This document shows, piece after piece, positions 1-64,000 of a DNA stretch of 64,000 nt; position 1 is the first letter of the stretch, and the number at the start of each line of letters is the position of its first letter. Source of the stretch: an uncultured Candidatus Saccharibacteria bacterium (lineage in GTDB: Bacteria; Patescibacteriota; Saccharimonadia; Saccharimonadales; JACDBH01); NCBI GenBank assembly GCA_964529785.1, contig CAZHAQ010000001.1, positions 37,502-101,501 on the forward strand, given 5' to 3'. The notes beneath the pieces were generated by a model. That model searched no databases and was not told where the DNA came from. It worked only from the letters and a program-made list of their open reading frames with translations. A program made the position numbers and the translations under genes.

Positions 1-1
1 A

Positions 2-844
2 AGCTTCGTGCAAACTCCTGACGATATACGCAATATGCGCAAAATTCTGAAAAATCTGGGCATGACTGCGAAAATTATAGCTAAATTTGAGACCAAATCA
101 GCTACTAACATGCTGGAAGATATCGTTAAAGAAGCTGACGCTATAATGATTGCTCGCGGCGACCTGGCAGTTGAGACACCGCCTGAAAGCGTGCCAATTA
201 TACAGCGCCAACTAATTGGTCTTGGCGTCAAATATGCAAAGCCCACAATCGTAGCTACTCAAATGCTATTTAGTATGACCGAAATGCCTGAGCCGACACG
301 AGCAGAAGTTTCTGATGTTGCTACTGCTGTGCTTGTAGGGGCGGACTGTGTAATGTTGAGCGATGAAACTGCTAACGGCCGCTATCCCGTTAAGGCGGTT
401 GAAGTAATGAAGAGAGTAGTTTCATATACGGAAAGAAACGCACCGCTTAAGCCTGTGTTTGTTGATGAAAGAGCTGCGGCAGTTAAGCTAACCCGCCAGG
501 AAGCTATTTCTACGGCTGTTATTAGGCTGGCTAAAAACATTGCTGCTACGACTTTAGTTGCAGAAACTAAGTCTGGTGCTACCGCATTGCAGATAGCTGC
601 TAAGCGCTCAGACATACCTTTAATTGCAGTAACTTCCGACGTGCGCACTGCCCAGCAGCTTGCTATAGTCTACAGCTGTAAGAGTTACGTCCGACCTGAT
701 GATAAATATGCTGCCCGTAAGCTGACTGATTGGCTTAGGTCAAACAATGTACTAAGCAAAGGTGATGTTATTGTTAGTTGCTCTGGGCAGTACCCCGGAG
801 TAGTCGGTACGACTGACACAATTAAAGTAAGGGTGTTAGAGTAG
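2..844 (+). CDS. pyk: pyruvate kinase, C-terminal portion (5' end is outside the window)
   Basis: Open frame from the window edge. Contains the PK active-site region MLSDETANGRYP and the alpha/beta C-terminal domain, with no start codon in the window. Confidence 0.8.
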   Translation, partial: SFVQTPDDIRNMRKILKNLGMTAKIIAKFETKSATNMLEDIVKEADAIMIARGDLAVETPPESVPIIQRQLIGLGVKYAKPTIVATQMLFSMTEMPEPTRAEVSDVATAVLVGADCVMLSDETANGRYPVKAVEVMKRVVSYTERNAPLKPVFVDERAAAVKLTRQEAISTAVIRLAKNIAATTLVAETKSGATALQIAAKRSDIPLIAVTSDVRTAQQLAIVYSCKSYVRPDDKYAARKLTDWLRSNNVLSKGDVIVSCSGQYPGVVGTTDTIKVRVLE

Positions 845-882
845 ATAATACTTAATTTTCAGACTAAAAATCAGGGGGTGGG

Positions 883-2172
883 ATGAGTTTTGGCAAGAAG
901 ACGGTTCGCGATATAGACCTTGCAGGCAAGCGCGTACTGCTAAGAGTTGACTATAATGTGCCCATAAAAAAGGGAAAGATATTAAGTGACTACCGAATCT
1001 TAGAATCTTTGCCGACTATTAAGTATTTACTTGAGCAAAAGTGCAGTATTGTAATTACTTCTCATCTAGGCCGACCTGATGGTAAGAGAAATTTAGATTA
1101 CAGCTTAAGGCCAGCAGCCGATGTATTGTCAGGGCTTTTAAAAAAAGACGTTTTGTTTGCCGAGGACTGTATTGGTGAACAAGTTGAAAAAGCTGTAGAA
1201 AAGTTATCAGCTGGTCAAATTTTAATGCTGGAGAACGTACGTTTTTATCCTGAAGAAGAAGAAAATGACGTAAAGTTTGCCGAAAAGCTGGCAAAGTGGG
1301 GCGAAGTGTTTGTCCAAGACTGCTTTGGGGTAGCTCATCGTTCGCACGCTTCTGTGGTTGGTATAACTAAGTATTTGCCAAGCGTAGCTGGCCTGCTGCT
1401 GGAAAAAGAGGTTACTACTATTATTGGGGCTATGACTAGTCCCAATAGGCCATTAATGGCAATTGTGGGCGGCGCAAAGATCTCCGATAAGATAACAGTA
1501 TTAAAGCGATTTATAGATATTGCTGATTTTGTAGTTGTGGGCGGCGCAATGGCTAACACCTTTCTGCTGGCTAAGGGTATAGAGACTGGTAGAAGCTTGA
1601 CTGAACCCGAAGACGTGCCACTAGCCAAGGAAATAATTGAACTGGCTGAGGAAAAAGCCAAGAAGCAGCAGTTTGTTTTTTACCTGCCGCAGGACGGAGT
1701 GGTAGCTACGGATATGGATAACCCGGCTGCGACTAGAATTGTTGACTGGGATACAAATGCGATAGCAGACATTGAAGCATATCCGCGTCAACCGCGTCGT
1801 TACTCGCAAATAGTTAAGTCCACCGAAAAAATATTAGATATTGGCCCTTTCTCCGCATCATTTATAGCTGGCGGTATACAGATGGTGCAGACGGTGCTTT
1901 GGAACGGCACACTTGGAGTTACTGAAGTCGCCGGCAAGAATAATGATCCTATAGGTCCGTTTGCGCATGGTACCGATATAGTTATGGATGCTCTGCTTGG
2001 CCATTTTGGGCACCGACCCTATGTTATTGTGGGCGGCGGCGATACAGCTGGCTATGTAGAGGACCGTGGATTAACCAAGGCATTTAACCATGTATCAACA
2101 GGTGGCGGCGCGGCGCTGGAGCTTATGGAGGGCAAAAAGCTGCCTGGCGTAACTGCGTTAGAGAATAAATAA
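883..2172 (+). CDS. pgk: phosphoglycerate kinase
   Basis: N-terminal KRVLLRVDYNVP motif and PGK-typical Gly-rich nucleotide-binding segments. Follows pyk in a glycolytic operon. GGGGGTGGG SD-like sequence lies upstream. Confidence 0.9.
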   Translation: MSFGKKTVRDIDLAGKRVLLRVDYNVPIKKGKILSDYRILESLPTIKYLLEQKCSIVITSHLGRPDGKRNLDYSLRPAADVLSGLLKKDVLFAEDCIGEQVEKAVEKLSAGQILMLENVRFYPEEEENDVKFAEKLAKWGEVFVQDCFGVAHRSHASVVGITKYLPSVAGLLLEKEVTTIIGAMTSPNRPLMAIVGGAKISDKITVLKRFIDIADFVVVGGAMANTFLLAKGIETGRSLTEPEDVPLAKEIIELAEEKAKKQQFVFYLPQDGVVATDMDNPAATRIVDWDTNAIADIEAYPRQPRRYSQIVKSTEKILDIGPFSASFIAGGIQMVQTVLWNGTLGVTEVAGKNNDPIGPFAHGTDIVMDALLGHFGHRPYVIVGGGDTAGYVEDRGLTKAFNHVSTGGGAALELMEGKKLPGVTALENK

Positions 2173-2200
2173 AATAATGATAGAATAAGCTTAAGCAATT

Positions 2201-2980
2201 ATGAATAAAACACTTATAGTCGGCAACTGGAAAATGAATCTTAATACTATGCAGGCAAGCATACTGCTTCATAGGCTGCAGGAAAGAATTCGAATCTACA
2301 GGGATGTAGAGGTGGTGCTTGCCCCCAGTTTGCTGGTACTTCAGCCTTTAAGCTTACAGATTGACCGCCGAAAATTCAGGTTGGCAGCCCAGAATGCCTT
2401 TGCAAAAGACAGCGGTGCATACACTGGTGAAGTTAGCTTTACGATGCTTCGTGATCTTGCGCATTATGCGATTATTGGCCACTCAGAAAGAAGGTACATT
2501 TTTAACGAGACGCCGAAAGAGGTATCGGAGAAAGTTGATGCGGCCATACGAAACGGGATTACGCCTATTGTTTGCGTAGGCGAAACCAAGGCCGAGCGAT
2601 TGGCTGGACAAACCAAACGCGTTCTACATGATCAAGTAGTGGGTGCAGTAAAAGGCTTAACTTCTGAAGATATACACAATCTGGTTATTGCTTATGAGCC
2701 AGTATGGGCAATAGGTACAGGCGTAATTGCCACCCCTGAGCAAGCAGAGCAGGCGGTCGGCTTTATCAGACACAATATATATGAATTGTACGGCAAGAAA
2801 GCTTCCGAGAAGGTTAGAGTGCTATATGGTGGCAGTGTCGTTCCCGACGTAGCTACTGGTTTTTTAAAGATTAAAGGCGTGGATGGGCTATTAGTAGGTG
2901 GTGCAAGTATAAATTACCACCAGTTTTCGGCAATAGTAGATAGTGCTTACCGGCTTAGACAAGAGTTAAGAGATAAGTAA
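2201..2980 (+). CDS. tpiA: triosephosphate isomerase
   Basis: IVGNWKMN start, the AYEPVWAIGTG active-site motif and GHSERR. The pyk-pgk-tpiA order is conserved. Confidence 0.9.
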   Translation: MNKTLIVGNWKMNLNTMQASILLHRLQERIRIYRDVEVVLAPSLLVLQPLSLQIDRRKFRLAAQNAFAKDSGAYTGEVSFTMLRDLAHYAIIGHSERRYIFNETPKEVSEKVDAAIRNGITPIVCVGETKAERLAGQTKRVLHDQVVGAVKGLTSEDIHNLVIAYEPVWAIGTGVIATPEQAEQAVGFIRHNIYELYGKKASEKVRVLYGGSVVPDVATGFLKIKGVDGLLVGGASINYHQFSAIVDSAYRLRQELRDK

Positions 2981-2982
2981 TC

Positions 2983-3588
2983 ATGAGTCATGATGGTCTC
3001 TCGTCGGATGAATACAAGGTCATGGATGTATCCAGGCCTGGTAAAGGGAAAATAATGCCTACATCTCGGCCTGTTGTAGCGCCAGTGGTTTCAGGCGATC
3101 ACTCTGAAGTAGTAAAAGATATAGACGATGAAATTGGCTCTCATAGAGTTACTGGCTCTCAGCGGGTAATAGAGCCTCTTGGTAATATGGATCATAATGA
3201 TCACAGTGTTGAAGATAGCGAACTGAAAGATGATACAAGTGAGCCGGAGGAGACTGGCAAAGAAGCTGAAGAATTAAATAATGAAGCTGAGCCGGTATCA
3301 GATAATGAGCCCAGTACTAATAATTCACAGACTGGATCTGAGATGTCTGACGCTGCTGAAGTGGACGCATTAGCCTCTAAGGTAGAAGCTAAAAAACAGG
3401 CCGCTAAAGAAGCTAAGGAGAAGGCGGAAAGCGATGCTAAGCTGCAGGAGATGATAGACAGCAGGCAGTACGTAGTACCGATTAAAGGTGGCCGCTCAAG
3501 TTTAAGTATAGGCCTACTTGCAGTAGTTATAGCAGTGCTTCTGGTAATAGCTGCAGCAATAGCCAGCTATTTTCTACTTAATGCATAA
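2983..3588 (+). CDS. hypothetical acidic protein with a single C-terminal TM anchor
   Basis: 201 aa, highly acidic and low-complexity (D/E/S-rich). Ends in the hydrophobic stretch LSIGLLAVVIAVLLVIAAAIASYFLL. No recognisable domain. Confidence 0.35.
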   Translation: MSHDGLSSDEYKVMDVSRPGKGKIMPTSRPVVAPVVSGDHSEVVKDIDDEIGSHRVTGSQRVIEPLGNMDHNDHSVEDSELKDDTSEPEETGKEAEELNNEAEPVSDNEPSTNNSQTGSEMSDAAEVDALASKVEAKKQAAKEAKEKAESDAKLQEMIDSRQYVVPIKGGRSSLSIGLLAVVIAVLLVIAAAIASYFLLNA

Positions 3589-3633
3589 TGTGGTTTTACC
3601 GCCCCATGTAATGCTAAATTTTGCTACAATTAA

Positions 3634-6600
3634 TTGATGTCTACTAGTGAATTTAATCCGATTATTGACCCATGGGCCGACGAGGAGGCTAAAGTTGATG
3701 CCGACAGACTGTTAGTTGGCTTAAATAAAGAACAGCGCAGAGCAGTGCTTACGACTGATGGGCCATTGCTCATTCAAGCTGGAGCTGGCAGCGGCAAGAC
3801 TAAAACTTTGACGCATCGTATTGCATATATAATAGCTAGTAATAAAGCCACTCCATATAATATACTGGCCGTTACATTTACGAATAAAGCCGCTAAGGAA
3901 ATGCGCGAGCGTATCGCCGGGCTTCTTAATCAGGATGCGGATAATCGCAGCTTTATGCCGTTTATGGGTACATTCCATTCTATTTGCGTTCGGCTGCTTA
4001 GGCAGGACGGCGAGCATATTGGAGTACCAAGAAACTTTGTAATATTTGATGAAAGTGACCGGTTGAGTGCAATCAAACAGGCTAGCCGGCAATTGAAGCT
4101 GGATGAAAAAGCTTTTACAGCAAGAACTATAAGCAGTCTAATTAGCAGTGCTAAGAATGATTTAATTAGCCCGGAGGAGTATCTAGGGCTTGCAAACTCC
4201 CCAACGCAGTCGGCAGCCGCAAAGGTGTATCCGCTTTATCAAAAGACTTTGAAAGATGCGGGAGCGTTAGATTTTGATGATCTAATCGCTAAGACTGTAA
4301 GCATGCTGCAAAGCAACTCTAAAATTAGACAAAAATGGCAGGATCAATTTAAGTACGTCATGATTGACGAGTATCAGGATACTAATACTGCTCAGTACAA
4401 TCTCGTTAAATATTTGACAAATAAGCAAAGAAATATTGCAGTAGTTGGGGATGACTGGCAGTGTTTCCATCCGGACACTTTAATAGAAACGGCGGATGGC
4501 TTTAAGAAAATAAAAGATGTTAGTTCAGGAGAGTTCGTAAGGTCGGCTAGCGGCTACGGTAAATCTGGATTTTTTAAAGTCACTAACAAGAAAAAATTTA
4601 ACTTCAATACTGATTTGATGCAAATAAAAACTGCATCCGGTAGGGTCATAAACTGCACCCCAAACCATCTATTATTTACTAGATGGGGAAAAACTGATTC
4701 ATATTTTGTTTATTTAATGTATTCAAGAGATAAGGGTTATAGGATCGGCACAGCTAAAGGATCAAGGTTTGATGGAAAAAAAGATGACATTGGCTTGAGG
4801 GTCAGAGCAAATCAAGAGAGAGCTCAAAAAATGTGGATTCTAAAAGTATGCACTACAAAAGAAGAAGCAATATACACTGAAATGCTATTTGCGTATAAAT
4901 TTGGAATTCCTATGACATTGTTTTTTTCTTATAAAAACCGATCAATGGGCCTCAGTCAAGAATATATTGACCTTCTTTATAAAGAGATAGATACAGTTTC
5001 AAGAGCTAAGATAATCTTTGATGAGTTAGGGCTTAGTGCTGATTATCCGCATTTTACACCTCAGGCAACAACTAGGTACGGTATAGAGAACTGTAATATA
5101 AATGTAGTTTTATTCGGAGATAAGCGTACCACAGTATCAAGCCCATGGTCTGCTAGTAGAATATCTGTAAATACTTCAAATAATAAAATTTTAGAAATTT
5201 TTAAAAACTTAGGCTACACAGTAAGGCCGGGTCGGGCAGGTACACATCGATCTGAGATCCATAATTTAGATTATGGAAAGATTGAACAGGCTTTAGAAAA
5301 ACTTCAGAATGATTCTGGATCTGATGCACGAATTTGCAAGTATGCATTTCTAACTTCAAATAAATTTTTGTTCACTCCAGCAGGTCAAGTGCATCCTGGC
5401 ATGCTGCTGCCTGTTGTGCAGGGCGAAGATATCGTAGAAGAAGTTGTCGAGGAAGTAGTAAGAACTCCTTACTCAGGGCTTGTTTATGACCTTGATGTTG
5501 AGAAAGTACATAATTATTCTGCCAATCAAATAATCGTTCATAATTCCATATATAGTTGGAGGGGCGCAGATTTTCAGAATATATTGAATTTTGAAAAAGA
5601 CTATAAAAATACGACTGTTATAAAGTTGGAACAAAACTATCGCAGTACAAAATCTATACTTGATGCAGCCCACGCTGTTATTAGCAAGAACCAGCAAAGG
5701 TCAGAAAAGAAACTATGGACCGATGAATCTACTGGACTACCGGTGCAGATTATGCAGGTTCAAAACCAGAGCGCAGAAGGTGAGGCTATAATTAGACGAA
5801 TAGAAGCTATGGTTAGTGCTGGGCGGCGAAAGTATAGTGATTACGCCGTTCTTTACAGGACCAATGCTCAGAGTCGGGCAATTGAGGAAATGTTTGTCCG
5901 TTACGGAGTGCCATACAAGGTAATTGGCGGAGTTAGATTCTACGACCGTAAAGAAATAAAAGATATAGTCGCGTATTTAAGGCTAATTTTCCAGCCAGAT
6001 GATGCAGTTAGTTTTGAGAGAATTGTTAACGTGCCGACTAGAGGCATTGGGCCTAAATCATTGGATAATTTCAGAGTTTGGGCAAATCAAGCCGGAAGCA
6101 TTCTAAGAGGACTTGAGACGGTTGCCGACTGCCCATCGCTTACTCCAAAGGCAAAAAAAGGCTTTACTGAGATTGCCGACATCATATTGTCTTACGGTCG
6201 GCTAATAGAAGACACGGCCGTGTCGGGTGTTATTGATAGCCTATTAAGAAGGCTAGATTATATGTCGTACTTAGACGATGGTACTTTGCAGGGAGAGTCG
6301 CGCCAAGAAAACGTCCGCGAACTTATTTCAGTAGCTAAAGCTTACCAGGATGTTGGGCTTGAGGGATTCTTGGAAGAGGTAAGTCTTATTAGCGATCTAG
6401 ATAATGCTGATATATCAGCAAATTCAGTTACGCTAATGACCCTGCATGCCGCTAAGGGCCTAGAATTCCCGGCTGTATTCATGATAGGCCTGGAAGAAAC
6501 TGTATTGCCTCACAGCCGTGCATTATATGATCAGCGGGAGATGGAAGAGGAGCGCCGGCTGATGTATGTCGGTATGACAAGAGCTCGTCAGGAACTTTAC

Positions 6601-6915
6601 CTGACTTACGCTACCTCAAGAGCCTTGTATGGCGGGGTGCAGTATAATCCACCTTCGCGTTTCTTGTCCGAAATAGACAATAAGTCAATTGTCGGAGCAG
6701 AATCGCTTTATCCCACTTCTCAAAGTGAAGCAAGCCAACAGATTGACGATGAGCCTAGATATGTAGTCGAATTAAATGAAGGCGACAGAGTAAGCCACCA
6801 GGCATTTGGCGAGGGTGTAGTGGTAGATGTAGATGGTGATAATGTAGCGGTCCACTTTAAGTCTAAAGGCGTTAAGAAGCTAAATACTGCTTTCGCGCCA
6901 CTGGAAAAAATATAA
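3634..6915 (+). CDS. uvrD: UvrD/PcrA-type ATP-dependent DNA helicase interrupted by an intein
   Basis: Walker A AGAGSGKT, motif Ia TFTNKAA and Q-motif. Motif III (VVGDDWQ...SIYSWRGA) is split by 361 aa beginning with Cys and ending in His-Asn followed by Ser. Confidence 0.85.
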   Translation: MMSTSEFNPIIDPWADEEAKVDADRLLVGLNKEQRRAVLTTDGPLLIQAGAGSGKTKTLTHRIAYIIASNKATPYNILAVTFTNKAAKEMRERIAGLLNQDADNRSFMPFMGTFHSICVRLLRQDGEHIGVPRNFVIFDESDRLSAIKQASRQLKLDEKAFTARTISSLISSAKNDLISPEEYLGLANSPTQSAAAKVYPLYQKTLKDAGALDFDDLIAKTVSMLQSNSKIRQKWQDQFKYVMIDEYQDTNTAQYNLVKYLTNKQRNIAVVGDDWQCFHPDTLIETADGFKKIKDVSSGEFVRSASGYGKSGFFKVTNKKKFNFNTDLMQIKTASGRVINCTPNHLLFTRWGKTDSYFVYLMYSRDKGYRIGTAKGSRFDGKKDDIGLRVRANQERAQKMWILKVCTTKEEAIYTEMLFAYKFGIPMTLFFSYKNRSMGLSQEYIDLLYKEIDTVSRAKIIFDELGLSADYPHFTPQATTRYGIENCNINVVLFGDKRTTVSSPWSASRISVNTSNNKILEIFKNLGYTVRPGRAGTHRSEIHNLDYGKIEQALEKLQNDSGSDARICKYAFLTSNKFLFTPAGQVHPGMLLPVVQGEDIVEEVVEEVVRTPYSGLVYDLDVEKVHNYSANQIIVHNSIYSWRGADFQNILNFEKDYKNTTVIKLEQNYRSTKSILDAAHAVISKNQQRSEKKLWTDESTGLPVQIMQVQNQSAEGEAIIRRIEAMVSAGRRKYSDYAVLYRTNAQSRAIEEMFVRYGVPYKVIGGVRFYDRKEIKDIVAYLRLIFQPDDAVSFERIVNVPTRGIGPKSLDNFRVWANQAGSILRGLETVADCPSLTPKAKKGFTEIADIILSYGRLIEDTAVSGVIDSLLRRLDYMSYLDDGTLQGESRQENVRELISVAKAYQDVGLEGFLEEVSLISDLDNADISANSVTLMTLHAAKGLEFPAVFMIGLEETVLPHSRALYDQREMEEERRLMYVGMTRARQELYLTYATSRALYGGVQYNPPSRFLSEIDNKSIVGAESLYPTSQSEASQQIDDEPRYVVELNEGDRVSHQAFGEGVVVDVDGDNVAVHFKSKGVKKLNTAFAPLEKI
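4462..5544 (+). other. intein (protein-splicing element) inside uvrD, 361 aa
   Basis: Starts with Cys (CFHPDTLIETADG), contains block B TPNH, and ends in the C-terminal splicing block VYDLDVEKVHNYSANQIIVHN, followed by extein Ser. Joining the exteins restores the helicase motif III GDDWQSIYSWRGA. The central 200 aa is a presumed endonuclease-like domain with only a degenerate LAGLIDADG-like stretch (YLMYSRDKGY). Confidence 0.75.
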
Positions 6916-6916
6916 C

Positions 6917-7390
6917 GTGAAGCTCTGGTTGATTTTAGGTAAGACGGTGTTTGTTTTAGGCTGGCCGGTTTGGTATTTATATTTTAAGTTAGTGCCTAGG
7001 CGAAGCCGAGTAGTGGTTGTTTGGCAGGATAAAGTGCTGCTTGTAAATAGCTGGTTGAGCGGTAGTACCTGGGGCCTTCCTGGGGGCGGTGCACATGCCG
7101 GTGAGTCTCTTGAAGCTTCCGCTATCCGTGAGCTAAAAGAAGAAACCGGTTTAATAGCTGACGAGGCAGCACTTCAGAAGCTGGATACCTATTACCATAA
7201 TGAGCATGGTCTCAAATATGAAGCTACTTTTTATTTATTAAAATTAAGTAACCCAAATCAACTAAAGCGGCAGAGGCTTGAAATAGCCCGGCTTGGCTGG
7301 TTTTCAGAAGCTGAATTCGCAAGCATGAATATAAGCAGCGACACCAAGCGCATACTGGCTAACTTTAATAAAAAAATTTGGTATAATTGA
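6917..7390 (+). CDS. NUDIX hydrolase with an N-terminal TM segment
   Basis: Nudix box GLPGGGAHAGESLEASAIRELKEETG. GTG start immediately after the uvrD stop. Confidence 0.75.
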   Translation: MKLWLILGKTVFVLGWPVWYLYFKLVPRRSRVVVVWQDKVLLVNSWLSGSTWGLPGGGAHAGESLEASAIRELKEETGLIADEAALQKLDTYYHNEHGLKYEATFYLLKLSNPNQLKRQRLEIARLGWFSEAEFASMNISSDTKRILANFNKKIWYN

Positions 7391-7482
7391 ATCGCATATT
7401 ATTGATTGGAATTACCTAAAATTTAACATTAAGTTAAGTATGTTTAAGTTTTAGGCACTAGGATAATGACTTATAAACATGT

Positions 7483-8739
7483 TTGAGGCATTTTGTGCAC
7501 TATAGATTAAGGCAGTATAAATTTCGTATTAGAAAATCCGCCAACCATTTAGAGAAGCGGCTTAAATCCCACCCATATTTACTTCATATATCGGCAGCCG
7601 TATCGTTAGTGCTGGTTGGCGTTGTATTGGTGCTTGCACTGCGCGATAGCAATGTAGTCTTAAGTTCAAAGCCCGAAGGCGCAGCTAATATTGTAATACT
7701 GCATGTAGACAGGGATACTAGAGTGCTGCCAACGAGAGAGGAAAATGTTGAAGGCCTTCTAAAGAATGCCGGCATAGAATTAAATGAAGGTGATGTTGTT
7801 GAGCCTTCGCTTCAAACGGCAATTGAGGATGACGACTTTAGAATAAATGTATATAGAGCTGCTCCAGTTGTAATCCAGGATGAAGATAAGCGTATTGAAA
7901 CTATGAGCGCCGCCCAGACTTCTCGCAGTATTGCTGATCAAGCTGGTATTGTAATCCATCCTGAAGACGAAATTAAAACCGAACCAAGCCGAGATTTTTT
8001 ACGAGATGGGGTTGGGAGCAAGGTTGTTATAGAAAGGTCATCACCTGTGGTGCTCAATCTGTATGGTAATTCTCTGCCGATTAGGACTCTTACTAAAACA
8101 GTTGGCGACTTACTCAAAGAAAAAAACGTCGTTTTAGAAGATGGCGACAAGATTACGCCGTCACTTGATACGCCAATAACTGAAAATCTACAGATATTTG
8201 TCACTAGATATGGAGTTGAAGTCATAACTTCAGAGGAAGTAATACCTATGCCGGTTGAAACTGTGGAAGACAGCAGCTTATCATTCGGGACTTCGGCGGT
8301 TCGGCAGGTAGGTGCTGAAGGTAAGAAATCTGTTACTTACCAGATTAATATGGAGAACGGCGTAGAGGTTGGAAGGACATTAATCCAGGAAGTAGTTGTC
8401 CAAGAGCCAGTCAAGCAGATTGTGGCCAGAGGTAAAGCATTTAATATTGCCAGCGACAAATCCGCTGTTATGAGTGCTGCCGGTATATCATCCAGCGATC
8501 AAGTATATGTAAATTACATAATTAACCGAGAGTCGAGATGGAATATAACTGCCCGAAATTCATCAAGCGGCGCCTATGGATTATGTCAGGCGCTGCCTGG
8601 AGGTAAAATGTCCAGTGCTGGTAGCGACTGGGAAACTAATCCGGTAACTCAGTTAAGATGGTGTCATGGCTATGCGCTAGGTCGTTACGGTAGCTGGGAA
8701 GCCGCATATAATTTTTGGTTAAATAATCATTGGTGGTAA
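7483..8739 (+). CDS. membrane-anchored DUF348-repeat / G5-domain protein with a C-terminal lysozyme-like (APF-type) domain
   Basis: N-terminal TM. Three DUF348-like repeats (pattern V..DG....L.T....V.DLL) and a G5-like segment (VTYQINMENGVEVGRTLIQEVVVQEPVKQIVARG). The C-terminus (INRESRWNITARN...GLCQALPGGKMSSAGSDWETNP...RYGSWEAAYNFWLNNHWW) resembles the C-terminal domain of Lactobacillus aggregation-promoting-factor / transglycosylase-like proteins. TTG start assumed. Confidence 0.55.
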   Translation: MRHFVHYRLRQYKFRIRKSANHLEKRLKSHPYLLHISAAVSLVLVGVVLVLALRDSNVVLSSKPEGAANIVILHVDRDTRVLPTREENVEGLLKNAGIELNEGDVVEPSLQTAIEDDDFRINVYRAAPVVIQDEDKRIETMSAAQTSRSIADQAGIVIHPEDEIKTEPSRDFLRDGVGSKVVIERSSPVVLNLYGNSLPIRTLTKTVGDLLKEKNVVLEDGDKITPSLDTPITENLQIFVTRYGVEVITSEEVIPMPVETVEDSSLSFGTSAVRQVGAEGKKSVTYQINMENGVEVGRTLIQEVVVQEPVKQIVARGKAFNIASDKSAVMSAAGISSSDQVYVNYIINRESRWNITARNSSSGAYGLCQALPGGKMSSAGSDWETNPVTQLRWCHGYALGRYGSWEAAYNFWLNNHWW

Positions 8740-8742
8740 ATT

Positions 8743-9168
8743 ATGGAATACAGATTTGACGGGCAAAATTACATACTAAGACTCAATAAAGGTGAGCTTA
8801 TAGTTAAAAGCCTGAAGACTTTTATTAAGGAAAAGAAGATTAATGGCGGTTGGATAACCGGTCTAGGCGGATTAACTTGGGCAGAATTAGGCTTCTATGA
8901 TCTTGCTAGTGAAGAGTATGCTTGGTCTAAGTACGAAGAGCTGTTGGAATTAACAAATTTGACCGGTAATATCGCCTGGCAAGATGACGAACCTGCACTG
9001 CATCTGCATGCTACAGTAAGTGATGCCAGCCTACATGCAGTTGGCGGACATCTCAATGAGGCTGAAGCAGCTGGTACAGTAGAAATTTTTATACACTGCT
9101 GGCAGTCTGACGAGAGGCTAGAAAGATCCAAAGATAGCCAGACTGGATTGAACCTTTTAAGTCTATGA
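8743..9168 (+). CDS. PPC/DUF296-family protein (predicted DNA-binding, AT-hook-associated fold)
   Basis: 141 aa. Pattern NYILRLNKGELIVKSL...GWITGLGGLTWAELGFYD...LHLHATVSDASLHAVGGHL matches the prokaryotic PPC domain. Confidence 0.5.
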   Translation: MEYRFDGQNYILRLNKGELIVKSLKTFIKEKKINGGWITGLGGLTWAELGFYDLASEEYAWSKYEELLELTNLTGNIAWQDDEPALHLHATVSDASLHAVGGHLNEAEAAGTVEIFIHCWQSDERLERSKDSQTGLNLLSL

Positions 9169-9959
9169 AGCCAAATAAGCAATTAGGCCAGCACTGGCTG
9201 CATGAGGAGCAGTCGCTTAATTCAATGTGCCATGCTGCTGAAGTTGGCCCCGATGACCTGGTGCTAGAAGTTGGTCCAGGGCTCGGAACATTAACTGAAA
9301 AACTGCTGGGCATTGGTGCTGAAGTTTGGGCTTTAGAATTTGATGAAGGTCTTATCCCTGGGTTAAAAAATAAATTTGCCAAATATGATAAGTTCCATAT
9401 TGAGCATGTAGACATATTGAAGTACGACTTCAACAAACCTAAACCAGGCTATAAAGTAGTTGCCAATATACCTTATTATTTGACGTCTAATTTGCTGCGT
9501 AAAATGTGCGAAGCTGAAAACAATTTCAGTAAGGCAGCGCTTCTGGTTCAGAAAGAAGTTGCCGAGCGAGTTTGCGCAGGTCCGGGTGAAATGAGTCTGC
9601 TAAGCGTGAGTGTGCAGTACTACTGTGAAGCTAGCTTGGGAGATATTGTTCCAGCAGAACTGTTTACGCCTCCGCCTAAAGTGGATTCTCAGATATTAAA
9701 GTTAACATATCGCCAGCAACCGCTGTTTAGTGATGTGGATAGTGGTAAATTCTTTAGACTAGTTAAAGCTGGTTTTTCCGAGCGCAGAAAAATGCTCAGA
9801 AGCAGCTTAAGCGGCGGTCTGGGTATATCTAAAGTTGATGCAGAAGAACTGCTGGATAATGCAGGTATAGATTCAAGGCTTCGGGCCCAATCCTTGTCGC
9901 TGGAAGATTGGTACAAGCTATACTTGCAAGCTTATGCTAAAAATATTAAAGTAAATTAG
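9165..9959 (+). CDS. rsmA: 16S rRNA (adenine1518/1519-N6)-dimethyltransferase
   Basis: KQLGQHWL N-terminus (KsgA LGQNFL motif), the SAM-binding VLEVGPGLGTLT and NIPYYLTS motifs. Confidence 0.85.
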   Translation: MKPNKQLGQHWLHEEQSLNSMCHAAEVGPDDLVLEVGPGLGTLTEKLLGIGAEVWALEFDEGLIPGLKNKFAKYDKFHIEHVDILKYDFNKPKPGYKVVANIPYYLTSNLLRKMCEAENNFSKAALLVQKEVAERVCAGPGEMSLLSVSVQYYCEASLGDIVPAELFTPPPKVDSQILKLTYRQQPLFSDVDSGKFFRLVKAGFSERRKMLRSSLSGGLGISKVDAEELLDNAGIDSRLRAQSLSLEDWYKLYLQAYAKNIKVN

Positions 9960-9991
9960 ATTCAATCACTAGAGGGAAAATTAATAAACAA

Positions 9992-12091
9992 GTGAAAATA
10001 TTCAAAAAAATCTCTATAGGTGTAGTGGTATTGCTCACACCCGTTATTATTATCAGTAGTACATCACAGCCTGTGAGCGCCGCTACAATTTCGGTATCAT
10101 CCGGAAATGATGGTCTTGTTAATAATAGCCAGTGCCAGCTATCAGAAGCAATTATAAACATAAATGATCAGGCACAGACTCATAGCGACTGCCCTTCAGG
10201 CAGCGGTAATGATGTAATAAAACTGCCGGAAGGAACAATCACCCTGACTGCAGATCTTCCGGTTTTAACAAAAAAAGTAAAAGTTGAAGGCCAGGGCTCG
10301 CAAAAAACCTTGATTGATGGCGCTGGTCAGTATCGGGCATTTTTAGCAAATGGCGATAACGTACAAGTGGAGTTCAGCGGATTAAAATTCCGGGCTTATG
10401 CTGGCAGGGCAATTTTCGCTATGAAAGTAACTAAAGCTACTGTTCACGACGTGGAGATTGATGGCACGGATGCGGTACCTGCTGAAATAGTGCCTGATGA
10501 TCCAAACTCTATGATGCTTATAGGCTTTGGGGTCTATCAAAATGAAGTTGAAGAAGTAGATGTAAGTATTAATAAATTATACGTACATGACTTAGACAGT
10601 AGTGGCAGCAGTGCTTCATTTACAGCGGGTGTAATCTCTATCAGCGCCGAAGGTACAGCCCAAACGATAAATGCAAAAAATATTACCGTTTCTGGCGTAA
10701 GATCTTCTGATCCAGAGGGTCAGTTAATGGGTGTCTGGACTACAGCAGGCCTCGGAGGCGGCAAGCACGGTTCAATACAAGGGACGTACGAAAATATAAC
10801 GGTTGAAAATATATACTCTGAGCAAAGTCTAAATGTCGCAGGGTTTGGCTTATCAAGTGTTGCTGAGCAGGAAGACAAATTAAGCAGTTCGCTTACTCTG
10901 AAAAACGCAACTATAAGAAACTTAAAATCGGCTAACGATCCTTACGGTATAAGCGGTGGAATAGGCGTTGCAGGGGGAACTTTTGCACCAACTGACAATT
11001 ACACCATTAACCTTAATCTGCAGAACGTTATTATTGCTGACATTGAGGTGGGCGGTCAGCCTAAAGGTTGTGGTAAAAATGATATAAGTGCGCTATTGGG
11101 GGGCGGCGGTAGCGTTAATATTATTTCTGAAAGCTTTGGTGGCAACATTGCGGACACTGCTTCTTGTGAACAGTTCTTTAATAACTCTGCTGATATAAAT
11201 AATCGGTCTAACCTTAAAGATACTCTCGGTACTATATCCAGTAACGGCACCGAGTTGCCAACCTTACCATTGCTGCCAGGAAGTCCGGCAATAGACAGAG
11301 GCGTCTGTGAGGGCGCTCCAAATACGGATGCTCGAGGAGTTTCTCGTCCTCAAGGTAAATCTTGCGACTCTGGCGCTTACGAACTAGAGCAGGCTAAAAT
11401 GGCAGCAATTGAAGGCATACAGAACCCTAAGACTGGTAAGGTAGTGTTTATAGACTCGCCTGCAGAGGGATCAGTCGTTAAGCAGGCTACGCTGCTGGAG
11501 CAATCGTCAGCTCCAAGCGATAAAGGATATAATTATCCTCTTGGCCTTGCAAGCTTTATCGTAGAAGGCGTACAGCCTGGCAGTACACAGACAATGAATG
11601 TCTATTTTGAAACCGCTGACAAAGCTAGCAGTTTTGTAGCAAGAAAACTAAATGATATTACTGGAGAATATAAAGACCTGCCAGGGGCTGTATTGACCAA
11701 CGAAACGCGAAATGGCAAGCCAGTTGTAAAGTTGAGTTATCAAATTACCGATGGAGGAGAGCTTGATCTTGACGGTGCAGTCAATGGTACATTTACGGAT
11801 CCCGTAGGGATTGCCAAGCAAAGCTCACTAGTCAACACTGGCGTTAAGGCTGCTGTTGTTTCATCCCTTAGCTTTATAATTGTTCTAACTACAATAGCCG
11901 TATATTTAGACTATAGGCGACATAAGGCTCCGCTGCTAGCTCTAGATATTTCAAAGAATAAAGAGCTGGCAAAGCACTACACTTTCTGGCACCACATTAA
12001 GGTGGTTACACTGCCTGTTATGAGGTATAGAGTTACATTTATAGTTGAGAAAAAGCTTATCTCCCCCGTGGTCCATAAAAGCGAAAAGTAG
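9992..12091 (+). CDS. large secreted parallel beta-helix surface protein (CSLREA-type N-terminus, choice-of-anchor-like CxSGAYE motif) with a C-terminal TM anchor
   Basis: Signal peptide followed by the CSLREA-like motif NSQCQLSEAI. Gly/Asn-rich beta-helix repeats and the motif DARGVSRPQGKSCDSGAYE. C-terminal LVNTG (LPXTG-like), a TM helix and RRHK, then a roughly 55-aa tail. Confidence 0.5.
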   Translation: MKIFKKISIGVVVLLTPVIIISSTSQPVSAATISVSSGNDGLVNNSQCQLSEAIININDQAQTHSDCPSGSGNDVIKLPEGTITLTADLPVLTKKVKVEGQGSQKTLIDGAGQYRAFLANGDNVQVEFSGLKFRAYAGRAIFAMKVTKATVHDVEIDGTDAVPAEIVPDDPNSMMLIGFGVYQNEVEEVDVSINKLYVHDLDSSGSSASFTAGVISISAEGTAQTINAKNITVSGVRSSDPEGQLMGVWTTAGLGGGKHGSIQGTYENITVENIYSEQSLNVAGFGLSSVAEQEDKLSSSLTLKNATIRNLKSANDPYGISGGIGVAGGTFAPTDNYTINLNLQNVIIADIEVGGQPKGCGKNDISALLGGGGSVNIISESFGGNIADTASCEQFFNNSADINNRSNLKDTLGTISSNGTELPTLPLLPGSPAIDRGVCEGAPNTDARGVSRPQGKSCDSGAYELEQAKMAAIEGIQNPKTGKVVFIDSPAEGSVVKQATLLEQSSAPSDKGYNYPLGLASFIVEGVQPGSTQTMNVYFETADKASSFVARKLNDITGEYKDLPGAVLTNETRNGKPVVKLSYQITDGGELDLDGAVNGTFTDPVGIAKQSSLVNTGVKAAVVSSLSFIIVLTTIAVYLDYRRHKAPLLALDISKNKELAKHYTFWHHIKVVTLPVMRYRVTFIVEKKLISPVVHKSEK

Positions 12092-12151
12092 CTTTTGCTT
12101 AATTGAAAAGCTTATGATATAATGTTGTATACTCCATTAAGGAGTTTACAT

Positions 12152-12555
12152 GGGGCTGTATAGCTCGACATTTGGACTTTTACAAGTTGGTGCCAGCAGG
12201 CCGGAATATCTGAACGTTATCCGGATGACTCAAATAGATGCAGAATCTCTGAAATCTATTGCAAAACAAGTTGCAAGCGCTTTCCGCGCACCACAGCTTG
12301 CTTTTGCAACAGCTGCCTAATTATTAGGTCAGCGACTGATAGCTCGATGTCAGATAGAGCGAACCAGTCTTATATACTTCTGACTGCTTAAGCATTATGA
12401 TCCGTAGTGCTTATTAAGACTTTAGGATTGCAGCGCATGAAGTTTTTGCTTATCTACATCTTCATGAACTTAAGAAACAATTTTAAATAAGCTAAGCCTG
12501 TAGAAAGCCAGCAAGTAACCGAATGGACGCGGGATCGTACCCGCCAGCTCCACCA
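12152..12555 (+). ncRNA. ssrA: tmRNA (SsrA), with tag ORF ending ...PQLAFATAA-stop at 12318-12320
   Basis: 5' GGGGCUG pairs with 3' CAGCUCC-ACCA, including the G3:U wobble of alanine-identity tRNA-like domains. The 3' T-arm is GGACGCGGGAUCGUACCCGCC. The internal ORF GCA AAA CAA ... GCA ACA GCT GCC TAA encodes AKQVASAFRAPQLAFATAA. Length about 404 nt. Confidence 0.85.
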
Positions 12556-12631
12556 AATGAGCATTATCTCTTTGAGATAGTGCTTTTTTGTTTGCTTAAA
12601 AATGGCAACCCTGATTATTAGGATTTATATT

Positions 12632-13516
12632 TTAATAATTAAATTCTTCTTGATAAGGATACTTTTCTAAAAAATCTTCCAGTAAGTCAGGATTAGATTT
12701 TACTTCATTAGCTTCATCATGGCTTTCTAGAATTAACTCAATAAGTTCTCGGGGGTTTGTAGCATTTAAAATACTTTTACCTATGTAGACTGCTTGTGCT
12801 CCCCTCAGATAAGTTCTAGCAATACGACTTAATAATCTCTGACTATCGGACTCTTTAACCCCATGGCCTAAACGAGATGCCAGTATTGTAGGCATAGGGA
12901 TACCTTCTTCCCCGGCTTGTCTGACTTTTTTAAGATAAAGGTCTGAAAGCAAAGTATCTGCATGTAGCTCAAATGCATCAAAAGGCATTCTAATACTGCT
13001 CAGGCATGAACTGGCTTCTTCCTCATGTAGTAAATCTTCCGTAGGCGCAAGTCTAGTCTGATCTATTCTACTAAAAACTTGAACTGGTCTTTCTTGAGAG
13101 TGGGCAACATCAAAAATGCCTTCTTTGGTAGCTTGTCTTTGCCCTCTAATAGTCTCCTTGGCTGGACTTAAGGTAATAGCATGAGGCAGGAGCAGTCTAC
13201 CTGCATTATCATAGACTGAAAGTAGGCTTCTTGTGGCAGTAGACATTTCTTCTACGCCGTCATGTAGCTGGCTATCTAGTACGACAAATCTGCCGGACTC
13301 ATAAGCGTAAGTTCTAATCTTTAAGTCTTGATCGTGCCATCTGGGTATTTTTACTCCAACTCTGCTGCTAATATCCTCGGGTAAGCTGTCTAGCTTATTG
13401 AACATAAATTCAAAAGACCGAGCCGAATCAACTAAATCCAGAGCCACAATTAAAGGTGGAACTGGTAGTAAAGCATCAGTTGCTTCTGGGTTAGATTCTA
13501 TAACAGACATATACAC
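12632..13516 (-). CDS. divergent OMP-decarboxylase/KGPDC-like TIM-barrel family protein
   Basis: N-terminal PLIVALD motif and a C-terminal GAQAVYIGKSI-type phosphate-binding segment typical of the OMPdecase superfamily. The core catalytic DxKxxD motif is not clearly conserved. Confidence 0.35.
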   Translation of the reverse strand: MYMSVIESNPEATDALLPVPPLIVALDLVDSARSFEFMFNKLDSLPEDISSRVGVKIPRWHDQDLKIRTYAYESGRFVVLDSQLHDGVEEMSTATRSLLSVYDNAGRLLLPHAITLSPAKETIRGQRQATKEGIFDVAHSQERPVQVFSRIDQTRLAPTEDLLHEEEASSCLSSIRMPFDAFELHADTLLSDLYLKKVRQAGEEGIPMPTILASRLGHGVKESDSQRLLSRIARTYLRGAQAVYIGKSILNATNPRELIELILESHDEANEVKSNPDLLEDFLEKYPYQEEFNY

Positions 13517-13598
13517 TCTATCGTATAAAATTTATGTTCTATAACCAAGTGAAATTTATAAAATATCATTTATTTGACAAAGAGCGTACAATAATAGT

Positions 13599-13790
13599 GT
13601 GAAAGAATACAATTTAGATGAGCCTGAATTTGAAGAAATTCTTCCTTGCTCCGACAAACTGGCATTTGATACTAAGAAAGCTGCTCAGGCTACTGCGACA
13701 ACCTCAGCTTATCAGAACGGCGGCAGCGTTAAGCCCTATAAGTGCCAGTATTGCCATTTATGGCATCTGGCTACTGATTATGAGCAGTAG
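13599..13790 (+). CDS. small Cys-containing hypothetical protein (possible zinc ribbon)
   Basis: 63 aa, PCSDK...KCQYCHLWHL. AT-rich divergent promoter region upstream. Weak support. Confidence 0.2.
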   Translation: MKEYNLDEPEFEEILPCSDKLAFDTKKAAQATATTSAYQNGGSVKPYKCQYCHLWHLATDYEQ

Positions 13791-13808
13791 GTATCCAAAG
13801 GGGTGCGC

Positions 13809-14006
13809 TTAAGAAGCTTTATGTTTTTTTCTAATTTTTAAAATAATAAATGTTATAAAAGCTAACACGGCTCCTGCAATTAAGATGACTTCAGCTAGCG
13901 GTAGAGATGTATCCTGGCTGTTCATAAACATCTCAAGTTCTTGAGGCTCAACAGGTTTTACAACCTGGGAAAAGTTGGTTAAGGCTAGATGTGATGCATA
14001 ATTCAT
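13809..14006 (-). CDS. small single-TM hypothetical protein
   Basis: 65 aa. C-terminal hydrophobic helix followed by KIRKKHKAS. Confidence 0.25.
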   Translation of the reverse strand: MNYASHLALTNFSQVVKPVEPQELEMFMNSQDTSLPLAEVILIAGAVLAFITFIILKIRKKHKAS

Positions 14007-14084
14007 TTTTTCTACCTAACTGATTCTTGAAGTTATTATCATAAGCTGTTCAAAACTTGTCAAGCCTATGATAAAGTTCTACTA

Positions 14085-15344
14085 ATGGTTATATCAAAAA
14101 TTAAAAGCTCTCTCATTAGGCATCGTACAGGAATTAATCAAAAGTCTTTGATTAAGGCTTTGGATTTTATTGATTCGCATTGGGATAACTTGTACCGGCA
14201 TCACAATGAAGATAACGGCACCCTGGTTGGGTTGCCATACCCTTATGTTGTGCCCGCGTCCGATCCTAAGGCCGCATTCGCATTTGAGGAGCAATACTAC
14301 TGGGACAGTTATTTTACCGCTCTCGGACTAACTGATTCCAAGCATCATATACTTGTTGAAGGCATGCTGGAGAATCTGCTGTTTATGTTTAGGCGCTTTG
14401 GCCTAGTGCCTAATGCTTCAAGGATGTATTTTACAGGTCGTTCTCAGCCGCCAGTTTTAACAAGTTTTATACTTCATGTACGTGATACTTACGACAAGTC
14501 AAATGACTGGCTTGAGCAAAAAATGGCAATTGCCCAGCAAGAGTATTCTACGGTTTGGATGAGTACTGCTCACCCAAAGTGGCATAATGTACACAGAGGC
14601 TTAAGTCGCTACTATGACATAAACGTACTTCATGACCTTGCAGAAGCCGAAAGCGGCTGGGACATGACGCCCCGTTTTGAGCGTAAATGCCTAGACTATC
14701 TGCCGGTAGATCTTAATGCTCTGCTTTTTAAGTACGAAATGGATTTTGCCAGAACAGAGGAAATTCTTGGCAATGAAAAAGCTGCTCGAAAATGGAAAAG
14801 ACAGGCCGAAAAGCGCAAGACCACAATGGATGAGCTTATGTGGGGCAAGATTAGAGGTTTTTATTTTGACTATAATTTTCAGAGGGAGGCGCTTGGAGAC
14901 GTTTGGTCGCTTGCAGGTTATTATCCTATGTGGGCAGGCATGGTTACTCCTAAGCAGGCGAAAGGTCTTGTAGACAACTTATACCGGTTTGAAAAGAAAT
15001 CTGGCCTAACTACTACAATGAGACCACTGCTTGATACTACCGTGCTTTTTGGCTCTCTAAAGGCACAGTGGGCTCATCCTAATGGCTGGGCTCCTCTTCA
15101 TTATTTCGTGGTAGAAGGACTTCGGCGCTACGGCTATGAAGAAGAAGCCAAACGCATCGCGACTGCCTGGGTAAAGACTAATTTAGACTGGTTTGATATC
15201 CATGGCGAATTCTTAGAAAAATATAATGTAGTTAATCCTAAGAAAAAACCGCTGGAGGGAGTTTATCCGTCCCAGACTGGATTTGGCTGGACTAATTCTA
15301 TTTTTATAAAGTTTGTTAAGGACTTTAATTTAAAAGAAGAGTAG
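14085..15344 (+). CDS. treA: trehalase (glycoside hydrolase family 37)
   Basis: GH37 signatures YYWDSYF and QWAHPNGWAPLHYFVVEGL (cf. trehalase signature 2, QWDxPNGWAP). Confidence 0.8.
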   Translation: MVISKIKSSLIRHRTGINQKSLIKALDFIDSHWDNLYRHHNEDNGTLVGLPYPYVVPASDPKAAFAFEEQYYWDSYFTALGLTDSKHHILVEGMLENLLFMFRRFGLVPNASRMYFTGRSQPPVLTSFILHVRDTYDKSNDWLEQKMAIAQQEYSTVWMSTAHPKWHNVHRGLSRYYDINVLHDLAEAESGWDMTPRFERKCLDYLPVDLNALLFKYEMDFARTEEILGNEKAARKWKRQAEKRKTTMDELMWGKIRGFYFDYNFQREALGDVWSLAGYYPMWAGMVTPKQAKGLVDNLYRFEKKSGLTTTMRPLLDTTVLFGSLKAQWAHPNGWAPLHYFVVEGLRRYGYEEEAKRIATAWVKTNLDWFDIHGEFLEKYNVVNPKKKPLEGVYPSQTGFGWTNSIFIKFVKDFNLKEE

Positions 15345-15375
15345 ACTGGTAAGTACATTAAGCGGAGATAGTCAG

Positions 15376-15693
15376 GTGCCATCAAAATACGACAGTATGT
15401 CACTCGCAGATTACCAGGAGATGTTTAAGGCAATTTTAGCTGCACGTGGCTTTGATAAAGAAACGATACCGGAAAAGTTTATGCTGCTTCTAGAAGAGGC
15501 GGGTGAATTTGCTAAATCAGCACGTAAGGTTAGCGGTGTTAAGGTTGCTAGTGATCCTAAAATTCAAAATATGAATGATGAAGCGGCTGACGTGTTTATC
15601 CTTTTAATTGATCTTTGCAACAGTCTTAATATTGATCTTGCTCAAGCTGTCGCGGATAAAGAAGCTGAAAATTCTAATCGTGAATGGCAGTAA
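15376..15693 (+). CDS. MazG-like nucleotide pyrophosphohydrolase (small single-domain form)
   Basis: EEAGEFAKSARK and EAADVFILLIDL helix pair typical of the MazG/YpjD family. 105 aa. Confidence 0.55.
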   Translation: MPSKYDSMSLADYQEMFKAILAARGFDKETIPEKFMLLLEEAGEFAKSARKVSGVKVASDPKIQNMNDEAADVFILLIDLCNSLNIDLAQAVADKEAENSNREWQ

Positions 15694-15861
15694 AGTTAGC
15701 CCGACTCTTTATACCAGGGTGTAATATGCTGATAAAAGGTGATAAGATACAGCTATGATTATCGTTTGTCTATATAACTCAAATACGATGATGCCCTAGC
15801 GGGCTGCTTAATTATTTCTTTTTTTCAAAAACTCTTATAATCAATTAAATCAAGAAAAGAT

Positions 15862-17316
15862 ATGTCTAATAACTTTCTAATCACTACATCCATTCCTTAT
15901 ATAAATGGCGAACCTCATCTTGGTCATGCTATGGAATTTCTAGCTGCCGACGTGCTTGCGCGTTATGCAAGGTCTCAAAAGATGTCAGCTATATTTACTA
16001 CTGGCACTGATGAACATGGCAGCAAGGTAGCGGAGGCTGCCACGAAAAACAATATTACGCCAAAACAGCTGGCAGATATAAATGCCGAAAAGTTCAAGGA
16101 ACTATTAAGGCAGCTTAATATTAGCAACGACAGGTTTATTAGAACTACTGATAAAGGCCATGAGCAGCGAGCTCAGGTTATATGGAAAAATCTATCAGCT
16201 GATATTTACAAAGGTAAATATATTGGTTGGTATGATGTAAGGCAGGAAGAATTTGTGCCAGAAAGCCAAATTGATCCGGAGAGAACTAAGCCAGATCATC
16301 CTAAAGCTTATCAGCGAGTTGAAGAAGAGAATTATTTTTTTAGGTTAAGCAAATACACTAACCAGATTAAAGAAGCTATAGAAACAAATCAATTTAGAAT
16401 AATGCCAGAAACCAGGCGCAACGAGATACTTAGTCTGCTTAAAGAGGGCCTGGAAGATATTAGTATATCAAGACCTAAGGAAAAAATATCTTGGGGTGTG
16501 CCGGTACCTGGAGACACAAAGCAGGTTATGTATGTCTGGTTTGAAGCATTGATGAACTATATAACAGTGCTTGGATATCCAGAGCATAAAGATTTTAAAG
16601 ATTTTTGGCCAGCTAACTACCAAATTATTGGTAAGGATATATTAAGGTTTCATGCAGCAGTTTGGCCTGGAATGCTGATTGCTTTAGGCTTGAAGCTGCC
16701 TGCCAACTTGTACGTTCATGGTTTTGTTAATATTAATGGCTCTAAGATGAGTAAGAGCGATGGTAATGTGGTGGCGCCAAGTGAAATTATAGAAAAATAC
16801 GGTGTTGATGCATTTAGATATTATTTCTTGCGTAAAATACCTAGCTACAATGACGGCGATTTTTCTTGGGAGCTATTTGACCGCGCTTATCACAACGAAC
16901 TTGCCAACGAATTAGGCAATGCTGTACAACGAACTGTTGCTATGATTGAAAAGTATCAGCAGGGATTAATTGGGGATATGCCGCCAGCATCACATGACGC
17001 TGCGCCGTATCACGAGGCAGTTCAAACTTGCCGATTTGATAGGGCCATGGATGAAATTTGGGACCAGGTTAGAAGCTTAAACCAGTACATAGACGAGCAA
17101 AAGCCGTGGGTGATTGCCAAAGGCGGCGATGCTGAACACCTTAGAGAAGTGCTGGCTTATATGACTAGCTGTCTGCTAGAGATTGCCGGGCTGCTTGCTC
17201 CATTTCTTCCAGACACGGCTCAGTCTATTAACAATATTTTTTCCGAAGGTATTCTTAGAAAGCCAAGAACAGTTCTATTTCCACGCATAGAAAATATAGA
17301 AAATCCAGTCTCTTAA
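15862..17316 (+). CDS. metG: methionyl-tRNA synthetase (short form)
   Basis: HIGH-type motif PYINGEPHLGHA and a KMSKS motif. 484 aa. Confidence 0.9.
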   Translation: MSNNFLITTSIPYINGEPHLGHAMEFLAADVLARYARSQKMSAIFTTGTDEHGSKVAEAATKNNITPKQLADINAEKFKELLRQLNISNDRFIRTTDKGHEQRAQVIWKNLSADIYKGKYIGWYDVRQEEFVPESQIDPERTKPDHPKAYQRVEEENYFFRLSKYTNQIKEAIETNQFRIMPETRRNEILSLLKEGLEDISISRPKEKISWGVPVPGDTKQVMYVWFEALMNYITVLGYPEHKDFKDFWPANYQIIGKDILRFHAAVWPGMLIALGLKLPANLYVHGFVNINGSKMSKSDGNVVAPSEIIEKYGVDAFRYYFLRKIPSYNDGDFSWELFDRAYHNELANELGNAVQRTVAMIEKYQQGLIGDMPPASHDAAPYHEAVQTCRFDRAMDEIWDQVRSLNQYIDEQKPWVIAKGGDAEHLREVLAYMTSCLLEIAGLLAPFLPDTAQSINNIFSEGILRKPRTVLFPRIENIENPVS

Positions 17317-17430
17317 CTATATAGAATCGCCAATCAGATATGCAGCTGTAGCCGCTGAAGCTACTTGGTGTATTCTTACATATGGTACGGGCGTCGGCTC
17401 TATGCTTCTAGTTAGCCAATAGCCGATATA

Positions 17431-17683
17431 AAGTGCAGCATGGAAAGGCGGTCAGGAGCTTAGAGAAAGCTTAGATATGCTAATTGTGCCTAGACCGGGA
17501 GAGGAGCTGCCGGATGAGGCCAGAAATATTAGGCATTTACTGCTTCCTGGTTTAGTTGAACTAAACGTCTCATCTTCTGCCGTCCGCGAGATAGTCAGAA
17601 ATGAACAAGATCTTAGCGGATTTGTTAGCCAGGCAATATCTACCTATATTAGGAAGAATCGTTGCTATGTCGCGGTACAATAA
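17431..17683 (+). pseudogene. nadD: nadD (nicotinate-nucleotide adenylyltransferase) C-terminal remnant
   Basis: W-KGGQELRESLDMLIVPRPGEEL...LNVSSSAVREIVRNEQDLSGFVSQAISTYIRKNRCY aligns with the last third of NadD (VKRPGF...EVSST-IRE...YI...GLY). An in-frame TAA lies just upstream at about 17428 and no N-terminal two-thirds (GGTFDP/HxGH) is present. Confidence 0.5.
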
Positions 17684-17688
17684 TATGT

Positions 17689-18456
17689 ATGGAGTTAGTA
17701 GACACACACTGTCATATACAGTTTAATGATTATCCGCTGGAAGTGGATGAAGTTTTAACCTCGGCAAAACAGGCTGGAGTAACCAAGCTGATTGCAGTCG
17801 GATGTAGATTATCAGATAGCAGACAGGCAGTAGAAATGGCTACTCGCTCTGACAGTATCTGGGCAAGCATAGGCCTGCACCCGCACGAAGCGTCAAGATA
17901 TGTTCATGACCATCATGCTTTACAGCAATTTCATGATTTGGCCAGCCATAAGAAGGTAGTCGCTATAGGTGAAGCTGGGCTTGATTATTACTACGAGAAT
18001 TCTCCGCGCGAAGACCAGAAAAAACTACTTAAATTTCAGCTTGATATAGCAGTAGAACATAATCTGCCATTAATTTTTCATGTGCGAGATGCATTTTCGG
18101 ATTTCTGGACAGTTTTGGACGAGTATACCGGCATAAAAGGAGTGGTCCATAGCTTTAGCTCGGATAAAAAAGATTTAGAAGATATTCTATTAAGAGGGCT
18201 ATATGTTGGCTTAAACGGTATCATGACCTTTTCCAAGCGCCAGGATCAACTAGAGGCAGCAAAGGCTGTACCATTAGATAAATTACTCCTTGAAACAGAC
18301 GCCCCTTTCTTGACTCCTGTGCCTTTTCGTGGTAAAATCGGAGAGCCAAAATATGTGCGTACGGTAGCGGAGTTTTTAGCTGAACTCAGGGAGGAGAAGC
18401 TAGATAAGCTAGCTGCTGCTACAACGCTTAATGCACAGAAGCTGTTTAAATTATGA
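17689..18456 (+). CDS. tatD: TatD-family metal-dependent hydrolase/DNase
   Basis: MELVDTHCHI N-terminus and GLHPHEA and HVRDA motifs. An upstream ATG at 17662 is also in frame, but the second ATG matches the family N-terminus. Confidence 0.85.
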   Translation: MELVDTHCHIQFNDYPLEVDEVLTSAKQAGVTKLIAVGCRLSDSRQAVEMATRSDSIWASIGLHPHEASRYVHDHHALQQFHDLASHKKVVAIGEAGLDYYYENSPREDQKKLLKFQLDIAVEHNLPLIFHVRDAFSDFWTVLDEYTGIKGVVHSFSSDKKDLEDILLRGLYVGLNGIMTFSKRQDQLEAAKAVPLDKLLLETDAPFLTPVPFRGKIGEPKYVRTVAEFLAELREEKLDKLAAATTLNAQKLFKL

Positions 18457-18848
18457 TTAGATATCCAAATACAGACCAAAACCCTGAGCAGTCTCGTGAT
18501 GTGCCGCCTTCTGTGCGGTCTAGACTTAATGTTACCTCAGCATCAGAGCTATTTATAAATGCAGCTACAGATGCTGCCTATAGGGAGCATCTACTTAAAG
18601 AATCTGCAAGACAGAATAATTTGGAGACAAAAGTGCCTAGTCTTGCCATGAATAGAATGGTAGATTATGTGCCACCTAAGCCCGAACTTCAGACAAGTGA
18701 TAAGCCGGCTGTTGATTATGTATCCGAATCTGCTGACGACTCCTCAGTTCCAGCTTTAACGGGTCAGGTAATGAGCGATTGGGACCTTGAAAGAAAAGCT
18801 ATGATGGAGAAGGCAAGACAGGAAATGCAAAATGGCTTCAATAATTAA
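18453..18848 (+). CDS. hypothetical protein
   Basis: 131 aa. Start overlaps the tatD stop by 4 nt. No recognisable motif. Confidence 0.3.
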   Translation: MIRYPNTDQNPEQSRDVPPSVRSRLNVTSASELFINAATDAAYREHLLKESARQNNLETKVPSLAMNRMVDYVPPKPELQTSDKPAVDYVSESADDSSVPALTGQVMSDWDLERKAMMEKARQEMQNGFNN

Positions 18849-19212
18849 GAAAATTATTTCTGGGAGCATAGCCCATCGCCAAGAAGAGCGGGAGGCTGAA
18901 CTCTACAGGGCGTTGATTAGGCGTGAAGCTAAAATAGGCGGTCAGTTGTTTGGGCCCGTCCCCGAAGGCTGCCGACGTGAATTTTTCTGCCTAGACGAGC
19001 GTACATGGGTGTGGCATGAAGAATGGACGGACTCAGAAGGCAAGCGGCAAGTGCGCACAACCAGGTATGATGTTCGTCCCTCTGGCATATTGAAAGCTCA
19101 GGATGGACAAAATTACCAGCCAGTTACAAGCAGTGAGGCTTTAAGGCTGAGAAGTGCAGTCCACTCTTATAATAAGCGTATCCGTAGCGATCTTTATGCT
19201 GCCTATCTTTAG
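18832..19212 (+). CDS. hypothetical protein
   Basis: 126 aa. Overlaps the upstream ORF. No recognisable motif. Confidence 0.3.
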   Translation: MASIIKKIISGSIAHRQEEREAELYRALIRREAKIGGQLFGPVPEGCRREFFCLDERTWVWHEEWTDSEGKRQVRTTRYDVRPSGILKAQDGQNYQPVTSSEALRLRSAVHSYNKRIRSDLYAAYL

Positions 19213-19242
19213 GCTTTATACTTATTAAAATAATAACGCAAT

Positions 19243-20397
19243 ATGACAAGAATTTATTTAGATTATGCGGCAGCCACACCGATGAGCCAGTCGGTACTAA
19301 GCGCTATGCAGCCGTTTTTTACTGAGAAGTTCTATAATCCGTCTGCTCTTTACTTAGCCTCAAAGGATATCAAAAGCGTCTTAAATGAGGCCAGGTCGGA
19401 AGTAGCTAAGGTGCTTGGCTGCCGCTCATCTGAGATTATTTTTACAGCTGGCGGCACCGAATCGGACAATTTGGCCATAAGCGGCGTAATGCAATCGTTT
19501 CCCGGTAAAAATTGTATTGTAAGTGCAATTGAGCATGAGGCTGTCTTAAAGCCGGCAAGCCAGTATCCCCATAAAGTTGCTTCAGTCATGAGTGATGGGC
19601 GAATAGATCTTGATAAGCTGGCAGCTTTAATAGATGACGATACGGTATTAGTCAGTGTAATGTATGCCAACAATGAGATCGGTACCATCCAGCCTTTAAA
19701 GGAAATCGCCTCGTTAATTAAAAAGGTTAGGCAGGATCGTTTAAATAGGAGTGAAAAATCCCAAGCGCTGCCGCTTTATTTTCACACGGATGCTTGCCAG
19801 GCAGCAAATTATCTGTCCTTATCTGCAAGCAGTCTGGGTGTAGATCTAATGACTTTAAACGGCGGCAAGATTTATGGACCCAAACAGTCCGGGGTGCTGT
19901 TTGTTAAGACTGGCACAGAATTAAAACCTCTAATATTAGGTGGAGGGCAAGAGCGTAACATTAGGAGCGGAACTGAAAATGTCCCTGCGATCGTAGGCTT
20001 TTCAACTGCACTACGAGAAGCCGCCGAGATGAGTGAAAGCCAGCAAAAAACTATAGGTGAAGTTAAGTCATACATGATTAATGAATTAAGCAAGAAACTC
20101 CCTCAAGTTAGAATAAACGGCTCGCTAAAACACCGTCTGCCAAATAACGTACATATAACGATCCCGGACACCGATAATGAGCGGATAATGATGGAACTTG
20201 ATGAGCTAGGAATAATGGTGGCAACTGGCTCTGCTTGCAGTGCCAGTTCAGATGAACCTTCGCACGTGCTTAGTGCCATTGGCTTAACAGAAGAAGAAGC
20301 GAGAAGCAGTTTAAGAATCAGCTTTGGTCGCAAGACTGATAAAGCCCAGATTGATTTGCTTATCAGTAGTCTGGTGTCCCTAGTTGCGCACAGTTAA
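19243..20397 (+). CDS. cysteine desulfurase (IscS/NifS family, PLP-dependent)
   Basis: IYLDYAAATP N-terminus, the PLP-lysine region, and the active-site Cys loop GSACSA. Confidence 0.85.
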   Translation: MTRIYLDYAAATPMSQSVLSAMQPFFTEKFYNPSALYLASKDIKSVLNEARSEVAKVLGCRSSEIIFTAGGTESDNLAISGVMQSFPGKNCIVSAIEHEAVLKPASQYPHKVASVMSDGRIDLDKLAALIDDDTVLVSVMYANNEIGTIQPLKEIASLIKKVRQDRLNRSEKSQALPLYFHTDACQAANYLSLSASSLGVDLMTLNGGKIYGPKQSGVLFVKTGTELKPLILGGGQERNIRSGTENVPAIVGFSTALREAAEMSESQQKTIGEVKSYMINELSKKLPQVRINGSLKHRLPNNVHITIPDTDNERIMMELDELGIMVATGSACSASSDEPSHVLSAIGLTEEEARSSLRISFGRKTDKAQIDLLISSLVSLVAHS

Positions 20398-20422
20398 ATA
20401 AACTAGTAAAATAACAATAAGC

Positions 20423-21268
20423 ATGTTTCTAATAAAAATAAAAAACTTCATTACTATTAAGCGCTTGCTGTCGGCAACGGCTCTGCTTGCAATAATCGTC
20501 ATGAACTTAAATGGATTCCTGGGAGCTCAAAGCGTTACACAGGGCTATGGAGCAGATGAAGCCTTGCAAAGAGGCATGATAGTAGGCACTAAGCCAGATG
20601 ACGCAACAAAAGTAGAGCCAATTAATAGAGATAGCCTTGATAGAATGCTGGGGGTTGTAGTAGAAGCCAATGATTCGCCTATTACATTGTCAGGAGAAGA
20701 TGAGCAGGCATATGTAGCAACAGTAGGACGCTATGATGTATTGGTTAGCGATCAGAATGGCAGCATAAAGTCGGGAGACTACATAACAGCTTCTTCTGTA
20801 AGCGGAATCGGAATGCTGGCAACCTTTGAAGAAAGCGAGATATTGGGTCGGGCAGTAGATAATTTTGATGGTGAAAATGCAATTATCGGCAGTAGTAGTA
20901 TCAGTGATTCAGGCGGAGGGTCTCGCACTGTAAATATTGGCCGTGTTCAACTTGATATTGCGATTTCAAAAAATCCGATAGCTAAAAGTGCAGCTGTAAC
21001 GCCCGAGTGGCTTGGTAAGATTGGTCAAGCTATTGCCGGTAAGTCATTAAGCCCAGCTAGGATTTACATCAGTGCCGCGGTCTTTCTTATCGGGGCATTC
21101 ATTGCCGGGGCAGTCTTATACTCCGGAGTCAGAAGCAGCATTATATCTATAGGCCGTAATCCGCTGTCAAAAAAAAGTATTATTCGTGGATTACTGCAGG
21201 TTATTTTTACAAGCTTAATAATTTTTATTATCAGTGTAATTGGGGTATATTTACTACTAAAGGTATAA
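20423..21268 (+). CDS. secreted-domain protein ending in an ATP synthase c-subunit-like two-helix hairpin (lacks the ion-binding carboxylate)
   Basis: Signal peptide, then an extracytoplasmic domain of about 190 aa. The C-terminal GAFIAGAVL...SIISIGRNPLSKKSIIRGLLQVIFTSLIIFII matches the c-subunit motifs GAxIGxGxL, the R-Q/N-P loop and LLRTxF. No Asp/Glu in helix 2. Confidence 0.4.
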   Translation: MFLIKIKNFITIKRLLSATALLAIIVMNLNGFLGAQSVTQGYGADEALQRGMIVGTKPDDATKVEPINRDSLDRMLGVVVEANDSPITLSGEDEQAYVATVGRYDVLVSDQNGSIKSGDYITASSVSGIGMLATFEESEILGRAVDNFDGENAIIGSSSISDSGGGSRTVNIGRVQLDIAISKNPIAKSAAVTPEWLGKIGQAIAGKSLSPARIYISAAVFLIGAFIAGAVLYSGVRSSIISIGRNPLSKKSIIRGLLQVIFTSLIIFIISVIGVYLLLKV

Positions 21269-21296
21269 GCATTTTAAAAGGGTGGCTTGATTAAAT

Positions 21297-21932
21297 ATGA
21301 ATACTTGGGGGTTGGGATTAGTTATCGGTGCATTAGCTGCTACGGCGATTGCGTTCGTATGGGTGGCTATAAGACTAGGTTCAGCTGAACCTGCAGCTAA
21401 AAAAGAAGAGCCAGGCGATAGCCGGGAGGCAATTGGGCAAGCGGCAGTTGAGGATGTGGAGAATATTTTCAACGAGGAGTACCGCGAAGAGCTTAGAAAT
21501 CGCGGCAGGATGCATTTTGAAAAAGTCATTGGCGAAAACGCCCAGTTCCTGCAGCAGGATTTGCGCTTGACCACCTCGCAAATCAATGAATTTATGAAGC
21601 AAGAAATTAGCAATACTCTAAAAGAAGAGTTTGCCAAATATCAGCAGTCGATTGACGACATAAAGAAAATGACATTAGAGTCAATCCAGAAAACTGAAGC
21701 TTCTCTCGAAGAGGAGAGGCAGCAGATGCGCGTACAGTTAGAAAATGAAGTAGCCCAACAAAAAGAAAAACTGATTAAAAGTTTTGAACAGAATATGGGA
21801 GAAATAGTTAACCATTATGTTTTAGATGCAATTGGCAATGAAATTAACTTAAATGAACAGTTAGGGTATATTTTAACCGAATTACAGGAAAACAAAGAAG
21901 CGATAGTGGAGGATATTAGGAGTGGAGCCTAA
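21297..21932 (+). CDS. atpF: F-type ATP synthase subunit b (probable)
   Basis: Single N-terminal TM followed by a long charged coiled coil. Located immediately upstream of delta. Confidence 0.5.
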   Translation: MNTWGLGLVIGALAATAIAFVWVAIRLGSAEPAAKKEEPGDSREAIGQAAVEDVENIFNEEYREELRNRGRMHFEKVIGENAQFLQQDLRLTTSQINEFMKQEISNTLKEEFAKYQQSIDDIKKMTLESIQKTEASLEEERQQMRVQLENEVAQQKEKLIKSFEQNMGEIVNHYVLDAIGNEINLNEQLGYILTELQENKEAIVEDIRSGA

Positions 21933-22689
21933 AACTCCTTATCCCGCAGAGGATACTCATGTATCAAGGCCGCACCAGTCTCCGCTGCGGCCTGCGGCTT
22001 CTGCTTCTGTCGCTGAAGTTCCTAGCAGTCCAGATTCTAGTACTGGTTCAGTCACTGAAGCTGCAAAAGATTTAGTATTACCTCCAAGTGTTATTTCAAA
22101 GAGTGATGTTTCAAGAGGTCTAAGGGAGCTATCGGAAATAGATGACTATTTTCATCAAGCTTCAATCCGGGGCAGTAAAGACCAGGAAATGCCATCGGTG
22201 AGCAAGGTTTTAGAGGTTACGGCTGAAGCCAATGGACTTAATCTTATACATGCTGATGACAGATCTAAGCTTAAGACTTTTCTGACTGGCGTTAAAGCGG
22301 GCGCACCAGTTGTGCATATAAGTTTTCCTTCGGAAGCCAGTAATCAGTTTCTTGGCAAGCTGTTGGATTGGTTTAGGACAGAGGTTCATCCATATACATT
22401 GATGCGGGTGGGCCTCAAGCCGGAGCTTATAGCCGGCTTTATGCTCAGGACAAATAATAAGTCTTTTGATTTTAGCTTTAGAAAACGATTTGAGCGGAGT
22501 AAGCAGAAACTAATAGACGCAATTAGCGAATCCAATAAAACTCATGCTGCAGACCAGGACCAAGGGCAGCTGGTTGAGCCTGCTACGCCTACAGAAGCTC
22601 AGGTAGCAGTAGATCGTCCGCTTGATGAAGGGGCGCCTCAGCCGTTAACTGATGCATCAGAAGACAAGCCAGTGGAGGTAGCTTCATAA
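21922..22689 (+). CDS. atpH: F-type ATP synthase subunit delta (OSCP) with a Pro/Ser-rich N-terminal extension
   Basis: C-terminal [27 protein letters not shown] resembles the delta signature (VDPSLIGG-VIRIGD-VIDGSV). GTG start. Confidence 0.55.
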
Positions 22690-24241
22690 TGGCTAGAGAA
22701 GACTCAGTAAATATTCAGCAGTTTCAGAAGCTGGTTGATCAAGGCAATCCTGTCGGCGAGGTAATAGGTGTTGACCAATTCATTGTAATGGTTAAAGGCC
22801 TTCACCCAGCCAACGCTCACGCCCTAGTGATGTTTGAAGATGGCAGCAAGGGCTTTATAAATCATGTACTGGAAGATTATGTACTTGTCCTGCATCTAGG
22901 AACTGAGCATTTAAAAGTTGGCATGGTCGCCGTTACCCAGCACGATCGACTTGTAGCAAAGGTGGGCAAAAACTTTATAGGTCGAGTAGTAAATGTCATG
23001 GGCGAGCCTCTTGACGGCAAAGGGCCGATTGCACCTGATGATACTTGGCCAGTTTTTAATCCAGCGCCACCTATATTTGAACGAGAAATGCTTGACTACC
23101 AACTGGAGACAGGGGTTACTTCAGTAGACGGGCTTTTCCCTATAGTGCGCGGACAACGACTTGCAATACTTGGAGATAACAAGACTGGCAAAACTGCTCT
23201 TGCCACCCAGGTTGCAATTAACCAGAAAAATACCGATATCATTACCATTTACGTACTAATTGGCAAGCGGCGCTCAGATATTGACGAATTAATTGCCCGC
23301 TTAGGGGAGACCGATGCGCTAAAAAATACCATCATAGTCGTGTCAACGCTATTTGAATCGCTAATTATGACTTATCTTGCACCATATGTTGGTTGTGCCA
23401 TGGCTGAGTACTTATGGCAGTCATGCGACCAGGACTCAATGATTGTTTATGACGATTTGACATCGCATGCTCAAGCTTATCGTGAGGTCGCGCTATTATC
23501 TGGAGTTAGCCCTGGACGAGACTCTTATCCTGGCGATATGTTTTATGCTCATTCCAGTCTTCTTGAACGCGCAGGAAAGCTGCAGCGCAACCACAAAACT
23601 CTAACCAGTTTACCTATTGTCTTGACACCGAATAACGATATTACCGCTTACTTGCCGACTAATATCATGTCTATCACTGACGGACAGTGGATTATGGATT
23701 TGCAAGTATTTTTATCAGGCATTCGTCCGGCATTATCTACCGGGTTGAGCGTGACCCGTGTTGGTGGTGTTGGTCAAAACAAGCGTCAAAAGTCCCAGAC
23801 TGTAGCCGCAATGAAAGCGTTGGCTACTTATAGGCAGGCAGAGGAGTACGCCCACTTTGGATCAGAGCTGGCTTTGAGTGCCCATAAAGATCTGGCACGT
23901 GGTAAAAGTATTTTAGAATTATTTAATCAGCCGCCGACAATAACCTACAATTTTATGGAACAGCAGCTAATGTTTGATATTGTCCTAAATACTGACGATA
24001 CAGCCACACTAGACGTTAAAAAAATGAAAGAAAATGTTAAAAGTTTAGCCGAGCAGGTAAAAAGCGACGAAGATTTTGACAGAGTTCGTGATCAATTGTT
24101 AGCTGCAAGTATGCTTGGCGGCGCGCCTTCACAGCCCCAGGGAGATGGCACAACAGAGCTTTCCGGCGGCGGCAGCCAAGTAGTTGAGCCAGTAGCTCAA
24201 GCTCCTGCTGAGGACGGTAAGCCGGTAGAGGAGCCTAAAAA

Positions 24242-24245
<4 letters not shown>
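22689..24245 (+). CDS. atpA: F-type ATP synthase subunit alpha
   Basis: [17 protein letters not shown] and Walker [13 protein letters not shown], typical alpha layout. C-terminal low-complexity extension. Confidence 0.85.
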
Positions 24246-26487
<2,242 letters not shown>

Positions 26488-26491
26488 TAAA

Positions 26492-26788
26492 ATGGCTGAA
26501 AAAGATAAGCCAGTAGAAGAAGGGTTAAAAGACAAGGACGGAAAACCTCTAATGCATATAAAGGTTTACTCTCCTTTTGAAAACTATTTTGACGAGCCAG
26601 CCTACAGTATTAGCGCTGAAAATCATACTGGCCCTTTTGATATCCTGCCCAAGCATCACAATTTTATGACGATGATAAATCCTGGCGAAATAAAGATCGC
26701 TGCACCAAGTGGTGACAAAGTAATAAGAATAAACCGCGGTGTAATGCATGTTAAAGCTGATAAAGTCGTAGTTTTTCTTAATGTTTAA
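26492..26788 (+). CDS. atpC: F-type ATP synthase subunit epsilon (beta-sandwich domain only)
   Basis: 98 aa. GPFDILPKHHNFMTMINPGEIKI matches the epsilon N-terminal domain. C-terminal helices are absent. Confidence 0.6.
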   Translation: MAEKDKPVEEGLKDKDGKPLMHIKVYSPFENYFDEPAYSISAENHTGPFDILPKHHNFMTMINPGEIKIAAPSGDKVIRINRGVMHVKADKVVVFLNV

Positions 26789-27526
26789 TTAAAATGTGGC
26801 AACTGCCTGTATCACTAGTACTGTGCGGTAGCGCCCACCCGGAGTGCTGGTAGCTTTATTGGCTATTATGGACATCGTATAGTCGGTCTGACCCGATTCT
26901 TCATTACTCTCAGCGATAATATCCCCGTCTACGTATTTGAAATAGTTAACCTGGTCATAGCCTGTAGAGGGTAGGCCGTATGAAAAGCTGTTGTCGGGCT
27001 GCTGGACAGGATTGGTGCCAATACCCGGGTTTGAATTTGCAACTAGATTAATCCCAAACTGTTCGGTTCCTGGCACGGATTCGCTTGCTCCACTAATTGC
27101 AGTTAGGGCATGGGACCTTTGACCGGATACATTGGTAGGCGGCGATCCATGTACGCGAACCACATAGCCTTCAGACAGATAGCTGGCAACAGTAAACCCA
27201 GTACTGGCAGCTGCCGTACTGGTTTCATTAAGTACGCCTAAATCTATATTTGTATTTCCATTAACCACTAAGGATAATGTTGGCTCATCCGGCGTACCGA
27301 AGCCGGCCATTATTCCATAATTCTCACTGCTGGCTTCTCCACCGGTACCGCCTACAGACTGTTGGGAGCAGAAGCTGTCGGAGCATGCTTCAAGCTCGCC
27401 GCCGCTGCCCATGAAAATTTCGTCCACTGAATAGTTGGGTGAAGCTAGCTGGGCACTGGCAATTGCCGGTATAGACAAAAGCGCAATAAACACCCCAAAG
27501 CCGGCGCGAATCAGGCTGGATTTCAT
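26789..27526 (-). CDS. secreted surface protein, paralog A of a three-member family with a WxL-like (YxL-variant) C-terminus
   Basis: Signal peptide. Shared motifs GTEQFGINL and C-terminal GRYRTVLVIQAVATF. Paralogous to the ORFs at 28894 and 30257. Confidence 0.45.
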   Translation of the reverse strand: MKSSLIRAGFGVFIALLSIPAIASAQLASPNYSVDEIFMGSGGELEACSDSFCSQQSVGGTGGEASSENYGIMAGFGTPDEPTLSLVVNGNTNIDLGVLNETSTAAASTGFTVASYLSEGYVVRVHGSPPTNVSGQRSHALTAISGASESVPGTEQFGINLVANSNPGIGTNPVQQPDNSFSYGLPSTGYDQVNYFKYVDGDIIAESNEESGQTDYTMSIIANKATSTPGGRYRTVLVIQAVATF

Positions 27527-27611
27527 ATCACTATTTTTGCATGTATTTTAATTGTCATCAAGCTGCTTATGATTTGAGTATTAATATAGTATTATAGTTA
27601 CAAAAGTCATT

Positions 27612-28745
27612 ATGGAAGATAAAGATAAGACAAACGAGACTCAGTCTCCAGCCCTTGATGGAAATGAAGCTAAGGATTCATCCGCTAGCCAAAAATCTGA
27701 CAAGTCAGCTGAAGAACTGATGGGGCAAGTAGCTAATGAGGATACGTCTCTTGATGGTGGAGGCGGTCCCAAGCAGTCGGCCGTTGATGCTATGGCTGAC
27801 AGCTCCAATAAAGAGGATGACCCCTCAGCTGCTCCGAAAAAGCCTGAAGCGAAAGGCATTAAAAAACTTCTAAGCAAAGTTAATATCTACCTACTGCTAT
27901 TTGTTTTGGTCGTCGTGATTGCGGCAGCAGCTTATGCAGTGATGTATTTCATGAACAAGCGAGAAACCCAGATCCAGCTTGAGACAACCAAGCTTACCAA
28001 TGAAACACTAGACCAGCTTAAGACGTCGGATGCTTTTGTAGGTGATCCGCGTCAAATACTTACCATAGAATCAAATGCAGTTATTACTGGCAAGGTAATA
28101 ATGCGGGACACACTGGACGTTGCAGGATCCCTAAATGTGGGCGGACCGCTTAGCGTTCCCGATATTAGTACGTCAGGGTCCGGGTCATTCGGAACGCTGC
28201 AGACAAATGATTTGCAGGCGGGAGGAAATGTTGCTGTCGGTGGAATCTTAGACGTGGTAGGCACTTTAACAACGGGGGAAAATTTATCTGTTGCAGGTGA
28301 TATTAATGGCGGCGGAAGACTGGATATAGGCGGCCAGGCAACTATAGGCGGAAACCTAAATGTTAATGGCACTATATCGGCCCGGGGAATAAATTTTGAT
28401 GAGATATCGATTACTCGTATAAATATAAGCGGCAACAATCCAGGAGTATCAGTAGGCGGTGCGGCTGGTGGAGGTGGCACAGCATCAGTGAGTGGATCTG
28501 ACACTGCGGGTACGGTTACTATAAATACGGGCGGCGGAACAGGCACTGGTATACTTGCAACCATTAATTTCACAGGAGCATTTAAGAGCAATAATCCTCA
28601 TGCAGTTATAACGCCTAATGGTCCAGGCTGCTCGGGGATAAACTATTATGTTACAAATTTCAGTTCTACGCAGTTTTCAATTGCTACATCTTCGCCTCCA
28701 CCACCAGGCACAAGCTGCCGATTTAACTATATTGTTATAAATTAA
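27612..28745 (+). CDS. type II membrane protein with an extracytoplasmic bactofilin-like Gly-rich beta-helix repeat domain
   Basis: Acidic/Lys-rich N-terminal 90 aa, one TM helix, then about 11-residue repeats with the pattern L.V.G.L.V.G (bactofilin/DUF583-like). Confidence 0.45.
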   Translation: MEDKDKTNETQSPALDGNEAKDSSASQKSDKSAEELMGQVANEDTSLDGGGGPKQSAVDAMADSSNKEDDPSAAPKKPEAKGIKKLLSKVNIYLLLFVLVVVIAAAAYAVMYFMNKRETQIQLETTKLTNETLDQLKTSDAFVGDPRQILTIESNAVITGKVIMRDTLDVAGSLNVGGPLSVPDISTSGSGSFGTLQTNDLQAGGNVAVGGILDVVGTLTTGENLSVAGDINGGGRLDIGGQATIGGNLNVNGTISARGINFDEISITRINISGNNPGVSVGGAAGGGGTASVSGSDTAGTVTINTGGGTGTGILATINFTGAFKSNNPHAVITPNGPGCSGINYYVTNFSSTQFSIATSSPPPPGTSCRFNYIVIN

Positions 28746-28893
28746 TGTCTATTTTTTACTGCCGGAGATTACGGTATTGTTCGCTGTGGATAACCGCTAG
28801 CATTAACCATTGCATTGCCATAAACGGTTTGGTAAAGTTAAATCCAGGTAACACCTAAAATAAACAGTAAATAAAATTAAAAGGAGAAAATGC

Positions 28894-30096
28894 ATGAGTG
28901 ATAATTATGCAATTTCGCTGAAACGCACGATGACGCTTATTGCTGCATTGTCATTTATGGCAGTGCTATTTGCAGTAAACTTCTCGGCGATATTCAGCGC
29001 GCATGCGGGTGCAGCTCAGCTTGAGAGTAGGAGCTTGACGCTAAGCAGTTCGCTTGCAGGTACTGAGGTGGGGGATTCTATCGCCGGCTCAGAAACAAAC
29101 GGAAGTGCGGCAACGCATACTTTCAAATTTACAAAATCAGCTGCATCAGACAGCGCAGACAGAATAAGTTTTGAGTACTGTGATGCAGCTGTTGGAACGT
29201 GTAACGCTCCCGATGGGCTAGACCTTACTGCTGTAACTGCAACTGGCGGCACTGGAGTGACTGTGTCTAACCCGTCAGTGTCAGGGTCAAAAGTTACTGT
29301 TGAAGCGACATCATTGTCAGCAGGCGCTGCAGCTATTACCGTTCCACTTGGGAACATAGAAAACCCGGATGTTACTCCAGTTTTCTTTGTTAGGATAGAA
29401 TTATTTGCCAACTCTGCCCCTGCAACAATTTTAGATGAAGGTACAGTAACAAGCGCAATCACAGAAGGGATTACAATTACCACGCGCGTTACAGAAACTC
29501 TTGGTTTCTCAACAACAGCAGATATTGCTAGTGGTGTCCCTGTTCCAACTTCATCTTGCGTACCATTAACTGGTTCAGGTGCTATCCAAATGGGTGATCC
29601 TATAGAAAATACTCTAAGCATTACTCAAGCTTATGATGCCTATTCAGTATTTCGCCTATACACCAACGCATCAAATGGTGTAGCCGTACAATATGAAGGT
29701 AAAACCTTAACAAAAGGTAACGACGAGATTGATGAAATTGGTGCTTCGCCCGCATTCGTACAGACTGGTACTGAGCAGTTCGGTCTTGGCATAGATACTA
29801 CTGCTAATGGCGGGACCATATCCAATGTTGATACAGCTTGGACTGGCGGTGCAGGCAATATATTACCAGAAGCTGACTATGGTCTTGCGGATGGCGCAAT
29901 CAGTACGAGTGGTACTGGCGCACAGTTCGCTTTTGTTGCCGATACTCCAACAACCTTAGCTTCTTCAGATCCATTAGAAGGTGGTTATGTAAACTGTGCA
30001 ACTGGTGCAGTACGCTACGTAGCAAATGTAAGCCCGCTTACACCATCCGGTGTTTACACTACCACTCTAGTTTACTCAGCAGTTCCTACTTACTAA
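28894..30096 (+). CDS. secreted surface protein, paralog B (WxL-like C-terminus)
   Basis: Signal peptide. GTEQFGLGIDT and a terminal PSGVYTTTLVYSAVPTY resembling the terminal WxL motif (TLTWSLxDxP) with Trp replaced by Tyr. Confidence 0.45.
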   Translation: MSDNYAISLKRTMTLIAALSFMAVLFAVNFSAIFSAHAGAAQLESRSLTLSSSLAGTEVGDSIAGSETNGSAATHTFKFTKSAASDSADRISFEYCDAAVGTCNAPDGLDLTAVTATGGTGVTVSNPSVSGSKVTVEATSLSAGAAAITVPLGNIENPDVTPVFFVRIELFANSAPATILDEGTVTSAITEGITITTRVTETLGFSTTADIASGVPVPTSSCVPLTGSGAIQMGDPIENTLSITQAYDAYSVFRLYTNASNGVAVQYEGKTLTKGNDEIDEIGASPAFVQTGTEQFGLGIDTTANGGTISNVDTAWTGGAGNILPEADYGLADGAISTSGTGAQFAFVADTPTTLASSDPLEGGYVNCATGAVRYVANVSPLTPSGVYTTTLVYSAVPTY

Positions 30097-30151
30097 ATTA
30101 ATATAATAAGACATAGATCTTAATTAAATAGACATAGCATCTAATATATAA

Positions 30152-30197
30152 ATCGGCTTGATTACGGACATAGTTCCAATAAATCAAGCCGATATTT
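30152..30197 (+). terminator. hairpin terminator-like structure after surface protein B
   Basis: Perfect 12-bp inverted repeat ATCGGCTTGATT / AATCAAGCCGAT (30152-30163 and 30182-30193) with an 18-nt loop, followed by ATTTATTTT. Confidence 0.4.
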
Positions 30198-30256
30198 ATT
30201 TTAATTAAAATTAATTAAGGTCCTAACTATTAAGTTTTTGGGTTAAAATATATAGC

Positions 30257-31330
30257 ATGAGCTTTATAGGGTCTTTCAAGGCTAAGTTTTATGATGCTGT
30301 AGCGCTGATTGTTTTATTGTTAACTCTACTAATATTAGGCGGACTTGTTGTAGCAAGAACTGTTAGCGCTTTTGATTATCCGAAATTGCTAAACCGAAGT
30401 TTAGCTATTGGGTCAACAGTTCCTGGGGCAACTACAGACTATACTTTTAGCTGGCGATACCCAAGTCCTACTACCGTAAGATCAGTTAAAATGATCATTT
30501 GCGCTGACCCATATGTATTAGACCCCTGTAGTTCAACGCCTGCTAGTGATTTTTCCGCTGGAGTTCTATCAAGCCAGTCTGGTGATGTAACGGGATTTAG
30601 TATTCTAAGTCAGACGGCAAATGAGATTGTATTAACCCGTCCAACAGGACCGGCTGGAGCTGGTCAGTCTACTTATGTTTTTGAAAATATGGTGAATCCT
30701 ACTGGCTTACATTCTAAATTTTTCGTTCAGATATTTACTTATTCAAGTGCTGATGCAAGCGGTACACCTAATCATATATCCAGTGTAGCCAATGCAACCG
30801 TTGAGCCAATTGTAGTCAGCACTATCGTACCGCCAATTCTTTATTTTTGCGTCGGCCTGACAGTAGACGAGTGGTGCGAAAACTCATATGGTAATTTTAT
30901 AGATTACGGAGATTTGAGAGCAGATGAGACTGATGCTGGAACTTCGCAATTTGGTGTCGCGACTAATGCGGTTGGTGGCTACACAGTTACCATTAATGGC
31001 GGCACTATGGCGTCCGGGAATAAGCTAATAGAACCTTTATCCGTTCCGGCTGGTAATTCTCCCAGCACATCCCAGTTTGGATTAAACTTACGGGCCAATA
31101 CTGATCCAGCGTTAGGTCAAGACGTATTTGGCGCAGGCATCGGCGTGGTGGCGCCAGATTATGATTCTCCTGATTTATACAAATTTAGTAATGGCGATAC
31201 TGTGGCTACTGCGGCTACCGGCTCTCTATTTAATACGTATACAGCTACGTATATTGTAAACGTACCGCCCGATCAACCCTCCGGTATATATACAGCTACT
31301 ATTGCGTACATTTGTACAGCAGCGTTCTAG
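30257..31330 (+). CDS. secreted surface protein, paralog C (WxL-like C-terminus)
   Basis: Signal peptide. TSQFGLNLRANTDP and a terminal PSGIYTATIAYICTAAF. Confidence 0.45.
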   Translation: MSFIGSFKAKFYDAVALIVLLLTLLILGGLVVARTVSAFDYPKLLNRSLAIGSTVPGATTDYTFSWRYPSPTTVRSVKMIICADPYVLDPCSSTPASDFSAGVLSSQSGDVTGFSILSQTANEIVLTRPTGPAGAGQSTYVFENMVNPTGLHSKFFVQIFTYSSADASGTPNHISSVANATVEPIVVSTIVPPILYFCVGLTVDEWCENSYGNFIDYGDLRADETDAGTSQFGVATNAVGGYTVTINGGTMASGNKLIEPLSVPAGNSPSTSQFGLNLRANTDPALGQDVFGAGIGVVAPDYDSPDLYKFSNGDTVATAATGSLFNTYTATYIVNVPPDQPSGIYTATIAYICTAAF

Positions 31331-31445
31331 GATGTTTATTGATAATTGTGTGTTAAATTTTACACGTTATATAGTCTAGGCAATGATTGAAAATTTATGT
31401 TAGACTATCCTTAATTCTAATGCTTTACAAAAAGAGGGGAGATAA

Positions 31446-32489
31446 ATGAAAAGATTTCTTAGGCTGTTTGCTGTTACGGCAGTTCTAGCAGGCTTTGTGG
31501 TAGCTCAACTTGGTCAAGTCAGCGGGCAGTCAAACGCACTGGCCATACAGCCGCGCAAAGATTACTCACTGCGACCAGGGGAATCGGTAGATGATACCCT
31601 TACAGTTACAAACCGAAATAATGAAGAGACACTGAATCTGCAGCTTAAGATAGTTGACTTTCAGGCACAGGATGAAACCGGTACTCCGCAGCTGATGCGT
31701 GATAGCACTGAACGTACTGCTTGGTCATTAAAGAACTTTATAGATATGCCGCAGCAGGTAACTGTAAATCCTGGGGAAACTATCCGGGTACCGATTACTA
31801 TTTCTATACCCAATGATGTTGGAGCAGGAAGCTACTATAGTGCAATAGAATATGCGGCCACTGGACCTACTGCAGAAGATAGAGTAAACATATCGGCATC
31901 AGGTGTTAGCTTGGTATTTGTGAAAGTCCCAGGTCAAGCTAAGCAGCAGCTTACATTTATGCAGTTTGGCGCTTTCGTACCGGATGCTACTGGAAGCGGC
32001 GGATCGTTTAAGGGGCTGTATTTTGGCGAACGACCAAGGGTGCTAGCTTATAGGCTAAAAAATGATGGAAATATAGCCGAGCAGCCGAACGCAAGCATTA
32101 TAGTTAAGAATTTCTCGGGTAAAACTATATATACGGTTGCCGATGCGAATCCGAAGGACCAATTAGCTTTAAGAGGTCAGACTAGGCGGTTTGATGCATG
32201 TATTAATCCAGAAGATATTACCCAGACAACTGAATCGGGCGCTGACATTAATGCTGTAGTTTGTGGCGATACAAACCTTAGCCCTGGTCGCTACACTGCT
32301 GAATTAAGTGTATTGTACGGTGAGAATGGCAGTGAGACTCGTGAGATAAATGCTAGGACTACCTTCTGGTACTTGCCATGGTGGTTCGTGGGTCTGATAG
32401 TTGTTGGACTTGGAATCTTGGCTGGTATAGTAGTGTATATTGTCCGAAGAGTAAAAGATGTTAGAGGCCGCAAAACTCGCCGCCGTTAG
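31446..32489 (+). CDS. cell-surface protein with a C-terminal TM anchor and basic tail (CscA/DUF916-like architecture)
   Basis: Signal peptide, then a beta-rich ectodomain (YSLRPGESVDDTLTVTNRNNEETLNL). C-terminal WWFVGLIVVGLGILAGIVVYIV followed by RRVKDVRGRKTRRR. Strong SD GAGGGGAG. Confidence 0.4.
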   Translation: MKRFLRLFAVTAVLAGFVVAQLGQVSGQSNALAIQPRKDYSLRPGESVDDTLTVTNRNNEETLNLQLKIVDFQAQDETGTPQLMRDSTERTAWSLKNFIDMPQQVTVNPGETIRVPITISIPNDVGAGSYYSAIEYAATGPTAEDRVNISASGVSLVFVKVPGQAKQQLTFMQFGAFVPDATGSGGSFKGLYFGERPRVLAYRLKNDGNIAEQPNASIIVKNFSGKTIYTVADANPKDQLALRGQTRRFDACINPEDITQTTESGADINAVVCGDTNLSPGRYTAELSVLYGENGSETREINARTTFWYLPWWFVGLIVVGLGILAGIVVYIVRRVKDVRGRKTRRR

Positions 32490-32509
32490 TAAAATAAATA
32501 AGTAGAAAT

Positions 32510-32538
32510 AAAAGGCCTCGGACAGACCGCGGCCTTTT
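32510..32538 (+). terminator. rho-independent terminator
   Basis: AAAA-GGCCUCGG-ACAGA-CCGCGGCC-UUUU. 8-bp GC-rich stem (one G:U) flanked by A- and T-runs. Confidence 0.8.
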
Positions 32539-32591
32539 AACTTTTGCTGGCAAAGCATAAGAACTCAAGGTAGAATAGTAACTAAGTTAAT

Positions 32592-33503
32592 ATGAAGAAA
32601 ATTAAACTAGTATTATTAAGCTTAAGCACAGCAATGCTAGCGACTTTGGTGATTGCGCCTAATAGCTTAGCTCAGCCCAGCAGGCCCCAGACTAATCCTA
32701 GCGATCAGGGTATAGGTATGGAGGGGCGTATTCAGCAGCCGCCTCCTACAGAAGCGCCTACAATATCGCTGCCTGCTAATGGCCAAGTTTTTCAGGAAAT
32801 ACCGATCACCGTATCAGGCTTGTGTACCGATGGACTGCTTGTCAGAATCTTTAAGAATAATGTATTTGGCGGCGCGGTTATGTGTGAGGGTGGCAGTTAT
32901 AGCCTGCAGATAGATTTATTCCCTGGTCAAAACGAGCTTGTTGCCAGGCAGTATGATGACCTAGACCAAGCTAGTCCTGAGTCAAATAGAATAACAGTTA
33001 TTTATGACATTGATGTGCCGGTAGTTCCTGGATCTCCCGGTCAAGTAGGTCAGAGGGTTACGTTGACGACAAATTTCGCTAGACGAGGTGTCGACCCTAA
33101 CCAGGAGTTAGTTTGGCCAATAGCAATTAGCGGTGGTAGGGGTCCGTATGCGCTTAGTATTGATTGGGGTGATGGCAAAAATGAACTGATGACTCAATCT
33201 GCGGCCGGCAATTTTGACATAAAGCACATTTACGATAGGCCTGGTGTTTATAAAGTCATTATAAAAGCGACCGACTCAGATGGTGCATCAGCGTTCTTGC
33301 AAGTAGTAGCAATTGTTAACGGTGCCATAAATCCAGCGGCCAATATCAATGATCAGCCAACAGTTACTAGGACTAAAATAATGTGGCAGCCGGCATTAAT
33401 AACTTTTCCTTTACTGCTATCCTCATTCTGGCTAGGTAAGAGATATCAGTTGAGGCGGGTGCGATATCGTATGAAGCATCGCATTGTTCCGATAGATAAG
33501 TAA
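32592..33503 (+). CDS. PKD-domain surface protein with a C-terminal TM anchor and basic tail
   Basis: Signal peptide. PKD-like PYALSIDWGDGKNELMTQSAAGNFDIKHIYDRPGVYKVIIKATDSDG. C-terminal TM followed by KRYQLRRVRYRMKHR. Confidence 0.5.
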   Translation: MKKIKLVLLSLSTAMLATLVIAPNSLAQPSRPQTNPSDQGIGMEGRIQQPPPTEAPTISLPANGQVFQEIPITVSGLCTDGLLVRIFKNNVFGGAVMCEGGSYSLQIDLFPGQNELVARQYDDLDQASPESNRITVIYDIDVPVVPGSPGQVGQRVTLTTNFARRGVDPNQELVWPIAISGGRGPYALSIDWGDGKNELMTQSAAGNFDIKHIYDRPGVYKVIIKATDSDGASAFLQVVAIVNGAINPAANINDQPTVTRTKIMWQPALITFPLLLSSFWLGKRYQLRRVRYRMKHRIVPIDK

Positions 33504-33674
33504 AAGCTGCGTATACAATTTAGAGAGTTGGCATCCCGGTACTGGATGGATGTTTGTAGCTCGATCTAAAAATCTACGCAGCGCGCCGATTAGACTATAA
33601 GTGGCATTCCTCCTAGCACTCCAGAACATCTCTGAAGCTCTGCTTGATCGCTAAAAGGAATTAAACTCATTGCA

Positions 33675-34013
33675 TCATCTGCCTGCTAGGCGCTTTCCTT
33701 CCTCTTTAGTCGCGGGCCTGTTACTGAAGTAGTAGGGCAGGCAGATAGCCAGCAAAAGCAGGGCTACTATCGTACCTGCTAGAAAGCTCACTCCAGTATT
33801 AGAGTCGGAGTAATTACCAATCAAGAACTCTTCTCTATGGGAATTTGCAATGAGCGCATAAAGCAAGTAGATGATGCTCAGGGTCGTAGCAAGGATAGAA
33901 GTAGTCAGCTTGGTGATTTTGCTGGTGTTCTCGCGAAGGAATACGCGCTCAATTATCACCTCAATAAATGTCGCTATCAAGACTGCAGTAAGAAAGTAGC
34001 AGAACCAGTCCAT
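33675..34013 (-). CDS. small hypothetical membrane protein (about 3 TM)
   Basis: 112 aa, hydrophobic. No motif. Confidence 0.3.
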   Translation of the reverse strand: MDWFCYFLTAVLIATFIEVIIERVFLRENTSKITKLTTSILATTLSIIYLLYALIANSHREEFLIGNYSDSNTGVSFLAGTIVALLLLAICLPYYFSNRPATKEEGKRLAGR

Positions 34014-34109
34014 TTTAAGTCCCTTTCAGGGTCGTCCAATCGGAATAACCAAACTATACGAAAAGCTGCTTACATTGTCAAGTCTACTCACCTCTGTTAT
34101 AATGGTTAT

Positions 34110-35153
34110 GTGAAGACAGTTTATGTTGGTTTGAGTGGCGGAGTAGATAGCTCGGTCAGTGCAGCCTTGCTACTTGAGCAGGGTTATAAGGTGGTTGGCG
34201 TTTACATGAAAAACTGGACTAAAGACTTACCTGGTTTTGAGTGTCCCTGGAAAGAAGATTTTCAAGATGCTAAGCGGGTCGCCGTGCAGCTAAAAATAGA
34301 TTTTAAAGTCTTTGATTTTGAGTCTGAATACAAGCAAAAAGTCGTAGACTACATGATAGAAGAGTACAAGGCTGGACGAACGCCTAATCCCGACATAATG
34401 TGCAATCAGGAAATTAAATTCAAGTTATTCCTAGAAACTGCGCTAGCGGACGGCGCCGACTTAGTGGCCACCGGTCATTATGCTAAAACCGAAAACGGGA
34501 AATTACTAAAAGCAAAAGACGACAATAAAGATCAGACCTATTTTCTGTATCGAATAAAAGAACATGCTCTACGAAAAACTATATTTCCACTTGGAAATTA
34601 TACAAAGCCGGAAGTACGCGAGCTTGCAAAGAAAAGTGGTCTTGCTACTGCCGTTAAAAAAGAAAGTATGGGCATATGTTTTGTGGGCAAAGTTGGTATA
34701 CGTGACTTTCTAAGTCAGTATGTTGAAACAGAACTGGGTGATGTTATAGATAATGAAGGCAAGATAATCGGTCGGCATGACGGAGCAATTTTCTATACTA
34801 TCGGACAGAGGCACGGACTCAACATCGGCGGCGGGCTCCCCTATTATGTGACCGGCAAAGATATGCTAAAAAACGAAGTTTACGTAACTTCGGATATTGG
34901 TGACAAAAAACTTTGGCAGGAAAGTTTAAACCTTAGCGACACCCATTGGATTAACGAGCCGGGAGAAGTCGGCCACGATTATCAGATACGAACCCGTCAC
35001 CGGGCACCTCTAATCAGCGGAAGACTTGCAGGTTCAGCTGGGCAGAATAGCGTTGAAATCAAGTTAACGGATTCTATTAGAGCAGCTACACCCGGTCAAT
35101 CTGCAGTTATTTATGATGGCGACGTAGTGGTCGGTGGCGGCTTAATAATATAA
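34110..35153 (+). CDS. mnmA: tRNA-specific 2-thiouridylase
   Basis: PP-loop VYVGLSGGVDSSV and the catalytic-Cys region. GTG start at 34110 chosen because the ORF-track start at 33837 would add 90 non-homologous residues and overlap the minus-strand gene. Confidence 0.85.
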   Translation: MKTVYVGLSGGVDSSVSAALLLEQGYKVVGVYMKNWTKDLPGFECPWKEDFQDAKRVAVQLKIDFKVFDFESEYKQKVVDYMIEEYKAGRTPNPDIMCNQEIKFKLFLETALADGADLVATGHYAKTENGKLLKAKDDNKDQTYFLYRIKEHALRKTIFPLGNYTKPEVRELAKKSGLATAVKKESMGICFVGKVGIRDFLSQYVETELGDVIDNEGKIIGRHDGAIFYTIGQRHGLNIGGGLPYYVTGKDMLKNEVYVTSDIGDKKLWQESLNLSDTHWINEPGEVGHDYQIRTRHRAPLISGRLAGSAGQNSVEIKLTDSIRAATPGQSAVIYDGDVVVGGGLII

Positions 35154-35206
35154 ATTATTGGTAGTCAATATAGTGCTACCTCTGTTTTTTTGATAAACTA
35201 CCGAAT

Positions 35207-37099
35207 ATGAACGCACAACAAATTAGAAAAGCTTATCTAGAATTTTTTGAAAAACGTGAACATAAAATCATTCCCCGGTCGTTATTAGTGCCTTATAACG
35301 ATCCGACTACTTTGTTTACTGGCAGCGGCATGCAGCCATTAATTCCATACTTACTTGGGGAGCAACACCCTGATGGCACTAGGCTGGTAAATAGTCAGAC
35401 ATGTTTACGGGCTCAAGATATAGAAGAAGTCGGCGATAATCGCCATACAACTTTTTTTGAGATGCTTGGCAACTGGTCGTTAGGCGATTATTTTAAAGCT
35501 GAGCAAATTCCATGGTTCTTTGAATTTTTAACTGACGTTATTGGGCTGGACCCAAAGCGTATATTTGTAACTTGCTGTAGCGGATTCCCTGAATATGGAG
35601 TTCCAAGAGACACAGAGTCGGCTGAAACTTGGACTAAATTATTTGAATCAAAAGGCATTGATGCAAAGCAGGTAGAAATTGGTAGCGAAGATAACGGCTA
35701 TAAAGTAGGCGATCAAGGCGGACGTATTTTTTTCTATGATGAGAAAAACTGGTGGAGCCGCAATGGTGCGCCAAAAGACGTTAAGGTTGGAGAGCCTTGC
35801 GGACCTGATACAGAGATGTTCTATCTTTTTCCAGAAGTCCAGCATGATACTAAGTGGGGTGAAAAATGCCATGTTAACTGTGACTGCGGCCGTTATATAG
35901 AACTTGGTAACAGTGTGTTTATGGAATATTTACGCACTGATAATGGTTTTGAGAAGCTGCCTAAGAAGAACGTAGATTACGGCGGAGGCTTAGAACGAAT
36001 TGCCGCTGCAGCAATAGATAGTCCAGATGTATTTAAAATCAGCATTATGTGGCCAATTGTAGAAAAGCTCCAGGAAATCTCTGGCAAGAATTACGAAAGC
36101 CATACTAATGCTATGCGTGTAATCGCTGATCATCTAAGGGGTGCTACCTTTTTGGCTATAGATGGCGTAAAGCCTAGTAATAAAGAGCAGGGTTATGTGA
36201 TGCGTCGCTTGATGCGCCGAGCCATAAGGTTTGCTTTTGAACTAGGGGTTGAGCAGAATTTTCTTCAAGATGTGGTGCCGATAATCATAGATATGTATAG
36301 CCAGGACTTTCCAGAAGTAGCCGATAAGAGACAGGAAGTATTAGATATACTTGTTCGCGAAGAAAAGGCTTTTAGAGCTACATTGAGAAAGGGTATTCGC
36401 GAATTTAGTAAGCTTACGAGCGATGGCTTGACCGGCAAAGAAATTTTTACCCTATATGATACGTATGGCTTTCCGCTAGAACTTAGCGTAGAAGAAGCAT
36501 ACAAACAAGAAATATCAGTTTCAGATAATTGGCGAGAAGAATTTGAGCAGCTTATGAAACAGCAGCGCGAGCGTTCCCAAACTGCAGCAAAAGGCACATT
36601 CAAGGGAGGTCTAGGCGGTCACACCCTTCAGCATAAGAAATACCATACGGCGACACACTTAATGTACCAGGCTCTTCGGGATGTACTCGGCGATCATGTT
36701 ATTCAGCGAGGGAGCAATATTACAGAAGAACGGCTACGTTTTGATTTTTCTCATCCTCAAAAAGTGACCAGCGAAGAGTTAAAGCAAGTTGAAGAAATAG
36801 TAAATCGAGAAATAGCCAAAGACCTAAAAGTTAGCTGGAAAGAGTATCCGACTGAAGAAGCTACCGGTCCCTTAGGAGCTCTTGGTCAATTTGGCGATCG
36901 TTATGGCGATACAGTTAAAGTTTACAGCATGAAAGACACTAATTCTCCTGATGATGAGCGGCCGTTCAGCTTTGAAATTTGCGGTGGTCCCCACGTTGAT
37001 CACACGTTGCAGCTGCATGAAGACAACAAGCGGTTTAAGATAATTAAAGAAGAGGCTTCCAGCGCGGGAATTAGGCGCATTAAAGCTGTTTTGAAGTAG
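35207..37099 (+). CDS. alaS: alanyl-tRNA synthetase, short form without the C-Ala domain
   Basis: N-terminal IRKAYLEFFEKREHKIIPRSLLVPYNDPTTLFTGSGMQ and the editing-domain HTATHLMYQALR...H motif. 630 aa. Confidence 0.85.
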   Translation: MNAQQIRKAYLEFFEKREHKIIPRSLLVPYNDPTTLFTGSGMQPLIPYLLGEQHPDGTRLVNSQTCLRAQDIEEVGDNRHTTFFEMLGNWSLGDYFKAEQIPWFFEFLTDVIGLDPKRIFVTCCSGFPEYGVPRDTESAETWTKLFESKGIDAKQVEIGSEDNGYKVGDQGGRIFFYDEKNWWSRNGAPKDVKVGEPCGPDTEMFYLFPEVQHDTKWGEKCHVNCDCGRYIELGNSVFMEYLRTDNGFEKLPKKNVDYGGGLERIAAAAIDSPDVFKISIMWPIVEKLQEISGKNYESHTNAMRVIADHLRGATFLAIDGVKPSNKEQGYVMRRLMRRAIRFAFELGVEQNFLQDVVPIIIDMYSQDFPEVADKRQEVLDILVREEKAFRATLRKGIREFSKLTSDGLTGKEIFTLYDTYGFPLELSVEEAYKQEISVSDNWREEFEQLMKQQRERSQTAAKGTFKGGLGGHTLQHKKYHTATHLMYQALRDVLGDHVIQRGSNITEERLRFDFSHPQKVTSEELKQVEEIVNREIAKDLKVSWKEYPTEEATGPLGALGQFGDRYGDTVKVYSMKDTNSPDDERPFSFEICGGPHVDHTLQLHEDNKRFKIIKEEASSAGIRRIKAVLK

Positions 37100-37114
37100 T
37101 TCTACGTACATAGA

Positions 37115-37143
37115 TTGACAAAATATCAATAATTAATTATAAT
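37115..37143 (+). promoter_or_regulatory. sigma70-type promoter with perfect consensus hexamers
   Basis: TTGACA (37115-37120), a 17-nt spacer, TATAAT (37138-37143), in a 158-bp AT-rich intergenic region upstream of the small ORF and ftsA. Confidence 0.4.
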
Positions 37144-37257
37144 ATCTAAGTTTTTATTATAATTTTATTGACATTGTTTTCATAGAAGACGATACTTAAA
37201 TACATAAGCATTAATTATTAACTTAAAAATATAATTTCAAACAAAAGGTTTTATTAA

Positions 37258-37521
37258 ATGTTATCTTTCAATGTACATGAAGGAACCCGCAAATTCGATA
37301 TTACTCCTGTAGAAGGAGTTAGGGTGCCTGGCGAACAGATGGTCGGCGTAGCCATAGCTGTTGGTGATTTAGCTAGTAACTCAACATTTGTCAGCGTCTC
37401 GGGCAGGCCTTCAGTGACAGGTACGCTTGGTCCTGAGGTTACTCCTCATATGGCTCTTGAACAGCTCGGATCTTTATACGGCCCTATGGTGCTGAAGGTT
37501 CTACCTGAAGGTTCAGAATAA
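37258..37521 (+). CDS. hypothetical small protein
   Basis: 87 aa. No motif. First gene downstream of the consensus promoter. Confidence 0.25.
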   Translation: MLSFNVHEGTRKFDITPVEGVRVPGEQMVGVAIAVGDLASNSTFVSVSGRPSVTGTLGPEVTPHMALEQLGSLYGPMVLKVLPEGSE

Positions 37522-37581
37522 AGATAACTTTCTAAAAATTAGACTCCTAAAACTAAATACAAATCTGCTACAATACTGTAT

Positions 37582-38871
37582 ATGCTTAAGAAGTTTAAGC
37601 GCCCAAGTTTTGGGCGTTCTAATAACTCAGAAGAAGTTACGCCTGACTACATAGTTGGACTGGATATTGGTACGGAAAATGTCAAGGCTCTTGTCGGCAA
37701 GGTCAAAGATGATGAGATCGAGATAATAGGAGTTGGCCGAGCGCATCAGAATTTAGCTGATATGCAATCAGGAGCAATTTCGGATATTGCTAGCGTAGTA
37801 GCTAACTGTGACGAGGCGTTAACCAAAGCTGAGAAGATGGCTGGCGTAAGTGCACGTGGGGCTGTAATAGGTATCGCCGGCGAATTAGTTAAGGGTACGA
37901 CAACAACCGTTAAATTTACCCGCAGAGAACCTAGTAAGCCGCTGGACATGCCAGAGATAGAGAAAATAATTGGACTTGTTCAAGCAAAGGCCTTGGAAAA
38001 AGCTAAATCGCAGCTAGCCTGGGAGCTTGGGGGTAAAGATGTTGAAATCAGGCTGGTTAATAGTGCTTTAGTTAGCATGACTATAGACGGCCATGTTATT
38101 AGTAACCCGCTTGGTTTTCAGGGTAGAGAAGTATTAATCCAGCTATATACGGCTTTTGCGCCACTTGTGCATATTGGTGCGCTGGAGAGAACGGCTAACG
38201 AACTAGACTTAGAACTTTTAGCGGTAGCAGCTGAACCTTTTGCAGTGGCTAGAAGTGTTATTGGTAATGATCCTAATGCAAATATGAGCGCAATATTGAT
38301 GGATATTGGCGGTGGTACGACTGATATTGCTGTACTTAATGACGGCGGTGTAGAGGGTACTAAAATGTTTGGCATTGGCGGTCGTGCTTACACTAGATCA
38401 ATAGAACGGGATTTGTCTACGGATTTTGAACAGGCAGAAATTCTAAAATTAGAAATAGGAACAAATAAAATTCCCACCCACAAGAAGAGTCAAATTAAAG
38501 ACGCCATAGATAAGACTTTGGAAGTTTGGATTAGTGGCGTGGAGCTTGCTCTCGGTGAATTTACTAAGATGGACCACTTGCCTCATAGGATATTGCTCTG
38601 TGGAGGAGGTTCAAGTCTAGAAATGTTAATGGATGAACTGGCTGAGACTACTTGGTATACCTCGCTGCCGTTTACTAGAAAGCCAGTAGTGCAGCATATT
38701 TCACCTGACCAGGTAGTCGGTATTATTGACAAAACCGGCTCAGTAAACGACCATACTTATATTACGGCTATGGGTTTACTTAGGGTTGGACTAGATACTA
38801 TTAACCAGCAAAATCCTAACAGTAAAGTGGGTTCGATAAAGGAAAGAATTAACAAGCTTTTAAGCGTATAA
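37582..38871 (+). CDS. ftsA: cell division protein FtsA (actin-like ATPase)
   Basis: VGLDIGTENVKALVG phosphate-1 motif, actin-fold glycine motifs, and a C-terminal amphipathic helix GSIKERINKLLSV like the FtsA membrane-targeting sequence. Confidence 0.7.
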   Translation: MLKKFKRPSFGRSNNSEEVTPDYIVGLDIGTENVKALVGKVKDDEIEIIGVGRAHQNLADMQSGAISDIASVVANCDEALTKAEKMAGVSARGAVIGIAGELVKGTTTTVKFTRREPSKPLDMPEIEKIIGLVQAKALEKAKSQLAWELGGKDVEIRLVNSALVSMTIDGHVISNPLGFQGREVLIQLYTAFAPLVHIGALERTANELDLELLAVAAEPFAVARSVIGNDPNANMSAILMDIGGGTTDIAVLNDGGVEGTKMFGIGGRAYTRSIERDLSTDFEQAEILKLEIGTNKIPTHKKSQIKDAIDKTLEVWISGVELALGEFTKMDHLPHRILLCGGGSSLEMLMDELAETTWYTSLPFTRKPVVQHISPDQVVGIIDKTGSVNDHTYITAMGLLRVGLDTINQQNPNSKVGSIKERINKLLSV

Positions 38872-38875
38872 AATT

Positions 38876-40642
38876 ATGGCAAAAGAAACTAAGAAAGCAC
38901 CAGCATCAAGCGGAGTAAAAGAAACTATTTACATTGATGTTGATGATGAAATAACGCACATTATAGATAAGGTAAAAGCGTCTAAGAAAAAGATAATTGC
39001 CTTAGTGCTGCCTAAGCGGGCGAATGTACTACAGAGCATTGTTAATATGAAGCTTCTGAAAAAGGCGGCTGTAAACTCTAAGAAAAGTATCGTTTTAATT
39101 ACGTCGGAAACTGGCTTGCTGCCGCTGGCTGGTGCAGCTGGTATCCATGTAGCAAAAACTCTGCAGAGTAAGCCGGTAATACCAGCGGCGCCCACGGCCG
39201 CCGCTGAAGATAATGAAGCAGAAGACATAACTGAAGATACGCTGGATAAAAATTCTTCAATAGGTTCGCTGGCGGCAGCGTCAGCAGCTAGCAGCAGTAA
39301 GTCTCAAGATCCATTTGATGACACTGAAACTATTGAATTTGATAATCTAAAAATAGACGATGAGCCGGCGGTTCCAATTAAAGGTGGCAAAAGAGGTACT
39401 GGAAAGCCTGGCGGCAAATCAGGTAAGTCCAGAAAACTTAAGGTGCCTAACTTTGATAAATTTAGAACCGGTATAGGACTAGCGGTATTAGCAGGCATAG
39501 TCTTAATTGCTGGTCTTATACTGGCATTTATAGTGCTGCCTAAAGCAACTATTGCCCTAAAGACAGACACAACATCAGTTGTTAGTTCTTTTGACTTTAC
39601 GGCAGACACAAGTATTACCGAGCTTGACGCTGAAGCTAAGAAGATTCCGGCTGTACTGCAGGAGACTAAGAAAACTGATACTGAGAAAGTTGCTGCCACT
39701 GGCCAGCGCGATGACGGTACGAGGGCAACTGGAGAAGTCCGGCTGTCTGTTCCATGTTTTGGAGTATCTAGTATCGTTACTGTTCCGGCCGGCACAACTG
39801 TAACAACAGGTGATTTACGTTTCGTGACTCAGGAGACGGCACGATTAAATAGCTCATCTGGCGGCGGTCCATCTAGCTGCGTGTTTTATGACGAAGTTGA
39901 TGTAATCTCATCTGAAAATGGAGATAAATATAACATCGGCCGCGATAAGACCTTTAGCGTTTCCGGGTTTAGTAGTGTAACCGGCAAAAATGACGATAAT
40001 TTTAGTGGCGGTACTAGCAAGATTGTTAAAATAGTCAGCCAACAAGATGTAGATAATGCAGTTGAGAAAATAAATAGTCGTGTTGGCGAGTCGGTGGGGG
40101 ATGAATTGTCATCAAGGCTAGAATCAGACAAGCTCTACGCCCTAAAAGAAACCCTTACTAAACCAGACCCGAAAATTACTATAAGCCCAGAAGTTGGCCA
40201 AGAAGCCAGTGAAGTTACAGTTACTTCCGAATCAACCTATTCTATGCTTGGAGTCCACAAGGACGATCTCAAAAAAGCCATTGAAGACGATATTAAAGAA
40301 GAAGTTGATCTTGAGAAGCAGTCAGTAATTGACGACGGTATAGACGCCTCAATTATGAGAATTAATAACAATACAAATCCTGGCCAGGCTTTCATAAGCT
40401 TTAGGACTTCGGTAACTGTAGGACCCGAAATTGACGAAGCTGCCATAAAAGAAGCGGTTAGGGGCAAAAAGCGCGGAGAAGTAGAGAGCTACGCCAACGG
40501 CATCACCGGCGTTAAAGGCGTGGAAGTAAACTACAGTCCATTCTGGGTATACTCAACGCCTAAAGCTGCCAAGAAAATCAATATAGTGATTGAAAAGTTA
40601 AACGAACAGAGCACTGAAAGCGGCAATGACGGCGACCGATAG
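38876..40642 (+). CDS. hypothetical bitopic membrane protein (structured N-terminal cytoplasmic domain, TM, large extracytoplasmic domain)
   Basis: 588 aa. No FtsZ motifs (GGGTGTG absent). TM at about residue 200. Confidence 0.35.
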   Translation: MAKETKKAPASSGVKETIYIDVDDEITHIIDKVKASKKKIIALVLPKRANVLQSIVNMKLLKKAAVNSKKSIVLITSETGLLPLAGAAGIHVAKTLQSKPVIPAAPTAAAEDNEAEDITEDTLDKNSSIGSLAAASAASSSKSQDPFDDTETIEFDNLKIDDEPAVPIKGGKRGTGKPGGKSGKSRKLKVPNFDKFRTGIGLAVLAGIVLIAGLILAFIVLPKATIALKTDTTSVVSSFDFTADTSITELDAEAKKIPAVLQETKKTDTEKVAATGQRDDGTRATGEVRLSVPCFGVSSIVTVPAGTTVTTGDLRFVTQETARLNSSSGGGPSSCVFYDEVDVISSENGDKYNIGRDKTFSVSGFSSVTGKNDDNFSGGTSKIVKIVSQQDVDNAVEKINSRVGESVGDELSSRLESDKLYALKETLTKPDPKITISPEVGQEASEVTVTSESTYSMLGVHKDDLKKAIEDDIKEEVDLEKQSVIDDGIDASIMRINNNTNPGQAFISFRTSVTVGPEIDEAAIKEAVRGKKRGEVESYANGITGVKGVEVNYSPFWVYSTPKAAKKINIVIEKLNEQSTESGNDGDR

Positions 40643-41060
40643 CGGATATATTGCTGCTTTGGATGTAGGAGAACGGCGCATTGGTGTAGCTATAGCTTCA
40701 ACGATTGCAAGGCTGCCATCACCTTATACAACTATAGATCGTCTCAAGACTAAGGATGTTTATGGCTGGATTAAGGATTTTGTTAAAAAAGAAGAAATTA
40801 TTACAATTGTAATTGGCCTGCCTAGAGATATGACAGGCCGGGAAACAGCTCAAACAGTAAATGTTCGCAAGTTTTCTGAAAAGCTTAGTGAGGTCTTAGA
40901 AACACCTCAGGTGTATCAAGATGAAGCCGTAACGTCAGTTATGGCCGAAGAGCGACTTAAATCCAGAAATAAATCATACGACAAAGCGGACATTGATGCA
41001 GAGGCTGCGGCAATAATATTGCAGGATTATCTAACTGAAAGTCAGCAAAATATAGCATGA
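40626..41060 (+). CDS. ruvX: Holliday junction resolvase-like RNase YqgF/RuvX
   Basis: IAALDVGERRIGVAIAS N-terminus (RuvX GxDxGxKxIGxA motif). Confidence 0.8.
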   Translation: MTATDSGYIAALDVGERRIGVAIASTIARLPSPYTTIDRLKTKDVYGWIKDFVKKEEIITIVIGLPRDMTGRETAQTVNVRKFSEKLSEVLETPQVYQDEAVTSVMAEERLKSRNKSYDKADIDAEAAAIILQDYLTESQQNIA

Positions 41061-42109
41061 AATCATATAAGCATGGCAATAAAATGAGTAGGCGATTAGG
41101 GAGAGTTGTCCTTTCGCTAGCAGTATTGGCGGCCGTACTGATTGCTGGCGGCTATTATGGGATAAATAAACTTTACCATCATAACTTACAGCCAGTAGAC
41201 GCAAGCTCAGAAGAAGATATTAGCTTTACAATCGAGTCAGGTTCCTTAACTCCCCGGATTGCTGAAGTGCTTTATGAAAAGAATCTAATTCGTTCCACCC
41301 AGGCATTCTCTCAGTATGTAAGGTCTAAAGGAGTTGGCCAAGACTTTAAGGCTGGTACGTATAAGCTGCGCAAATCTATGAGTGTCCAGGATATTGTCTC
41401 TAAGCTTGTTAAGGGTGATGTCGCTAATGATCTGTTTACTATAATCCCCGGGAGCAATATTGCCCAGATAAAGAAAAACTTTGCAGATAATACGCATTAT
41501 AGCCAGGATGAAATAGACGCAGCTTTTAATCCTGAAGCATATAGCGGACACCCTGCGTTAGTTGATTTACCCGCAGGCGCTTCTCTGGAAGGTTTTCTAT
41601 ATCCGGACTCTTATCAGTTCATAGCTGAAACTACTCCGCAGACAATAATTAAACAGTCTCTTGATGAAATGGCCGAAGCTTTAACCCCAGAAATTAGAGC
41701 TGGTATAGCCCAGCAGGGGTTGAGCGTTTATCAGGGAATTATTTTAGCATCAATTGTTGAACGTGAAGTCGGCGAGCGCGATAGCAACGGTCATGTAGTA
41801 GATAATCGGGCAAAAGCAGCACAGGTTTTTATTAAAAGGCTTAATATGGGCATGAAGCTTCAGTCTAATGCTACGGACGGCTACCCGCCTGAGTACGACA
41901 CCTATACAATAGATGGTCTGCCACCTGAGCCAATAAGTAGTATTAGCAACAGCTCCCTAGCCGCAGTGGCTCGTCCGGCAGGGACTAATTTCCTATACTT
42001 TGTTTCAGGGTCAGACTGCGTTACCAGATTTAGTGAAACCAATGAGCAGCATGAAGAGCTGAAGGCAGCTCATGGTATTGCCCGCCCAGAAGATAATTGT
42101 CGTGGCTAG
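41057..42109 (+). CDS. mltG: endolytic murein transglycosylase MltG (YceG family)
   Basis: N-terminal TM, the YceG-like segment FKAGTYKLRKSMS, and the LEGFLYPDSYQF motif. The alaS...ruvX-mltG neighbourhood is conserved. Confidence 0.8.
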   Translation: MKSYKHGNKMSRRLGRVVLSLAVLAAVLIAGGYYGINKLYHHNLQPVDASSEEDISFTIESGSLTPRIAEVLYEKNLIRSTQAFSQYVRSKGVGQDFKAGTYKLRKSMSVQDIVSKLVKGDVANDLFTIIPGSNIAQIKKNFADNTHYSQDEIDAAFNPEAYSGHPALVDLPAGASLEGFLYPDSYQFIAETTPQTIIKQSLDEMAEALTPEIRAGIAQQGLSVYQGIILASIVEREVGERDSNGHVVDNRAKAAQVFIKRLNMGMKLQSNATDGYPPEYDTYTIDGLPPEPISSISNSSLAAVARPAGTNFLYFVSGSDCVTRFSETNEQHEELKAAHGIARPEDNCRG

Positions 42110-42208
42110 TTAGAGCTTATGCTTGTTTGACGTCTTTGCTGCCAAGTTGCTAGAATGTCTGTACATACTTATTTTTGCTAACTGATATAAATATATAAGG
42201 ACCAGCTA

Positions 42209-43327
42209 TTGGATATTAGGCCCGCTAAAAAAGGCGCTCCGCGGCAACATACGCCAAACTCAAATATGGCTACGCCCCAAAAGGCAGCCCGCAGGCGCAA
42301 AAAAAAGTTTTTGGCTAAGAAAAATATGGCCAGATACGGCATATTGGGCGTTAATATATTGATAGTTGGTATAGCAATATTCATAGTCATATCTAATTCC
42401 GGCAATAATGCTGCTACTTACAGCGTTAGGGCCAGTGATCAGGCGCCAGTAAATCCACTTGACGAAATTTCAGCAGCAGATATAGCTGTTAACATAGCAA
42501 GAATGACTAATATGTCAGAAATTGCAGCTGTTACAAATTATGCTGACACAGTAAATGCAGAACTTGAAACATTTACTGTTAACAGGGATATTGCCCATAA
42601 ACCACAAATTATGACTGCAGACCTAAAGACTTTAGCCGATATTATCGAGTATATTACTCAACCCGGAGACACGGTCGGCAGTTTGGCGGAAAAATTTGCT
42701 GTTACTTCCGACAGTATAAGGTGGTCAAACGATCTTCAAAATGACAATTTAGAGCCCGGAATCAGACTGCTTATCCCGCCTATGAACGGCATTATCTATA
42801 CAGTTAGAAGCGGCGATACAGCGGAAAAAATTGCGCAGCTTTATAGAATTACCGCTGAACAGGTAATAGTGTTTAATGATGCAGAGTTTACTGGCTTAAC
42901 ACCTGGTAAGATGATTTTCTTACCAAATGCCCAAAAACCAGCCCCCACTTTTAATTTCTTTGTACGTTATGGCAATAATGGTTATGACCCTGGCTGGTGT
43001 ACCTATTACGCGGCTGCGCATGGCGGAGCGCCTCCTGGGTGGGGTCATGCCAGGACATGGGCAGTTAATGCCGCTAGAACTCCAGGGTGGGCGGTAAGCA
43101 AGGTGCCTGTACCTGGTGCTATTGCTCAAACCACTGGAATTAGCGGCGATCGTGTAGGTGGTTCATGGGGGCATGTAGGTGTAGTTGAGCAAGTTAAGCA
43201 GGAAAATGGTCAGTATTACATAAAATATTCCGATATGAACGGCATAGCTGGGTTTAACCGGGTGGGCTACAGCGACTGGGTCCCTGCGCTAGATAAGTAC
43301 CAGAATTTTATATATAAAGTCCAATAG
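42209..43327 (+). CDS. membrane-anchored LysM-LysM-CHAP peptidoglycan hydrolase
   Basis: Basic N-terminus and a TM. Two LysM repeats (YITQPGDTVGSLAEKF..., YTVRSGDTAEKIAQLY...). CHAP domain with Cys (PGWCTYYAA) and His (WGHVGVVEQV). Confidence 0.75.
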   Translation: MDIRPAKKGAPRQHTPNSNMATPQKAARRRKKKFLAKKNMARYGILGVNILIVGIAIFIVISNSGNNAATYSVRASDQAPVNPLDEISAADIAVNIARMTNMSEIAAVTNYADTVNAELETFTVNRDIAHKPQIMTADLKTLADIIEYITQPGDTVGSLAEKFAVTSDSIRWSNDLQNDNLEPGIRLLIPPMNGIIYTVRSGDTAEKIAQLYRITAEQVIVFNDAEFTGLTPGKMIFLPNAQKPAPTFNFFVRYGNNGYDPGWCTYYAAAHGGAPPGWGHARTWAVNAARTPGWAVSKVPVPGAIAQTTGISGDRVGGSWGHVGVVEQVKQENGQYYIKYSDMNGIAGFNRVGYSDWVPALDKYQNFIYKVQ

Positions 43328-43718
43328 AATAATTAATGAGCATAAGCATTAACAGATAGCAAAGCTTGACTTTCGGGATAGGTTTTTGATAATATTTTGA
43401 TTGTGAATTCGATAAGTATAAGCGTATTATTCAATTGCTGTACTTATGTTCACAGCCTTTAGCTAGCACACTTAAGAGATTAAAATTACCAAAACAGGAA
43501 AGGTCGAATTCTTCCTGGTAATATAAGCAATTAAACGCTAGTTATAGGTTAAATGAGGCAAATGCCTCAGGGAGCCGACTATTTTTAGTTTATCCAAAAA
43601 GAGTAAGCGTACTTCCAGTTCATCCGGCGCTTCAATAAGTAGAATATATGCAAATCCACTTCGCAACCCAGCGAAGTACTATAATCGCAATAGAAAACGT
43701 CTTGTCAGATACGGTCTA

Positions 43719-44714
43719 GTGTCTGGTAATATCGCTATTGTTCTAATCTCTATTTTTGTCGTTATAAATAATTCTGGTGGTAGTTCGGCGAAATATAGTG
43801 CTTTAGCGACTGCTGAAGAAGCCCAGACTTCAAACCCTCTAGACACCCTATCTGCTGCAGATATTGCCGTTAACGTTGCATTAATGACTCGCATGCCTGA
43901 GACGGGCTTAATTATCAATGATGCTGACTCTGTAACTGCTGAATTAAATTCTACGGTTAGTTCTCACGAAAGCGTTCTGAAGCCGCAGATACTTAGTTCT
44001 GAGATTAAAACCAAAGAAGATATTAAAGAATATGTAGTTGTCGATGGCGATACATTGGAATCCTTGGCAACAAAGTTCGGAGTTACTTCGGACAGTATTA
44101 AATGGTCCAATAACTTAACGGGCAATAGGCTAAAAGTCGGGTCTACGCTCGTAATACCACCAGTTAACGGTATTGTATATACCGTAAAAAGTGGCGATAC
44201 TATTGAATCGTTGGCCAATAAATATAATGTCGGCCAACAGGCTTTAATTAGTTTTAATGATGTAGAGCTAACAGGATTAGTTGAAGGCGAAAGGATAGTT
44301 TTGCCTGGCGGAGTTATTAAAGCAGCGCCTGCTCCTGCTAGCCGGCCATTTTATGCAGGATTTGCTTTCGGGAATACTGCGGTTTACGGGTATAACGGCT
44401 ATGTACCAGGTTATTGTACTTGGTATGTTGCTAACAAGCGTGCAGAAATTGGTCGTCCGCTACCTGCAAACTTGGGTAACGCTGGACCTTGGGCTAGAAG
44501 TGCACCGCGGGCAGGCCTGACTGTCAATCGTACGCCAGCAGCTGGAGCTGCAGTAGTCACGGACTTGAGTAATCCCGGTCATGTTGGCTTTGTGGAATAT
44601 GTAAATGAAGATGGTAGCGTATTTATATCTGAGATGAATCGCAGGCGTAGGTACGAGGTTACGACAAGGCTGCTAAGCCCAGCTGAAGCTGCCAGATACA
44701 CCTACATCCATTAA
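43719..44714 (+). CDS. LysM-LysM-CHAP peptidoglycan hydrolase, paralog of the upstream gene
   Basis: About 50% identical architecture (LysM x2, CHAP Cys GYCTWYVA, His PGHVGFVEYV). GTG start from the ORF track. Conserved N-terminal homology continues upstream to about 43557 with no in-frame ATG/GTG/TTG. Confidence 0.7.
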   Translation: MSGNIAIVLISIFVVINNSGGSSAKYSALATAEEAQTSNPLDTLSAADIAVNVALMTRMPETGLIINDADSVTAELNSTVSSHESVLKPQILSSEIKTKEDIKEYVVVDGDTLESLATKFGVTSDSIKWSNNLTGNRLKVGSTLVIPPVNGIVYTVKSGDTIESLANKYNVGQQALISFNDVELTGLVEGERIVLPGGVIKAAPAPASRPFYAGFAFGNTAVYGYNGYVPGYCTWYVANKRAEIGRPLPANLGNAGPWARSAPRAGLTVNRTPAAGAAVVTDLSNPGHVGFVEYVNEDGSVFISEMNRRRRYEVTTRLLSPAEAARYTYIH

Positions 44715-44754
44715 ACCTCTGTTCATTAGTGTAAAAATATTGTATAATTTATAA

Positions 44755-46038
<1,284 letters not shown>

Positions 46039-46063
46039 TATAATGCAATAATTATGTAATAAT

Positions 46064-46099
46064 ATGCTTGATGGCGAGATCCGCTATTGCATCAAGCAT
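46064..46099 (+). other. perfect 10-bp inverted repeat hairpin at the edge of a GC-elevated segment
   Basis: ATGCTTGATG (46064-46073) and CATCAAGCAT (46090-46099) with a 16-nt loop. No T-run follows. Confidence 0.35.
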
Positions 46100-46121
46100 G
46101 ATGCCTCACCTTTCTTAGGAG

Positions 46122-46310
46122 GTGAAAATGAAAGGGTCCTTGCAGAGAAGAACTGACTCCGGCGGTTATTTGCTGGTGGGTTTGTTCATCCTGGCGTTCG
46201 CTCTCGGCGTGTACTACTTGACGGTGGATAAGTCTCCGTCTTTAGCATTGCTGATGGGTGCCTGTGCCGTGCTTGCCGCTTTAGGCTTGCTCTTCGGTAT
46301 CAGGCGATGA
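46122..46310 (+). CDS. small two-TM hypothetical membrane protein
   Basis: 62 aa, strong SD AGGAGGTG 7 nt upstream. Lies in a segment of elevated GC (about 50%). Confidence 0.3.
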   Translation: MKMKGSLQRRTDSGGYLLVGLFILAFALGVYYLTVDKSPSLALLMGACAVLAALGLLFGIRR

Positions 46311-46615
46311 AACGCGGCCACTAGACTCTACCCGGAGGTAAAAACCACTGTGAAGTGGCGAGTATTTAATTGGCAGCCTGCCATATAAATGCGAGGGGAT
46401 GCGCCTTTATGGTGCTTGAGAGTACGGTCTTGGCGAAAGAATAAGTCAAGAATGAGGCTCAATAAAGGGGCGGTACGTTGCAGCTTTTTGGCTAAATGCC
46501 TTTTTCTTAAGCTCCGTACCGTCCTATACACTGTCAACATATAGATTGTTCTGACGAGTTTTGCTGATCACTAATGTGCCAAGGCTGAACGAAACAGTGT
46601 TAAAATAATCTTGTA

Positions 46616-48055
46616 ATGAGTGCAAGCTTTTATTTTTACGATCTTGAAACCAGCGGAATTAGTCCGCGGCAATCAAGGATTATGCAGTTCGCTGGTCAGC
46701 GAACCGACCTGCAGCTTAGGCCAATCGCTGAACCGGACAACATTTTAATCAAATTAACTGATGATGTATTGCCGCAGCCCGATGCAATTCTAATCACTGG
46801 CATCACTCCTCAGATGACTATAGCTGACGGCATTACAGAAGCTGAGTTTCTAAGATATTTTACAGACAATATAGCTATCAAAGATACTATCTTTACTGGT
46901 TTTAATACGATTAGATTTGACGACGAATTTATGCGGTTTCTACATTACCGCAACTTTTATGATGCCTATGAATGGGCTTGGCGCGATGGCAGGTCTCGCT
47001 GGGATATTCTGGATGTAGTAAGAATGACTAGAGCACTAAGGCCTGATGGAATAGAATGGCCATTCAAACCGGACGGTCAGCAGACTAACCGCCTGGAACT
47101 GCTAACGGCGGTTAATAAGCTTGAGCATAATAATGCCCATGATGCGCTTAGTGATGTTAACGCTACAATCGCTGTTGCCAGACTTATACATAACAAACAG
47201 CCAAAATTATTTGAATACTTACTGGGGATGAGAGACAAGAATAAAGTAAAAAACTTAGTCCAGTCTGGCGAAGGGTTTGTATATACTAGCGGCAAGTATC
47301 CAAGCGCATATCAGAAGACGACAGTAGCGGTTAATTTGGGTGAGCATCCTGGTAAGCAGGGATCTTTGATTTATGATCTTAGATGCGATCCAGAAGAGCT
47401 TGTACATCTTTCTCCGGCAGAGCTTGCGGTCGCTTGGCGAGATCGCCCAGAAGATGAGACTAAAAGATTTCCTGTAAAGACCCTTCAGTTTAACAGGTGT
47501 CCAGCAGTTGCTCCTATCGCGGTCTTGGATAAATCTAGCCAGGAGCGACTCAAAATAGACTTAAATAAAATAAACGACAATCACAGAAAACTAGTAAAAT
47601 ATCCGGACTTTTATAAGAATTTACTAGCAGCCATAAATATAATGGATAAGCAGCGGCAGGCCAATCTTCTTACTGTTGCTCAAGAGGTTGACGAGCGGCT
47701 TTATGATGGATTCTTTAATGATGGCGATAGGACGGCTATGTCGGTAGTGCGTGCAGCGGATAGTAGTGAAATAGGGAGCTTGAACATGCAGTTTAACGAC
47801 CAAAGGCTTAATGACCTGTTGCCCCTGTATAAGGCCCGCAACTATCTCGCCTATTTAAGCCAGGAAGAAAGAGAGGCTTGGGAAAAGCATCGTTCTCACG
47901 CTTTGATGGACGGCGGTGAAAAAAGCCAGGTAAGCAAATTCTTCACAAGGCTTAGTGAATTGTCTTCTAAGCCCGATCTGTCTTCAAACGAGCAATATCT
48001 CCTCCAGGAACTTCAGCTTTATGGAGAGAGCATATTACCGTCAAGCGATATTTAA
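46616..48055 (+). CDS. sbcB: exodeoxyribonuclease I
   Basis: DnaQ-like exonuclease N-terminus FYFYDLETSGISP...IMQFAGQRTD, the HNAHDALSDV motif, and the SH3-like/helical ExoI C-terminal domains. 479 aa. Confidence 0.8.
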   Translation: MSASFYFYDLETSGISPRQSRIMQFAGQRTDLQLRPIAEPDNILIKLTDDVLPQPDAILITGITPQMTIADGITEAEFLRYFTDNIAIKDTIFTGFNTIRFDDEFMRFLHYRNFYDAYEWAWRDGRSRWDILDVVRMTRALRPDGIEWPFKPDGQQTNRLELLTAVNKLEHNNAHDALSDVNATIAVARLIHNKQPKLFEYLLGMRDKNKVKNLVQSGEGFVYTSGKYPSAYQKTTVAVNLGEHPGKQGSLIYDLRCDPEELVHLSPAELAVAWRDRPEDETKRFPVKTLQFNRCPAVAPIAVLDKSSQERLKIDLNKINDNHRKLVKYPDFYKNLLAAINIMDKQRQANLLTVAQEVDERLYDGFFNDGDRTAMSVVRAADSSEIGSLNMQFNDQRLNDLLPLYKARNYLAYLSQEEREAWEKHRSHALMDGGEKSQVSKFFTRLSELSSKPDLSSNEQYLLQELQLYGESILPSSDI

Positions 48056-48313
48056 AGAGCTATTAGTTGTATAGCTGCAATATGACGAGCTTTTTTACGT
48101 ACTGATGAACCAAGAAAATGCCAGTAACATCCCGCACCCAAAGTGACAGCTGACATGGTTAATAAGTAGTTAAAAAAAGAGATTTGGATAGATGTTCCAG
48201 GCACATAGCCTAAAACTATAAAATTTAACATTGTGCCACCTCGTAAAGTTTAAATGGATTATAATACTAGAGTGGCAATGATGTCAATAATATTATATAA
48301 TGCTTATGCTAAA

Positions 48314-48763
48314 TTAAACTTCTATGCCCGTAGTCCATGGCTTGCTTTTGCGTGATTTTTTTATAAGATCACTAAATTTACCAAAGCGATCTCTATTTAA
48401 CAGTAGGATGAATAAGCTGAAACAAATGGCCATGACCGCAGCACCTTCGACATATCTATTGTCATGCTGAACAAGTACATAGGCTCCTATTAAAGCAATG
48501 CTACTAAACACTACATCATAGGTATGACGAACCCATTGAATGTTGGGAAATAGCAATCTTTTAAAGCTGACACCATGAAGCTTAGCGGTTTCCAGCCAGC
48601 GTTCAGCCCAGTCATGATTAACTGCAAGAAAACTTAATCCTAAAATCAGTAGCGGTATACCGCCAGGCCCTGGCAGCCAACCAAATAAAATTACACCAAT
48701 AAAACAAAGTAGCGCCAATGTATCAAAAACAATTATTTTGCCGTATCGTTTTAGTTTGACCAT
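48314..48763 (-). CDS. PGPGW-family small membrane protein
   Basis: LPGPGGIPLLILGLSFLAVNHDWAERW motif. 4 predicted TM. Confidence 0.45.
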   Translation of the reverse strand: MVKLKRYGKIIVFDTLALLCFIGVILFGWLPGPGGIPLLILGLSFLAVNHDWAERWLETAKLHGVSFKRLLFPNIQWVRHTYDVVFSSIALIGAYVLVQHDNRYVEGAAVMAICFSLFILLLNRDRFGKFSDLIKKSRKSKPWTTGIEV

Positions 48764-48884
48764 ATACTTGAAGAGTATACCAAAAATTATAGGGTATGTA
48801 ATTATTTACAGATTGTAAAGGCTGGAATACTGGAAAAAAGTTAATTTTTAAGATATAATCCATCCGTTTAGGAGTAATTAAAAC

Positions 48885-51695
48885 GTGGCTGATTATATTG
48901 TTGTCAAAGGTGCAAGAGAGCATAATCTCAAGAACGTTGATCTGACTATACCGAGAGAAAAGCTAGTTGTTATTACTGGACTATCTGGTTCGGGCAAATC
49001 CAGCTTAGCTTTTGACACGATTTATGCAGAAGGCCAACGGCGCTACGTAGAGTCTCTGAGCTCCTATGCTCGCCAGTTCTTAGGGGTAATGGAAAAACCG
49101 GATGTTGATCAAATAGATGGCCTAAGTCCGGCAATATCTATTGATCAGAAATCAACTAGCCGTAACCCGAGAAGTACAGTGGCGACAGTCACCGAAATTT
49201 ATGATTATTTAAGACTGCTTTACGCTCGGATTGGTACACCGCACTGCCCAATCTGCGGGCAAGCTGTAACCAGACAGACAACCCAGAATATTATTGAGCA
49301 AATCGTTGCTTTGCCAGACAGCGCTAAGCTGATTGTGCTAGCTCCAGTAGTTATTGATAAAAAGGGTGCATTTGAACATGTACCCGAACAGTTCATGAGA
49401 CTGGGGTTTGCTAGGGCTAGGGTAGATGGCGTTATCTATGCATTGGATGAATTTCCAGAACTGGATAAAAACTACAAGCATACCATTGAAATTGTTGTAG
49501 ACCGTCTTGTTAATGATGAAGCTAGCCGTAGCCGTTTAGCGCAGAGCGTTGAACAGGCATTAGATTTAGCTGATGGAAAAATAATGGTTCATAATGCCGA
49601 TACAGAATCGGACACTATATATTCGCTTCGCTATGCGTGTGTCAATCATCCTGATGTTGCCATCCCAGAGCTTGAGCCTCGAACTTTTAGCTTTAACTCT
49701 CCCCATGGCGCATGTCCAGTATGTACCGGGCTTGGCAATCGGCTGGAAGTCGATCCTGATCTTGTGATACCAAACGGTAGGCTAACAATAGCAGAAGGTG
49801 CAATCAGGCCCTATAACCGCATAAACGTGGATGCCTGGTATATGAAGAAGATGCAGGCTGTAGCAGATGCTTATGGATTTAGTTTGAACGCACCTACTGG
49901 CGAACTTAAACCGGAAGACCTACAAAGAATCTTATACGGTACAGGTAACCAGACTTACCGTGTTTCCCTCGGAATAGGCCGCAGCTTCAATTCAACCTAT
50001 GAGGGCGTTATACCTAATTTAGAGCGTAGACATAAAGAAACTGACAGTGACTTTATCCGCCGTGACATAGAAAGATTCATGCAGGAAAGACCATGCGCCG
50101 TCTGTAAGGGGCGCCGGCTTAAGCCTGAAGTGCTAGCAATCACTATTAATAATCTGTCTATTATGGATATTTGTGAATTATCTATAGATGATGCAGTCGA
50201 TACTTTTAAGAGCATTAAGCTCGATGAGACACAGAAGCATATTGCCGAGCAGGTATTTAAAGAAATTAATGCTCGTCTTAAATTTATGCAGGATGTCGGT
50301 CTTAACTATTTGAATCTGGCTCGTAGTGCAGTTAGTTTAAGTGGAGGCGAAGCTCAACGTATTCGGCTAGCAACTCAAATTGGCTCTGGACTGCAAGGTG
50401 TTTTATATGTACTGGACGAGCCGAGCATCGGGCTTCATCAGCGAGATAATGAGCGGCTTATTAAGACGCTTGAACACCTGAGAAATCTAGGCAATACCGT
50501 AATTGTCGTGGAGCACGACGAGGATACTATCCGAACGGCAGACTATCTAGTAGACATTGGCCCGGGAGCAGGCGTTCACGGCGGTAAAATTGTAGCTACA
50601 GGTACACCTGATGAGGTGGCAAATACAAAAAATAGTATTACTGGCAAGTACTTGCGAGGCGAAGAGACTATCCCCGTGCCTAAAAAGCGCCGCAAGGGCA
50701 ACGGTAAGTTTTTAAGTATTAAGGGTGCCAGGGAAAACAACCTCAAAAACGTTAGCGTAGACATACCACTAGGCCAGTTGGTCGTGGTTAGCGGAGTTAG
50801 CGGTTCAGGGAAATCTAGCTTAATAAATGATATATTGGCCAAAGAACTTCAAGCCAGATTAATGCGGGCAAATATGGTGCCTGGAAAACACGATGACATA
50901 GTAGGGATTAAGGAACTGGATAAGGCGATTGTAATTGACCAGTCGCCAATTGGTCGCACGCCGCGTAGCAACCCGGCTACATATACAGGGCTGTTTACTC
51001 CAATTCGCGAACTGTTTGCCAGTACTCCTGAGGCAAAAATCCGCGGTTATAAAGCTGGCAGATTTAGCTTTAACGTTAAGGGTGGCCGCTGTGAAAACTG
51101 TACTGGCGATGGAATCATAAAGATAGAAATGCATTTCCTGCCAGACGTTTATGTTCCCTGTGAGGTATGTCATGGCAAGCGCTATAATCGTGAAGCTTTA
51201 GAAATCCACTATAAAGGCAAAACAATCAGCGACGTACTTCAAATGACAGTTGAACAGGCACTAGTTTTCTTTGAAAATATGCCTAATATTGCTAAAAAAT
51301 TACAAACATTAGTAGATGTTGGCTTAGGCTATATCGGACTTGGCCAGCCAGCAACAACACTTTCAGGCGGCGAAGCTCAGAGAATTAAGTTGGCCACCGA
51401 GCTGTCTCGGCGAGCTACCGGTAGAACTCTCTACATACTTGACGAGCCGACAACTGGGTTGCATATGGCAGATGTAAAAAAACTGCTAGAGGTAATTCAT
51501 GCCCTGGTAGATACTGGTAATTCAATGGTTATTATCGAGCATAATTTAGATGTTATAAAATCAGCTGACTTTATTATTGACATGGGGCCAGAAGGTGGCG
51601 ACAAAGGCGGTACTGTAGTTGCGACTGGCGCGCCCGAAGAGATTGCTAGAGCTAAGGGTTCATATACTGGAAAATACTTGAATAATATGCTATAA
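48885..51695 (+). CDS. uvrA: excinuclease ABC subunit A
   Basis: Two ABC ATPase modules ([28 protein letters not shown]), LSGGE signatures and zinc-finger Cys clusters. 936 aa. GTG start. Confidence 0.95.
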
Positions 51696-51704
51696 TAGCA
51701 TGTT

Positions 51705-52292
51705 ATGAGTACTAGACGAGAAGAGCAGTTGAGGATCGCGGCTGATAACTTTTTATTTTATGCGTGGGGACGTGATATAGCTGTTGGAGGTTTCGGTGAA
51801 ACGGAAGAAGATGTACCCCCTAGCAAAGTTCTTGAAGTAGCATATTTTGCAGGTACAGTCATGTTTAATGCGGTTACTAGAATGGCTGTAGCAGGATTCC
51901 GCGCGCAACGAATTAATCCTAGGCACTACAAAGCTACATCAACTAGTTCACCTGAAAAAATGAGTGAATTTGCTAGTGAAGCTGTGGAGTTAGCCCACAG
52001 TGACGAAGAATTTAAAGTTAAGCTTGAACGAGTAACTACCAGCCTAATACCAAAAATGGCTACTAGAGTTTGCGTGTTGGTAGAAAAGCCTGAGTCTCTC
52101 CTAAGTTACTCTTTCCAGTATGCAGCAGACCATGACGACATTAGGGAAATGAAGTTTAACCATACTCCATTCGGGCTTACCTTAAAAGAGTTGGCAGTAA
52201 GTGATGTGCATGATGATTTCAAGGAATACAGCGATACCCAGAATCTTGATTTAAGCAAATTACTTTTAAGGCAGCGTAGAGGCAGTAATTAG
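51705..52292 (+). CDS. hypothetical protein
   Basis: 195 aa. No motif. Confidence 0.3.
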   Translation: MSTRREEQLRIAADNFLFYAWGRDIAVGGFGETEEDVPPSKVLEVAYFAGTVMFNAVTRMAVAGFRAQRINPRHYKATSTSSPEKMSEFASEAVELAHSDEEFKVKLERVTTSLIPKMATRVCVLVEKPESLLSYSFQYAADHDDIREMKFNHTPFGLTLKELAVSDVHDDFKEYSDTQNLDLSKLLLRQRRGSN

Positions 52293-52993
52293 GCGCGCAC
52301 ATCTTCCTCGATGTCTTCGGCTATTTCTTTTAATTCTTCTCTAATTTCTTTTTCTTCCTGTAGCTCTTGTCTAGTCTTCTTATGCTTGGATTTTAGTTTA
52401 AAGTACTGATACGCCGCGGGGCCAAACGCCAGTATGGTAGTTACGCCAATCGCTATTAGCAGGTATTTTTCCAAGTCTTCTACTTTGTCGCCCAGCAAGT
52501 TGGCTAGTAAATAGCCTATCATGGTTACGCCGATACCCCAGACTACTGCACCTAATATATTAAAGAATAGGAAGCGTTTTCTTGGCATATGGCCTACACC
52601 AGCGATTAAAGGAGCAAATGTGCGCACAATAGGTACGAATCTAGCTATTATAATAGTTTTACCGCCGTGTACTTCATAGAATTTGCCAGCTCTTACAAGG
52701 TGTTCTGGATCAAATAAGAAACTCTCTTTTTTTCTAAATATCCTTTTACCTGTTCGCCTGCCAATTTCATATCCGACATTATCGCCAATTACCGCTGCGA
52801 GAACAATTACAATCAGTAAGGGCAGTAATGGAATTCTGCCAGTGGCAGCAAAAGAGCCGGCTAGCAACAGGGTAGTGTCACCGCCTGGAAGCAGGACTCC
52901 AATTAAAAGACCGCTTTCTGCAAACACCACAAAGCCAACGGCAATTAGTCCGATTAAGCCGCCGGAACGTATCAAATTTTCAAAATAACCCAT
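52289..52993 (-). CDS. DedA/TVP38 family membrane protein with a charged C-terminal extension
   Basis: GLLIGVLLPGGDTTLLLAGSFAATG and ARFVPIVRTFAPLIAG DedA motifs. Confidence 0.75.
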   Translation of the reverse strand: MGYFENLIRSGGLIGLIAVGFVVFAESGLLIGVLLPGGDTTLLLAGSFAATGRIPLLPLLIVIVLAAVIGDNVGYEIGRRTGKRIFRKKESFLFDPEHLVRAGKFYEVHGGKTIIIARFVPIVRTFAPLIAGVGHMPRKRFLFFNILGAVVWGIGVTMIGYLLANLLGDKVEDLEKYLLIAIGVTTILAFGPAAYQYFKLKSKHKKTRQELQEEKEIREELKEIAEDIEEDVRA

Positions 52994-53114
52994 ATCAAAG
53001 TAGTATACAGCAATAAATATCAGAATTTTATAAATTAAAATCTAAAGTGATTATGAATATCTAAAGTTGCATCTGCTATACTATTACTACGATAACTTCT
53101 AGAGGGGATAAAAC

Positions 53115-53771
53115 ATGAGTAGTGATACTATCGTGCTAAAAGCTAAAGAAAGAAAAGAGCTAGGAAAAGCTGTAAAGGCGTTAAGGCGTGAAGGCATTGT
53201 ACCTGCTAACGTCTATGAGCGAGGCAAAGATTCTCAGGCTATCAGCGCTAACTTTGTAGATATAACAAAGGTTTATCGTCAAGCTGGAAAGCATAGTCCA
53301 ATTGAGTTGGACGTAGATGGCAAGAAGCATTTAGTGATGATAAAAGACGTAGATTTTAATGTTGCTAAAAATACTATTCGCCACGTAGCTTTTCATGCGG
53401 TCAAGCGAAATGAGAAAGTCGAAGCCGAGGTACCAGTTAAAATAGAAGGTGAAGTACCAGCTGAAAAAGTCGGATTATTAATTTTACAGAATCTGGATAC
53501 TGTACAAGTGGAGGCGCTGCCCAGCAGTCTGCCTGAAGAGCTTTTTGTGCCAGGTGAAAAATTAGTGGAAGATGGCGACAAGGTTACAGTTGCCGACATT
53601 AAAGTTCCTAATGGTGTCGTTATTCTTACGGAAAGCGATGTAATGGTGGCAGATGTGCAGGTGCCGAAAGACCAGATTGCTGAAGCTAACGCTGCCTTAG
53701 AAGACCAAAAAGAGGCCGATCAAGTTGATTCAGATAAAGGCACAGATGAAACTGAGCCAGCTGAAGAGTAA
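53115..53771 (+). CDS. rplY: ribosomal protein L25 (Ctc/general stress form)
   Basis: LKAKERKELGKAVKALRREGIVPANVY N-terminus, the beta-barrel, and an acidic C-terminal domain. Confidence 0.8.
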   Translation: MSSDTIVLKAKERKELGKAVKALRREGIVPANVYERGKDSQAISANFVDITKVYRQAGKHSPIELDVDGKKHLVMIKDVDFNVAKNTIRHVAFHAVKRNEKVEAEVPVKIEGEVPAEKVGLLILQNLDTVQVEALPSSLPEELFVPGEKLVEDGDKVTVADIKVPNGVVILTESDVMVADVQVPKDQIAEANAALEDQKEADQVDSDKGTDETEPAEE

Positions 53772-53787
53772 GAACTCAGGTCTTAAC

Positions 53788-53821
53788 AAAAAACTGCAAG
53801 AATTTAATCTTGCAGTTTTTT
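53788..53821. terminator. bidirectional rho-independent terminator between rplY and the convergent ABC exporter
   Basis: AAAAAA-CTGCAAGA-ATTTAA-TCTTGCAG-TTTTTT. Perfect 8-bp stem with symmetric A/T runs. Confidence 0.8.
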
Positions 53822-55577
53822 ATTCCTCTATAAAACCTCCCGACTGTTTATGCCATAAATTAGCATATGCGCCGTTAACCCTTAGAAGTTCCTTATGGGT
53901 GCCCTCTTCAATTATCTGGCCATTGTCCATAACTAATATCCTATCCATTTTTTGAATAGTGCTTAGCCTGTGAGCAATTACTATAGCAGTCCGGCCTTCC
54001 ATTAGTTTCCAAAGAGCATCCTGGATAAGCTCTTCGCTTTCACTGTCAAGGGCGCTTGTGGCTTCATCTAGTAGCAGAATAGGAGCATTTTTTAGCATCG
54101 CTCGGGCAATTGCAATTCTCTGTCTCTGGCCGCCAGAAAGCTTAACGCCTCTTTCTCCGACAAGGGTATCGTAGCCTTCTGGTAATTTACTAATGAAATC
54201 ATCGGCATTAGCAAGCTTCGAGACGCCTCTAATTGCTTTCTTGCTAGAACCTAGTTGTCCGTAGCCAATATTTTCTAGCAGACTTCTATGAAACAAAATT
54301 GGCTCCTGGGGTACGTAGGCAATATGCGATCTTAGCTCGGACTGCCTAAGTTTTGCTATATTTTGACCATCAATTCTTATCGTGCCTGAGTCTATGTCCA
54401 TGAATCTAAGCAGCAGCTTAGTTAAGGTAGTCTTGCCGCTACCTGAGTGTCCGACAAGGCCTACCTTCTCGCCGGGTTTGATATGTAGATTAAGACGGTT
54501 AAATAAATTGCCGCCTTCTTCATGCGCAAAACTGACACTGTCAAAATCTATCGCTCCTCGGCTAATTTTTGTCGCCTCTACATCATCGGCATCTTCAATC
54601 TGAGGTGTAATTTGCAAAATTTCAGTCATGTCATAGGCGTCACCCATGATCCGGTGAAAATTGCGCATTATATTGTTCATCTCCCAAAGTTGCCTAGAGA
54701 CTGTTAGTGTATATGATACCGCTAGGTAAATGACAGAAAGATTAATTAAATCTCTTTCAACAGCCCAAATAGCAGATACGAATGCGGAAGTATTTAATAT
54801 TACTAACAGTAATGAGTATATGGTGCTGACTTTTAAAAACCCCCACATTGTATTGAGGCTTTTACGTCGCCAGGAAACGGTCTGCTTATCGTATTCGTTA
54901 ATTTCAAACTCTTCATGGCCATGACTTTTTACTGCCAGGATATTGGTTATTACGTCTGCTAAGCGTCCGGTAAGTCTTGTGCTAGCCTGCGATTCTTCTA
55001 TATTCAGCTTAGCCATTAGTCTTGAGCCAAGCACTATAACCGTAATGAAAGTTAATGATACTAGTAGCAGTATTAGCGCGTATTGCCAGAAAATAAATGA
55101 CAGTATTACAACTGCTGCTATAAGGCTTATTACCGACGGCGTTAACATGAATATAATAGTGTCCCAGAATCTTTCAAACCCACCGACCATCTTATTAGTT
55201 TGAGAAACTAGTGAACCTCCAAATCGATTGGAATGGAAGCTCATTGACTGTCTGCCAAGATGTTTAAATATGCGATTGTACAGGTTTCTTTGCCCGCCGC
55301 TTTCAAAAGTCCAAGTGCTGTACAGAGTTAAGCGCCATCCTAATATTTCCCCATAAAACTGGGCAAGTGCATATAGTCCGATTAAAGTCATAGAATTTCC
55401 AAGTGTAATTGAATCGCCAGACTGGATTCTATTAAGAAGCGAGGCAACAAGCAGCGGAGCTATAAACGAAGCAATTATAACGCTAACGCTAGCGTTGCAA
55501 ACACTAAATAATACCCGCCATTTAAAACGCCAGGCTTCTTCCAGATAAATTTTTATTGTTTTATTAGTCATTGACAT
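53820..55577 (-). CDS. ABC exporter, fused permease/ATPase (MsbA/lipid-multidrug type)
   Basis: 6-TM N-terminal domain, Walker A GHSGSGKTT, signature LSGGQRQRIAIARAM, Walker B ILLLDEATSALD. Confidence 0.85.
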   Translation of the reverse strand: MSMTNKTIKIYLEEAWRFKWRVLFSVCNASVSVIIASFIAPLLVASLLNRIQSGDSITLGNSMTLIGLYALAQFYGEILGWRLTLYSTWTFESGGQRNLYNRIFKHLGRQSMSFHSNRFGGSLVSQTNKMVGGFERFWDTIIFMLTPSVISLIAAVVILSFIFWQYALILLLVSLTFITVIVLGSRLMAKLNIEESQASTRLTGRLADVITNILAVKSHGHEEFEINEYDKQTVSWRRKSLNTMWGFLKVSTIYSLLLVILNTSAFVSAIWAVERDLINLSVIYLAVSYTLTVSRQLWEMNNIMRNFHRIMGDAYDMTEILQITPQIEDADDVEATKISRGAIDFDSVSFAHEEGGNLFNRLNLHIKPGEKVGLVGHSGSGKTTLTKLLLRFMDIDSGTIRIDGQNIAKLRQSELRSHIAYVPQEPILFHRSLLENIGYGQLGSSKKAIRGVSKLANADDFISKLPEGYDTLVGERGVKLSGGQRQRIAIARAMLKNAPILLLDEATSALDSESEELIQDALWKLMEGRTAIVIAHRLSTIQKMDRILVMDNGQIIEEGTHKELLRVNGAYANLWHKQSGGFIEE

Positions 55578-55749
55578 GCCGCCCCTCCTCCTTGTGGGGT
55601 GCTTTTTGTAAATTTAAGAAATCTGTTTATTTCAGATTTTTGTTTTAAGGTTTTTGGCCGCCTCAATTAGATAATAAATTCAGCGTACTATTATATATTT
55701 ATTAATATCAGATGACAAGGGTTATTTTTTATCTTATAATAGTCATTTG

Positions 55750-56604
55750 ATGGAAAAGATAATTCTCTACTATAAATTTGTGCCTATTAATGATCCGGAA
55801 ACAGTTATGTTCTGGCAGCGTGCGCTATGCGAAAAACTTGGGCTTAAAGGCAGGGTCTTAATAAGCAAGCATGGTATCAATGGTACGCTAGGCGGTGATC
55901 TTAAGAACTTAAAATACTATACCCGTGAAATGAAAACTCACAGTATATTTAACGGAACAGTATTTAAGTGGAGTGAGGGTGGCAGTGATCATTTTCCAAA
56001 GCTCAAAGTTAAAGTAAAGGATGAGATCGTTGCTTTTAATGCTGCTGAAGAACTGGAAGTAGATAGTAAAGGACTGGTTGGCGGTGGTAAACATCTTAAA
56101 CCTTCGGCACTACATAAATTGATGCAGGAGCGCGGCGACGAGGTGATTTTTTATGATGGGCGCAATATGTATGAAGCGCAGATTGGCAGATTTAAAAATA
56201 CTATCGTCCCCAATGTTAGCACCAGCAGAGACTTTATACGTGATATTGAAGAAGGCGAAATTAGCAAGTATAAAGATAGACCAATTGTAACTTACTGCAC
56301 GGGTGGAATTCGCTGTGAAATACTTAGTGTATTAATGCGTCATAGAGGCTATAAGGAAGTTTATCAGTTGGATGGCGGCATAGTTAAATATGGTGAAAAA
56401 TTTGGTGACGATGGTTACTGGGAAGGCAAGCTGTTTGTTTTTGATGATAGGATGCAGATAGGCTTTTCTGATCAAGCTAAAGATATAGCTGATTGCGAAA
56501 AATGTGGTGAGAAAACCAGCAACATGGTAAATTCAACAAATATTCGCCGTAAACTCCATGTTATTTGCGAAAAATGTGCTGACAAAACCCCAGTATTAAA
56601 TTGA
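55750..56604 (+). CDS. trhO: rhodanese-domain tRNA U34 hydroxylase TrhO (YceA/UPF0176 family)
   Basis: UPF0176 N-terminus ILYYKFVPINDPE, the rhodanese Cys loop YCTGGIRCE, and a C-terminal Cys4 (CEKCGEK...CEKCADK). The ATG at 55750 is preferred over the TTG at 55747. Confidence 0.7.
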   Translation: MEKIILYYKFVPINDPETVMFWQRALCEKLGLKGRVLISKHGINGTLGGDLKNLKYYTREMKTHSIFNGTVFKWSEGGSDHFPKLKVKVKDEIVAFNAAEELEVDSKGLVGGGKHLKPSALHKLMQERGDEVIFYDGRNMYEAQIGRFKNTIVPNVSTSRDFIRDIEEGEISKYKDRPIVTYCTGGIRCEILSVLMRHRGYKEVYQLDGGIVKYGEKFGDDGYWEGKLFVFDDRMQIGFSDQAKDIADCEKCGEKTSNMVNSTNIRRKLHVICEKCADKTPVLN

Positions 56605-56605
56605 G

Positions 56606-57541
56606 CTAGTCGTCTTTAGTAACTCTAATCGCCCGCTTAAAATTGCGTTCTGCGTCAGCGTCCGCAAAGCGAACGATTGGTGAGTGTACAAGTATATTTT
56701 TTCTTTTCTTTCGTTTATCTATATCTTTTAGCGAATCTAGAAAAAACTGCTCAATCAGCCATTCTCTTCCAGGGGCAGTATAGCAGTAAACTAATACTCT
56801 CCACAGATCGTCTCCCCACTGCTGGATCGAGTCTATTTTAGATTTTTTAGTAATCATTAGAGTGCCTACTGGAATATGGGACAATGCTTCTTCTACTAGC
56901 TCCTTGCCCTTGTCTGGATCTGTTACGAAAACATCAACGGCAATTGTGCGCATGCCGCGAGGGGTTACCTTCACTCCATGAATATGCTGGTTGTGAATTC
57001 TAATTACTTCGCCGTTTAATGACCTAATCTTAATAGAACGGAGGGTTGCTCGTTCAACAACTCCGCTCACATCAATAAACGGTTCAATGCGGACATAGTC
57101 GCCAATATTGAACCAGTGCTCAATAATCATAGTCGCACCAGCAGTTATGTCCCTGAGCATTACTCCGACAGTACCACCAGCAAGTACGATAAATAAAGCA
57201 CTGGCACCAATTGCTGCCGCTTGGCTAGAGGATGAGGGGCTTAACAGCCTCCAAGCGGTTATACCTACAATTACTACTACCATGACTCTAACTGTAGCGA
57301 TTGCCACGCTTAAATAGGTTTCTACACGCCGTAAGCGGAACTGTCTTTCAGTGTCTGAAGTATTGTCAGCCCTTACAGCTATTTTCTGCGCTATACGTAT
57401 TATTAGCTTGGCTAATAATCGACTTATCCAGAATGCAAAAGCCATAGATAGTACTAAAATCAGTACTGATCGAAATGCATTGGGACTTCGGAAGATATCA
57501 GAAATCTCTTTATATATCTTATCAAAGATGCCTTCAGACAT
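56606..57541 (-). CDS. small-conductance mechanosensitive channel (MscS family)
   Basis: TM3-like pore helix and the beta-domain IGDYVRIEPFIDVSGVVERATLRSIKIRSLNGEVIRIHN. Confidence 0.75.
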   Translation of the reverse strand: MSEGIFDKIYKEISDIFRSPNAFRSVLILVLSMAFAFWISRLLAKLIIRIAQKIAVRADNTSDTERQFRLRRVETYLSVAIATVRVMVVVIVGITAWRLLSPSSSSQAAAIGASALFIVLAGGTVGVMLRDITAGATMIIEHWFNIGDYVRIEPFIDVSGVVERATLRSIKIRSLNGEVIRIHNQHIHGVKVTPRGMRTIAVDVFVTDPDKGKELVEEALSHIPVGTLMITKKSKIDSIQQWGDDLWRVLVYCYTAPGREWLIEQFFLDSLKDIDKRKKRKNILVHSPIVRFADADAERNFKRAIRVTKDD

Positions 57542-57672
57542 TCATACCTCTATAAAAATATTAATTTAGTCAATTTACTAATATAACACCTTTCTGGAAA
57601 ATTAGTAGTAATTGTTACAGATTAATTGATATGACTAGCCTAAAATATTTAGGGCAATAACCTGGAGGATGT

Positions 57673-58046
57673 ATGTTAATTAAAAATACTGCCAAGGTAT
57701 ACACATTATTAATATTTGGCTTAGCATTGGCCGGTTTATTAACAAACAACTACCTATTCGGCCTTATAAGCGTAGATTTTAGTTTAGATATTCTAAGGGT
57801 ATTGCTAGCTTTAGCTTTAGGGTATGCGGCATTTTTTTTGAAAGTGAAGATTTGGCCACAATAACTCTTTTTGCAGTCGGTGTGACATATGTATTGATGG
57901 CAGTAGCCGCCCTATTTAGCCCTCAGCTTTTTGGCTTGCTGCCCACTAGCCTGACATTATTCGATGTACTACTCCATCTGATACTTGGTGGTTTTGCTGT
58001 CGGTATTACAACCATGAAATTCTACCAGCCAAGCCCAAATAATTAG
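57673..58046 (+). pseudogene. DUF4383-like four-TM membrane protein split by a frameshift at a T8 homopolymer
   Basis: ORF 57673-57864 and ORF 57852-58046 (TTG) together match the DUF4383 layout (LFGLISVDFSLDILRVLLA ... LFDVLLHLILGGFAVG). Adding one T to the T8 run at 57832-57839 fuses them in frame. Confidence 0.5.
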
Positions 58047-58173
58047 CTTACTGAATGCTGTTTTAGTAGACAGCATAAACCATAAGATATTGACAAATAA
58101 TATTAAATAACGTACAATAAATATCTGCAGATATGATTATAACGTGCAGAATTTTAGTTTATAGGTATATATT

Positions 58174-58503
58174 ATGAGATCAAATCCTAATTCATTAAAA
58201 GATTATTTAGAGCATCCGGATATTATGGGAGCTATTGGAGAGTTGAGCCAATCAGAAGCGGATGCTGAAGTTATTAGTATAGATTCCGGTAGATCTACAG
58301 GGGGCGATGAGTTAACCCCGTTTGAATTTGTAGGAGTTATAGACTCGCGAGCCGAAGGGTATTTTAGCCGAAGAAAGCCTCAATATGAAGCAGCAGATCA
58401 AGTGTTGGAAACAGTACAGTTGCGCCGTGACCGAGACCTGGAACATGTAGTTACTCCTCCGGTCAGGAAATCTTTAGTAAATTTTATACTTAAGAAATCA
58501 TAA
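58174..58503 (+). CDS. hypothetical protein
   Basis: 109 aa. No motif. Confidence 0.25.
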   Translation: MRSNPNSLKDYLEHPDIMGAIGELSQSEADAEVISIDSGRSTGGDELTPFEFVGVIDSRAEGYFSRRKPQYEAADQVLETVQLRRDRDLEHVVTPPVRKSLVNFILKKS

Positions 58504-58620
58504 AAAATTAACTGATAATAAGTAGTCTGAGGCTTTTGCTTCAGGCTATTTTTATTGGCAATTTTATACTTAATATTATTTTTAAAAATAAAACCGTCAA
58601 CAAAGTTAGGTGTTTTGGAG

Positions 58621-58706
58621 CGCGGGCTGAGGGTAAGGGTGGAGTTGGTTTGGCAGGCGACAAGCGCTTGCTAACTTTCTCTACACACCGAACTTACCTC
58701 AGCCCG
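58621..58706. repeat. 15/16-bp inverted repeat (GCGGGCTGAGGGTAAG ... CTTACCTCAGCCCGC) at the left boundary of a GC-rich island
   Basis: Arms at 58621-58636 and 58692-58706, separated by about 55 nt. Lies downstream of convergent genes. Confidence 0.5.
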
Positions 58707-58746
58707 CACTCCGTTTCGCCCATTCCCCAGCACACAGCACTGCCCG

Positions 58747-59433
58747 TTAGGCGTCTTGATCGAACAGCTTGCTGCTGCCAGGCTTCTTGCGAAGACCCAA
58801 CAGCCCTCGTCGTTCTGATCGAGAGTGTCGCCTGCTCAGCTTCTGCGAGATAGTTGACGCGCCGAAGAGGGGCTTGTCCACGCCGAAGAAGAGCTCCATG
58901 AACGGCAGGTAGAACGTACAGACAAAGAAGACAGCGAAAACTGCTGCCCATTGACCGAAGTTCGCTGCAACTGGGAGGATGTTGCCGTCTTGCGACGAGC
59001 TGGTCCACATGGTTGCTGCGCCGGTGTCTGTGACTGCGTCACCTACCGAAAAGGCCATTGCCCCAAACAGTGTGAAATAGTGGCGACGACTGAGACTCCT
59101 CAAGGGTTTGTCCATCTTCACCAGATTCCACAGCGAGAACTGGGCAATGCTCATGAACGCACCAAGGACAACGCTGATGATTTGAGCGAAGGTCCATGAT
59201 ACATCCCAGTTTGTTGCCGGCACGGTGAAATTCACCGTATTCGCAAGGGCGGGACTGTTGAAAGTCTCGTGCAGGTAGTAGCTGCCGGCACTGATGTCCA
59301 GGACGATCAGGAAGGCGAAGAGGGGGCTGGCGAAGAGCGTTGTCAAGGTGATGGTGGTGGCCTTGTTGAAAAAGCGCACCAATGGCAAGTTGTTCGAATG
59401 CATGACTACTGGTTCTCCAGTGATCGGGCTCAT
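58747..59433 (-). CDS. hypothetical polytopic membrane protein encoded in a GC-rich (about 56%) island
   Basis: 228 aa, 5-6 hydrophobic helices, basic C-terminal tail. Several overlapping alternative ORFs on both strands are typical of high-GC DNA. Composition is foreign to its surroundings. Confidence 0.35.
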   Translation of the reverse strand: MSPITGEPVVMHSNNLPLVRFFNKATTITLTTLFASPLFAFLIVLDISAGSYYLHETFNSPALANTVNFTVPATNWDVSWTFAQIISVVLGAFMSIAQFSLWNLVKMDKPLRSLSRRHYFTLFGAMAFSVGDAVTDTGAATMWTSSSQDGNILPVAANFGQWAAVFAVFFVCTFYLPFMELFFGVDKPLFGASTISQKLSRRHSRSERRGLLGLRKKPGSSKLFDQDA

Positions 59434-59574
59434 GGTTGAGCTGGGTATTGGGATGGTGACCGCCCATAACAGGGGTCGTGGTACATCCTGCTAGCATAAG
59501 CAGAACTGAATTATTGTAACAAACTATTGACTAAATGTCAATATATAATATATAATGTAGTTTTGTAATTCATA

Positions 59575-60984
59575 TTGCTTATGTCTAAAAACGGTTTATC
59601 TTTTGAAAGAACTGCCTACGATCCTGGACTACATAGTCTAGGTGGATCTGTTAATGCATATGAGCCAGGAATCCACGAACGAGCAAGAGGGAACGAACCA
59701 TTAGTAGAGTCCCAGCCCGGAGCCGGAACTGGTGTTAAGCTACTGATCGTGTCTGCTATAGCTCTAGCCGGTTACGGATTAATTAAGCATGATGGAGAGA
59801 CTCCGGGTAAGAGTGACTCATCGTCAAGTAAAGAGCATGTTCCATCGCCTAGCAATACGCCCCCTGAGTCATTAAAGCCAAGTAATCGCTATTTGACTGC
59901 AATGAATAATCTTTTAACTGAAATATCTCATGGTGAAGGCGGTATAGACTCAGTAAACACTGGAAAATCTGGAGATACCGGAGTTGGCAGTCAAAAATAT
60001 AACGAAATATTTGGAGGTCGTACACTATCCCAGCTTACAATTAGGGAGTTGCTGTCTCTGCAAGAGCAGGGCAAGATTTTTGCCGTTGGCAAGTTCCAGT
60101 TCATACCAGATACATTTAAATCAGCTGTAGAAACTACAGGCATAGATATAGACCGAGCTTTTGATTCTGATGCTCAAACTGAAATGGCAGTCAACTATTT
60201 AATTATGGGTGGGAAGCGTCCAAATCTCACCGCCTACATTAAAGGCGAAGATGTGAGCTTGGACGAAGCTGTAAATGACTTGTGTAAAGAGTTTGCATCA
60301 ATACCCTGTGTAGACGGAAGCGGTTTCTATGATAATGATATCGGTAACAATATGGCAACTGGAGGCGTTGATAGGGTTAATAATATAAAACAGCTTCTTA
60401 TTGAACTTAGGGAATCATATGCTGAAGCGAAAATGCCTGGCGTAGTTATGATAGGCGACTCATTGACCGTTGGTTATCGCGATATAGCCGAGATAGCTGA
60501 AAGAGATTCTAAATACGGCATCAGACTGGAAAGTATTGATGGTGTCGGCGGCAGGCCGTTGGTCGGAGGTGATATAGACGGAATAAATACTATAAATGAT
60601 AATGAAGAAGCTATTGAAAACGCGTCTATGGTCATAGTAGGACTCGGCACTAATGCAGTTGAGTCGGACGAGCAGTATGAGCAAGGTCTCCAAGAGGCAA
60701 TACAGCTGATAGGTGACAAAAATCCAGCTGCAAAGATTGCCTTTATTACGAATTATTCCTATAAAGAAGGCAGCAGAAGCTATCAGCGCCGGCTGGATCG
60801 CAATCAGATACTAGATTCAGTTGCTGATAAGCACGACAATGTATTTCTAATAAACATGCACGACATAACAGAACAAAGCAATCTTTACTCTGAAGACGGC
60901 GTGCATCTTACAGCTGATGGCTATAAAATAGCTAGCGAACTAATTTTAAAACAAGCTTCAGAAATACTAAGAGATTCTGCATAG
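59575..60984 (+). CDS. membrane-anchored bifunctional hydrolase: lytic-transglycosylase-like middle domain plus C-terminal SGNH/GDSL hydrolase domain
   Basis: N-terminal TM. SLT-like AVGKFQFIPDTF (cf. G-LMQ-MP-T-W). SGNH block I VVMIGDSLTVGY, block III GLGTNA, block V DGVHLTADGY. Confidence 0.55.
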   Translation: MLMSKNGLSFERTAYDPGLHSLGGSVNAYEPGIHERARGNEPLVESQPGAGTGVKLLIVSAIALAGYGLIKHDGETPGKSDSSSSKEHVPSPSNTPPESLKPSNRYLTAMNNLLTEISHGEGGIDSVNTGKSGDTGVGSQKYNEIFGGRTLSQLTIRELLSLQEQGKIFAVGKFQFIPDTFKSAVETTGIDIDRAFDSDAQTEMAVNYLIMGGKRPNLTAYIKGEDVSLDEAVNDLCKEFASIPCVDGSGFYDNDIGNNMATGGVDRVNNIKQLLIELRESYAEAKMPGVVMIGDSLTVGYRDIAEIAERDSKYGIRLESIDGVGGRPLVGGDIDGINTINDNEEAIENASMVIVGLGTNAVESDEQYEQGLQEAIQLIGDKNPAAKIAFITNYSYKEGSRSYQRRLDRNQILDSVADKHDNVFLINMHDITEQSNLYSEDGVHLTADGYKIASELILKQASEILRDSA

Positions 60985-61021
60985 AGAAACTCAGCGGCTT
61001 AGGCACGCTATACTATATATT

Positions 61022-62530
61022 GTGAATAGTAAATTAGAGAAAAAGCTAAAAGATCTGCCTACCACTCCAGGCGTATATTTTCACAAAAACGTTAAAGGAG
61101 AGATAATTTATGTTGGCAAGGCAGCGGTTCTAAGGAACCGCGTTAGGCAGTATTTTCAAGCTTCTCGCAATAGAGATCCTAAGACTGAACTACTTGTCAG
61201 TGAAATCGACGACTTAGACTGGACGGAAGTAGAAAGCGAGATTGAAGCACTGTTTTTAGAAGCTGAGATGATCCGCCGCTATATGCCCCGATATAATATT
61301 CTGCTTAGGGATGATAAATCGGTTTCTTATGTTCGAATTGACTATAACAGCGACTATCCGACGGTAAGTGTTACTCGCCGGCCCTTGGATGATGATGCCC
61401 GTTATTTCGGTCCATATCTCAGTGCTAGTTCAATACGACAAGCATTAAAAATATTAAGACGAATATTCCCATTTGCTACGTCTAAATCTATTAATAAAAA
61501 ACGTGCTAGTTTGCACTATCATTTAGGTTTAGATCCGGGACTGGAAGAAGGGCGTACTAGTCTATCTGATTATCGGGCTAATCTTCGCAAGCTTATTGAT
61601 GTCATCCAGGGCAAACGAGTTCAAGTTATAAGAGAAATTGAAAAAGAGATGAAGCGAGCTGCTAAAGAGCAGGATTTTGAATTTGCAGCCAGGTTAAGAA
61701 ACCAGGTTTTTGCGCTAAATAATCTTCAGAAGCAGGTACTATTTAGCGATAAGGAAAATTTGGATCTCAGTCGGGATCATGCGCTTCAAGATTTGTCCGA
61801 ACTGCTGGGCCTGAACAAGATTCCCCGAAGGATTGAAGGTTATGATATTTCTCACATGTCCGGTACTGACACGGTTGCGAGTATGGTCGTATTTACTAAT
61901 GGTGTTTCCAACAAAGGAGAGTACCGAAAGTTTAAGATGCGCATTCCTGGCAACGATGATTTTGCTCACATGAGAGAGGTTTTATCAAGGCGATTAAGCG
62001 AAAAGAATACTAAGAATTGGCCAAAGCCTGATCTGTTCCTGATAGATGGCGGAAAGGGTCAGCTAGGAAGCGCTCTAGGAGTATTAAAAGAAAAGGGCAT
62101 AAGTTTGCCGGCTATAGGGATTGCCAAGCAGTTTGAGGAAATAATTATTAAGAAGGATTGGCCAAGCGCTCAGTTAAACAACGATAAATTGTCTGACTTA
62201 GGCGGTACCGTTGTGCAGAGTGAAGATTTTTTGACTGTCCGATTACCTCAGAGCTCTCATATTATTAAACTTCTGCAGCGAATACGTGATGAATCTCATA
62301 GGTTTGCAGTTAGCTATCACAGCTCACTTAAAGTAAAACGACAGACTGCCAGCTTGCTTGATGATATTCCAGGGATAGGGCCAACCACTAAAAAGAAGCT
62401 TCTAAGAACATTCGGGAGCTATAAAGGAATTGAACAGGCTAGAAAACAGGATCTTGAGGTTGTGTTAGGCGAAAAAAAGGCACACGTTTTAAGACAATAT
62501 CTTCGCGCTAATAAGCGTGGTGCGCTATAA
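61022..62530 (+). CDS. uvrC: excinuclease ABC subunit C
   Basis: GIY-YIG domain (PGVYFHKNVKGEIIYVGKA...RVRQYF), the UvrBC-interaction region, an RNase H-like endonuclease domain and a C-terminal HhH. GTG start. Confidence 0.85.
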   Translation: MNSKLEKKLKDLPTTPGVYFHKNVKGEIIYVGKAAVLRNRVRQYFQASRNRDPKTELLVSEIDDLDWTEVESEIEALFLEAEMIRRYMPRYNILLRDDKSVSYVRIDYNSDYPTVSVTRRPLDDDARYFGPYLSASSIRQALKILRRIFPFATSKSINKKRASLHYHLGLDPGLEEGRTSLSDYRANLRKLIDVIQGKRVQVIREIEKEMKRAAKEQDFEFAARLRNQVFALNNLQKQVLFSDKENLDLSRDHALQDLSELLGLNKIPRRIEGYDISHMSGTDTVASMVVFTNGVSNKGEYRKFKMRIPGNDDFAHMREVLSRRLSEKNTKNWPKPDLFLIDGGKGQLGSALGVLKEKGISLPAIGIAKQFEEIIIKKDWPSAQLNNDKLSDLGGTVVQSEDFLTVRLPQSSHIIKLLQRIRDESHRFAVSYHSSLKVKRQTASLLDDIPGIGPTTKKKLLRTFGSYKGIEQARKQDLEVVLGEKKAHVLRQYLRANKRGAL

Positions 62531-62542
62531 TGCGCAATTGTT

Positions 62543-63766
62543 ATGTATTCAGAATTTTTCACTGCTGACTTTTTTATTAGCAATCGTCGTAAGTTACAGG
62601 AGTCTATAGACTCAGAACTAATCGTACTAAGCGCCAACGGGCTGTTGCAGCGCAGCGCTGATACAACTTTTCCATTTAGGCAAGATAGCAATTTTTGGTA
62701 CTTGACCGGAGTAGACGAACCGGATTTTGTGCTAGTAATTAATCGCGAAGAAACTTTTTTAATCGCGCCTAAAAGGGGCGAGCACCGAGACCAGTGGGAT
62801 GGAGCAATAGATAAAAAAGCTATTTTAGAAGCCTCAGGTATAGATGAAATTTTAGAGCATCATGCTGGCTGGACTAAACTGGATCTGATGATTAAAAAGT
62901 ATAAAAAAATCCATACAATATATCCAGCAGAAGCCTATCTGGATCATTTTGGTTTTTACGCTAATCCTGCAAGGGGCGCACTGTTAAGTTCGCTTAAAAA
63001 GCACCGTAAACTGGAAATAACCGACATAAGAAAACCGCTAGCCAGACTTAGGCAGATCAAGCAGCCGCCTGAGATTAAGGCTATTCAAAAGGCAATTGAT
63101 ATAACTTCCAAGTCATTGATAGCAGTAAAGAAGAAAATTAATAGCTACAATTACGAATATCAAGTAGAAGCCGATGTAACAAGGGAATTTTTAAGACGAA
63201 GTGCTAGCGGACATGCCTATCAGCCGATCATTGCCGCAGGTAGAAATGCAGCAACCATTCATTATATGAAAAACAATCAGCCTATAAATGAAGGTGCTTT
63301 ACTACTGATGGATGTCGGTGCTGAGGTGTGCAATTACAGTGCTGATATTACGAGGACCTTTGCAATTACAAAACCTACGACTAGACAGTTGGCTGTGTAC
63401 GAGGCAGTTAAAAATATGCGGGAGTATGCATTAAGCCTGCTCAGGCCTGGGTTGGATATGAAAAAATTTGAACAATCTGTAGATCGGGAAATGGCCAAGG
63501 AGCTTTTAAAGTTAAAATTAATTAACGATGTAGACGACAAGCGGAAATTAAAAAAGTATTATCCTCATCTGGTATCTCATTTTCTTGGCTTAGATACTCA
63601 CGATGCTGCCGACTATACCCAGCCGTTAGCAGATGGAATGGTACTTACTGTAGAGCCAGGAATATATATACCAGATGAGGATATAGGCATAAGGATAGAA
63701 GATAATATTCTTGTAACAGAGACCGGTATAGAAATTCTAAGCATTGACTTGCCGATCGATCTTTAA
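62543..63766 (+). CDS. pepP: Xaa-Pro aminopeptidase (M24B family)
   Basis: Creatinase-like N-domain and pita-bread metal ligands (SHFLGLDTHD, the VLTVEPGIY context, and D/H/E positions). Confidence 0.8.
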   Translation: MYSEFFTADFFISNRRKLQESIDSELIVLSANGLLQRSADTTFPFRQDSNFWYLTGVDEPDFVLVINREETFLIAPKRGEHRDQWDGAIDKKAILEASGIDEILEHHAGWTKLDLMIKKYKKIHTIYPAEAYLDHFGFYANPARGALLSSLKKHRKLEITDIRKPLARLRQIKQPPEIKAIQKAIDITSKSLIAVKKKINSYNYEYQVEADVTREFLRRSASGHAYQPIIAAGRNAATIHYMKNNQPINEGALLLMDVGAEVCNYSADITRTFAITKPTTRQLAVYEAVKNMREYALSLLRPGLDMKKFEQSVDREMAKELLKLKLINDVDDKRKLKKYYPHLVSHFLGLDTHDAADYTQPLADGMVLTVEPGIYIPDEDIGIRIEDNILVTETGIEILSIDLPIDL

Positions 63767-63826
63767 CTAATTTAGAATCGGGAATCTTTTATTTAAGGAG
63801 TCAATGAATTACAATGATGCTGAAGT

Positions 63827-64000
63827 ATGAAAAAACCTTGGTCTAGATTTCTAATTCGTTGGGTTGTCTGCAGCTTAGGATTGTGGATTGCTGCCGGCTT
63901 TTTAAGCGGTGGAATAGATTATAATGGCCAAATTGGGATAATTATTATGGCCGGACTTATACTGGCAATAATTAATACTTTAATAAGGCCTTTGGTCGTA
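63827..64000 (+). CDS. DUF360/holin-4-like small membrane protein (5' part, runs off the window)
   Basis: MKKPWSRFLIRWVVCSLGLWIAAGFLSGGIDYNG...LILAIINTLIRPLVV matches the YvlD/DUF360 four-TM family N-terminus. SD AAGGAG upstream. Confidence 0.4.
   Translation, partial: MKKPWSRFLIRWVVCSLGLWIAAGFLSGGIDYNGQIGIIIMAGLILAIINTLIRPLVV

Follow-up and report, generated by a model that had tools for sequence, protein, structure and literature searches.

Inteins in UvrD helicases have been catalogued before, with 16 counted by Novikova et al. (2016; PMC4760082), and inteins of the UvrD/PcrA/Rep helicases share with the copy described here the insertion site GDxxQ/[SC]IY.[FW]RG (the slash marks the insertion point), the class-1 residues, and the central domain. 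An annotated example, the "intein-containing UvrD / Rep family helicase precursor" of Escherichia phage PaulScherrer (MZ501100.1), occupies the motif III site of the same host family, reads MVVYLMWRKDLGFRVG...YGIPTCVF...YPHW, and is 28% identical to our intein (E=3e-12). The type of endonuclease carried by UvrD inteins is named neither in the literature searched nor in the annotated PaulScherrer record. In reviews and surveys published between 2006 and 2025, LAGLIDADG and HNH enzymes are the only in-frame intein nucleases listed, with rarer Vsr-like or EndoVII-like arrangements, and GIY-YIG is stated as not known within inteins (PMC1564403; PMC2677866; list of types in bioRxiv 10.1101/2025.01.02.630785). 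LAGLIDADG inteins, including PI-SceI, PI-PfuI, TliVMA, and PhoVMA, have the same plan as the intein analyzed here, in which about 220 aa of in-frame endonuclease region interrupt the Hint domain. GIY-YIG nucleases do occur at intein loci in the fractured genes described by Dassa et al. (2009; PMC2677866), which are DNA metabolism genes including helicases, as in our case; however, the GIY-YIG or Vsr-like nuclease of those loci is a free-standing gene, a separate ORF between the split-intein halves, whereas the domain described below is a contiguous in-frame part of a cis-splicing intein. The open-access literature searched contained neither an in-frame GIY-YIG intein nor a described UvrD intein endonuclease.

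The copy analyzed here, unlike the phage UvrD intein, resides in a Saccharibacteria chromosome, within the window (the whole stretch of 64,000 nucleotides that was analyzed). The features of the locus are as follows.

3634..6915, forward strand: pcrA/uvrD precursor ORF, 1093 aa, TTG start, stop codon included
3634..4461, forward strand: N-extein, ending in VVGDDWQ (4441-4461), the first half of motif III; gapless joined-extein alignment to 1pjr
4462..5544, forward strand: intein, Cys1 to Asn361, 361 aa (profile models, AlphaFold model, invariant residues)
4462..4695, forward strand: Hint N-terminal half, residues 1-78 (TIGR01445 on residues 1-73; C1, T66, and H69 invariant in 76 copies)
4462-4500, forward strand: block A with Cys1 (codon 4462-4464)
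about 4645-4680, forward strand: block B with T66-P-N-H69
4696..4941, forward strand: putative GIY-YIG-like nuclease subdomain, residues 79-160 (conservation, sub-threshold PF01541, hhalign, predicted order)
4942..5085, forward strand: helical linker, residues 161-208, with conserved IDT178 and YP196H197 and AF2 helices at 166-175 and 178-189
5086..5355, forward strand: β-β-α-β-β-α module, residues 209-298 (AF2 secondary structure, Foldseek, mini-intein alignment)
5356..5544, forward strand: Hint C-terminal half, residues 299-361 (TIGR01443, PDB intein alignments, invariant residues)
within 5356..5544, forward strand: block F, VYD343LDVEKVH350N, and block G, IIVH360N361
5545..6915, forward strand: C-extein, beginning with Ser+1 (5545-5547); SIYSWRGA (5545-5568) is the second half of motif III

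The host protein is a PcrA/UvrD SF1 helicase, as judged from its sequence: the precursor contains the Pfam domains UvrD-helicase, UvrD_C, and PcrA_UvrD_tudor, scores 823.7 bits against TIGR01073 (pcrA), and regains a complete motif III when the insert is removed. Excision brings together VVGDDWQ and SIYSWRGA, and the joined exteins (732 aa) align with Geobacillus stearothermophilus PcrA (1pjr) over residues 24-732 (E=2e-193) without a gap at the junction, where niavvgddwqsiyswrgad faces nicavgdadqsiyrwrgad of 1pjr. The insertion point thus lies between Gln and Ser of motif III, exactly where the first-pass annotation had placed it. A further candidate start codon, ATG at 3637, directly follows the TTG and may be the true start of the precursor, given that a database copy (P0287) is 1092 aa long.

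The 361-aa insert, the translation of which runs from CFHPDTLIETADG through IIVHN and is followed by Ser, is a genuine class-1 intein with a Hint fold, to judge from profiles, residues, and the structural model. Three models exceed their curated cut-offs on it, namely Pfam Intein_splicing (PF14890; 56.7 bits, cut-off 35.8), TIGR01445 (39.5 bits, cut-off 24.5), and TIGR01443 (22.5 bits, cut-off 15.6). The AlphaFold (AF2) model (pLDDT 88.5, pTM 0.86) matches mini-inteins in Foldseek with target-normalised TM-scores of 0.75-0.83, including gp41-1 (0.83), the Mtu RecA intein (0.82), and Ssp DnaB (0.76). Residues C1, T66, H69, D343, H350, H360, and N361 are unchanged across 76 aligned copies, all complete loci have both the terminal HN and Ser+1, and intein length stays between 355 and 363 aa in about 65 loci. 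The first-pass annotation, which had called the insert an intein and assigned blocks A, B, F, and G and the +1 Ser, is upheld on each of these points, including H360-N361 followed by Ser+1 upon re-inspection. Given the Hint fold and the splicing residues observed, the standard splicing chemistry is expected to be operative: an N-S acyl shift at Cys1 would be followed by transesterification to Ser+1 and by Asn361 cyclisation with a final O-N shift. The expected products are the 732-aa helicase, its motif III made whole, and the 361-aa intein in free form. Scanning the window with HMMs for the central domain and for each Hint half matched only the uvrD copy, so that no second intein was found in the window, and no out-of-frame or antisense endonuclease ORF of ≥80 aa was found inside the intein.

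UvrD/PcrA inteins are ordinary in themselves, and the point of interest here is the endonuclease part. The central region of about 220 aa had no above-threshold match in Pfam, NCBIfam, or PHROG; no recurrent family emerged when 42 diverse members were compared with PHROGs and NCBIfam, and PDB sequences searched with central-domain profiles gave no meaningful match. Of the Pfam families that the first-pass annotation had suggested looking for, Intein_splicing was recovered, but LAGLIDADG and HNH gave no match. Readings as HNH, Vsr-like (EDxHD), or PD-(D/E)xK nucleases were rejected, with no Pfam match in the 42 members, no conserved His/Cys clusters, and no EDxHD motif.

A profile search with the central domain nevertheless recovered at least 1742 protein clusters (50% identity) at E≤1e-3, and among the best 150 of these, almost all sit at the same kind of site, with GDxxQ before the intein, the intein running from C to HN, and [SC]IY.[WF]RG after it. 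Inteins inserted at other helicase motifs, and inteins of phage genes, carry the domain as well, and the family ranges over CPR bacteria, other bacteria, and phi92-like coliphages; no free-standing copies were found, the short matches being fragments that begin at an internal Met or at a contig border. Residues 79-160 form the best-conserved stretch of the intein, with a pairwise identity of 71%, compared with 64% for the exteins and 50-52% for the Hint halves, and retain invariant Tyr, Arg, and Glu across 120 diverse copies. At the family level this speaks against the earlier suggestion that the endonuclease may be decayed: with its high conservation and near-uniform length, the central domain is not decaying as a family and is probably functional. 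The copy in the window departs from the consensus at three highly conserved positions (D122Q, Y147F, and R210N), and its own nuclease may be impaired, given Q122 at a position that is Asp in 95% of copies, together with the other two replacements, although Gln occupies position 122 in a phage relative too.

Residues 79-160 are best read as a putative divergent GIY-YIG-like nuclease, with every individual signal below threshold. The subdomain comprises the motifs YFVY84LMY, GY93R94IG96, R102, and G111..R115.NQE119..(D/Q)122..W125, followed by EA..Y.E140 and (Y/F)147GIP150..F154. PF01541 was the sole Pfam family matched by more than one of the 42 diverse members. Its best score among the relatives was 20.8 bits (E=4.7e-4; residues 10-73 on profile positions 1-68 of 78) and the next were 18.4, 12.6, and 11.8 bits, all below the 22.6-bit gathering cut-off; the sub-threshold matches are in register, and the window copy itself has no match to PF01541. 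We therefore use the label "GIY-YIG-like" and do not file the domain as a member of the superfamily, since its PF01541 scores stay under that cut-off. Profile comparisons with hhalign were made between family alignments, with shuffle and negative controls, as comparisons with the single I-TevI or with the UvrC encoded in the window were too weak. Against the UvrC N-terminal family, hhalign gave P=0.004, a score equalled by 1 of 150 column shuffles, and against the I-TevI family P=0.009, equalled by 3 of 150 shuffles, with E140 placed on I-TevI E75; hhalign probabilities for the GIY-YIG comparisons were all below 10%. Negative controls gave P of 0.1-0.8, and the true-positive control, the I-TevI family against the UvrC family, reached P=7e-4 at best.

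The distribution of conserved residues points in the same direction. I-TevI, I-BmoI, Seg, and the UvrC N-terminal domain have a Tyr on β1 and Y/F-x-I-G on β2, and the domain described here has an invariant V-Y84-L on predicted β1 and Y/F93-R94-I-G96 on predicted β2. In the latter motif (YRIG), an invariant Arg is inserted after the second Tyr, which is Phe in 28% of copies, and low-stringency hhalign places both the GIY and the YIG motifs in register with UvrC. As in GIY-YIG enzymes, an Arg is conserved and the helix that follows β3 bears a Glu: the central Arg could correspond to R102 (83% of copies) or R115 (99%), either being a candidate counterpart of I-TevI R27, and the C-terminal metal-binding Glu to E140, present in 99% of copies. 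In the UvrC comparison, hhalign pairs E140 with the Glu conserved in the EAL.LE helix, a residue that we take to be the catalytic Glu. The AF2 secondary-structure order, β-β-(hairpin)-α-β-α, fits the GIY-YIG order β-β-α-β-α by order alone, and BFVD matches to GIY-YIG homing endonucleases are weak (E of 1e-2 to 1e-1).

Several features set the domain apart from described GIY-YIG enzymes. Known members are intron-encoded or free-standing, whereas this one is embedded in frame within a Hint domain, with an extra β-hairpin between β2 and α1 and the extra near-invariant residues E119, D122, and W125. The two-part layout, in which a linker connects the catalytic domain to a separate module for DNA binding, is shared with GIY-YIG homing endonucleases, but those possess NUMOD or helix-turn-helix elements, whereas the C-terminal module here is a β-sheet domain. 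This module (residues 209-298), which resembles LAGLIDADG cores, eIF1, PII, and MotA-CTD weakly in Foldseek and is still present in nuclease-deleted mini-inteins, is the putative DNA-binding part.

The distribution of the intein suggests that the family is mobile and that homing is probably ongoing in Saccharibacteria. Among the 120 closest orthologues, the intein is present in 13 and absent from 105, in which the site is uninterrupted and reads VVGDDWQSIYSWRGAD; this favors an intein over a conserved non-splicing domain, the alternative against which the first-pass annotation had proposed checking relatives. The nearest orthologues (82% identity) are intein-free, and one of the intein-free orthologues (L123/L124) shares the TIM / hypothetical / UvrD / NUDIX / G5 / PCC / KsgA neighborhood; in L123 the intein-less site reads GTTGGCGAACAAAAAAATATTGCCGTAGTTGGCGATGATTGGCAG directly followed by TCTATTTATTCATGGCGTGGAGCTGATTTTCAGAATATTTTGAAT, the insertion point lying between them. 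Pairwise identities of intein and extein correlate with r=0.25 only, and the intein of a copy from the Kazan phylum is 62-69% identical to Saccharibacteria inteins, compared with 47-51% for the exteins. The closest intein among 76 aligned Saccharibacteria-type copies is 65% identical to that of the window, and only the same-species strain is closer. In this sister strain, the extein differs from that of the window by 16 SNPs over 2196 bp and the intein by 1 over 1083 bp (17 differences in all). Base composition also differs, with a GC content of 36% (GC3 28%) in the intein and 43-44% (GC3 40%) in the exteins, and mini-inteins lacking the nuclease part exist among the relatives. The locus thus combines sporadic distribution, foreign composition, and incongruence with the host gene, the last as read from pairwise identities.

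Taken as a whole, we consider it fairly likely, with the nuclease activity inferred, that the insert is a class-1 intein carrying a GIY-YIG-like nuclease in an active homing cycle. The central insert would begin with a GIY-YIG-like catalytic subdomain, in which Y84, Y93/R94, R102 or R115, and E140 are the active-site candidates, and continue with a helical linker and a β-sheet module, the latter with a probable role in DNA binding. Either as the free intein or as part of the precursor, the nuclease would cut intein-less pcrA/uvrD alleles near the motif III coding sequence, repair templated by the intein-carrying allele would copy the intein into the cut allele, and the cycle would be active within Saccharibacteria and related lineages. 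Cuts made by GIY-YIG enzymes typically lie away from the insertion site and have 2-nt 3' overhangs.

The alternative that survives best, although we regard it as unlikely, is that the intein is genuine and its central domain is a DNA-binding, structural, or regulatory module without nuclease activity, selected by the host rather than by homing. Conservation above that of the extein could reflect a host benefit, for example, through tuning of splicing; all nuclease-family signals are sub-threshold, the C-terminal module persists even in mini-inteins, and the window copy is off consensus at D122, Y147, and R210. A domain beneficial to the host would not, however, be absent from 105 of the 120 closest orthologues, nor would it show intein/extein incongruence, foreign GC3, and clean deletion derivatives; moreover, an invariant Tyr, several Arg, and two Glu are laid out like GIY-YIG active sites, and this domain accompanies inteins elsewhere, both at further helicase motifs and in genes of phages.

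Considerably less probable is a central domain that descends from a LAGLIDADG homing endonuclease and has decayed, as the degenerate LAGLIDADG-like stretch reported by the first-pass annotation would imply. The best Foldseek PDB matches of the central domain are indeed LAGLIDADG enzymes, I-LtrI, I-CvuI (79 columns, 22% identity), and I-OnuI, all with E of about 1e-2, and the β-β-α-β-β-α order of the C-terminal module resembles a LAGLIDADG half. Yet, although the whole model obtains its best Foldseek E-values (2e-9 to 1e-6) with LAGLIDADG inteins, only the Hint part superposes when full LAGLIDADG inteins are placed on the model (TM 0.25-0.29, rmsd 22-25 Å), and LAGLIDADG Pfam families match neither the window copy at E≤1 nor the 42 relatives at E≤10. 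The reported stretch is no real motif: there is no conserved LAGLIDADG helix pair with an acidic end, the insert starts with β-strands, and the high conservation and constant length of the domain are at odds with decay. Finally, a lineage-specific, non-splicing (Hint/BIL-like) UvrD insertion domain retained in the mature helicase is scarcely credible, as it would split the conserved and functionally important motif III, the class-1 splicing residues and Ser+1 are all invariant, syntenic orthologues without the insert read VVGDDWQSIYSWRGAD, and GenBank phage records of related copies annotate an intein with mature peptides.

With the class-1 intein carrying a GIY-YIG-like nuclease as the preferred reading, we propose, tentatively and at somewhat less than even odds, that this is a large intein family not previously described as such, with an in-frame divergent GIY-YIG nuclease and a β-sheet DNA-binding module, the first GIY-YIG nuclease inside inteins, specialised on SF1 helicase motifs and still homing in Saccharibacteria. 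If the central domain is a GIY-YIG enzyme, it would add a new nuclease class to intein biology, and a very abundant intein family would have gone unclassified so far, with members in E. coli phages amenable to laboratory culture. Such an enzyme would also offer a compact new site-specific nuclease scaffold, the target of which, the motif III coding sequence, is known beforehand. The population signals, namely nearest relatives that lack the intein, the mini derivatives, and flanks older than the intein between them, suggest that homing in uncultivated CPR bacteria can be studied from metagenomes alone.

The pcrA/uvrD precursor contains a real and correctly delimited intein, which extends, as the first-pass annotation had it, from Cys1 (the origin of residue numbers below) to the terminal His-Asn, followed by Ser.

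3634..6915, + strand: pcrA/uvrD precursor ORF, 1093 aa
4462-5544, + strand: intein, 361 aa, CFHPDTLIETADG at the start, IIVHN at the end, Ser next

The uvrD protein scored above the cut-offs of Pfam Intein_splicing (56.7 bits vs 35.8), TIGR01445 (intein N-terminal region; 39.5 vs 24.5), and TIGR01443 (intein C-terminal region; 22.5 vs 15.6), and the remainder of the precursor corresponds to the UvrD-helicase, UvrD_C, and PcrA/UvrD tudor domains. Deletion of the 361 residues gives a 732-aa product matching Geobacillus stearothermophilus PcrA (1pjr) with E = 2e-193, and because the junction is gapless (niavvgddwq/siyswrgad vs nicavgdadqsiyrwrgad; slashes denote splice junctions throughout), the intein can be placed between the Gln and Ser of motif III, the site proposed earlier. 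Motif III of PcrA couples ATP hydrolysis to DNA binding. In an AlphaFold model of the intein (21 sequences; pLDDT 88.5, pTM 0.86), the 2 terminal segments (residues 1-78 and 299-361, the Hint halves) form a Hint domain comparable to the solved mini-inteins gp41-1, Mtu RecA, and Ssp DnaB (target-normalised TM 0.75-0.83). No alternative-frame or antisense ORF of at least 80 aa lies inside the intein, and no second intein of the same family was found in the window. The listed ORF start is a TTG directly followed by an ATG (3634-3639); since the database copy of this helicase (P0287) has 1092 aa, translation probably begins with the ATG (3637).

When one genome per GTDB species was scanned, the same element turned up in at least 101 species, almost all represented by Saccharibacteria/Saccharimonadales MAGs; 80 loci were kept. 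In approximately 65 complete host ORFs, which read VVGDDWQ/C...HN/SIYSWRGA, the intein measures 355-363 aa, and C1, T66, H69, D343, H350, H360, and N361 are invariant in all 76 aligned copies. Of the 120 homologues nearest to the spliced helicase, 105 carry an uninterrupted VVGDDWQSIYSWRGAD in a protein of approximately 725-735 aa and 13 contain the intein; the remaining 2 are an intein-free allele with Cys at +1 and a protein without a match to the junction pattern. The nearest relatives of the window helicase (80-83% extein identity) are intein-free, and one of them shares the gene order of the window (TIM, hypothetical protein, UvrD, NUDIX, G5 protein, PCC, KsgA). The comparison with intein-free uvrD alleles, suggested at the outset, therefore favours an intein. 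An intein-free orthologue, P0296, reads GDDWQCIYSWRGAD, with Cys in place of Ser at the position equivalent to +1 of the intein alleles. Unlike the genome scan, in which complete copies were numerous, a word-index homologue search with the intein returned almost exclusively incomplete proteins from contigs of only 0.8-10 kb, which may point to a region prone to fragment during metagenome assembly or gene calling. Two ORFs of 362-367 aa (P0095 and P0110) resemble complete inteins of the family, with Met instead of Cys at the start and SN or SS instead of HN at the end; they may be derivatives, whether stand-alone or degenerate, or artefacts of gene calling.

Several independent observations point to what would be ongoing homing of the element. 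Its distribution among close relatives is sporadic (the 13 carriers among 120, with intein-free nearest ones), and pairwise intein and extein identities correlate with r = 0.25 only. An intein from candidate division Kazan (METE01000011.1) is 62-69% identical to those of Saccharibacteria with exteins only 47-51% identical, which looks like transfer between CPR phyla. The GC content of the intein is 36.1% (GC3, 28%), that of the exteins 42.8-44.0% (GC3, 40%), and that of the whole window 42.5%. Mini-inteins at the same site (P0306, 236 aa; P0343, 233 aa; and the partial P0016) lack residues approximately 75-200 through a clean deletion, that is, the first, GIY-like part of the central domain (residues ~79-298) and a helical linker, whereas the C-terminal module is still present along with the Hint domain; the homing-cycle model predicts degenerate derivatives once an allele is fixed. 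Finally, a locus of the same species from another sample (Logan SRR29754121), 99.56% identical to window positions 2643-6978, differs in uvrD at 16 positions per 2196 bp of extein and 1 per 1083 bp of intein (binomial P ~0.01, small sample), an asymmetry that would fit a recent spread of the intein by gene conversion into alleles that had diverged. Outside the intein, the first differences occur 47 bp before its start and 87 bp after its end; the comparison suggests that it homed recently, with short tracts of co-conversion, and would thus be younger than the sequence around it.

The central domain matched no Pfam, NCBIfam, or PHROG family, and its profiles matched no PDB sequence. When 1.84 billion representative proteins were searched with a profile of the domain, 1742 clusters passed E<=1e-3, of which 1038 also passed E<=1e-10. 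In the 150 best clusters, the domain almost always occurs some 330 residues from the N terminus of a protein of roughly 1000-1100 aa, a helicase, between GDxxQ/C and HN/[SC]IY.[WF]RG, so that the motif III site is common to very diverse UvrD/PcrA/Rep-like proteins. A few giant helicases carry 2 or 3 inteins with the domain at other motifs. Multi-intein SF1-type helicases of 1078-2536 aa (P0056, P0073, P0081, P0086, P0106, P0141, P0135, P0139, and P0156) have insertions at DE/C (motif II), GDDKQ/C (motif III), and GT.H/C, and the nuclease family seems to be spread over several helicase motifs. The domain is also present in phi92-like coliphages, one of which (GenBank MZ501100.1) is annotated with an “intein-containing UvrD / Rep family helicase precursor” and an intein mature peptide. 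Inteins in hosts other than helicases may have the domain as well, because a viral protein in BFVD named “Adenine specific DNA methyltransferase” (A0A8S5TZY8, Myoviridae sp. ctCuC1) contains a close structural match to it (127 columns, rmsd 2.1 Å, 28% identity). Across 120 copies with mutual identity of at most ~50%, Y84, L85, M86, G92, R94, G96, G111, R115, Q118, E119, D122, W125, A136, E140, Y147, G148, P150, F154, T178, P196, and H197 are invariant or nearly so.

Mean pairwise identity among 76 Saccharibacteria-type inteins
Residues 79-160 (first subdomain): 71%
Exteins: 64%
Hint halves: 50-52%
C-terminal module: 52%

The first subdomain is predicted to fold in the order β(81-88), β(92-99), short hairpin, α(111-119), β(123-130), α(133-147), with the conserved pattern VY84LM ... 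GY93R94IG96.T ... R102 ... R115.NQE119..D122..W125 ... EA..Y.E140 ... YGIP. The same order of elements characterizes GIY-YIG nucleases, in which “GIY” and “YIG” on 2 strands are followed by Arg and then Glu (PMC1564403). When 42 mutually diverse members were scanned against Pfam, PF01541 (GIY-YIG) was the sole family matched by more than one; with members shortened to their first 105 residues, the best hit reached 20.8 bits (E = 4.7e-4) and aligned residues 10-73 with positions 1-68 of the 78-position profile, the next reached 18.4 bits (residues 11-78 with positions 2-69), and further hits reached 12.6 and 11.8 bits, all below the 22.6-bit cut-off and the first two in register from the profile start. 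Using hhalign, the domain aligned to the UvrC N-terminal family, seeded with the uvrC of the window at 61022, with P = 0.004 (score 21.9 vs 12.5±2.7 for column-shuffled queries; reached by 1 of 150 shuffles) and to the I-TevI family (36 usable of 41 IMG/VR loci, 24 distinct sequences) with P = 0.009 (18.3 vs 10.8±2.4; reached by 3 of 150). In the latter alignment, E140 falls on I-TevI E75, the metal-binding Glu. Negative controls (the second subdomain and the 2 Hint halves) gave P of 0.1-0.8, and the positive control, I-TevI against UvrC, reached only P = 7e-4 and 26% probability; weak numbers are therefore to be expected for this superfamily. The comparison UvrC itself (61022-62530, GTG start) is an ORF of just 502 aa with an N-terminal GIY-YIG domain (GVYFHKNVKGEIIYVGKA...); UvrC is usually ~600 aa long. 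Foldseek against viral models placed 3 true homologues first, followed by a group I intron endonuclease, a “GIY-YIG-like endonuclease,” a SegE-like protein, and 2 NUMOD proteins (E of 1e-2 to 1e-1). Taken as a whole, these results make it fairly likely that the central domain is GIY-YIG-like, as a divergent member, although we do not file it as such because the curated cut-off was not reached.

The alternative, a degenerate LAGLIDADG stretch as read initially, draws on Foldseek searches of the PDB with the central model, in which LAGLIDADG enzymes ranked first (E ~1e-2), followed by eIF1, PII, and MotA-CTD, matches we tentatively attribute to the modelled β-β-α-β-β-α C-terminal module. It is unlikely, as none of the 42 diverse members matched a LAGLIDADG profile and, when LAGLIDADG inteins are compared in full with the complete model, the Hint part alone superposes (TM 0.25-0.29, rmsd 22-25 Å). 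The region should instead be labelled a conserved, unclassified, GIY-YIG-like endonuclease domain with a putative β-sheet DNA-binding module.

Whether the endonuclease is decayed, as was suggested, has different answers at 2 levels: as a family, the conserved central domain is far from decayed, whereas decay is a possibility for the window copy. The latter retains Y84, Y93, R94, R102, R115, E119, and E140 and carries Gln at position 122 (Asp in 95% of the 120 copies; Asp or Glu in 73 of the 76 from Saccharibacteria), Phe at 147 (Tyr in 75 of 76), and Asn at 210 (Arg in 63 of 76). Gln122 need not be disabling, because the intein of phage PaulScherrer has Gln there too. Splicing of the precursor is expected: no splicing residue is altered, interruption of motif III should inactivate the helicase unless the intein is removed, and most extein changes are synonymous (12 synonymous and 4 non-synonymous differences from the other strain).

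UvrD inteins are a known kind, already marked by phage annotators, and motif III is a site at which inteins of the same family are common. A 2016 survey counted 16 in Acidobacteria, Actinobacteria, Deinococcus-Thermus, Firmicutes, and Proteobacteria (PMC4760082), a list from which Saccharibacteria are absent. Regarding nuclease types, GIY-YIG members were found “not ... in inteins” by Dunin-Horkawicz and colleagues in 2006 (PMC1564403), Dassa and colleagues provide a further source on intein endonucleases (PMC2677866), and a 2025 survey included only LAGLIDADG, HNH, Vsr-like, and EndoVII-like arrangements (bioRxiv 10.1101/2025.01.02.630785). In searches of the open-access literature, neither an in-frame GIY-YIG nuclease of an intein nor the nuclease of the UvrD intein was found to have been described. 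The new element is the endonuclease type, putatively GIY-YIG-like; the intein is ordinary as such and would be noteworthy if the nuclease assignment is true.

Follow-up and report, generated by a model that had tools for sequence, protein, structure and literature searches.

A membrane hairpin protein of Saccharibacteria as a candidate adaptor between an F1-like ATPase without a and c genes and the Pam pilus

The window analysed here is a 64,000-nt stretch of assembly GCA_964529785.1 (contig CAZHAQ010000001.1, positions 37,502-101,501, forward strand) from an uncultured Candidatus Saccharibacteria bacterium; all coordinates below are window positions. It encodes a 281-amino-acid protein, here called X281, whose ORF is followed after 28 nt by co-directional and tightly packed genes for b-like, delta-like, alpha, gamma, beta and epsilon proteins. 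This order, taken from the ORF listing, agrees with an earlier note on the same DNA, which placed the ORF directly before the ATPase genes. The genes after epsilon, which lay beyond what that note could see, form a Pam pilus operon that co-varies with X281. A promoter and terminator scan of 19200-33700 gave counts at chance level and does not inform the operon boundaries. The features of the locus are:

20423-21268, + strand: X281, 281-aa ORF, a Saccharibacteria membrane protein without a family name (ORF listing, homologs, AlphaFold2)
20423-20527, + strand: X281 residues 1-35, N-terminal signal peptide or signal-anchor helix (sequence, model)
20534-20977, + strand: X281 residues ~38-185, predicted extracytoplasmic all-beta domain (Foldseek, AlphaFold2)
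21053-21157, + strand: X281 residues 211-245, hairpin helix 1 (AlphaFold2 models, column composition)
21152-21166, + strand: X281 G244-R-N-P-L248, predicted cytoplasmic loop (invariance across the family, hhalign)
21161-21262, + strand: X281 residues 247-280, hairpin helix 2 (column composition, alignment)
21297-21932, + strand: b-like stator protein, 211 aa (architecture and position only)
21922-22689, + strand: delta-like protein, 255 aa (weak C-terminal matches, conserved position)
22689-24245, + strand: F1-like alpha subunit (PF00006, E 3e-67)
24242-25132, + strand: F1-like gamma subunit (PF00231, E 1.4e-24)
25129-26487, + strand: F1-like catalytic beta subunit (GGAGVGKT and GERIREG motifs, TIGR01039)
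26492-26788, + strand: short epsilon subunit, 98 aa, beta-sandwich only (PF02823)
26789-27526, - strand: PamT, tip pilin of the CPR-type Pam pilus (NF058579)
27612-28745, + strand: 377-aa membrane-anchored repeat protein (no family match, co-occurs with pam genes)
28894-31330, + strand: two Pam pilin genes, 28894-30096 and 30257-31330 (NF058581)
31446-32489, + strand: probable membrane-anchored Pam chaperone, PamC/PamD-like (position and preprint description)
32592-33503, + strand: PamR, RbmA-like pilus anchor protein (NF058578)

X281 belongs to a Saccharibacteria-only family of 2363 homolog clusters, nearly all 275-285 aa long, and the existence of more than 2000 such clusters rules out a chance ORF. 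None of the clusters carries a Pfam domain, and the whole protein has no match in a Pfam and NCBIfam scan, the NCBIfam Pam models included. The AlphaFold2 model (pLDDT 83.5) comprises an N-terminal helix (residues 12-29), an all-beta domain (residues ~38-185) and two C-terminal helices of 34-35 residues each (211-245 and 247-280), joined at G244-L248. The N-terminus (residues 1-35) has a Lys/Arg-rich start followed by a hydrophobic helix. Residues L21, A35 and Q36 are invariant or nearly so across the family alignment, and X281 of the window has a Leu at the -3 position before A35/Q36; from the sequence, the helix may be either a signal peptide that is cleaved off or an anchor that stays in place.

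Foldseek matched the beta domain to viral models over ~150 residues (E 4e-9 to 1e-6), the named ones being a preneck appendage, the Mtd N-terminal domain and DUF2190 proteins, and to capsid decoration proteins and the phi29 gp8.5 N base in the PDB (E 2e-4 to 2e-3). As modelled, residues ~38-185 appear to resemble the N-terminal domain by which phage fibre and decoration proteins are anchored, with which they share the fold (E down to 4e-9, rmsd ~3 Å) at an identity of only 16-24% and without a Pfam match. The phage domains are virion parts, whereas that of X281 is encoded in a cellular genome and joined to a membrane hairpin. Anchoring domains of this phage-fibre type form trimers.

The earlier note had aligned the C-terminal hairpin motif for motif with F-type c subunits (AtpE, PF00137). 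Both have two long helices, predicted termini outside and a short polar cytoplasmic loop, with R-N-P in X281 against R-Q/N-P in c subunits, and 34 against 36 residues after the loop. In the models, the X281 helices are ~34 residues long and, like those of c subunits, project ~10 residues out of the membrane into the cytoplasm; helix 1 has a hydrophobic core (214-236) followed by a polar stretch towards the cytoplasm. F-type c subunits make up ~45 of the top 50 PDB fold matches of the hairpin (hairpin-only model, pLDDT 89), with target TM-scores of 0.75-0.89, rmsd of 1.1-2 Å and E-values that are all non-significant (>0.1). These fold matches are unspecific, because the structure table of the Southlakia paper gives the same label, 'F1F0 ATP synthase subunit C', to a VirB2-type pilin. 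The GRNPL loop is the most conserved part of X281, invariant in 54/54 and in 71/71 sequences in two alignments, and is flanked by positive residues (Lys and Arg). The c-type topology proposed earlier (N-out, loop-in, C-out) fits the models and this positively flanked loop, and would place GRNPL in the cytoplasm.

The carboxylate and the glycine packing motif of c subunits are both missing. No Asp or Glu occurs in the membrane core of either helix among 54 family members, which extends to the homologs what had been read from one sequence for helix 2. Residues 260-279 hold neither in the 54 sequences, and the sole Asp/Glu of helix 2 is a Glu at position 259, at the cytoplasmic boundary, in 3/54. 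In a global hhalign alignment, the column aligned to the c-subunit carboxylate is occupied by Leu, Ile or Val across the family. The GxGxGxG motif is absent from helix 1, where the column composition gives small residues at 224/225/228/229/234/235, with only G229 (43/54) and G235 (45/54) as glycines alongside small residues at the other four positions. Aligning homologs thus bears out both the conservation of the loop (54/54) and the lack of a membrane carboxylate.

Sequence comparison does not place X281 among the c subunits. PF00137 has no match to the X281 hairpin at E<=10 and none to 33 hairpins scanned singly; the weak Pfam and NCBIfam matches of X281, of its halves and of the 33 hairpins are to unrelated membrane families, without c-subunit signal. 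Family and hairpin profiles searched against PDB sequences likewise returned no c subunit at E<=10. Against 1.84 billion protein representatives, the hairpin profile gave 726 matches, of which the best 150 were listed; no c subunit is reached among them, and all 150 carry the hairpin at the C-terminal end, mostly in proteins of ~260-300 aa, the shorter ones being, we take it, fragments. In hhalign, run against 8 c subunits and then against a set of 127, only the loop was aligned with the larger set (probability 1.8%, score 15.3). The local score of 15.3 compares with 10.5 +/- 2.2 in a column-shuffle null (5/150 shuffles reach the observed value) and the global score of 10.1 with 3.2 +/- 2.4 (2/150), so that the shuffle test is marginal (p ~0.01-0.03). 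Of the motif-for-motif alignment, the register stands, with RNP of X281 on RQP in the R-Q/N-P loop of c subunits and Leu at the carboxylate column, whereas the similarity itself is only marginally better than chance.

There is no significant profile match to c subunits, the outcome that the earlier note had itself named as refuting its reading. X281 therefore does not qualify as a c subunit or c paralog, and the proposal of a degenerate c-like paralog is not borne out. An ordinary, N-terminally extended AtpE is ruled out by the missing carboxylate together with the missing profile match. What the models and the column composition do suggest is a c-shaped, carboxylate-free hairpin at the place that atpE takes in a canonical operon, since each gene lies immediately upstream of a b-type gene. 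Unlike AtpE, the hairpin is preceded in the same protein by a signal or anchor helix and a ~150-residue beta domain, and no a gene is nearby. On the models, the hairpin appears c-like in shape only; its descent from a c subunit is possible, though we consider it less likely than not.

The ATPase genes encode a divergent F1-like core. Alpha, gamma, beta and epsilon all match F-type Pfam and NCBIfam models, with NCBIfam scores below the equivalog cut-offs (alpha, best F0F1 alpha model, 417 bits, cut-off 554; gamma, TIGR01146, 70 bits, cut-off 194; beta, TIGR01039, 423 bits, cut-off 463; epsilon, 46, cut-off 67). The GGAGVGKT and GERIREG motifs of beta are intact. Searched against the PDB, beta stands at a roughly even distance from every canonical beta (315-361 bits) and scores 283 bits to the M. 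mobile G1-ATPase beta. Epsilon matches PF02823 at residues 21-95 (E 1.9e-14), and its 98 residues comprise the N-terminal beta-sandwich only; the C-terminal helical domain is absent in the Pfam scan, in agreement with the truncation reported earlier. The b-like protein has one N-terminal membrane helix and a long charged helical region, and the Pfam and NCBIfam b-subunit models do not match it. The C-terminus of the delta-like protein has weak but mutually consistent matches (OSCP, E 0.018; four NCBIfam delta models, E 0.02-0.04).

A canonical F1Fo operon needs eight subunits, and two of them, a and c, are missing here. Genes for these two turned up neither in the window nor, across 80 related loci, within 10 kb of the operon, which confirms and widens the earlier observation. 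The search covered all ORFs with phmmer and HMMs of c and a subunits and with a regular expression for the a-subunit Arg motif; the c profile was validated against the PDB, and the a query was a single E. coli sequence. In Southlakia, the same flanking genes (metS-tatD-nifS-ydcF-mnmA-alaS) have nothing ATPase-like between them, and a contiguous canonical atpI-a-c-b-delta-alpha... operon is found at another locus. Three complete genomes (S. aalborgensis, GWC2_44_17 and M. amalyticus) have two copies each of alpha, beta and gamma and one each of a, b and c (PMC12592800, Table S5), and the bins of the order CAILAD01 encode alpha, beta, gamma and epsilon without a, b or c in 15/15 genomes (PMC12592800). 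The window cluster looks like a second ATPase locus rather than the canonical operon. As for a and c being encoded elsewhere, this suggestion probably holds only insofar as some Saccharibacteria have a separate, complete canonical operon. A literature search for an ATPase without a and c in Saccharibacteria found only indirect statements.

Downstream of epsilon, the window shares PamT, pilins and PamR with the CPR Pam system (Troman et al. 2026; NF058578, NF058579, NF058581). PamT scores 277 bits (NF058579, cut-off 240), the two pilins 93 and 155 bits (NF058581, CPR_Pam_pilin_C, cut-off 55) and PamR 398 bits (NF058578, cut-off 300). The gene at 31446-32489 has weak WxLIP_PGBD and Fn3-like Pfam matches. 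The 377-aa repeat protein has no family match in a Pfam and NCBIfam scan, and it is present or absent together with the pam genes. The accessible text of the Pam preprint (bioRxiv 10.64898/2026.03.03.709456) relates the ATP synthase genes to ATP production, reports that no dedicated trans-envelope machinery was found, and does not describe X281, the absence of a and c, or the hairpin; the 'tail fibre-like protein' that it mentions may be X281 or the repeat protein at 27612-28745.

X281 is tied both to the b-like gene and to the pam genes. The b-like gene is the next gene after X281 in 54/54 GTDB species loci, with a median gap of 32 nt, and in 62/62 metagenome loci found by an X281 search, and the adjacency is also seen in two divergent relatives (L085 and L086) whose flanking genes differ greatly. 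One family member (L087) has two giant ORFs downstream in place of the ATPase. X281 and pam genes are both present in 46 genomes and both absent in 11, while X281 without pam genes is seen in 2 and pam genes without X281 in none (Fisher p 2.8e-10, without phylogenetic correction). On the beta-subunit tree, the 11 joint absences form one clade of 7 and 4 scattered lineages. At this locus, X281 is missing from the complete chromosome OZ246406.1 and present on the 961,725-bp JGI contig Ga0500616_0000005. Where a metagenome locus centred on X281 extends 8.5 kb or more downstream, pam genes are always present (21/21). X281 shares its gains and losses with the pam genes and is therefore probably a connector between motor and pilus rather than an ion carrier.

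The ATPase core stays intact where X281 and the pam genes are absent together: 11 related genomes have, at this locus, a b-to-epsilon cluster with its catalytic motifs, so the ATPase must have a role that does not need X281. The unconventional rotor offered by the earlier note as an alternative is possible but weakened for this reason. We saw no signal of relaxed constraint at conserved epsilon, gamma and b sites in X281-less lineages relative to control clades. Relaxation might be expected after the loss of a docking partner, and its absence counts against a role of X281 as an adaptor.

A parallel to this arrangement is found in the Type 2 and Type 3 'F1-like X0' ATPases of Mycoplasma (PMC3369863, PMC12994834), in which alpha-, beta-, gamma- and epsilon-like genes are clustered without a or c. 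Both clusters have seven genes. The mycoplasma clusters adjoin a surface system (MIB-MIP or the gliding machinery), and the Saccharibacteria cluster adjoins pam genes. As described, MMCAP2_0577 and MMOB1650 begin with a signal peptide, continue with an extracellular part that varies and end in two membrane helices, an architecture that X281 matches, although it is much smaller (31 kDa against 85-127 kDa). The Type 3 protein with signal peptide and hairpin co-purifies with ATPase subunits after cross-linking (PMC12994834). The systems differ in gene order and in the b-like and delta-like genes, which are present in Saccharibacteria and absent from the mycoplasma clusters. The latter also encode a twelve-helix membrane protein and a small cytoplasmic protein; no 12-helix protein is encoded between nifS and mnmA in the Saccharibacteria locus. 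The window alpha and beta score below the cut-offs of models for the mycoplasma proteins, both for MSC_0619/MSC_0618 (284, cut-off 520; 395, cut-off 570) and for MMOB1660/MMOB1670 (335, cut-off 600; 335, cut-off 850). In Omnitrophota, bacteria that are ultra-small and probably depend on a host, a divergent, non-respiratory F-type ATPase likewise lies beside a pilus locus, and its beta is reported to group with those of Saccharimonadia (Seymour et al. 2023, PMC10066038). The pilus there is of type IVa rather than the donor-strand-exchange Pam type, and the accessible part of that description contains no X281-like protein.

The best reading of these observations is that X281 is a non-ion-translocating membrane adaptor of a pilus-associated F1-like ATPase. 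We give an even chance to the more specific proposal that it is a membrane-spanning accessory subunit of a module joining a second F1-like ATPase, without a and c, to the CPR-type Pam pilus. X281 would be inserted into the membrane through Sec, with the beta domain outside and the hairpin, of c-subunit shape and topology, spanning the membrane as an oligomer. It would be unable to carry ions, because there is neither an a subunit nor a membrane carboxylate. The GRNPL loop could then be the docking site for the cytoplasmic ATPase, most plausibly for the gamma/epsilon foot, and the outer domain could touch the base of the pilus or the membrane-anchored proteins that assemble it. In this way, ATP hydrolysis might be coupled to pilus work, be it assembly, anchoring, movement or turnover.

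Several observations would also be expected if X281 served the Pam pilus alone, for instance by anchoring pilins and chaperones in the membrane or giving them a platform for assembly, and had an ordinary membrane-anchoring hairpin and no direct contact with the ATPase. X281 is lost with the pam genes while the ATPase stays intact, no ATPase subunit is relaxed in its absence, it has no significant sequence similarity to c subunits, and an outer domain like those that anchor phage fibres would suit the holding of a filament. Gene order would then reflect co-regulation or history. However, X281 lies on the side of the ATPase opposite the pam genes and abuts the b-like gene in 116/116 loci, also in lineages with different flanking genes. 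Its helices reach ~10 residues beyond the membrane in the cytoplasm, as in c subunits, and its most conserved part is the cytoplasmic GRNPL, which points to a cytoplasmic partner. We regard a Pam-only role as somewhat unlikely. Lower still we place an ordinary F1Fo ATP synthase with a split operon, in which atpB and atpE lie elsewhere and X281 is a degenerate, extended c paralog or an unrelated insertion without a role in the enzyme. The retained b-like and delta-like stator genes, which normally imply an a subunit to bind, the persistence of the ATPase without X281 and the single a, b and c of complete reference genomes would agree with such a split. It is made improbable by the b of that single set, which is recognised by KEGG as the b-like protein would not be, by the contiguous canonical operon at a different locus in Southlakia, by the lack of a, b and c in all 15 CAILAD01-order bins and by the even distance of beta from all canonical betas.

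A bolder possibility is that X281 is a true c-ring-like rotor descended from AtpE, and that rotation of gamma and epsilon turns the ring and, via the outer domains, a filament on the cell surface. Several points fit this idea: the atpE position upstream of b, the c-like fold with its R-N-P loop, the marginal excess of profile similarity over the null, the link to pilus genes, and the retention of the b-like and delta-like stator genes, which rotation requires. Against it, the homology is not significant, the ring-packing motif is absent, an outer domain of a kind known as trimeric would be a poor fit to a ring of 8-15, and the ATPase works without X281 in 11 lineages. We therefore think it improbable, and we would put equally little weight on its broader form, in which a carboxylate-free c descendant, as a ring or a trimeric bundle, is a rotor whose outer domain passes ATP-driven torque to the base of the Pam pilus. 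If such transmission of torque from rotor to pilus were true, a rotary ATPase would have been put to a new use in CPR epibionts, the movement or assembly of a surface filament, and it would supply the trans-envelope machinery reported missing for the Pam pilus.

CPR bacteria, including Saccharibacteria, grow attached to host cells, and few of their proteins are as abundant as the Pam pili. The accessible part of the published description names no dedicated machinery for the assembly, anchoring or movement of the pilus across a single membrane. A motor of the ATP synthase family without a and c, together with an adaptor that co-varies with the pilus genes, is a concrete candidate for this machinery. 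If the adaptor reading is true, this would be the second example, independent of the F1-like X0 ATPases of mycoplasmas, of a rotary ATPase head that has taken on a task at the surface, and a protein with a signal peptide and a C-terminal hairpin may be a recurring coupling element in the two. A practical consequence would be a bias in inferences about ATP synthesis and proton-motive force.

The 281-residue ORF under study (X281) starts 25 nt past a cysteine desulfurase gene, and six genes that are tightly packed or overlap follow it after a gap of 28 nt. For all window genes examined, the nearest relatives are MAGs of Saccharibacteria (Saccharimonadales). The ATPase genes and the pilus genes downstream of them are as follows.

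Features of the X281 locus, in window coordinates
20423-21268, + strand: X281, ORF of 281 residues
b-like protein, 211 residues: identified by architecture alone (one N-terminal membrane helix, then a long charged helix)
21922-22689: delta-like protein, 255 residues; weak but mutually consistent C-terminal matches (E ~0.02)
22689-24245: alpha; PF00006, E 3e-67 (Pfam)
gamma; PF00231, E 1e-24 (Pfam)
beta; PF00006, E 5e-62 (Pfam)
epsilon, 98 residues, beta-sandwich domain only; PF02823, E 2e-14 (Pfam)
26789-33503: complete CPR-type Pam pilus locus (PamT, 377-residue repeat protein, two pilins, probable chaperone, PamR)
PamT (tip pilin), - strand; NCBIfam 277 bits, cut-off 240
27612-28745, + strand: 377-residue repeat protein
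two Pam pilins; NCBIfam 93 and 155 bits, cut-off 55
PamR (anchor); NCBIfam 398 bits, cut-off 300

The b-delta-alpha-gamma-beta-epsilon operon described in the earlier note is supported by Pfam and NCBIfam for alpha, gamma, beta and epsilon, whereas b and delta are identified less firmly. All four supported subunits score under the curated NCBIfam cut-offs for F0F1 ATP synthase equivalogs. The delta-like protein carries a Pro/Ser/Ala-rich N-terminal extension of ~60-100 residues, most orthologs being 155-195 aa long without it, and alpha (518 aa) ends in a low-complexity tail not shared by the common 475-aa orthologs.

A beta-subunit search with one genome per species gave 80 Saccharibacteria loci, and no gene for a or c lies within 10 kb of any of them; the absence of both genes noticed earlier is thus borne out at this locus. 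Southlakia epibionticum has the gene order of the window (metS, tatD, two small genes, cysteine desulfurase, mnmA, alaS, pilM) with ydcF alone between the desulfurase gene and mnmA, and its canonical atpI-a-c-b-delta-alpha... operon is located elsewhere in the genome. KEGG counts list two copies each of alpha, beta and gamma but single a, b and c genes for S. aalborgensis, GWC2_44_17 and M. amalyticus, and a single copy of every subunit gene for TM7x and RAAC3; in the CAILAD01 order, a, b and c are absent from 15 genomes and alpha is found in five (PMC12592800 Table S5). Against the canonical betas in the PDB, bacterial and organellar alike, the window beta scores 315-361 bits in every case, only somewhat above the 283 bits it reaches against the beta of the Mycoplasma mobile G1-ATPase. 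Canonical betas are usually much closer to one another than that. Seymour et al. (PMC10066038) had earlier reported that the betas of Saccharimonadia group with a non-respiratory F-type ATPase found in Omnitrophota. The absence of a and c nearby, the Southlakia synteny, the KEGG counts and the beta divergence indicate that the window carries a putative second, distinct ATPase locus.

The KEGG 'F-type ATPase' calls for Saccharimonadia mix a canonical a/b/c set with a second alpha/beta/gamma(/epsilon) set without a/b/c, and the CAILAD01 genomes have only the second type (PMC12592800 Table S5). Statements on a 'nearly complete ATP synthase' in Saccharimonadia may mislead. Elsewhere in the window, an FtsA/PilM-like gene followed by a 588-aa ORF without family match (37582-40642) corresponds by synteny to the Southlakia 'PilM' and 'baseplate J/gp47 family protein'; the gp47-family gene scored essential in Southlakia Tn-seq. 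A tmRNA gene lies at 12152-12555 (tag peptide AESLKSIAKQVASAFRAPQLAFATAA), and a secreted LysM + CHAP protein at 42209-43327, probably a peptidoglycan hydrolase, may be relevant to an epibiotic lifestyle.

X281 matches no Pfam or NCBIfam family. Its homologs form 2363 clusters in a large protein collection, nearly all of 275-285 residues and none with a Pfam domain, and every cluster bearing a taxon name is from Saccharibacteria. In the AlphaFold2 model (input of 71 sequences, mean pLDDT 83.5), an N-terminal helix (12-29) is followed by an all-beta domain (~38-185), a short amphipathic helix and a C-terminal hairpin of two 34-35-residue helices (211-245 and 247-280, junction G244-L248). Across 54 family members from different species the GRNPL loop is invariant and both membrane cores lack Asp and Glu, so that the helix 2 carboxylate reported as missing is indeed absent; the sole acidic residue, at position 259 on the cytoplasmic boundary, occurs in 3 of the 54 sequences. 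Lys and Arg are found on both sides of the loop and the N-terminus is also Lys/Arg-rich, a charge pattern that fits a predicted topology in which the loop is cytoplasmic and the beta domain extracytoplasmic. By structure comparison, this outer domain resembles the N-terminal domain that anchors phage fibre and decoration proteins (E down to 4e-9), with matches to preneck appendage, the Mtd N-terminal domain, DUF2190 and the phi29 gp8.5 base.

When the hairpin is modelled on its own (pLDDT 89), bacterial, mitochondrial and chloroplast F-type c subunits make up ~45 of its 50 best PDB fold matches (target TM-scores 0.75-0.89, rmsd 1.1-2 A over 67-70 residues, identity 14-28%), none with an E-value below 0.1. 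Such matches are known to be unspecific for membrane hairpins, and a VirB2-type pilin bears a c-subunit fold label in the structure table of the Southlakia study. The PF00137 search proposed in the earlier note gave no match at E<=10 for this hairpin, nor for any of 33 hairpins searched one at a time, and profiles of the X281 family did not find c subunits among PDB sequences at E<=10. A hairpin profile matched 726 of 1.84 billion representative proteins; the 150 listed are mostly of ~260-300 residues, with the hairpin C-terminal in all. Using hhalign with 127 c subunits (8 sequences whose profile was validated against PDB, and 119 others), only the loop aligned, RNP over RQP, with a probability of 1.8%. 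The local score of 15.3 was equalled or bettered in 5 of 150 column shuffles (10.5 +/- 2.2) and the global score of 10.1 in 2 of 150 (3.2 +/- 2.4). Since these scores reach only about the top 1-3% of the shuffle null, the likeness is suggestive and no proof of homology. The motif-for-motif alignment to c therefore holds in its fold and RNP/RQP loop register but has no significant profile match, and X281 does not deserve to be called a c subunit, the sequence searches having given the outcome that the earlier note itself had set against that name; the note's observation as a whole is largely real.

The b-like gene lies directly 3' of X281 in all 54 genome loci (median gap 32 nt) and in all 62 metagenome loci, which were retrieved by X281 query, and this adjacency is kept in divergent relatives with very different flanking genes. 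At the 11 loci lacking X281, the desulfurase gene abuts the b-like gene and mnmA is directly 3' of epsilon; X281-bearing loci have six extra genes between epsilon and mnmA, several of which belong to the CPR-type Pam pilus (NCBIfam). X281 and pam occur together in 46 loci, X281 only in two, pam only in none and neither in 11 (Fisher p 2.8e-10, uncorrected for phylogeny), and pam genes are present in all 21 X281-centred metagenome loci with enough downstream sequence. On the beta tree, seven of the joint absences fall in a single clade and four in scattered lineages, so that joint loss took place several times. Lineages without X281 have intact ATPase catalytic motifs and no relaxation at ATPase conserved sites.

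The PamT/377-residue gene pair is inverted in the window relative to most relatives, in which PamT is on the + and the repeat gene on the - strand. One divergent relative (locus L086) has two X281 paralogs, at 7305-8111 (-) and 9857-10798 (+), one of them upstream of the operon on the opposite strand. At another locus (L087, 2014-2928) an X281-like gene precedes two giant ORFs (1321 and 1290 aa), with no ATPase.

[quoted passage not shown] Its authors explicitly conclude that specialised trans-envelope machinery is absent and take the ATP synthase genes by pam as a link to ATP production; that part makes no mention of the missing a and c, of X281 or of its hairpin. X281 may be the preprint's 'tail fibre-like protein', because its outer domain matches a phage fibre/decoration anchoring domain; the 377-residue repeat protein is another candidate.

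We put at roughly even chances the reading that X281 is a membrane adaptor without ion translocation for a pilus-associated, F1-like ATPase lacking a and c. The phage-like domain would face the pilus and the invariant GRNPL loop the ATPase. We infer contacts with gamma/epsilon and with Pam proteins, and likewise an oligomeric state and the type of work that is performed; the fold, missing carboxylate, invariant loop, adjacency and pam co-variation are direct observations. The main weakness of the adaptor reading is that the ATPase core is intact in lineages without X281 and pam, which means that it must serve some other role or have a different partner. Next to this intact core and the joint losses of X281 and pam stands the constant b-like neighbour, and a Pam component with no ATPase contact seems rather unlikely. 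We give little credence to a rotor descended from c and turning a surface filament, with c-like fold matches on one side and the failed profile searches on the other. An ordinary F1Fo ATP synthase with a split operon, set against the beta divergence, is similarly improbable.

An adaptor of this kind has a parallel in the Type 2 and Type 3 F1-like X0 systems of Mycoplasma, in which seven genes cluster, among them alpha-, beta-, gamma- and epsilon-like ones but no a or c. One of the encoded proteins has a signal peptide at its N-terminus, a variable extracellular portion and two membrane helices at its C-terminus; after cross-linking, the Type 3 version of this protein co-purifies with ATPase subunits and the MIB-MIP surface system (PMC12994834). 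X281 is laid out like this protein but is smaller. Unlike the Mycoplasma clusters, the Saccharibacteria cluster keeps b-like and delta-like genes and lacks the 12-helix membrane protein, and its alpha and beta fall under the Mycoplasma family cut-offs. By analogy, it would work like the Mycoplasma system, yet is no member of it. F1-like ATPases recruited to surface systems are thus already known as kin, and a second ATPase locus within the Pam locus is of more interest than the c-subunit framing of X281. The X281/ATPase set gives the missing Pam machinery a specific candidate that can be tested.
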